From: Geothermobacter ehrlichii
GTDB taxonomy: Bacteria > Desulfobacterota > Desulfuromonadia > Desulfuromonadales > Geothermobacteraceae
Length of the DNA stretch: 24,000 bases
Direction: 5' to 3'
Assembly: GCF_008124615.1 (NCBI RefSeq)
Contig: NZ_VNIB01000017.1
Coordinates: forward strand, 22,253-46,252
A model generated the notes under the pieces. It saw only the letters and a program-made list of their open reading frames with translations. It made no database searches and was not told where the DNA came from. The position numbers and the translations under genes are program-made. Positions 1-24,000 of this stretch are shown here, in pieces (position 1 is the first letter of the stretch; every line of letters begins with the position of its first letter).

Positions 1-1068
1 CGGATGATGGACGCCACCCCCTTCAAGCAGCGCATGTTCAACCTCGGCATGCGGCTGGCGGAAAAGGCGGCCAGGGAGGGCAAGGGGCAGTCGAAGCTGG
101 CCTACTGGCTGCTGTTCCGGGCGCTGAAGGACCGTCTCGGATTCAGCAACCTGCGCTCGGCCGCCACCGGCGGCGCCGCCCTCGGCCCCGACACCTTCAA
201 GTTCTTCCTCGCCATGGGAGTGCCGTTGCGCCAGCTCTACGGTCAGACCGAACTCGGCGGCGCCTACACCATCCACCAGGCCGACGACGTCGATTTCGAT
301 ACGGTCGGCGTTCCCTTCTCCACCGCCGAGGTCAGGATCGACAATCCCGACGCCAACGGGGTCGGCGAGGTGGTGGCCCGGACCCGCGGCATGTTCCTCG
401 GTTACTACAAGAACGAAAAGGCGACCGAGGAGACCCTCGAAGACGGCTGGATGCACACCGGCGATGCCGGCTACTTCAAGAAGGAGAACGGCCACCTGGT
501 GGTGATCGACCGCATCTCCGACCTGGCCGAAACCTCAACCGGCAGCCGCTTCTCGCCGCAGTTCATCGAGAACAAGCTGAAGTTCTCCCCCTTCATCGCC
601 GAGGCGGTCATCCAGGGCGACGGGCGCCCCTACCTGGCGGCGATCATCTGCATCCGCTACGAAATCGTCGCCAAGTGGGCCGAGCAGCGCGGCATCGCCT
701 TCACCAACTACATCAACCTGTCGGCCCAGCCCCAGGTCTACGATCTGGTGCGCAAGGAAGTCGAGCAGGTCAATGCCACCCTGCCGGAGGCGCAGCGCAT
801 CCGCAAGTTCCTGCTGCTCTACAAGCAGCTCGACGCTGACGACGGCGAGCTGACCCGGACCCGCAAGGTGCGCCGCGGGGTGATCCGCGAAAAATACGCC
901 GACATCATCAATGCCATCTACTCCGACCTGGAGACCGTCCATATCGACACCATGATCACCTTCCAGGACGGCACCAAGTCACGGGTGCAGACCGACGTGC
1001 GGGTGGTCGACCTGGGGCGGGATGGCGATGCGGGCTCGGTGGACGGCAGGCTGAAGTCGGCAGTGTGA
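1..1068 (+). CDS. Long-chain-fatty-acid--CoA ligase / AMP-dependent synthetase (COG1022-like), C-terminal ~355 aa; 5' end is outside the window
   Basis: ORF 4..1068 is open to the window edge in frame 1. It carries C-terminal motifs of adenylate-forming enzymes (GWMHTGDAGY, GHLVVIDRISDL, TRTRKVRRGVI). It directly precedes the ABC permease genes. Confidence 0.85.
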   Translation, partial: RMMDATPFKQRMFNLGMRLAEKAAREGKGQSKLAYWLLFRALKDRLGFSNLRSAATGGAALGPDTFKFFLAMGVPLRQLYGQTELGGAYTIHQADDVDFDTVGVPFSTAEVRIDNPDANGVGEVVARTRGMFLGYYKNEKATEETLEDGWMHTGDAGYFKKENGHLVVIDRISDLAETSTGSRFSPQFIENKLKFSPFIAEAVIQGDGRPYLAAIICIRYEIVAKWAEQRGIAFTNYINLSAQPQVYDLVRKEVEQVNATLPEAQRIRKFLLLYKQLDADDGELTRTRKVRRGVIREKYADIINAIYSDLETVHIDTMITFQDGTKSRVQTDVRVVDLGRDGDAGSVDGRLKSAV

Positions 1069-1152
1069 ATCGAAGGCACCGGGCGTTGGGCGTCGGGCCT
1101 CGGGTTCAAATCCCGGCGCCTTGCGCCTCGAACCTGATTTTTAGGAGTCTTT

Positions 1153-2046
1153 ATGAACTTTGAACTTCTGACCCAGCTGATTGTCAACGGTCTGATCGTC
1201 GGCACCCTCTACGGGGTGGTGGCGATGTGCTTCGTACTGATCTACAAGTCGACCCAGGTGGTCAATTTCGCCCAGGGGGAGTTTCTGCTCATCGGTGCCT
1301 GGACCTGCTGGGCGTTGCTGGTCAAGTTCCACCTGCCGTTCTGGATCGGTTTTCCCGTTACCCTGGCCTTCATGGTGGTCTTCGGCATCCTGCTGCAGAT
1401 GGTGGTGCTGCGGCCGCTCATCGGTGAGCCGATCATCTCGGTGATCATGGTCACCATCGGTCTGTCGATGTTCTTCCAGTCGCTGATGGGCTGGATCTTC
1501 GGGGTCTACGCCAAGCCGTTTCCGCAGGTGTTCGAGATCCAGTCGGTGAGTTTCCTCGGACTGCAGATCCAGACCGCCTACATCATGAGCCTGGTGATCT
1601 CGATCATCATCATGATCGGCTTCTACTACTTCTTCAAGCATTCCCGCCTCGGCCTGGCAATGCGTGCCACCGCCTTCGACCAGCAGGTGGCGCAGAGCCT
1701 CGGCATTTCGGTCAAGAAGGTCTTCGCCGCCGCCTGGGCCATCTCGGCCCTGGTCTCGGCCCTGGCCGGGGTGGTGGTCGGCATGGTCAACGGCGTCTCC
1801 TCGGCCCTCTCCTTCTTCGGCATCAAGGTCTTTCCGGTGGTCATTCTCGGAGGACTCGACTCGATCGTCGGCTCGATCGTCGGCGGCCTGATCATCGGCG
1901 TGCTGGAGAATCTGGCCGAGTTCGTCGACAGCCAGTGGCTGCACCTGGGCAACATGTACACCATCGCTCCCTTCTACGCCCTGGTGGTGATCCTGATGAT
2001 CAAGCCCTACGGCCTTTTCGGAACCAAGGATATCGAGAGGATCTGA
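1153..2046 (+). CDS. Branched-chain-amino-acid-type ABC transporter permease (LivH family)
   Basis: 297 aa, highly hydrophobic and multi-spanning. The N-terminus LLTQLIVNGLIVGTLYGVVAMCFVLIYKSTQVVNFAQGEF is typical of LivH-family permeases. AGGAG RBS at 1143-1147. Confidence 0.9.
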   Translation: MNFELLTQLIVNGLIVGTLYGVVAMCFVLIYKSTQVVNFAQGEFLLIGAWTCWALLVKFHLPFWIGFPVTLAFMVVFGILLQMVVLRPLIGEPIISVIMVTIGLSMFFQSLMGWIFGVYAKPFPQVFEIQSVSFLGLQIQTAYIMSLVISIIIMIGFYYFFKHSRLGLAMRATAFDQQVAQSLGISVKKVFAAAWAISALVSALAGVVVGMVNGVSSALSFFGIKVFPVVILGGLDSIVGSIVGGLIIGVLENLAEFVDSQWLHLGNMYTIAPFYALVVILMIKPYGLFGTKDIERI

Positions 2047-2049
2047 TCC

Positions 2050-3117
2050 ATGTCTTCTTCAGCTCATGCCCGGATGAACTGCGGTGAATTCCGCACCACC
2101 TACGAGCAGGACACGACCATCTTCCCGACTCCCCTGTCGCGGCGGATGGTGATCGCCGCCGTTGTCTTCCTCTGTTTCGCGCCGTTTGTGCTCAACGCCT
2201 ATTTTCTCAACCTCGGCATCCAGATCGGCTACTATGCCGTCGCCGCGCTGGGGCTGAACATCGTCGTCGGCTTCACCGGGCAGATCTCCCTCGGTCACGC
2301 CGCTTTCTTCGGTTTCGGCGCCTTTGCTTCGGCCTGGCTCAACAACTCCACCGGCATTCCGGTCTTCTTCTGCATTCCCCTGGCGGGCATGATGACCATG
2401 GCTCTCGGCCTGCTCGTCGGCATTCCGGCCGGGCGCATCAAGGGACTCTACCTGGCCATAGCCACCCTCGCCTCGCAGTTCATTCTCGAGGACTTCTTCG
2501 CCCGCGCCGAGTGGTTCACCGGCGGCGTCGCCGGCGCCATGGCCAATCCCTTCTCCATGTTCGGCTACGAGTTCAACACCGACCAGAGCTACTGGTACGT
2601 GGTTCTCGTCTACCTGGTGGTGATGTTCCTCATGGCGACCAACCTGCTGCGCACCCGCGACGGCCGCGCCTTCGTCGCCGTGCGCGATCACTACCTTTCC
2701 GCCGAGATCATGGGGATCAACCTGACCAAGTATCGGATCCTCTCCTTCGGCATCTCCTCCTTCTACGCCGGCGTGGGCGGCGCCCTGTTCGGTCACTACC
2801 TCGGTTTCGTCTCTGCCGAGGGTTTCAACATCCTGCTGTCGATCCAGTTTCTCGGCATGATCATCATCGGTGGTCTGGGCTCGGTCATGGGCAGCCTGAT
2901 GGGTACGGTGTTCATGGTGCTGCTCCCGGAAGTGATGGAGGCGGGAGTCTCCCTTGCCGGCGGCTTTTTCCCCGGAGTGACCCAGGCGCTGGCCTACATC
3001 AAGGAGATGTCGATCGGCCTGGCGATCATTCTCTTTCTCATCTTCGAGCCGGACGGACTCGCCCATCGCTGGCGGATGATCAAGGCCTACTGGAAGCTCT
3101 ATCCATTTTCCTATTGA
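2050..3117 (+). CDS. Branched-chain-amino-acid-type ABC transporter permease (LivM family)
   Basis: 355 aa polytopic membrane protein with the LivM-like signature GLNIVVGFTGQISLGHAAFFGFGAF. It starts 3 nt after the LivH-like stop, which suggests translational coupling. Confidence 0.9.
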   Translation: MSSSAHARMNCGEFRTTYEQDTTIFPTPLSRRMVIAAVVFLCFAPFVLNAYFLNLGIQIGYYAVAALGLNIVVGFTGQISLGHAAFFGFGAFASAWLNNSTGIPVFFCIPLAGMMTMALGLLVGIPAGRIKGLYLAIATLASQFILEDFFARAEWFTGGVAGAMANPFSMFGYEFNTDQSYWYVVLVYLVVMFLMATNLLRTRDGRAFVAVRDHYLSAEIMGINLTKYRILSFGISSFYAGVGGALFGHYLGFVSAEGFNILLSIQFLGMIIIGGLGSVMGSLMGTVFMVLLPEVMEAGVSLAGGFFPGVTQALAYIKEMSIGLAIILFLIFEPDGLAHRWRMIKAYWKLYPFSY

Positions 3118-3203
3118 TGGATTTATTGAGGATGTGTCGTGCAGGATCACTCCATGTCAACGTCCCGCGTTGCGGGCCCGTTTCCAAGCAAGGGAGGAAA
3201 ACC

Positions 3204-4448
3204 ATGCGCAAATCGTTGATTCTCGGATCTCTGTTACTGGCTTCGCTGGCGATTGTCGGGGTCGCTACCGCCGCCGACACCATCCCTGTCGGCCACCTGG
3301 CCGCCTACACCGGACCGACCTCGGGGGTTGGCATCCCCTACGGCAACGGCATTGATGACGCCCTCGCCTACATCAACAAGCACGGCGGCGTCAACGGCAA
3401 GCAGATCAAGTTCGACACCGTCGACTATTCCTACAACGCGCCGCGGGCGATCGCCACTTACAAGAAGTGGATGTCGTCGCTGAAACCGGTCGCCATCCAG
3501 GGCTGGGGCACCGCCGACACCGAGGCGCTGGTCAAGTTCATCGCCCGCGACAAGATCGCCTACATCTCGGCATCCTACTCCGGACACCTGACCGACCCGA
3601 CCGGCAAGTCGCCGAAGACAAAGTCCCCGGCGCCCTACAACTTCTTCTACGGTCCGTCCTATTCCGATGCCTGCCGAGGCCTGGTGCAGTGGGCGGCCGA
3701 AGACTGGAAGGCCAAGGGCAAGTCGGGCAAGCCGAAGTTCATCCACATGGGTGACAATCATCCCTATCCGAACGCACCCAAGGCTGCCTGTGCCGAGTAC
3801 GCCAAGGAGCTCGGCTTCGAGGTGCTGCCCTCCATCGTCTATTCGCTGAAGCCGGCCGACGCCAAGGCCCAGTGCCTGTCGCTGAAGGAGTCGGGGGCCG
3901 ACTACGCCTATCTGGCCAACACCTCGAGCTCGAACATCTCGCTGCTCAAGTCGTGCGGCACCGTCGGCGTCAAGACCCAGTTCCTGACCAACATCTGGGG
4001 CTGGGACGAAAACTCCATCAAGGCGACCGGCGATGCCGGTGACGGCATCGTCTGGGTGGTCGGCGCCGCCGCCTGGGGGGACGACGTGCCCGGCATGAAG
4101 ACGCTGAAGGAGATCTCCAAGATGTCCGATCCCAGCGGCACCAAGCGGCGCATGCTGCACTATGTCCGCGGCGTCTGCGCCACCTTCTACATGAAGGAGG
4201 CGATGGTCAAGGCTGAAGCCATGGGCGGCATCACCGGCGAGAACATCAAGAAGGGCTTCGAGCAGATGAAGGACTTCGTGCCGCCGGGACTGGAAGGGGT
4301 CTGCACGCCGTCGACCTGGACGGCCGAGGACCATCGCGGCACCACCCTGGTCAACGTCTACACCAGCAAGTACAACGGCGGCGACTTCAAGATGACCAAG
4401 CTGGCCACCGTGGAAGTGCCGCGGCGGCCTGAATGGCTTGGCTGGTGA
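3204..4448 (+). CDS. ABC transporter periplasmic substrate-binding protein (Leu/Ile/Val-binding, Peripla_BP_6-like)
   Basis: Track ORF 2511..4448 is over-extended and overlaps livM. The in-frame ATG at 3204 follows the RBS AGGGAGG (3191-3197). It yields a classic signal peptide, MRKSLILGSLLLASLAIVGVATA/AD. The mature part is soluble and rich in K/G/Y, as in type I binding proteins. Confidence 0.85.
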   Translation: MRKSLILGSLLLASLAIVGVATAADTIPVGHLAAYTGPTSGVGIPYGNGIDDALAYINKHGGVNGKQIKFDTVDYSYNAPRAIATYKKWMSSLKPVAIQGWGTADTEALVKFIARDKIAYISASYSGHLTDPTGKSPKTKSPAPYNFFYGPSYSDACRGLVQWAAEDWKAKGKSGKPKFIHMGDNHPYPNAPKAACAEYAKELGFEVLPSIVYSLKPADAKAQCLSLKESGADYAYLANTSSSNISLLKSCGTVGVKTQFLTNIWGWDENSIKATGDAGDGIVWVVGAAAWGDDVPGMKTLKEISKMSDPSGTKRRMLHYVRGVCATFYMKEAMVKAEAMGGITGENIKKGFEQMKDFVPPGLEGVCTPSTWTAEDHRGTTLVNVYTSKYNGGDFKMTKLATVEVPRRPEWLGW

Positions 4449-4449
4449 T

Positions 4450-4467
4450 TGTCAGCGGAAGCTGACA
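4450..4467 (+). other. RNA hairpin with a GNRA tetraloop immediately after the binding-protein stop codon
   Basis: TGTCAGC-GGAA-GCTGACA: perfect 7-bp stem with loop GGAA. Confidence 0.5.
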
Positions 4468-4500
4468 GCCACAGGTTAAAGGCTTGAGACTGGAGGTTCT

Positions 4501-4525
4501 GGCGGGGGCGGTTGCCGCCCCCGCC
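4501..4525 (+). other. Very stable GC hairpin (intra-operonic stabiliser/attenuator candidate; no U-tract)
   Basis: GGCGGGGGCGG-TTG-CCGCCCCCGCC: perfect 11-bp all-G/C stem. It is not followed by a T-run, so it is not a canonical intrinsic terminator. Confidence 0.5.
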
Positions 4526-4578
4526 GGGAACCGCCGGGATCCAGACTTCAGACGCCAGGTCGCGGCAGAAAGACTTTG

Positions 4579-4613
4579 CTCCTGACTCCTGAATTCTGAC
4601 TCCTGGCTCCTGA
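4579..4613 (+). repeat. Five tandem heptamers CTCCTGA/CTCCTGA/ATTCTGA/CTCCTGG/CTCCTGA
   Basis: Read directly from the sequence. Three copies are perfect and two are one- or two-mismatch variants, head to tail. The array lies 33 nt upstream of the LivF-like start codon. Confidence 0.9.
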
Positions 4614-4645
4614 GTTCCGTATTCAGTCCAAAAACGGAGATTCCC

Positions 4646-5479
4646 ATGTCCGAACCGGCCGTCAAAGTGACAGAAAAACCTGAAGAGAAGGAAATTCTCC
4701 TTTCGGTCAACAATATCGAGGTGGTCTACGACGAGGTCATCCTGGTGCTGCGCGGCATCAGCCTCGACGTGCCGAAGGGCGAGCTGGTCACCCTGCTCGG
4801 GCCGAACGGCGCCGGCAAGTCGACCACCCTCAAGGCCATTTCCGGGCTGCTCAAGACCGAGGATGGCGAGGTGACGCGCGGCACCATCACCTACAAGGGC
4901 GAGAACATCGCCAACAGTTCCCCGGACGACATCGTGCGCAAGGGGATCTTCCAGGTCATGGAGGGGCGGCGCATCGTCGAGGACATGACCGTCATCGAGA
5001 ACCTGCGCCTCGGCGCCTTTACCCGCAGGGACCGCGAAATCAACGACGACATCGAGAAGGTGTTCCATTACTTTCCGCGGCTGAAGGAGCGAACCGGCCT
5101 GGCCGGTTACCTCTCCGGCGGCGAGCAGCAGATGCTGGCCATCGGTCGCGCGATCATGGCCCGGCCCGAGATGATCCTGCTCGACGAACCCTCCATGGGC
5201 CTGTCGCCGCTGCTGGTCAAGGAGGTGTTCGGAATCATCCGCAACATCAACAAGGAGCAGGGGATCACCATGCTGCTGGTCGAGCAGAACGCCAACATGG
5301 CCCTGCACAGCGCCAGCTACGGCTATGTGATGGAATCGGGCAAGATCGTCCTCGACGGCACCGCCGAAGAACTGCTCAGCAACGAGGACATGAAGGAGTT
5401 CTATCTTGGCGGCGGAAGCGGCGAGCGCAAGTCGTTCAAGAACATCAAGTCGTACAAGCGACGGAAGAGGTGGATGTAA
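4646..5479 (+). CDS. Branched-chain-amino-acid-type ABC transporter ATP-binding protein (LivF family)
   Basis: Walker A GPNGAGKST, ABC signature LSGGEQQMLAIGRA, Walker B ILLDEPS. Also has the basic C-terminal tail KSYKRRKRWM. GGAG RBS at 4636-4639. Confidence 0.9.
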   Translation: MSEPAVKVTEKPEEKEILLSVNNIEVVYDEVILVLRGISLDVPKGELVTLLGPNGAGKSTTLKAISGLLKTEDGEVTRGTITYKGENIANSSPDDIVRKGIFQVMEGRRIVEDMTVIENLRLGAFTRRDREINDDIEKVFHYFPRLKERTGLAGYLSGGEQQMLAIGRAIMARPEMILLDEPSMGLSPLLVKEVFGIIRNINKEQGITMLLVEQNANMALHSASYGYVMESGKIVLDGTAEELLSNEDMKEFYLGGGSGERKSFKNIKSYKRRKRWM

Positions 5480-5712
5480 AACCGGCGGCCGCCAAAGGCT
5501 CATCTGCTGCGTTACGCTCGGTCTTCGGGCTTCGACGTAGCTCCGCTACGACTCAGCCCTCAGCCTTTCGCAAGCCTTGCATCTGAACCTTTATCGACCG
5601 CCGGAGAGACCGGATGCAAGGGAAAGGTCCTGCACCACTGGCGTCCTGAGCGGGCACAGCGGGCGGGTGGCCACTGTTTTTCCCCTCTGACTTTTTTCAA
5701 ACGGAGATCCCC

Positions 5713-6951
5713 ATGCCCCAGTACTACGACGATCTCGAAACCCGCAGTCCCGAGCAGCGCGAGGCGGACCTGTTCGCCCGGCTGGGCGAACAGATCGAGC
5801 ACGCCAGGCGAACCGCACCCCATTTCGCCGAAACCCTCGCCGGTGTCGACGGCCGGCAGATCGGGGACCGGACGGCGCTGGCCGGCCTGCCGCTGCTGCG
5901 CAAGTCGGATCTGATCGAAAAGCAGCGCTCGGCCCCGGTGTTCGGCGGACTGACCGGCATCGCTCCGCCCGAGCTGCGCCAGATCTTCGCCTCGCCGGGC
6001 CCGATCTTCGAGCCGGGCAGCGACCGGCCGGACGCCTGGCGTTTCGCCCGCGCCCTGTTCGCCGCCGGCGTGCGGCGGGGGGATATTCTGCACAACTGCT
6101 TCTCCTATCATTTCACTCCCGCCGGCATGATGGTCGAATCGGCGGCGCGTGCCCTGGGCTGCGCCGTGGTGCCGGCCGGGGTCGGCCAGACCGAGCTGCA
6201 GGTGCAGGTGATGGCGCATGTCCGGCCGCAGGGTTATGTCGGCACACCGTCCTTTCTCAAGCTGATTGTCGACAAGGCGACCGAGCTCGGCAGTGACCTG
6301 TCGAGCCTGAAAAAGGCGCTGGTTTCGGGGGAATACCTGCCGCCGAGCCTGCGCGAGGCCATGGCAGAGCGCGGCATTGCCGTCCGCCAGTGCTACGCCA
6401 CCGCCGATCTTGGCCTGATTGCCTACGAGTCGGAGGCCCTGGAGGGGATGATCGTTGACGAGGGGATCATTCTCGAAATCGTCCGCCCCGGCACCGGCGA
6501 GCCGGTGCCGGAGGGGGAGGTCGGCGAGGTAGTGGTGACCCGTCTCGATCCCGACTATCCCCTGATCCGCTTCGCCACCGGCGACCTGTCGGCCATCCTG
6601 CCCGGAGCCAGCCCCTGCGGCCGCACCAACATCCGCATCAAGGGATGGATGGGGCGTGCCGACCAGACCACCAAGGTGCGCGGCATGTTCGTGCATCCGA
6701 GCCAGGTCGACGCCATTCTGAAGCGTCATTCCGAGCTCGGACGCGGCCGGCTGGTGGTGACACGCGAGAATGATCTCGACGCCATGTGCCTGCAGGTCGA
6801 GCTGGCCGGCGAGCCGCCCGCCGGCCTGGCGGAGGCGGTTGTCGGCAGCATCCGCGAGGTGACCAAGCTGCGCGGCGAGGTGGCGTTCGTCGCGCCGGGA
6901 AGCCTGCCCAACGACGGCAAGGTGATCGACGATCAGCGTCAGATCGAGTAA
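5713..6951 (+). CDS. Phenylacetate-CoA ligase family protein (PaaK / coenzyme F390 synthetase-like, COG1541)
   Basis: 412 aa. The N-terminus has YYDDLETRSPEQREADLF. The central and C-terminal motifs (GEYLPPSLR, TRLDPDYPLIRFATGDL, GRADQTTKVRGMFVHP) fit the short PaaK-type adenylating enzymes. GGAG RBS. Confidence 0.8.
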   Translation: MPQYYDDLETRSPEQREADLFARLGEQIEHARRTAPHFAETLAGVDGRQIGDRTALAGLPLLRKSDLIEKQRSAPVFGGLTGIAPPELRQIFASPGPIFEPGSDRPDAWRFARALFAAGVRRGDILHNCFSYHFTPAGMMVESAARALGCAVVPAGVGQTELQVQVMAHVRPQGYVGTPSFLKLIVDKATELGSDLSSLKKALVSGEYLPPSLREAMAERGIAVRQCYATADLGLIAYESEALEGMIVDEGIILEIVRPGTGEPVPEGEVGEVVVTRLDPDYPLIRFATGDLSAILPGASPCGRTNIRIKGWMGRADQTTKVRGMFVHPSQVDAILKRHSELGRGRLVVTRENDLDAMCLQVELAGEPPAGLAEAVVGSIREVTKLRGEVAFVAPGSLPNDGKVIDDQRQIE

Positions 6952-7059
6952 TTCTGTTTGCCACTGAGGCACTGAGAGCCAGAGGTAATTCCAATCTTAT
7001 GCTTTGTGCCTTCGTGGTGAGATTCCAGATTTTTCCAAACTGAAACGAAGGGGGAATCC

Positions 7060-7647
7060 ATGTCCACCCAGACCAAAACCGAAACCGGAACCGAAACCGG
7101 AACCGAAACCGGAACCGAAGCTCTCGACGAGGGGATCCAGCTGCTGCATCGCCTCAGCAAAGAGGAGCTGATCGCCATCATCATCGACGACGCCAAGAAC
7201 TGGCTGGCGCACGACGGGCTCTGGTTTCAGGCGATCGAAAGGGCCCACGGCATGGAGGCCGCCATCGAGGCCGACCGGGCCGCCTGGGAGAAGTTCACCG
7301 TCATCGAGGCCAAAAGGATCATGGCGCGGCTCGGCATCGAGCCGGGCGGAGGGATTCCGGCCCTGCTCGAATGCCTGAAGCACCGCATGTACGCGCGGCT
7401 GAACCTGCAGCAGGCGATCGAGGTCAGCGACACCCGGGCCGTTTTTCGCATGGTCGACTGCCGGGTGCAGTCGGCGCGCAAACGCAAGGGACTGGACGAT
7501 TTCCCCTGCAAGTCGGTGGGTATCGTCGAGTACAGCGAGTTCGCCCGCACCGTCGACCCGCGGATCCGGACCCGCTGCGTTGCCTGTCCGCCCGATGCGC
7601 ATCCCGATGATTACTGGTGCGCCTGGGAATTCACCCTCGAGGGCTGA
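7060..7647 (+). CDS. Conserved hypothetical cytosolic protein, possibly DUF6125 / ATC-hydrolase-like, with an N-terminal (TETG)3 repeat and a C-terminal Cys cluster
   Basis: 195 aa ORF with RBS GGGGGA. It is soluble, has a helical-looking core (DGLWFQAIERAHGMEAAIEADRAAWEKFTVIEAKRIM) and five Cys in the last ~75 aa, including CVAC. The family assignment is from memory only. Confidence 0.7.
   Translation: MSTQTKTETGTETGTETGTEALDEGIQLLHRLSKEELIAIIIDDAKNWLAHDGLWFQAIERAHGMEAAIEADRAAWEKFTVIEAKRIMARLGIEPGGGIPALLECLKHRMYARLNLQQAIEVSDTRAVFRMVDCRVQSARKRKGLDDFPCKSVGIVEYSEFARTVDPRIRTRCVACPPDAHPDDYWCAWEFTLEG
7072..7119 (+). repeat. In-frame tandem repeat: 12-mer ACCGAAACCGGA x3.5 (underlying hexamer ACC-GRA x8), encoding TK-TE-TG-TE-TG-TE-TG-TE
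   Basis: Perfect copies at 7078-7089, 7090-7101 and 7102-7113, plus the half unit 7114-7119 and the degenerate ACCAAA at 7072-7077. Confidence 0.95.
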
Positions 7648-7662
7648 GGCGGCTGCGGTCCG

Positions 7663-8778
7663 ATGCTCGGTGACTGTCTCGTCGGCATTCGTGTTCTCGA
7701 CCTCAGCCAGTACCTGCCGGGGCCTTTCGCCACCCAGCTGCTGGCGGATCTCGGTGCCGAGGTGCTCAAGGTCGAGCCGACGGCCGGCGATCCGATGCGC
7801 CGCTTCATGCTGGCCGACGGCGATGGCGTTTCCCCTTTCTACAAGCAGGTCAACGCCGGCAAGTCCGTGGTCGAAATCGACCTCAAGAAGGCGGCCGGAA
7901 AACAGACTCTGACCGAACTGGTGCGGGCGGCCGACGTGCTGCTCGAGTCCTACCGTCCGGGAGTGCTCGAGCGCCTCGGTTTCGGCCGCGAACGGCTAGA
8001 GCAGATCAACCCGCGCCTGATCCATTGCGCCCTGTCCGGCTTCGGCCAGACGGGTCCCTGCCGCCAGCGGGCCGGACACGACCTGACCTACCTCGCCATG
8101 AGCGGCATGCTCAGCCTGACCGGAACCGGCCAGACCCCGGTCATCCCCTTTCCGCCGATCTGCGACTATGCCGCCGGCAAGCAGGCGGCGACCTCCATCC
8201 TTGCCGCCCTGCTGCGGCGCGGCCGCACCGGCCGGGGAGCCTTCATCGACGTCAGTCTGTTCGAAATGGCCCTCTCCTGGCAGTCCTTCGGCCTGACCGC
8301 CGCCTGCCGCCCCGGTGAGGCCTTCGGCCGCGGCCGCGATCTGCTCACCGGCGGTGCGGCCTGCTACCAGGTCTATCGTACCGCCGATGACCGTTTTGTC
8401 GCCCTGGGAGCCATCGAGGAGAAGTTCTGGCGGGCGTTCTGCGAGACGGTGGGACGGCCGGACTGGATCGCCCGCCAGCACGAGCCGTTGCCGCAGAAGG
8501 AGCTGATCGCCGAGCTGCAGGCCCTGTTCGCCTCCGCTGACCGGGACGAATGGCAGCGCCGCCTCGCCCGGGTCGACTGCTGCTTCGAGCCGGTCCTCGA
8601 GCAGGACGAGGTCCCCGGCCATCCGCATGTCCGGCAGCGTCGGCTGCTGCAGATTCACGACCGGGAACGGCGCATCGAGGTGCTCTTCCCCGCCTGGGTC
8701 GACGGTGAGCCGCCCCGGCAGCGCCGACCCCTCGAACGGGTGTCGGCGGCCGAGGCGCTGGCGATGTGGAAGGGGTGA
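7663..8778 (+). CDS. Family III CoA-transferase (CaiB/BaiF / alpha-methylacyl-CoA racemase family)
   Basis: 371 aa. The N-terminal signature GIRVLDLSQYLPGPFATQLLADLGAEVLKVEP is characteristic of family III CoA-transferases. Confidence 0.9.
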   Translation: MLGDCLVGIRVLDLSQYLPGPFATQLLADLGAEVLKVEPTAGDPMRRFMLADGDGVSPFYKQVNAGKSVVEIDLKKAAGKQTLTELVRAADVLLESYRPGVLERLGFGRERLEQINPRLIHCALSGFGQTGPCRQRAGHDLTYLAMSGMLSLTGTGQTPVIPFPPICDYAAGKQAATSILAALLRRGRTGRGAFIDVSLFEMALSWQSFGLTAACRPGEAFGRGRDLLTGGAACYQVYRTADDRFVALGAIEEKFWRAFCETVGRPDWIARQHEPLPQKELIAELQALFASADRDEWQRRLARVDCCFEPVLEQDEVPGHPHVRQRRLLQIHDRERRIEVLFPAWVDGEPPRQRRPLERVSAAEALAMWKG

Positions 8779-8802
8779 GGGCGGCTGCCGCGGGAAAGGT
8801 GC

Positions 8803-9507
8803 TTACCGGCGATTGCCGAGAATGCGCAGCAGCATCAGGAACAGGTTGATGAAATCGAGATACAAGCGCAGGGCGCCGATGATGGCGGCTTTCTTGCGGC
8901 CGTCCTCGCTGGCGAAACCGGCCTCGCCGATCTGCTTGATCTTCTGGGTGTCGTAGGCGGTCAGGCCGACAAAGACGAAGACGCCGATGTAGCTGACGAC
9001 CCAGGTGATCATCGCGCTTTGCAGAAAGATGTTGACCAGCGAGGCGATGATGATACCGACCAGGCCCATGAAGAAGAAGCTGCCCCAGCCGGTCAGGTCG
9101 CGCCTGGTCGTGTAGCCGTAGACGCTCATGGCGGCGAAGGTGCCGGCGGCGATGAAGAAGGTGCTGGCGATGGAGCTGCTGGTGTAGACCAGGAAGATGG
9201 CGGCGAAGGTGACGCCGTTCAGCGCCGAGTAGAGCAGGAATATCAGGGTGGCGGTGGTGACGCCGATGCGGTTGATGGCCGCCGACAGGGCGATGACCAG
9301 GCCCAGCTCGCCGAAGATGAGGACGTAGAAGACCATCCTGTTGCCGAAGATCAGCCGCAGCAGGTCGGGGCTCGACAGGGTCAGCAGGGCAGCCAGGGCG
9401 GTCAGGGCCAGTCCGGCGGTCATCCAGCCGTAGACCCTGGGCAAAAAGCGGCTGGCGCTGCCGACGGTCGCGGTGGCGGTGATGATGGGCGGTTTCGGGT
9501 TCAGCAT
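8803..9507 (-). CDS. Bax-inhibitor-1 / YccA family inner-membrane protein
   Basis: 234 aa with about 7 TM segments. It has the typical BI-1 C-terminus (YDTQKIK...GALRLYLDFINLFLMLLRILG). AAGGAG RBS on the - strand at 9516-9521. This and the decarboxylase gene are the only convincing - strand genes. Confidence 0.9.
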   Translation of the reverse strand: MLNPKPPIITATATVGSASRFLPRVYGWMTAGLALTALAALLTLSSPDLLRLIFGNRMVFYVLIFGELGLVIALSAAINRIGVTTATLIFLLYSALNGVTFAAIFLVYTSSSIASTFFIAAGTFAAMSVYGYTTRRDLTGWGSFFFMGLVGIIIASLVNIFLQSAMITWVVSYIGVFVFVGLTAYDTQKIKQIGEAGFASEDGRKKAAIIGALRLYLDFINLFLMLLRILGNRR

Positions 9508-9560
9508 TGCTCAGGCTCCTTCTCGCTGCCCGTGACCGGATATCGCCGGTCCGGGGTTCA

Positions 9561-9589
9561 TTGGCATCCGGCAGTGAATCTGCTAACGT
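9561..9589 (+). promoter_or_regulatory. Candidate sigma-70 promoter for the enoyl-CoA hydratase gene
   Basis: TTGGCA-17 nt-TAACGT, about 40 nt upstream of the ATG at 9629. Based on hexamer match only. Confidence 0.3.
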
Positions 9590-9628
9590 CATTTCGTTGC
9601 CATTCTACACCTTCGAGGAGGAGCTGCA

Positions 9629-10444
9629 ATGACTGAAATGCCGCGACTGACCGATGCCCGGCTGACCTGCGAGAACCGGGTGGCCGAGCTGACCTTCGAT
9701 CGAGATGACGTTCGCAACGCCCTGACCGGCACCACCCTGGTCGAGGACATTATCGCCACCATCGACTGGGCCAACCGCAATTCCGACCTGTCGGTCCTGA
9801 TTTTGACCGGCGACGGCGCCGCCTTTTCGGCCGGCGGCAACGTCAAGCAGATGCGCGACCGCGAGGGGATCTTTTCCGGTTCGGTGCTGCAGATCCAGGA
9901 CCAGTACCGGCGCGGGATCCAGCAGTTGCCGCTGGCGATGCAGCGGGCGGAAATCCCGGTCATCGCCGCCGTCAACGGCCCGGCCATCGGCGCCGGCATG
10001 GATCTGGCCTGCATGTGCGACCTGCGCATCGGTTCCACCCGCGCCCTGTTCGGCGAAACCTTCCTCAATCTCGGCATCATCCCCGGTGACGGCGGCGCCT
10101 GGTTTCTACCCCGACTGGTCGGCGCCCAGCGGGCGGCCGAGCTGATTTTCAGCGGCCGCCTGGTCAAGGCCGACGAGGCCCTGGAGCTGGGACTGCTGCT
10201 GGAAGTGGTCGACCAGGAGGAGCTGCTGCCGCGCGCCCGCGAGCTGGCGGCGCGCATCGCCGCCCAGCCGCCGCAGGCCTTGCGCCTGGGCAAGCGGCTG
10301 CTCAGGCTGGGGCAGAAGATGGACTTGCCCGAGTTCCTCGACCTGTGCGCTGCCTTTCAGGCCATGGCGCACCAGACCGAGGACCATATCGAGGCGATCA
10401 ACGCCTTTCTGGAAAAGCGGCCGCCCCGTTTTCGCGGCTGCTGA
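9629..10444 (+). CDS. Enoyl-CoA hydratase/isomerase (crotonase superfamily)
   Basis: 271 aa with crotonase-fold motifs (VLILTGDGAAFSAGGNVKQM, PVIAAVNGPAIGAGMDLACMCDLRI). Strong RBS GAGGAGGA. Confidence 0.9.
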   Translation: MTEMPRLTDARLTCENRVAELTFDRDDVRNALTGTTLVEDIIATIDWANRNSDLSVLILTGDGAAFSAGGNVKQMRDREGIFSGSVLQIQDQYRRGIQQLPLAMQRAEIPVIAAVNGPAIGAGMDLACMCDLRIGSTRALFGETFLNLGIIPGDGGAWFLPRLVGAQRAAELIFSGRLVKADEALELGLLLEVVDQEELLPRARELAARIAAQPPQALRLGKRLLRLGQKMDLPEFLDLCAAFQAMAHQTEDHIEAINAFLEKRPPRFRGC

Positions 10445-10779
10445 AGCGGGAAAATTCCGGCCGACGAATCTGTCATTTGGTGGAGCGAAACAGGCGCCGT
10501 TGCCGGCATGGCGGGGGCGCAAGAGGTCTTTTAATGTCGGGCGGAATGGACTAGAATGCTCCCTCGTTTCACATGGACCTGACTCAGTGGGTTCATGCCG
10601 GACGAAGAGTGCACGTGCTTGGCCTGAACGCGTTTTCAGAAAATCCGAGGCGCACCCACAGGTTCGCCGGCGGTTTCTTGGAACCGCAGGCAGGTCAATG
10701 ACGCGCGCTATTCGCCGGCGATGAGCTCACTGAATTCAGGTTAAAGAAACACCCGGTACGGGTGCACGACGAGGGGCAG

Positions 10780-11367
10780 ATGGAAGACACGACATCGATG
10801 ATCCAGATCCGCTGGCACGGCCGCGGCGGTCAGGGGGCGATCACCGCCGCCAAGGTGGTGGCGAAAGCCGCGTTCGCCTCCGGTTACGGCGGGGTGGTGA
10901 TGGCGCCGACCTTCGGCACCGAGCGCCGCGGCGCGCCGGTCAGCACGTCGCTGAAGATCGCGCGGGAGACGATCCACGACCTGTCGCCGATCCGCGAGCC
11001 GGATATCGTGGTGGTTCTCGATCACCTGATTCTCAACGAGGTTGACGTGACCGTGGGGCTGAAGCCGGGCGGGCTGCTGGTGATCAACTCGCCGCATCCG
11101 CCAAGCCGGCACCGGCAGAAGGACTTTCGCGTGGCAGTGGCCAACGTCGCCCGCATAGGGGAGGAGGCCGGGTTGCGCAAGGGGATCGTCAACAGCGGTA
11201 TCATCGGCGTTCTCGGTCGCGCCAGCGGGCTGCTCGCCATTGACCGCCTGGCCGAATACATCGCCGAGGAGTTCGCCGACCGCCGGCCCGAACAGAACGT
11301 TCGTGCCGCCCGTCTCGCTTTTGAGGCGACCGAGATCTGCGAACCTGAGGGAGGCGCCCATGCCTGA
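10780..11367 (+). CDS. 2-oxoacid:ferredoxin oxidoreductase, gamma subunit (POR/VOR type)
   Basis: IQIRWHGRGGQGAITAAKVVA is the hallmark N-terminus of OFOR gamma subunits. The track ORF starts at GTG 10762. I prefer ATG 10780, which follows the RBS GAGGGG (10771-10776). The GTG lies inside the hairpin at 10750-10764. Confidence 0.85.
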   Translation: MEDTTSMIQIRWHGRGGQGAITAAKVVAKAAFASGYGGVVMAPTFGTERRGAPVSTSLKIARETIHDLSPIREPDIVVVLDHLILNEVDVTVGLKPGGLLVINSPHPPSRHRQKDFRVAVANVARIGEEAGLRKGIVNSGIIGVLGRASGLLAIDRLAEYIAEEFADRRPEQNVRAARLAFEATEICEPEGGAHA

Positions 11368-11671
11368 TTCCCGTTTCAAGATCATGACCTCCGCGGCGAC
11401 CTCCGGCCCCGGCGACGCCGGCCGTACCGGCTCCTGGCGGGTGGAGCGGCCGGTCATCGACTACAGCCGCTGTACGCCGGCCAGGACCGGCAGGCACGCC
11501 TGTCACCTGTGCTGGTTCTATTGCCCCGACGTCGCGGTCAGCAAGACCATCGAGCCGCAGTTCGATCTCGACTACTGCAAGGGATGTGGCATCTGTGCCG
11601 AGGAGTGTCCGGTCGGCGCCATCACCATGGTCGCCGAGGAGACCTTCGCCGAAGGAGGGGCCGATGAGTAA
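11360..11671 (+). CDS. 2-oxoacid:ferredoxin oxidoreductase, delta subunit (2x[4Fe-4S] ferredoxin)
   Basis: The in-frame ATG at 11360 follows the RBS GAGGGAGG and overlaps the gamma stop by 8 nt. It has the delta-type N-terminus GSWRVERPVID and the cluster motifs CxxCxxxCP and CKGCGICAEECP. Track ORF 11240..11671 is over-extended. Confidence 0.85.
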   Translation: MPDSRFKIMTSAATSGPGDAGRTGSWRVERPVIDYSRCTPARTGRHACHLCWFYCPDVAVSKTIEPQFDLDYCKGCGICAEECPVGAITMVAEETFAEGGADE

Positions 11672-12875
11672 CAAGTGCATCGATTCCGGCAACAATGCCG
11701 CCGCCCACGCCGCCCGCCTGGCCGGCGTCGAGGTGGTGGCCGCCTATCCGATAACGCCGCAGACGCCGCTGACCGAAAAGCTGTCGGAATGGGTGGCCAG
11801 CGGCGAGATGGACGCCGAGTACGTGGCGGTCGAAAGCGAGCACAGCGCCCTGGGGGTCTGCATCGGCGCCGCCAGTGCCGGCGTGCGGGCCTTTACCGCC
11901 ACCTCGGCCAACGGCCTGCTCTACATGAGCGAGCAGTTGCACTGGGCGGCCGGCGCCCGGCTGCCGCTGGTAATGTGCGTGGTCAACCGCGGGGTCGGAG
12001 CCCCCTGGTCGGTCTGGAACGACCATCAGGACGCCATGAGCCAGCGCGACACCGGCTGGATTCAGTTGTTCGTCAAGGATCACCAAGAGATCGTCGATGT
12101 CACCATCAAGGCCTTCCGCCTGGCCGAGGCGGTGCACATTCCGGTGATGGTCAATTACGACGGCTACTATCTGTCGCATACCTACATGCCCTTCGAGCTG
12201 CCCGACGCCGAGGCGGTGCGCGCGTTTCTGCCGCCTTACGTCTACAAGCACGCCCTCGATCCGCAGCGGCCGGAAAACCTCAATTCCGTCACCCTGCCCG
12301 ATGCCCGGCGCGACGCCGGCGGAGTGCTGCGCGGCGGCTACATGGACATCCGCCACAACCTGCAGCAGGAGATGCACCAGGCCCTTGCGGTCTGGGAAGA
12401 GATCGACGCCGACTACCGGCAGCGTTTCGGACGCGGTGGGGCGCCGGTGCTCGAGGCCTACCGCCTGGAGGATGCAGAGTTCGTGGTCGTGGCCATGGGG
12501 ACGCTGGCCAACCAGTTCCGCGACGTGGTCGACCGCCTGCGCCAGGAGGACGGCATCCGCGTCGGGGTGCTGGCGGTTCAGGTCTACCGGCCGTTCCCGG
12601 CCCGCCAGCTGGCGGAAGCCCTGCAGGCGGCCAGGGGCGTGATGGTTTTCGAAAAGGGACTCAGTTACGGACATCAGGGGGCGCTGTTCGCCGACGTCAA
12701 GTCGGCTCTCTATCCCTGGCCGGCCCGGCCGGTTCTGCGCAACTTCATCGTCGGCATTGGCGGCCGCGAAATTCCCACCAACGAACTCTGCCGGAACCTG
12801 AAGCAGGCCTGCGGTCAGGATGAACTGCCGCCCGAGGTGGCCGATACCCCCAACTGGATCGGATTGCAGCTATGA
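11664..12875 (+). CDS. 2-oxoacid:ferredoxin oxidoreductase, alpha subunit
   Basis: The start at ATG 11664 follows the RBS GGAGGGG and overlaps the delta stop. N-terminus GNNAAAHAARLAGVEVVAAYPITPQT..., then EHSALGVCIGAASAGVRAFTATSANGLLYM, typical of POR/VOR alpha. 403 aa. Confidence 0.9.
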   Translation: MSNKCIDSGNNAAAHAARLAGVEVVAAYPITPQTPLTEKLSEWVASGEMDAEYVAVESEHSALGVCIGAASAGVRAFTATSANGLLYMSEQLHWAAGARLPLVMCVVNRGVGAPWSVWNDHQDAMSQRDTGWIQLFVKDHQEIVDVTIKAFRLAEAVHIPVMVNYDGYYLSHTYMPFELPDAEAVRAFLPPYVYKHALDPQRPENLNSVTLPDARRDAGGVLRGGYMDIRHNLQQEMHQALAVWEEIDADYRQRFGRGGAPVLEAYRLEDAEFVVVAMGTLANQFRDVVDRLRQEDGIRVGVLAVQVYRPFPARQLAEALQAARGVMVFEKGLSYGHQGALFADVKSALYPWPARPVLRNFIVGIGGREIPTNELCRNLKQACGQDELPPEVADTPNWIGLQL

Positions 12876-13780
12876 GTGATACGCCAAAGACAACGGTCCT
12901 CAGCCTGACCGAAGAGGAATTCGTCCATCCGGGCAACCGGGCCTGCTCCGGATGCAGCATGGGGCTGCTCTACCGCATCGGGGCCAAGGCCCTGGGGCGG
13001 GACTGCATCTTCGTCGTTCCGCCGAGCTGCATGACCGTCATGCAGGGCCTCTACCCGGTTTCCGCCTCGCAGTTCCCGATCTTCAACTGCACCTTCGCTT
13101 CCACCGCCGCCGTCGCCACCGGCGTGCGCGCCGCCATGAAACGGCTCGGCAGGACGACCCAGGTGGTCGCCTGGGCCGGCGACGGCGGCACCTCGGATAT
13201 CGGCATCCAGGCCCTTTCCGGGGCTCTCGAGCGGGGCGAGGACATCATCTACATCTGCTACGACAACGAGGCCTACATGAACACCGGAGTGCAGCGCTCC
13301 GGCACCACTCCCTGCAGCAGCCTGACCACCACCACGCCCTTTACCGGCAAGGCGCAGGCGGCCAAGGACGTACCGGCCATCGTCGCCGCCCACAACCCGA
13401 CCTTTGTGGCCACCTGCTCCGCTTCCTATCCGCTCGATTTTCACGACAAGCTGCTCAGGGCCAAACAGATGCGCGGTCTGAAGTATTTCCACATCCAGAC
13501 TCCCTGTCCGCCCGGCTGGGGCTGCGAGGAGCGGCTGACCATCAAGATCGGGCGCATGGCGGTCGAGAGCGGACTGTTTGTCCTCTACGAGATCGAAAAC
13601 GGTGTGAAGCGTCTCTCCGAGCCCTCGGCCCGGCTGCTGAAGAAGGGGCGGCGTCCGGTGCGCGACTATCTCAAGTTGCAGGTGCGCTTCAGGCACATGA
13701 GCGACGAACAGATCGCCGCCCTGCAGGCGCAGGTCGACGCCAGGTGGGACGATTACCGGGAGGCTTTCGCCGACGACTGA
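12872..13780 (+). CDS. 2-oxoacid:ferredoxin oxidoreductase, beta subunit (TPP-binding)
   Basis: ATGA overlap with the alpha stop. It has the Cys motif GNRACSGCS, the TPP-binding motif GDGGTSDIGIQALSGA...YICYDNEAYMNTG and CPPGW. Confidence 0.9.
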   Translation: MSDTPKTTVLSLTEEEFVHPGNRACSGCSMGLLYRIGAKALGRDCIFVVPPSCMTVMQGLYPVSASQFPIFNCTFASTAAVATGVRAAMKRLGRTTQVVAWAGDGGTSDIGIQALSGALERGEDIIYICYDNEAYMNTGVQRSGTTPCSSLTTTTPFTGKAQAAKDVPAIVAAHNPTFVATCSASYPLDFHDKLLRAKQMRGLKYFHIQTPCPPGWGCEERLTIKIGRMAVESGLFVLYEIENGVKRLSEPSARLLKKGRRPVRDYLKLQVRFRHMSDEQIAALQAQVDARWDDYREAFADD

Positions 13781-13801
13781 CGCGAGCAGCGAACCATCGC
13801 C

Positions 13802-14671
13802 ATGAGCACTGTCTTTCTGAACGGAGAATTCATTCCCGCCGAACAGGCGAAGATTTCGGTCTTCGACCAGGGATTTCTCTACGGCGATGGCATCTACGAA
13901 AGCTTCCGTTCCGTCGGCGGGCGGCTCTACCAGTTTCCCCGCCATTACCAGCGTCTGCGGCAGTCGGCGGAGGCGCTCTGCTATCCCATGCCCTACAGCG
14001 AGCAGGAGCTGGAAAACATCCTGCTCATGCTGCGCCGCCGCAACCGCCTGCAGGACGCCTACTTTCGCATCACCATCACCCGGGGGCCGGGTCAGGTCGG
14101 CTTTCAGCGCCGGCTCGAAGGCGAACTGACCTGCCTGATCGTCGCCAGGGAGTTCCGGGAGTTTCCCGAAGAATGCTACCGGCAGGGCATCGCCCTGCGG
14201 GTCGCCCGCACCCGCCGCAACGCCCCCGAGGCGATCAATCCGAAAATCAAGTCGATCAGCAATCTCAACAGCCTGCTCGGCAAGCTCGAGGCGAAGGAGG
14301 CGGGCGTCTTAGAGGTGATCATGCTCAACAGCCGGGGGGAGGTCTGCGAGGGATCGGCCTCCAACATCTTCTGGACCCGTGACCACTGGGTCTTCACCCC
14401 CTCGGCGGCGACCGGGCTGCTCGAGGGTGTGACCCGCTCGACCATCATCCGGCTGTGCGAACAGGAGCTCGACCTGCGGGTCATCTGCGGCGAGTACCGG
14501 CTGCAGGACCTGCTCTTTTCCGACGAGGTCTTCATCACCTCCACCTCGCTGGAGGTGATGCCGGTGGTCCGGGTCGACGATTTCACCATCAACCAGGGGC
14601 GGGTCGGCCCCATTGCCCGCAGGCTGCGGCAGGCGCTGCACCGGGACATGGGCAAGACCGAACCCGCCTGA
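13802..14671 (+). CDS. Class IV (fold type IV) aminotransferase, branched-chain / D-amino-acid aminotransferase family
   Basis: 289 aa. Motifs: FLNGEFIPAEQAKISVFDQGFLYGDGIYE, a candidate PLP-lysine segment PKIKSISNLNSLL, and EGSASNIF. Same strand, 21 nt after the OFOR beta gene. Confidence 0.85.
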   Translation: MSTVFLNGEFIPAEQAKISVFDQGFLYGDGIYESFRSVGGRLYQFPRHYQRLRQSAEALCYPMPYSEQELENILLMLRRRNRLQDAYFRITITRGPGQVGFQRRLEGELTCLIVAREFREFPEECYRQGIALRVARTRRNAPEAINPKIKSISNLNSLLGKLEAKEAGVLEVIMLNSRGEVCEGSASNIFWTRDHWVFTPSAATGLLEGVTRSTIIRLCEQELDLRVICGEYRLQDLLFSDEVFITSTSLEVMPVVRVDDFTINQGRVGPIARRLRQALHRDMGKTEPA

Positions 14672-14739
14672 CAGATTGTTCTTTCACGGAGCTGGCGGCG
14701 GCGATGCCGGCAGACAGGATTTCCGAAGGGAGGAGAACC

Positions 14740-15324
14740 ATGGCGGACGCAAGAGTGGCAATCGGGCAAAAGATCAGGCAACTGCGCGACAAGAAGGGGC
14801 TTTCCCTCGAGCAGACGGCTGAAAAGGCGGAGATGTCGCCCGAGCTGCTGGCCGAAATCGAGGCGGGCAGGGTTTCACCGCCGCTGGGGCAGATCGTCGC
14901 TCTGGCCAATGCCTTCAAGGTGTCCCTCGGCGATCTCTTCGGCGACAGCGCCGACGCTCCCTACTGCATAGTCCGCAGCGAGCAGGGGCGGGCCGTGTCC
15001 CGTTTCGGCGAAACCCGCGACACCGCCGCCGGCTACAGCTACCAGTCTCTCGGTTTTCGCAAGCAGAACCGGCACATGGAGCCGTTTCTGGTCACCCTGA
15101 CTCCGGGGCAGGCGCCGAAGGAGCCGAACGGACATGACGGCGAAGAGATTCTGTTCGTGCTCGAAGGGCAGGTCGAGGTCAGCCTCGCCGGCCATACCGA
15201 CATTCTCAACGCCGGCGATTTCATCTACTACGATTCGACCCTGCCGCACATCGTTGCCTGCCACGGCGACCAGCCGGCGACGCTGTTTGCGGTGATCTAC
15301 GCCCGCAGGGACATGATTCTCTAG
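14740..15324 (+). CDS. XRE-family HTH transcriptional regulator with a C-terminal cupin domain
   Basis: The in-frame ATG at 14740 follows the RBS GGGAGGAG. The N-terminus IGQKIRQLRDKKGLSLEQTAEKAEMSPELLAEIEAG is an HTH_3 motif. The C-terminal cupin has GHDGEEILFVLEGQVEV...GDFIYYDSTLPH. Track ORF 14455..15324 is over-extended into the aminotransferase gene. Confidence 0.85.
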   Translation: MADARVAIGQKIRQLRDKKGLSLEQTAEKAEMSPELLAEIEAGRVSPPLGQIVALANAFKVSLGDLFGDSADAPYCIVRSEQGRAVSRFGETRDTAAGYSYQSLGFRKQNRHMEPFLVTLTPGQAPKEPNGHDGEEILFVLEGQVEVSLAGHTDILNAGDFIYYDSTLPHIVACHGDQPATLFAVIYARRDMIL

Positions 15325-15371
15325 CCGGGCCCAGACGTTGGATTGGCCGCTCTGCGTGGCCGGACAAGGCT

Positions 15372-15412
15372 AAAAAGGCCGCTTCGACCTGAAAGGCGAA
15401 GCGGCCTTTTTT
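15372..15412. terminator. Bidirectional intrinsic terminator between the convergent XRE-cupin and decarboxylase genes
   Basis: AAAAA-GGCCGCTTCG-(10-nt loop)-CGAAGCGGCC-TTTTTT: perfect 10-bp stem flanked by an A-run and a T-run. Confidence 0.85.
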
Positions 15413-15422
15413 CTTCCCGGCC

Positions 15423-16814
15423 CTACTTCCCCAGCGCCTTGACGGCGGAGGAGACCACGATCTTGCGTTTGGTGGCGTAGAGCTCGTGGTTCTTCTCGAT
15501 ATCCCTGATCGGATAGAGATAGTTGACCATGAAACCGCAGGACTGTGCCAAGCCCTTGTCGGAAATGTCGCCCAGCCAGTTGACCCGTTCGATGCGGGCG
15601 CCGTTGCCGAGGTGGAAGCGCTCGACCGGGTCGATCGGCTGTCCGTCCTCCCGGAAAGTGTGGAAATAGTGGTAGAGCAGGTGCTCGATCAGCGGCCGGA
15701 GCACGTCGGTGATCTGCCGGTCGCGGTGCCAGCCCGGACGCTGCAGCAACGAGCGCAGCCCGCCTTTCACCTCCAGCGCGGCGCAGAGCGCCGCCAGGCG
15801 GTTCATCTTTTCTTCCCCGAGGTATTCGGCCATCTTTTCGTCGTTCAGCCCGTCGAGCCAGCGGGCGAAGCCGGGTATCGGCGAGAGGGTGGCGAAGGTC
15901 CTGATGTTGGGTAGCTCGGCCCTGAGGGTGTCGACCACCCGCTTGATCAGGAAGTTGCCGAAACTGATGCCCTTGAGCCCCTGCTGGGCGTTGGAGATGG
16001 AGTAGAAGATCGCCGTGTCGGCCTTTTCCGGCGGCACGTCGGGCGTCGATTCGTCGAGCAGGGTCTGGATGCTGTCGGCGATGCCGTTGGTGAGGGCGAC
16101 TTCGACGAAGATCAGCGGTTCGCCCGGCATGTTGGGGTGAAAGAAGGCATAGCAGCGCCGGTCGAGATGCAGGCGGTGGCGCAGGTCCTGCCAGGAATGG
16201 ATTTCGTGCACCGCCTCGTATTCCACCAGCTTTTCCAGCACCGCCGCCGGCGATTGCCAGTCGATCTGGTGCATGTGCAGCATGCCGACGTCGAACCAGG
16301 TCGCCAGCAGGTGGCGGATTTCGCCGTCAAAGGCCCGCAGCTCGGGATCTTCCCTGCTGAAGGCGATCAGGTCGCGGCGCAAATCGACCAGAAACTTGAT
16401 GCCGTCCGGCAGGGTGTTGAACTGGCGCAGCAGCTTCAGGCGCGGCGGCACCAGCAGGTCGCGCAACTGTTGCTCGACGGCGGCGTGGTCTGCGTCGGGG
16501 GCGAGATAGGCCTGGCAGTGCCAGCTCAGCGCCGCCCGGTCGATGCCGAATTCCCGCGCCAGCATCGTCAGGAAGCGTTTTCTGCCGGCGGTCGACAGGT
16601 TGCGGTAGAGGCTGCCGATCTGCATGGCGTGATTGCGGGCCGACACCTCGCCGCCGCGGGCGTCCAGCCACTTTTTCAGCTGCCGGCGCAACAGCTCCTC
16701 GTCGCCGTTGGCCAGGTCGATGTCGGTCTTGCCGAGCAGGCCGCCGAGCAGGCTTTCGGTCAGGTTCGTCCAGCTGCGGCCGAGCGATCTGAGGCTGTCT
16801 TTCAGGATGGGCAT
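15423..16814 (-). CDS. Malonyl-CoA decarboxylase (MCD family)
   Basis: Motifs recalled from MCD proteins: FYSISNAQQGLKGISFGNFLIKRVV, HLGNGA and FMVNYLY. I place the start at the ATG at 16814 (MPILKDSL), preceded by a GGGGGAG RBS. The upstream 46 codons of track ORF 15423..16952 have no RBS support. Confidence 0.85.
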   Translation of the reverse strand: MPILKDSLRSLGRSWTNLTESLLGGLLGKTDIDLANGDEELLRRQLKKWLDARGGEVSARNHAMQIGSLYRNLSTAGRKRFLTMLAREFGIDRAALSWHCQAYLAPDADHAAVEQQLRDLLVPPRLKLLRQFNTLPDGIKFLVDLRRDLIAFSREDPELRAFDGEIRHLLATWFDVGMLHMHQIDWQSPAAVLEKLVEYEAVHEIHSWQDLRHRLHLDRRCYAFFHPNMPGEPLIFVEVALTNGIADSIQTLLDESTPDVPPEKADTAIFYSISNAQQGLKGISFGNFLIKRVVDTLRAELPNIRTFATLSPIPGFARWLDGLNDEKMAEYLGEEKMNRLAALCAALEVKGGLRSLLQRPGWHRDRQITDVLRPLIEHLLYHYFHTFREDGQPIDPVERFHLGNGARIERVNWLGDISDKGLAQSCGFMVNYLYPIRDIEKNHELYATKRKIVVSSAVKALGK

Positions 16815-16874
16815 GGAGACTCCCCCGCGGTGATGTGAAGCCGGCACTCGGGTGCCGGCATGGAAGCGTTTAAA

Positions 16875-16883
16875 ACTATAGCA
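16875..16883 (-). promoter_or_regulatory. Candidate extended -10 promoter element (TGCTATAGT) for the decarboxylase gene
   Basis: The reverse complement of 16875-16883 reads TGcTATAGT. It lies in an AT-rich patch of the divergent intergenic region. A GCCGGCAC/GTGCCGGC hairpin (16840-16859) would lie in the leader. Confidence 0.35.
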
Positions 16884-16905
16884 GAAGGCGGAGGAGAGGG
16901 CCGTT

Positions 16906-16933
16906 TTGCAAGCCGGGACAAACGTGGTAACGT
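16906..16933 (+). promoter_or_regulatory. Candidate sigma-70 promoter for the sigma-54 activator gene
   Basis: TTGCAA-16 nt-TAACGT, about 55 nt upstream of the ATG at 16988. Based on hexamer match only. Confidence 0.3.
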
Positions 16934-16987
16934 CACCCTGAATCAGGATCACGACCCGTTTCCGGAACCTTTCCCGGCGAGGTGCGC

Positions 16988-18556
16988 ATGAGATCGAACA
17001 TCAAGCTCAGATTGCAGGTTGTCGACCGGGTCGGCGTGATGGCCGAAATCGCCCGGGTGCTGGCCGAGGACGACGTCAACATCCTCAGCATGGAGGTGGA
17101 AAAGAACGCGGGTCTGACCCATGTCTTTCTCGAGCTGGAAACCGGGGACGGCTCCCCCGGCGAGGCCGCGATTCTCGATGCCCTGGCCGCCCTGCCCGAG
17201 GTGGAGGACCTTGCCGGCATCCGCACCATGCCGCAGGAGAGGCGGCAGCGGCGCTTTCAGGTGGTGCTCGACAGCGTCAGCGACGGCATCCTGTCGATCA
17301 ACGAGGACGGCGAGCTGACCACCATCAACCGGGTCGCCCGCGCCATGCTCGGCCTGGGGGAGGCCGATGTCGTCGGCCGCAACCTGCGCGATCTCGATCT
17401 GTCCGACACCAGCCTGCTGGCCTGCCTGGAAGGGCGGACCTACCGCAACGTCAAGCGCAGCATGACGCGCGGCCACCGGCGTTACCAGTATCTGGCCAGC
17501 GGTGAGGTGATCCGCGATTCCCGCGGAAGGATCGTCGGCGCCGTGGAGGTGCTGCAGGATCTGCGGGGCCTTCGCGAGGTCGCCAGCGCCGTCGCCAGCG
17601 AGCCGCAGGTCACCTTCGACGACATGGTCGGCCAGAGTCCGGGTCTGCGGCAGGCGATCGTCTTCGCCGAGAAGATTGCGCCGACCGACGGCATCGTCTG
17701 CATCCGGGGCGAGAGCGGCACCGGCAAGGAGCTGTTCGCCAGCGCCATTCATGTCGCCAGCGGTTGCCGGGGGCCGTTCATTCCGGTCAATTGTGCCGCC
17801 CTGCCGGAAAACCTGCTGGAAAGCGAGCTGTTCGGCTATGTCGGCGGCGCTTTTTCCGGGGCGCGCAAGGAAGGGCGGGCCGGTCTGTTCGAGGCGGCCA
17901 GGGACGGGACCATCTTTCTCGACGAAATCGCCGAGATGCCGCCGGCGCTGCAGGCCAAGATGCTGCGGGTCATTCAGGACGGCAAGCTGCGGCGCATCGG
18001 CAGCAACGAGGAGATCACCGTCAACGCGCGGGTCATCACCGCCACCAACCGCGACCTGGAGCAGCTGGTCAGGGAAGGCCGGTTTCGTGAAGACCTCTTC
18101 TACCGCATCAATCTCTTTCCCATCCACATTCCGCCATTGCGTGAACGGCGGGAGGACATCCCCCTGCTGGCGGAGCATTTCCTGTTTCAGGTCAACGCCC
18201 GTCTCGGGCTGCGTGCCCGGCGGCTGACCGAGGACGCCCTGGCCAAGCTGACGGCACATCGCTGGCCGGGCAACGTCCGCGAACTGCGCAACGTCATCGA
18301 GCGGGCGGCGATTCTCAGCGGCAGCGAGCGCATCAGCAGCGACAGCATCCGTTTCAGTTACGAGCTCGGGCATGCGGACGGCGCGTCCCCGCCGGAAATG
18401 GGGCGGCAGTCCCTGGCCGAACAGGTCGGACAGCTGGAGCGGCGCATCATCGCCGAGGTCCTGCGCCTGGCGCCGAGCAAGCGCCAGGCGGCGCGAATGC
18501 TGGGGCTGTCGCATACCGGCCTGCTGAAGAAGCTGAAGAAGTACGGCATGGGATGA
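16988..18556 (+). CDS. Sigma-54-dependent transcriptional activator, TyrR/PhhR-like architecture (ACT - PAS - AAA+ - Fis-type HTH)
   Basis: ACT-like N-terminus (LRLQVVDRVGVMAEIARVLAEDDVNILSMEV), then a PAS segment (FQVVLDSVSDGILSINEDGELTTINRVA). AAA+ Walker A GESGTGKELFA, sigma-54 contact loop GAFSGA, Walker B IFLDEI, and WPGNVRELRNVIERA. C-terminal HTH RQAARMLGLSHTGLLKKLKKYG. ATG 16988 has GAGG 5 nt upstream; GTG 16982 is an alternative start. Confidence 0.9.
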   Translation: MRSNIKLRLQVVDRVGVMAEIARVLAEDDVNILSMEVEKNAGLTHVFLELETGDGSPGEAAILDALAALPEVEDLAGIRTMPQERRQRRFQVVLDSVSDGILSINEDGELTTINRVARAMLGLGEADVVGRNLRDLDLSDTSLLACLEGRTYRNVKRSMTRGHRRYQYLASGEVIRDSRGRIVGAVEVLQDLRGLREVASAVASEPQVTFDDMVGQSPGLRQAIVFAEKIAPTDGIVCIRGESGTGKELFASAIHVASGCRGPFIPVNCAALPENLLESELFGYVGGAFSGARKEGRAGLFEAARDGTIFLDEIAEMPPALQAKMLRVIQDGKLRRIGSNEEITVNARVITATNRDLEQLVREGRFREDLFYRINLFPIHIPPLRERREDIPLLAEHFLFQVNARLGLRARRLTEDALAKLTAHRWPGNVRELRNVIERAAILSGSERISSDSIRFSYELGHADGASPPEMGRQSLAEQVGQLERRIIAEVLRLAPSKRQAARMLGLSHTGLLKKLKKYGMG

Positions 18557-18582
18557 ACCCCGACAGGAAGGCATGGAGGTCA

Positions 18583-18610
18583 TGGAACCTAAGGTTTCCA
18601 CTGGAAACCA
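18583..18610 (+). promoter_or_regulatory. Putative enhancer (UAS) site 1: overlapping inverted repeats TGGAACC-TAA-GGTTTCCA-C-TGGAAACC
   Basis: The 18-mer TGGAACCTAAGGTTTCCA is at 18583-18600. It overlaps the perfect palindrome GGTTTCCA-C-TGGAAACC at 18593-18609. Confidence 0.5.
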
Positions 18611-18671
18611 GCCTTTCATCCCCCCTTCCGGCCTCTGCTTTCGTCGGCTTAGCTGTTTCTGCCGTGCAGCC

Positions 18672-18689
18672 TGGAACCTCTGGTTTCCA
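18672..18689 (+). promoter_or_regulatory. Putative enhancer (UAS) site 2: TGGAACCTCTGGTTTCCA
   Basis: 16 of 18 positions are identical to site 1. The two sites are 89 bp apart start to start. Site 2 lies about 150 bp upstream of the -24 element. Confidence 0.5.
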
Positions 18690-18778
18690 TTGTGCCGGGC
18701 CGTGGCGTCCGCCCGGCCCGTTCGACTGGATGGCCCTTTTCGCTCGCAAGTGTCTGATCTCTGCCAAAAATAATGTAA

Positions 18779-18791
18779 AATCAACCTGTTG
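18779..18791 (+). promoter_or_regulatory. IHF-binding-site candidate
   Basis: AATCAACCTGTTG fits the consensus WATCAA-N4-TTR exactly. It is preceded by the A/T tract AAAAATAATGTAAAA, inside the only strongly AT-rich patch of this region. It lies between the UAS repeats and the -24/-12 promoter. Confidence 0.5.
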
Positions 18792-18839
18792 CAGGTCGCA
18801 AAAATAAAATAGAACAAAATTTTAGAATTTTGCCCCTTC

Positions 18840-18855
18840 TGGCAGGTTGCTTGCT
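18840..18855 (+). promoter_or_regulatory. Sigma-54 (-24/-12) promoter
   Basis: TGGCAG-gttgc-TTGCT matches TGGCAC-N5-TTGCW with correct GG/GC spacing. It lies 37 nt upstream of ATG 18892. Confidence 0.75.
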
Positions 18856-18891
18856 CTTCTGATTCCGTCGTCCGGACTTGAGGTCCGGTCC

Positions 18892-21243
18892 ATGCCAGCG
18901 ACAAAAGGAATCAGAGATATGGGCCAGTCGAATCCGAATCTGCCGGGCAGCTCTCTTGCGGGCGGACTTTTGCCGTCATCGGTGCTGTCGGACGGCAAGT
19001 TCGCCGTCGGCCCCACCGCCGACATTCCTTCCGAACTCGAAATCAGGGTTCATGGCCGTGGCGGCCAGGGCGGAGTGACCTGCGCCAAGCTGATCGCCAT
19101 GCTCTTCGCCGGCCGGGACCGGTTTGTCCAGACCTTCGGCGACTACGCTTCCGAGCGTTCGGGGGCGCCGGTCAGGGCCTACACCAGGGTCAGCGACCGG
19201 CCGGTACGTAACCGCAACAAGGTCTACCGTCCGGACCAGCTGCTGATTCTCGATTCCGGCCTGGTCGGCCCGGACATCCTGGCCGGGCTGTCGCCCGGCG
19301 CCCTGGTTCTGCTCAACGGCGACGGGGGGCTGGATGCCATCGACGATCTGTTCGCCGAGTATCGTGTGGCGGTGGTCGACGCCACCGCCATCGCCCGCGA
19401 ATACGGCATCGGCAGCCGGTCCGTGGTGATTGTCAACACCACCATGGTCGGTGCCTATGCCCGCCTCGTCGGCTTCGGGTTCGACGATGTCGAACGGGCC
19501 TACCGCAGTCTCGGTCTGGAAGCGGACCTGGAGGCGGCACGGCGCGCCTACCGTGAGGTGCGGCTGCGGGATGTCTTCCGCCTGCCGGAAAAGACCGCCG
19601 AGCCGTCGCCGGTGGCCGTTCCCCGGGTGCCGCCGCTGACCGGGCAGGTCTGTGATCCGCCGATGCCGCTGAAGACCGGCTCCTGGCGTACCCAGCGGGT
19701 CGAATACCAGGAGCGGCCGGCACCCTGCAGTGTCGGCTGTCCGGCCGGCAACGACGTGGTCGGTTTCATCCAGGCCCTGCGCAGCGACGGCATCGAGGCC
19801 GCCGCCCGCATCCTGCAGCGGACCCAGCCGTTGCCTTCGGTCTGCGGCCGGGTCTGTCCGGCGCCCTGCATGAGTCGCTGCAATCGCATCGAGTACGACG
19901 GGGCGGTCAACATCCGCAGCCTCGAGCGCTGGGTCGGCGATCACCATGCCGGATTGCTGCTGCAACCCGAGCGGCCGAAGGTGAAAAAGTCCTTTGCAGT
20001 GGTGGGAAGCGGGCCGGCGGGGCTGAGCGCCGCCTGGACCCTGGCCCTGGCCGGGCATGACGTCACCCTCTACGAGCGGGAAGATCAGCTTGGCGGGCTG
20101 CTGCGTTACGGCATCCCCGCTTACCGGCTGCCGCCGGAGCGGCTCGAGCGGGACATCGCCCGCATTCTCTCTCTCGGCGTCGAGGCGCGAACGGGCTGCC
20201 GGATCGACAAGACGGCCCTGCGCGAGCTGCTGGCGGAGCATGACGGCCTGCTGCTGGCGACCGGTCTCGATGTCTGGCGGCGGGCGGCGGTGCCCGGCGA
20301 GGATCTTGCCGGTGTCGAGCAGGGGCTCGCCTACCTGGCGCGTGCCAGGCAGGGCGGCGATGTCCGCCTGTCGGGGCACGTGGTAGTCGTCGGCGGCGGC
20401 AATTCGGCGATCGACGCCGCCCGGACCGCATTGCGCAACGGGGCCGACCGGGTGACCCTGGCCTATCGCCGCGGCCGCGCCGAGATGCCGGCGATCGACT
20501 CGGAAATCGAGGAGGCCGTCGAGGAAGGGGTGGAGCTGCTGCTGTATCGCCAGCCGGTGGCCTTTGCCGGCGACGGGCGGGTGCAGGCCGTGGAGCTGGC
20601 CGAAGTCGAGCTGGGCCCCAGGGGAGAGGACGGCCGCCGGAAGCCGGTGGTGACCGACCGCGTCGCCCGTCTCGATTGCGACCGGATCCTGCTCTGCCTG
20701 GGACAGAGCGCCGATCTCGGCCTGCTGCCGGAGGACTGGCGGCCGGCGGGGCGGCGCGTGGTGAGCGGCGGTTCCGTTCTGCCGGTGGTCTGCTGCGGCG
20801 ATGTCGCCATCGCGGCCGGAACGGTGACTCACGCCATCGGCGATGGCCGACGCGCCGCCCGCGCGCTGCTGGCCGGAACCGGCATCGAGGCCGTCGAGGC
20901 GGCGGAGCGGGAAGACGGCATCGCGGTCACCGCCGAGGAGATCCATTTCGATGCCTTTGTACGGACACAGCCGGCCCACGAGAGGCATCTGCCGCCGGCC
21001 GAACGGCTGTCGGGACGGGAGGCCAACCTGGGCCTCGCCGACCCGGCCGAGGCCGATCGCTGCTTCTCCTGCGGCCATTGCACCCGCTGTGACACCTGTC
21101 TCATCTACTGCCCTGAAGGGGTCATCTGCCGGGATGGCGGTGGCTACGCCATCGACGGGGAGCAGTGCAAGGGCTGCGGCATCTGCGCCCAGGAGTGCCC
21201 CCGTCACGCCCTTCGGGCCGCCGCCATGCCGAGCCGGAGCTGA
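18892..21243 (+). CDS. Fusion protein: OFOR gamma subunit + GltD/NfnB-like NAD(P)H:FAD oxidoreductase + OFOR delta-type 2x[4Fe-4S] ferredoxin
   Basis: Gamma domain IRVHGRGGQGGVTCAKLIA from about nt 19042 to 19566. Delta-like GSWRTQRVEY at about 19681. GltD-like Fe-S segment CPAGNDVVGFI...LPSVCGRVCPAPCMSRC. Dinucleotide folds FAVVGSGPAGLSAA...GGLLRYGIPAYRLP and VVVVGGGNSAIDAART. C-terminal CTRCDTCLIYCP...CKGCGICAQECP from 21061. The start is ambiguous: ATG 18892, ATG 18919 or GTG 18982. The TTG at 18847 in the track lies inside the promoter and is rejected. Confidence 0.85.
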   Translation: MPATKGIRDMGQSNPNLPGSSLAGGLLPSSVLSDGKFAVGPTADIPSELEIRVHGRGGQGGVTCAKLIAMLFAGRDRFVQTFGDYASERSGAPVRAYTRVSDRPVRNRNKVYRPDQLLILDSGLVGPDILAGLSPGALVLLNGDGGLDAIDDLFAEYRVAVVDATAIAREYGIGSRSVVIVNTTMVGAYARLVGFGFDDVERAYRSLGLEADLEAARRAYREVRLRDVFRLPEKTAEPSPVAVPRVPPLTGQVCDPPMPLKTGSWRTQRVEYQERPAPCSVGCPAGNDVVGFIQALRSDGIEAAARILQRTQPLPSVCGRVCPAPCMSRCNRIEYDGAVNIRSLERWVGDHHAGLLLQPERPKVKKSFAVVGSGPAGLSAAWTLALAGHDVTLYEREDQLGGLLRYGIPAYRLPPERLERDIARILSLGVEARTGCRIDKTALRELLAEHDGLLLATGLDVWRRAAVPGEDLAGVEQGLAYLARARQGGDVRLSGHVVVVGGGNSAIDAARTALRNGADRVTLAYRRGRAEMPAIDSEIEEAVEEGVELLLYRQPVAFAGDGRVQAVELAEVELGPRGEDGRRKPVVTDRVARLDCDRILLCLGQSADLGLLPEDWRPAGRRVVSGGSVLPVVCCGDVAIAAGTVTHAIGDGRRAARALLAGTGIEAVEAAEREDGIAVTAEEIHFDAFVRTQPAHERHLPPAERLSGREANLGLADPAEADRCFSCGHCTRCDTCLIYCPEGVICRDGGGYAIDGEQCKGCGICAQECPRHALRAAAMPSRS

Positions 21244-21248
21244 TAGCG

Positions 21249-22412
21249 ATGCGAAACGAACTGATCAGCGCCAATCATGCCGCGGCGATGGCCGCGATCC
21301 TGGCCGCCCGGGCCAACCGGAGCGGACGCGGTTTCTGTGCCGGCGTCTATCCGATCACGCCGTCGACCGAGTGCATGGAGCTGCTCTGCTCCCGGCAGAT
21401 CGAAAAGGGGCAGGTGGTTCGCGTCGAGGGCGAACACAGCGCCATGGCGGTCTGCATCGGCAGCGTCGCCGCCGGTGCCCGCTCCTTCACCGCCACCTCG
21501 TCCAACGGTCTGGCCTACATGGCCGAGAACGTGGTCACCGCCGCCCTGTTGCGGCTGCCGATGGTGATGATGGTCGCCAACCGCACCCTGGGACCGCCCT
21601 GGAACATCTGGGCCGATCATGGTGACAGCCTGCTGCTGCGCGATTCCGGCTGGCTGCAGTTCTACTGCGCCGACAACCAGGAGGTGCTCGACACCATCCT
21701 GTTCGCCTACCGGCTCGGCGAGGACCCCCGGGTGATGCTGCCGGTGATGGTCTGCCAGGACGGTTTCGTCCTCTCCCACACCATGGCCCAGACCCTGGTG
21801 CCGGAACAGGAGCTGGTCGACCGTTTCCTGCCGCCGCTCGAGGTGCCGCACCGCCTGAACGAGCAGCCGCACGCCCTGGGCTCGGTGGTGCTGCCGCAGC
21901 AGACCGAGGTGCTGCGTCGCCAGCACCACGAAGCGATGAACACCGCCCTCGCCATCTATCCGCAACTGCAGCGCGAGTTCGCCGCCGTCTTCGGCCGGCC
22001 GATCGCCGATCCGCTGGTCGGCTACCGGTACGAGGACGCCGAACTGCTGATCCTGTCGATGGGAACCCTGGCCAGCACCGTGGAGCGGGCCGTGGACCGG
22101 CTGCGAGAGCGGGGCGTGAAGGCCGGCGGCCTGCGGGTCCGCCTGTTCCGTCCCTTCCCGGCGCGGCAGCTGCGCGAGCTGCTCGGCCGGCCGGCCCGGG
22201 TGGCGGTGCTCGACCGGGACATCAGCCCCGGCTTCGGCGGTGTGCTCTGGGGTGAGTGCCGCAGCTGCGTTTCCGGGGATGTCCTGATGCAGAACTACAT
22301 GCTCGGTCTTGGCGGCGGCGACGTCAGGCCGGAGCACGTCGAACAGCTGGTCGACGATCTGCTGGGCCGCGAGACGGCCGGCGAGCCGATGGTGATGGAG
22401 GTGGGCGCATGA
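21249..22412 (+). CDS. 2-oxoacid:ferredoxin oxidoreductase, alpha subunit (second copy)
   Basis: Start at ATG 21249 (MRNELISANHAAAMAA...), 5 nt after the fusion gene's stop. Motifs YPITPSTE and EHSAMAVCIGSVAAGARSFTATSSNGLAYM parallel the first alpha subunit. Track ORF 21165..22412 is over-extended. Confidence 0.9.
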   Translation: MRNELISANHAAAMAAILAARANRSGRGFCAGVYPITPSTECMELLCSRQIEKGQVVRVEGEHSAMAVCIGSVAAGARSFTATSSNGLAYMAENVVTAALLRLPMVMMVANRTLGPPWNIWADHGDSLLLRDSGWLQFYCADNQEVLDTILFAYRLGEDPRVMLPVMVCQDGFVLSHTMAQTLVPEQELVDRFLPPLEVPHRLNEQPHALGSVVLPQQTEVLRRQHHEAMNTALAIYPQLQREFAAVFGRPIADPLVGYRYEDAELLILSMGTLASTVERAVDRLRERGVKAGGLRVRLFRPFPARQLRELLGRPARVAVLDRDISPGFGGVLWGECRSCVSGDVLMQNYMLGLGGGDVRPEHVEQLVDDLLGRETAGEPMVMEVGA

Positions 22413-23305
22413 CTGAAGTTGCGGAAAGAACGATTCCCGTGCAGGAGCGTCCTGCGGGTCGTCCCCTGTTGCGTCCCGGCAATACCAACTGCGGCGGCTG
22501 CGGCATGTCGATCGCCCTGCAGATGTTCGGCCGCGAGCTGGCCGGGCAGCCGGTGCAGCTGGTGATCCCGGCCTGCTGCGGCGCCGTGGCGGCCGGCTCC
22601 TATCCCTTCACCGCCTTCGGCGTGCCGGTGGTGCTGTCGACCTTCGCCTCGCCGGCGGCGGTCGCCACGGGACTGGCCAGGGTGGCGGCCCTCAACGAGG
22701 AACCGATCCGGGTGGTCTGCTGGGCCGGCGACGGCGGCACCTATGACATCGGCATGGGGACCCTGTCGGCGGCGGCGGAACGGAACGAGGATGTCCTCTA
22801 CATCTGCTACGACAACGAGATCTACGGCAACACCGGCGGCCAGCGCTCCTCGGCGACGCCGCTCGGCGCCGCCACCACCAGCACGCCGGTCGGCAAACCG
22901 GAAGTGAAGAAGGACATTCTCGCCGTGATGGCGGCGCACCGCATCCCCTACGCGGCCAGCGTCTCGCTGGCGCATCCCGAGGACGCCGGCCGCAAGTTCC
23001 GCCAGGCGCTGGCGGCCCGCGGTTTCCGCTTTCTGCACATCCTCTCTCCCTGTCCCACCGGCTGGAAATCTGAGCCGGCGCACGGCATCCAGCTGATCCG
23101 GCTGGCGGTGCAGTCCGGACTCTACCCGGTGCTGGAAATCCGCGACGGGCGGCAGGTCACCATCAACGTCGAGCCCGACTTCTCCGACCTGGCCCTGGCC
23201 GAATATCTCGCCATGCAGGGGCGTTTCCGCAAGTCGGGGGTGACCGCCATGGTGCTGCGCGACGCCATCCGGCAGCACTGGGAGCATCTGCGGCGCCAGG
23301 CCTGA
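22409..23305 (+). CDS. 2-oxoacid:ferredoxin oxidoreductase, beta subunit (TPP-binding, second copy)
   Basis: ATGA overlap with the alpha stop. Motifs GNTNCGGCG, GDGGTYDIGMGTLSAA...YICYDNEIYGNTGGQ and CPTGW. Track ORF 22256..23305 is over-extended. Confidence 0.9.
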   Translation: MTEVAERTIPVQERPAGRPLLRPGNTNCGGCGMSIALQMFGRELAGQPVQLVIPACCGAVAAGSYPFTAFGVPVVLSTFASPAAVATGLARVAALNEEPIRVVCWAGDGGTYDIGMGTLSAAAERNEDVLYICYDNEIYGNTGGQRSSATPLGAATTSTPVGKPEVKKDILAVMAAHRIPYAASVSLAHPEDAGRKFRQALAARGFRFLHILSPCPTGWKSEPAHGIQLIRLAVQSGLYPVLEIRDGRQVTINVEPDFSDLALAEYLAMQGRFRKSGVTAMVLRDAIRQHWEHLRRQA

Positions 23306-23354
23306 AGCAGGCCTTCGTCATCCCGAGTTGCCTTCCCGTTTTCCCGTCGTCTTC

Positions 23355-23372
23355 GGCCGGCGCCGGCTTTTT
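23355..23372 (+). terminator. Possible weak intrinsic terminator after the second OFOR operon
   Basis: GC-rich self-complementary GGCCGGCGCCGGC followed by TTTTT. An alternative 7-bp stem is CCGGCGC/GCGCCGG (23357-23363 with 23373-23379). The structure is ambiguous. Confidence 0.35.
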
Positions 23373-23395
23373 GCGCCGGGCCGGCCGGCCAAGCT

Positions 23396-23424
23396 TTGCC
23401 TCTCCCCTGAAACTGTGCTAATCT
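23396..23424 (+). promoter_or_regulatory. Candidate sigma-70 promoter for the second XRE-cupin gene
   Basis: TTGCCT-17 nt-TAATCT, about 60 nt upstream of the ATG at 23487. Confidence 0.45.
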
Positions 23425-23434
23425 GCGCACCGTT

Positions 23435-23450
23435 TTCTGGTCTGCCAGAA
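23435..23450 (+). promoter_or_regulatory. Inverted repeat TTCTGG-TCTG-CCAGAA (operator candidate)
   Basis: Perfect 6-bp arms, 10 nt downstream of the candidate -10 element. This is where an autoregulating repressor would sit. Confidence 0.3.
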
Positions 23451-23486
23451 TCCCATAACATCCCGATGTTAAAGGAGAATCAACCC

Positions 23487-24000
23487 ATGTCTGCTGACAG
23501 TAAACTTGCGGGCCGCGTTCGCCAGCTGCGCGAAGAGCGGCAGCTGACCATCGAACAGCTGGCCGAGCAGAGCCGGTGCCATGTCGACGTGCTGACCCGT
23601 ATTGAGGCCGGGGAACTGGTCCCCTCGCTGACGCCGCTGATGAGCATCGCCCGCGCCCTCGGCGTCCGGCTCGGAACCCTGCTCGACGACGAGCCGCATG
23701 ACGGCCCTGCCGTGGTGAAGAAGGGGCAGTCGCCGGCCGTGATCCGCTTTTCCGGCAAGGACCCGGAAGCCCGCCGGAGCAATCTCGATTTCTACGCCCT
23801 GGGAGTGGGGAAGAAGGACCGGCACATGGAGCCCTTCGTCATCGACGTGCAGCCGCGCGAGGGGGACGAGCCGCCCCTGTCGTCGCACGAAGGAGAGGAG
23901 TTTCTCTATGTGCTTGAGGGCTGCATCGAGGTGAGGCTGGGCAAGACCGGCTACCGGCTGGAGGCCGGCGAGAGCATCTACTACGACTCGATCGTGCCGC
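23487..24000 (+). CDS. XRE-family HTH + cupin transcriptional regulator (second copy), 3' end outside the window
   Basis: Absent from the supplied ORF track because it has no stop in the window. I translated it by hand from ATG 23487 (RBS AAAGGAG at 23471-23477): MSADSKLAGRVRQLREERQLTIEQLAEQSRCHVDVLTRIEAGELVPSL...KKDRHMEPFVIDV...HEGEEFLYVLEGCIEVRLGKTGYRLEAGESIYYDSIVP. It is co-linear with the regulator at 14740..15324 (shared RHMEPF, EGEE/DGEE, VLEG, YYDS). Confidence 0.85.
   Translation, partial: MSADSKLAGRVRQLREERQLTIEQLAEQSRCHVDVLTRIEAGELVPSLTPLMSIARALGVRLGTLLDDEPHDGPAVVKKGQSPAVIRFSGKDPEARRSNLDFYALGVGKKDRHMEPFVIDVQPREGDEPPLSSHEGEEFLYVLEGCIEVRLGKTGYRLEAGESIYYDSIVP

Follow-up and report, generated by a model that had tools for sequence, protein, structure and literature searches.

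Organization of the locus

The 24,000-nucleotide stretch of Geothermobacter ehrlichii DNA analyzed here (the window) carries a three-gene OFOR unit preceded by a regulatory gene and followed by another (Table 1). In the first gene of the unit, translation and domain scans place an OFOR gamma domain, the N-terminal arm of the delta subunit (PorD), a GltD/NfnB-like body and a delta-type ferredoxin domain on one polypeptide, as the initial annotation had proposed. The motif strings quoted there (IRVHGRGGQGG, GSWRTQRVEY, PCSVGCP, GRVCPAPCMSRC, GSGPAGLSAA, GGGNSAID and the two C-terminal Cys motifs) all occur in the translation, and a profile-HMM scan recovered POR gamma, Fer4_20, Pyr_redox_2 and Fer4 in the fusion protein. 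Five bases separate its stop codon from the start of the alpha gene, which overlaps the beta gene at an ATGA. The window also holds a conventional four-subunit OFOR (operon 1).

Table 1. Features of the fusion locus, in window coordinates
Feature	Position	Strand	Evidence
Sigma-54-dependent activator (ACT-PAS-AAA+-HTH), directly upstream	16982..18556	+	Sigma54_activat (E 1.7e-63), PAS, ACT, HTH_50 (Pfam)
Sigma-54-type promoter-like site TGGCAGGTTGCTTGC, -24 GG/-12 GC spacing	18840..18854	+	TGGCA-N6-TTGC match
Fusion gene, 774 aa: gamma, delta N-arm, permuted GltD/NfnB-like flavoprotein, delta 2x[4Fe-4S]	18919..21243	+	ORF, domain scans, alignment
Alternative start of fusion gene (783 aa)	18892	+	
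OFOR gamma (domain III), about residues 38-220	19030..19578	+	Pfam POR, TIGR02175
Delta (PorD) N-terminal arm LKTGSWRTQRVEYQERPAP, residues 251-269	19669..19725	+	Invariant residues, chimera test
GltD/NfnB-like body, residues 270-665	19726..20913	+	Pfam, NCBIfam, alignments, AF2
Relocated N-terminal segment of GltD module (...EANLGLADPAEADRCFSC), residues 671-718, with Cys715 and Cys718	20929..21072	+	De-permutation test
Delta-type 2x[4Fe-4S] ferredoxin domain, residues 719-774, and stop codon	21073..21243	+	PorD families, invariant Cys
OFOR alpha, 387 aa	21249..22412	+	POR_N (E 1.5e-56), PFOR_II (E 4.1e-27)
OFOR beta, 298 aa; TPP motif GDGG...N, Cys ligands CGGC, PACC, SPCP	22409..23305	+	TPP_enzyme_C (E 9.5e-22)
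HTH-cupin transcription regulator, start inferred, continues past window end	23466..24000	+	HTH_31, HTH_3, Cupin_2

The open reading frame of the fusion gene, with possible starts at 18847, 18892 and 18919, runs unbroken to 21243. The start first given, 18892, gives way to ATG 18919, which is more likely because AAGGA lies 9 nt upstream of it and an identical database protein (P0001) has the same length of 774 aa. Pfam and NCBIfam domain positions are given in the numbering of the 783-aa protein where so marked. The N-terminal leader, previously called atypical, is variable or absent among homologues, and residues 1 to 33 are predicted to be disordered (AF2 pLDDT of <50).

The activator encoded directly upstream is the probable regulator of the operon, and loci L009, L017, L048 and L062 likewise have a sigma-54 activator gene on their upstream side. 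The promoter-like site, 65 nt ahead of ATG 18919, is the sole TGGCA-N6-TTGC match in the window; the chance expectation is 0.22, at least one match occurred in 17 of 100 shuffles, and on its own the site is a weak candidate for a sigma-54 promoter. As already noted in the initial annotation, no free gamma or delta gene follows the fusion: the next gene downstream of beta encodes the HTH-cupin regulator, a conserved neighbor that also follows beta in L001, L002, L003, L005, L081, L082 and L084.

The alpha subunit scored 357 bits with PorA_Arch and 287 bits with a VorA-type model, both under the curated cutoffs, and beta scored 303 bits with NF008818 and 271 bits with PorB. Neither subunit reached any curated NCBIfam cutoff, so these models assign no substrate.

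A delta subunit split by a flavoprotein

The gamma part matched Pfam POR gamma (residues 57 to 220, 783-aa numbering; E = 1.9e-23) and PorC_KorC (TIGR02175; 119 bits in the NCBIfam scan of the fusion protein versus a cutoff of 81.1) and has 31% identity to the separate gamma subunit encoded in operon 1. Behind it stands KTGSWR, the PorD N-arm signature; unfused homologues start at this arm, and its residues L251, T253, G254 and W256 are invariant among 24 aligned homologues. The ferredoxin domain at the other end of the protein (Pfam Fer4 dicluster, residues 729 to 775, 783-aa numbering) has PorD_Arch and PorD_KorD as its top families, matches the PFOR delta 9bt4_G (E = 1e-7) and shares 41% identity with the operon 1 delta. 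All eight cysteines of its two sets (C721/724/727/731 and C750/753/756/760) are invariant in the same alignment. AF2 gave this domain a pLDDT of ∼45, and confidence was likewise low for the gamma-arm linker. When residues 236 to 269 were joined to residues 721 to 774, the PorD_KorD (TIGR02179) score rose from 47.7 to 66.2 bits, passing the cutoff of 60.05, whereas control chimeras with shuffled, reversed or unrelated arms remained at 48 to 56 bits. The flavoprotein is therefore inserted inside the delta subunit, as had been suspected; related genomes with the classical gamma-delta-alpha-beta order, in which the insert lies in the delta gene, also back this placement.

The inserted body consists of a Fer4_20 segment that begins at its third Cys, an FAD Rossmann fold (GSGPAG) and an NADP(H) Rossmann fold (GGGNSAID...YRR). 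In Pfam scans, Fer4_20 covered residues 277 to 352 (E = 2.1e-17) and Pyr_redox_2 residues 368 to 612 (E = 1.3e-23; both in 783-aa numbering), and GltD-type NCBIfam families matched the fusion protein with E values of 1e-50 to 1e-135.

A circularly permuted GltD module

The GltD module is circularly permuted, a property that had escaped the initial annotation: its "EAxRCxxC" start is placed after the flavoprotein body (Cys715/718). Setting residues 671 to 718 ahead of residues 266 to 665 raised the Fer4_20 score from 65.5 to 84.0 bits and that of gltA (TIGR01316) from 249 to 263 bits, with the profile start moving from 32 to 9. Over Fer4_20 and four canonical GltD models the gain was 9 to 19 bits and the alignments reached the profile N termini; no gain was obtained with the segment shuffled or reversed. 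Residues 681 to 710 are modeled with a pLDDT of ∼84 (AF2). The PCSVGCP motif had been judged short, and it looks so because the permutation moved two cysteines, Cys715 and Cys718, behind the flavoprotein body. Since Cys270/274 and Cys715/718 both ligate the module's own Fe-S domain, the ends of the module must be close together, and the module can thus be inserted into a host protein.

The ligand residues of the Fer4_20 segment are C270, C274, C313, C317, C321 and E336. Outside gamma, 16 cysteines are invariant in the 24 homologues, and so is E336. In our own mapping, which let 9bov_A numbering stand in for that of StnC, E336 aligns with the position of StnC Lys170, a residue equated with the NfnB Glu ligand (PMC10482914), which is Glu126 in the numbering of PMC12221290. 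Since C309 is not kept in unfused relatives, the clusters are probably ligated by seven Cys and Glu, as in NfnB. The YRR motif does not vary in the alignment, and R518 falls at the position of PfNfnI-B Arg325, which contacts NADP(H) (PMC12221290). The acceptor, initially given as NAD(P)+, can be narrowed accordingly: because YRR is conserved, NADP+ is more likely to be favored than NAD+.

Distribution and gene order

The same uninterrupted architecture is found in more than 120 full-length homologues (722 to 837 aa, 52 to 68% identity), which come from numerous assemblies and phyla and bear generic database names. Fused genes occur in hosts that include Noviherbaspirillum and Anaeromyxobacter; unfused relatives are found in Burkholderiales and Actinomycetota and are extremely common among lineages with an aerobic or facultative lifestyle. 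The operons form a series of four types. In the first, gamma, delta, alpha and beta are accompanied by a GltD-like gene that stands apart from them; in the second, [arm-GltD-delta] comes after gamma, alpha and beta; in the third, it lies between gamma and alpha, with beta last; and the fourth is the full fusion seen in the G. ehrlichii window. No separate delta gene is present in operons of the last three types, so the chimeric protein must act as delta. The only conserved partners of the fusion gene are alpha and beta, and this three-gene unit recurs in unrelated gene neighborhoods.

Comparison with known systems

One close counterpart is the NF009410/PRK12771 family (named "NAD(P)-binding protein"), whose arm-GltD-delta members, about 540 to 566 aa long, are free-standing and carry generic names and no assigned function. 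NF009410 covers residues 261 to 775 (783-aa numbering), begins at TGSWR and scores 452 bits, under its cutoff of 516. Its members (for example, L022 7947-9575) share the N-arm, the two-Cys start, EAxRCxxC and the delta-type domain with the fusion protein, and their genes come after those for gamma, alpha and beta, with no separate delta. Unlike the fusion protein, they have no gamma domain, and the order is gamma-alpha-beta-X or gamma-X-alpha-beta. The oxalate oxidoreductase "delta" (5c4i_B; NF045790) does combine gamma, the delta arm and the ferredoxin domain in one chain, and NF045790 aligns with residues 76 to 284 and the C-terminal ferredoxin domain of the fusion protein, but it is ferredoxin dependent and has no flavoprotein insert.

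OFORs linked to pyridine nucleotides offer a second set of comparisons. In Euglena and Cryptosporidium, pyruvate:NADP+ oxidoreductase (PNO) follows the same logic, with a covalent link between PFOR and a flavoprotein that reduces NADP+; there the reductase is an FMN/FAD domain of the cytochrome-P450-reductase type at the C terminus of a single-chain PFOR, and our Pfam scan turned up nothing of the kind here. The 2-oxoglutarate:NADP+ oxidoreductase (KGOR) of Azoarcus evansii reduces NADP+ via an additional Fe-S flavoprotein subunit, as proposed here. Ebenau-Jehle, Boll and Fuchs reportedly described it in 2003 (J Bacteriol 185:6119) as an NADP+-specific enzyme of three subunits (∼63, 62 and 37 kDa) with FAD, TPP and Fe-S. 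These subunits are separate, and their reported sizes suggest a two-subunit-type KorA/KorB core, whereas in the G. ehrlichii operon the flavoprotein/delta chimera shares one chain with gamma, and the alpha and beta subunits are of the POR/VOR clade. The KorABC precedent, raised in the initial annotation, is pertinent: KGOR-alpha, the flavoprotein subunit, falls in the GltD/NfnB family (phylogeny of PMC10134865). Phenylglyoxylate:NAD+ oxidoreductase (PadEFGHI, A. evansii) has one more subunit besides gamma, delta, alpha and beta, all of them separate, and is NADH dependent by its NCBIfam name. The PadE, PadF, PadG and PadI models match the corresponding parts of the operon products, with scores far under the cutoffs (PadG, 242 versus 700; PadI, 159 versus 700; PadE, 104 versus 300), and PadH is absent from the best 25 NCBIfam matches of the fusion protein (all with E of ≤3e-11).

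The flavoprotein itself is matched best, in sequence as in fold, by StnC (8oh5) and the NfnA subunits of NfnABC (9n5u and 9bov), with E values of 3e-79 to 1e-65 over 557 to 599 aligned columns, and 9n5u_A and 9bov_A share the "PCxxxCPA" two-Cys start. The StnC module (aa 102 to 565) is also inserted in an Fe-S protein, where an N-terminal domain of 101 aa precedes it, and the FAD of this module does not bifurcate (PMC10482914); the host protein there is NuoG/FdhF-like and part of a transhydrogenase rather than an OFOR delta, and StnC has Lys/Cys as the ligand of the proximal cluster versus Glu (E336) here. The stand-alone, NfnB-like ferredoxin:NADP+ oxidoreductase (Fnor) of the Cac_0764 type has Fer4_20, Pyr_redox_2, two [4Fe-4S] clusters and FAD and is NADP(H)-linked and non-bifurcating (PMC12221290); like the fusion protein, it lacks the Arg333 of NfnB and an nfnA neighbor. 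It is a free protein with a canonical, nonpermuted N terminus (Cys42/Cys45 first) that takes electrons from soluble ferredoxin, whereas the permuted module here sits within the ferredoxin-like subunit of the OFOR itself.

Proposed enzyme and alternatives

From the sequence evidence, the likely product of the three-gene operon is a 2-oxoacid:NADP+ oxidoreductase of the POR/VOR clade that is complete in itself, does not bifurcate and works without free ferredoxin, the last point being one that we infer from gene content only. Alpha and beta would convert the 2-oxoacid to acyl-CoA by oxidative decarboxylation with TPP and CoA. The two electrons would pass first through the [4Fe-4S] cluster of beta, then through both clusters of the delta-type domain and on to the two [4Fe-4S] clusters of the GltD/NfnB-like module, which is inserted between the delta N-arm and the first cluster motif and whose clusters the permutation would set beside the first delta cluster (Cys721-731). 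FAD would gather both electrons and reduce NADP+, with no bifurcation at the flavin.

It is considerably less probable that the enzyme serves two acceptors, the delta clusters still reducing free ferredoxin and the GltD module acting as a tethered ferredoxin:NADP+ oxidoreductase that diverts electrons or balances them between ferredoxin and NADP(H), possibly reversibly. The delta-type domain does retain the full set of eight Cys that a normal delta uses to reduce ferredoxin, its clusters could be surface exposed, and a conventional OFOR is encoded in the same window; the A. evansii study is also said to have proposed that electrons go to both ferredoxin and NADP+. Stand-alone GltD-like homologues with the same cofactors are non-bifurcating oxidoreductases of this very type that dock ferredoxin (PMC12221290). 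However, with the insert covalently placed beside the first delta cluster, intramolecular transfer would be by far the shortest route. Many hosts of fused and unfused forms are respiratory, and no ferredoxin gene adjoins the module in the stand-alone contexts examined.

The bifurcating or confurcating enzyme entertained in the initial annotation, in which the NfnB-like FAD would split or merge electron pairs and couple 2-oxoacid oxidation (or NADPH-driven synthesis) to a second acceptor or donor of different potential, now appears improbable. The module belongs to the NfnB/GltD family, its nearest solved relatives are parts of bifurcating complexes, and it retains both E336, the Glu ligand of the FAD-proximal cluster, and the FAD-contacting R403, which are present in bifurcating NfnB. 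Yet the residue aligned with PfNfnI-B Arg333, an Arg conserved only in bifurcating NfnB (PMC12221290) and fully so, is Ile526, invariant in the 24 homologues. Neither the operon nor the window contains an nfnA-like or HydBC-like gene, and in unrelated contexts, too, the module is found as a unit of three genes. The homologous FAD of StnC, with the NfnABC NfnA subunits the closest solved relative, is explicitly non-bifurcating, and the StnC GltD module just hands NADPH electrons to the Fe-S chain (PMC10482914).

Slightly less probable still is a different role for the GltD module, such as keeping oxygen-sensitive clusters reduced or repaired with NADPH, or reducing polysulfide or disulfide like SudA-type relatives. 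Modules of the GltD family work with many different acceptors (see the diversity of clades in PMC10134865), the abundance of unfused relatives in aerobic and facultative lineages would fit, and C55 and C587, also invariant in the 24 homologues, are unaccounted for; against this, there is no additional substrate-binding domain, alpha and beta are the sole conserved partners, and the insertion point beside the delta clusters favors in-line electron transfer. An assembly or frameshift artifact joining separate gamma, GltD and delta genes, a concern raised earlier and kept alive by relatives with a separate gamma gene, is ruled out by the >120 full-length homologues, by about 20 full-length (700 to 790 aa) representatives at the 50% clustering level that span the junction and by an even GC3 of 0.84 along the ORF.

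Precedents for parts of the scheme are thus known (NADP+-KGOR and the Cac_0764 type), and no description of the gamma-arm-GltD-delta design was found in the searchable literature. For the 2-oxoacid:NADP+ oxidoreductase that we favor, pyruvate, 2-oxobutyrate and branched-chain 2-oxoacids would be the likeliest substrates. Given an E0' of about -500 mV for acyl-CoA + CO2/2-oxoacid and of -320 mV for NADP+, the oxidative direction would be the only easy one. The module is autonomous, and the fusion design is widespread and not confined to the genome in which we describe it.

Domain composition of the fusion gene and its operon

Profile scans with Pfam and NCBIfam agree with the domain order read in the initial annotation: a gamma domain of 2-oxoacid oxidoreductases (OFORs), a delta-type N-terminal arm, a GltD-like flavoprotein and a delta-type ferredoxin domain lie in one open reading frame, followed by alpha and beta genes with the expected ATGA overlap. 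In the 783-aa numbering (start at 18892), the Pfam domains are POR gamma (57-220), Fer4_20 (277-352), Pyr_redox_2 (368-612) and a Fer4 dicluster (729-775). Among the NCBIfam models, PorC_KorC (TIGR02175) exceeds its cut-off on the gamma part (119 versus 81.1 bits, residues 49-223), many GltD-type models match, and NF009410/PRK12771 extends from TGSWR to the C terminus. The frame is intact, and its product is 100% identical to P0001, a 774-aa database entry named "2-oxoacid:acceptor oxidoreductase gamma subunit." The start first proposed, 18892, gives way to the ATG at 18919, which is likelier because AAGGA lies 9 nt upstream and the database protein has 774 aa; residue numbers below follow this form. 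The N-terminal leader is not conserved in homologues and is predicted to be disordered.

The beta subunit has a TPP-binding fold with a GDG...N motif (readable as GDGGTYDIG...YDNEIYGNTGGQ) and the Cys ligands for one [4Fe-4S] cluster (CGGC, PACC, SPCP). Alpha, beta, gamma and delta of the four-subunit type of the POR/VOR clade are all present.

A frameshift or assembly artefact is ruled out as the source of the unsplit frame, since more than 120 full-length proteins (722 to 837 aa, 52 to 90% identical) have the same domain list and representatives at 50% clustering cover the junction. These proteins come from, among others, Geothermobacter, Geopsychrobacter, Anaeromyxobacter, Noviherbaspirillum, Propionivibrio, Rhodocyclaceae, Planctomycetota, Desulfomonilaceae and Myxococcaceae. 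When a 300-aa query over the gamma/GltD junction was compared with 1.84 billion cluster representatives, 52 matched at E <= 1e-30, about 20 of them full length (700 to 790 aa) and spanning the junction. Mean column identity among 24 aligned members is 62%. Cys55 (~19081; gamma domain, VTCAK) and Cys587 (~20677; flavoprotein body, LxCD), both outside the predicted cluster ligands, are also invariant in the 24 homologues.

Features of the window and of two loci in other genomes (L076, L080)
Feature	Position	Strand	Remarks
Bax1-I gene	8803-9507	minus	
Delta gene of the first, conventional four-subunit OFOR	11360-11671	+	
Class IV aminotransferase gene	13802-14671		
HTH-cupin paralogue	~14700-15324		After the first OFOR cluster; longest ORF 14455-15324
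ACT-PAS-AAA+-HTH (TyrR-like) sigma-54 activator gene	16982-18556	+	Precedes the fusion operon
Sigma-54-type -24/-12 site	18840-18854	+	TGGCAGGTTGCTTGC; between activator gene and fusion gene
Fusion gene	18892/18919-21243	+	Intact
Alpha gene	21249-22412		Pfam POR_N E 1.5e-56, PFOR_II E 4.1e-27
Beta gene	22409-23305		Pfam TPP_enzyme_C E 9.5e-22; ATGA overlap with alpha
HTH-cupin regulator gene	23466-24000		Next after beta
GltD-like gene, L076	7518-9458		After a complete gamma-delta-alpha-beta operon
GltD-like gene, L080	7551-9479		After a complete gamma-delta-alpha-beta operon

The flavoprotein divides the delta subunit

The proposal that the flavoprotein lies inside the delta subunit is borne out by profile scores. 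The C-terminal 104 aa of the fusion alone reached 47.7 bits with PorD_KorD (profile positions 25-73), whereas residues 236-269 (…LKTGSWRTQRVEYQERPAP) joined to 721-774 reached 66.2 bits (positions 10-73), above the curated cut-off of 60.05. With a shuffled arm, a reversed arm or an unrelated segment the scores were 55.8, 52.6 and 48.3 bits, respectively. PorD_Arch rose from 48.7 to 68.5 bits when the arm was joined. Leu251, Thr253, Gly254 and Trp256 of the arm are invariant in the 24 aligned homologues, and unfused homologues carry a PorD-like N terminus, MDKPFAITLDPGSSLANRTGSWR, at their start. The N-terminal arm and the two [4Fe-4S] motifs of a PorD_KorD-type delta subunit are therefore present, though encoded as a split subunit.

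In the delta subunit of the conventional OFOR encoded in the same window, the first cluster motif is degenerate (RCTPARTGRHACHLCWFYCP, with a 9-residue spacer, versus CxxCxxCxxxCP) and the second is normal.

The GltD module is circularly permuted

The Fe-S domain of canonical GltD, NfnB and DPD proteins opens with EAxRCxxC....CxxxCP, and the first two ligands in PfNfnI-B are Cys42 and Cys45 (PMC12221290). In the fusion, the N-terminal side of the module opens only at APC270xxxC274PAGN, and the PDB alignments begin at NfnB residue 49. The remaining part, F.EV..GL....EAxRC715xxC718, follows the flavoprotein body and abuts the delta-type CxxCxxCxxxCP. Moving residues 671-718 ahead of residues 266-665 raised the score and extended the matched range of each of five profiles, and a shuffled or reversed 671-718 segment gave no gain.

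Profile scores of the GltD module before and after de-permutation
Profile	Native (bits)	De-permuted (bits)	Native range	De-permuted range
Fer4_20	65.5	84.0	30-108	19-108
gltA TIGR01316	249.0	263.0	32-445	9-445
NF009414	268.1	286.6	337-745	298-745
TIGR01318	211.3	225.3	48-461	37-461
TIGR01317	171.4	180.4	52-311	5-311

The AF2 model has a pLDDT of about 84 for residues 681-710, which fits a segment belonging to the folded flavoprotein module. The module is thus circularly permuted. The PCSVGCP motif had been described as shorter than the usual four-Cys motif; it is so because of the permutation, the missing Cys residues being C715 and C718 behind the flavoprotein body.

At L076 and L080, stand-alone GltD-like proteins encoded beside complete OFOR operons start with APCMxACPA and end with EAxRCLRCY. 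The permuted module is thus also found apart from the delta fusion. At their N termini these proteins have a further domain, about 170 aa long and with the Cys motif SCGECSV, and they end exactly at EAxRCLRCY; theirs is another, uncharacterised way of coupling the permuted NADPH module to an OFOR.

Cofactors and predicted electron path

The Fer4_20 domain is matched in native order over only the later part of its profile. Two Rossmann folds are present (Pyr_redox_2, E 1.3e-23), with GxGPAG, GGGNxAxD and YRR invariant. Across most of the flavoprotein body the AF2 pLDDT is 85 to 97, and the ferredoxin domain is of low confidence; Foldseek with this model gave NfnB and GltD matches at E 1e-27 to 1e-31, which added nothing to the sequence search. 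In the 24 homologues 16 Cys outside gamma and Glu336 are invariant, including C270, C274, C313, C317, C321, C715 and C718, in a permuted order that departs from the family norm. Glu336 aligns with Lys170 of StnC, the position at which a Glu of NfnB ligates the FAD-proximal cluster, and conservation of C309 is absent in unfused relatives. Given this pattern and the variability of C309, the likely inventory is two GltD-type clusters held by seven Cys and one Glu, two clusters in delta, one in beta, and the cofactors FAD and TPP.

The initial annotation suggested that electrons could pass by way of the delta clusters to an FAD/NAD(P) site and left room for bifurcation or confurcation; the first reading is supported, and the second is disfavoured. 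In a bifurcating or confurcating enzyme, NADPH oxidation, for example, would return one low-potential electron to the OFOR to drive reductive carboxylation and pass its partner to a high-potential acceptor; alternatively, NADP+ and a second carrier would both be reduced as the 2-oxoacid is oxidised. Such energy coupling would make this the first bifurcating 2-oxoacid oxidoreductase, and the NfnB-type Glu-ligated proximal cluster and an FAD-contacting Arg are indeed retained. However, Arg333 of PfNfnI-B, which all bifurcating NfnB proteins share and monofunctional ferredoxin:NADP+ oxidoreductases do not conserve (PMC12221290), aligns with an invariant Ile526, and the partner module is absent: no nfnA-like or HydBC-like gene is found within the window, and a sigma-54 activator gene, instead of nfnA, lies directly upstream. 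The extended N terminus that precedes Cys42/Cys45 in bifurcating NfnB is likewise missing from its usual place, its equivalent being residues 671-718, and the module opens at the third Cys. With three criteria of the same study (PMC12221290) against it, we regard NfnB-like bifurcation as very improbable.

Stand-alone proteins with such a cofactor set are non-energy-conserving ferredoxin:NADP+ oxidoreductases (PMC12221290), and the FAD of StnC is non-bifurcating (PMC10482914). In alignment, Arg518 from the invariant YRR falls on Arg325 of PfNfnI-B, which contacts NADP(H). From the ligand and cofactor residues, Ile526, the absence of partner genes and these two precedents, we infer a linear wire in which TPP would hand electrons to the cluster of beta, from which they would cross first the two clusters of delta and then the two of the GltD module, and reach NADP+ by way of FAD. 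The module is thus probably non-bifurcating, NADP+ is probably preferred, and ferredoxin would not be needed. The 2-oxoacid couple lies far below NADP+ in potential, so the oxidative direction is expected.

Substrate, neighbourhood and regulation

Among the profile models, PorA/VorA come nearest to alpha and VorB/PorB to beta, and all substrate-specific equivalogs score below cut-off (PorA_Arch 357 versus 550, NF008818 303 versus 405, PorB 271 versus 405). Our best guess is pyruvate or short or branched 2-oxoacids. The window also encodes a conventional gamma-delta-alpha-beta OFOR, a Liv-type ABC transporter, a class IV aminotransferase, PaaK-like ligases, DUF6125, a family III CoA-transferase, enoyl-CoA hydratase and malonyl-CoA decarboxylase; the aminotransferase and transporter genes are not adjacent to the fusion operon and are mere hints on the substrate. 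The three genes of the module, in most cases accompanied by the HTH-cupin gene, have unrelated neighbours in other genomes, such as TRAP transporter, Zn-alcohol dehydrogenase and acetyl-CoA hydrolase/transferase genes in Propionivibrio, the last of these a further hint on the substrate.

Most of the island in the window is syntenic in Geopsychrobacter. Positions 1-15324 correspond to 1-13989 of L081 (Geopsychrobacter electrodiphilus), and the conserved island comprises the ABC transporter, PaaK-like CoA ligase, DUF6125, family III CoA-transferase and conventional OFOR, together with enoyl-CoA hydratase, the fused OFOR and two HTH-cupin genes. Bax1-I, the aminotransferase, malonyl-CoA decarboxylase (minus strand) and the sigma-54 activator are found in the window only.

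The sigma-54-type site is the sole such match in the window, where 0.22 would be expected. At L009, L017, L048 and L062 the module likewise has a sigma-54 activator gene upstream. The HTH-cupin gene probably encodes a dedicated regulator of flavoprotein-type OFORs. An HTH_3/HTH_31 plus Cupin_2 gene lies directly 3' of the beta gene of such an OFOR in L001, L002, L003, L005, L081, L082 and L084, which belong to distant taxa. The longest ORF of the paralogue in the window shares about 200 nt with the 3' end of the aminotransferase gene; a later start codon is probable, since the HTH domain opens at residue 103.

Distribution and gene order

Gene order was surveyed in one genome per species by tblastn with the window proteins, followed by a check of frames and stops, which showed gamma to be a separate upstream gene at 12 loci. 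The fused order, [gamma-arm-GltD-delta], alpha, beta, is found at L001-L006, L008, L010, L011 and in the window. At L009, L012, L014-L017, L034, L048, L060, L065, L070 and L073 the order is gamma, [arm-GltD-delta], alpha, beta, which is the classical porCDAB order with an insertion in the delta gene. About 45 loci (Actinomycetota, Rhodoferax, Accumulibacter, Chromatiaceae, Sutterella, Gleimia, Varibaculum) have gamma, alpha, beta, [arm-GltD-delta]. No locus of these three arrangements has a separate delta gene. The fourth order, that of L076 and L080, is gamma, delta, alpha, beta and then a GltD-like gene without a delta domain.

The unfused family is very large, with at least 8,000 candidates, all 8,000 scored at E <= 1e-30, and bears only generic names ("NAD(P)-binding protein," "glutamate synthase," "OFOR delta subunit"). 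In a neighbour-joining tree of the flavoprotein core, without support values, the L010 and L011 fusions stand apart from the window clade, a placement which hints that the gamma fusion may have arisen independently at least twice. In this tree the two fusions, from Melioribacter and Lewinellaceae, cluster with operons of the unfused order gamma-[arm-GltD-delta]-alpha-beta.

Relation to known systems

The fusion scores 452.3 bits with NF009410 (PRK12771), below the cut-off of 516, and aligns over profile positions 32-561 of 566, which makes it a divergent relative with added gamma. Pad-type NAD+ enzymes and eukaryotic PNO use reductases other than a GltD-like module. Against PadEFGHI, the models stay far under their cut-offs (PadE 104 versus 300, PadG 242 versus 700, PadI 159 versus 700, PadF 52 versus 150) and PadH is outside the 25 best matches of the fusion, so that a PadH-type epsilon subunit was rejected. 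The C-terminal flavodoxin/FNR (CPR-like) domain of PNO has no Pfam counterpart in the fusion, alpha or beta.

The best solved relatives shown in the alignment, 9n5u_A and 9bov_A, have a two-Cys start like the fusion module, and Foldseek aligned 557 to 599 columns with the 9n5u/9bov/StnC relatives versus about 425 with NfnB. StnC, too, carries its GltD module (aa 102-565) as an insertion in an Fe-S protein (PMC10482914).

No solved structure with the gamma-GltD-delta architecture is among the PDB sequence or Foldseek matches, and no curated family named for it is among the NCBIfam or protein-database matches. In the full-text literature searched, where phrases spanning a colon apparently went unmatched, neither this fusion nor arm-GltD-delta as an OFOR subunit is described. 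An NADP+-dependent OFOR with an Fe-S flavoprotein subunit is reported from Azoarcus evansii. A published phylogeny puts this subunit of the A. evansii enzyme, KGOR-alpha, in the GltD/NfnB family (PMC10134865). Within the scope of these searches the architecture appears new, and an NADP+-dependent OFOR with a flavoprotein subunit is of an already known kind; given the A. evansii precedent for the enzyme class, the advance is architectural and distributional, not one of new chemistry.

Significance

The original observation was confirmed and its interpretation supported, with the refinement that the module is permuted, probably non-bifurcating, probably NADP+-preferring and widespread. A GltD module that shares the two-Cys start sits in a NuoG-like protein in StnC, and the permuted cassette here has both ends at its own Fe-S domain; this looks like a reusable "NADPH plug" for iron-sulfur proteins. 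For engineering, the cassette could give a compact route from 2-oxoacids to acyl-CoA plus NADPH.

In annotation and in metabolic models, OFORs are usually treated as enzymes with which anaerobes reduce ferredoxin. Bearers of the fused form include Desulfuromonadales, Myxococcota, Planctomycetota and Noviherbaspirillum, and Burkholderiales, Rhodocyclaceae and Actinomycetota have unfused forms in great abundance. If electrons are delivered directly to NADP+, the predicted carrier of pyruvate or amino acid oxidation would be NADPH, not ferredoxin, in many genomes, which would help explain why OFORs are kept by respiratory and facultative bacteria lacking obvious low-potential ferredoxin sinks.
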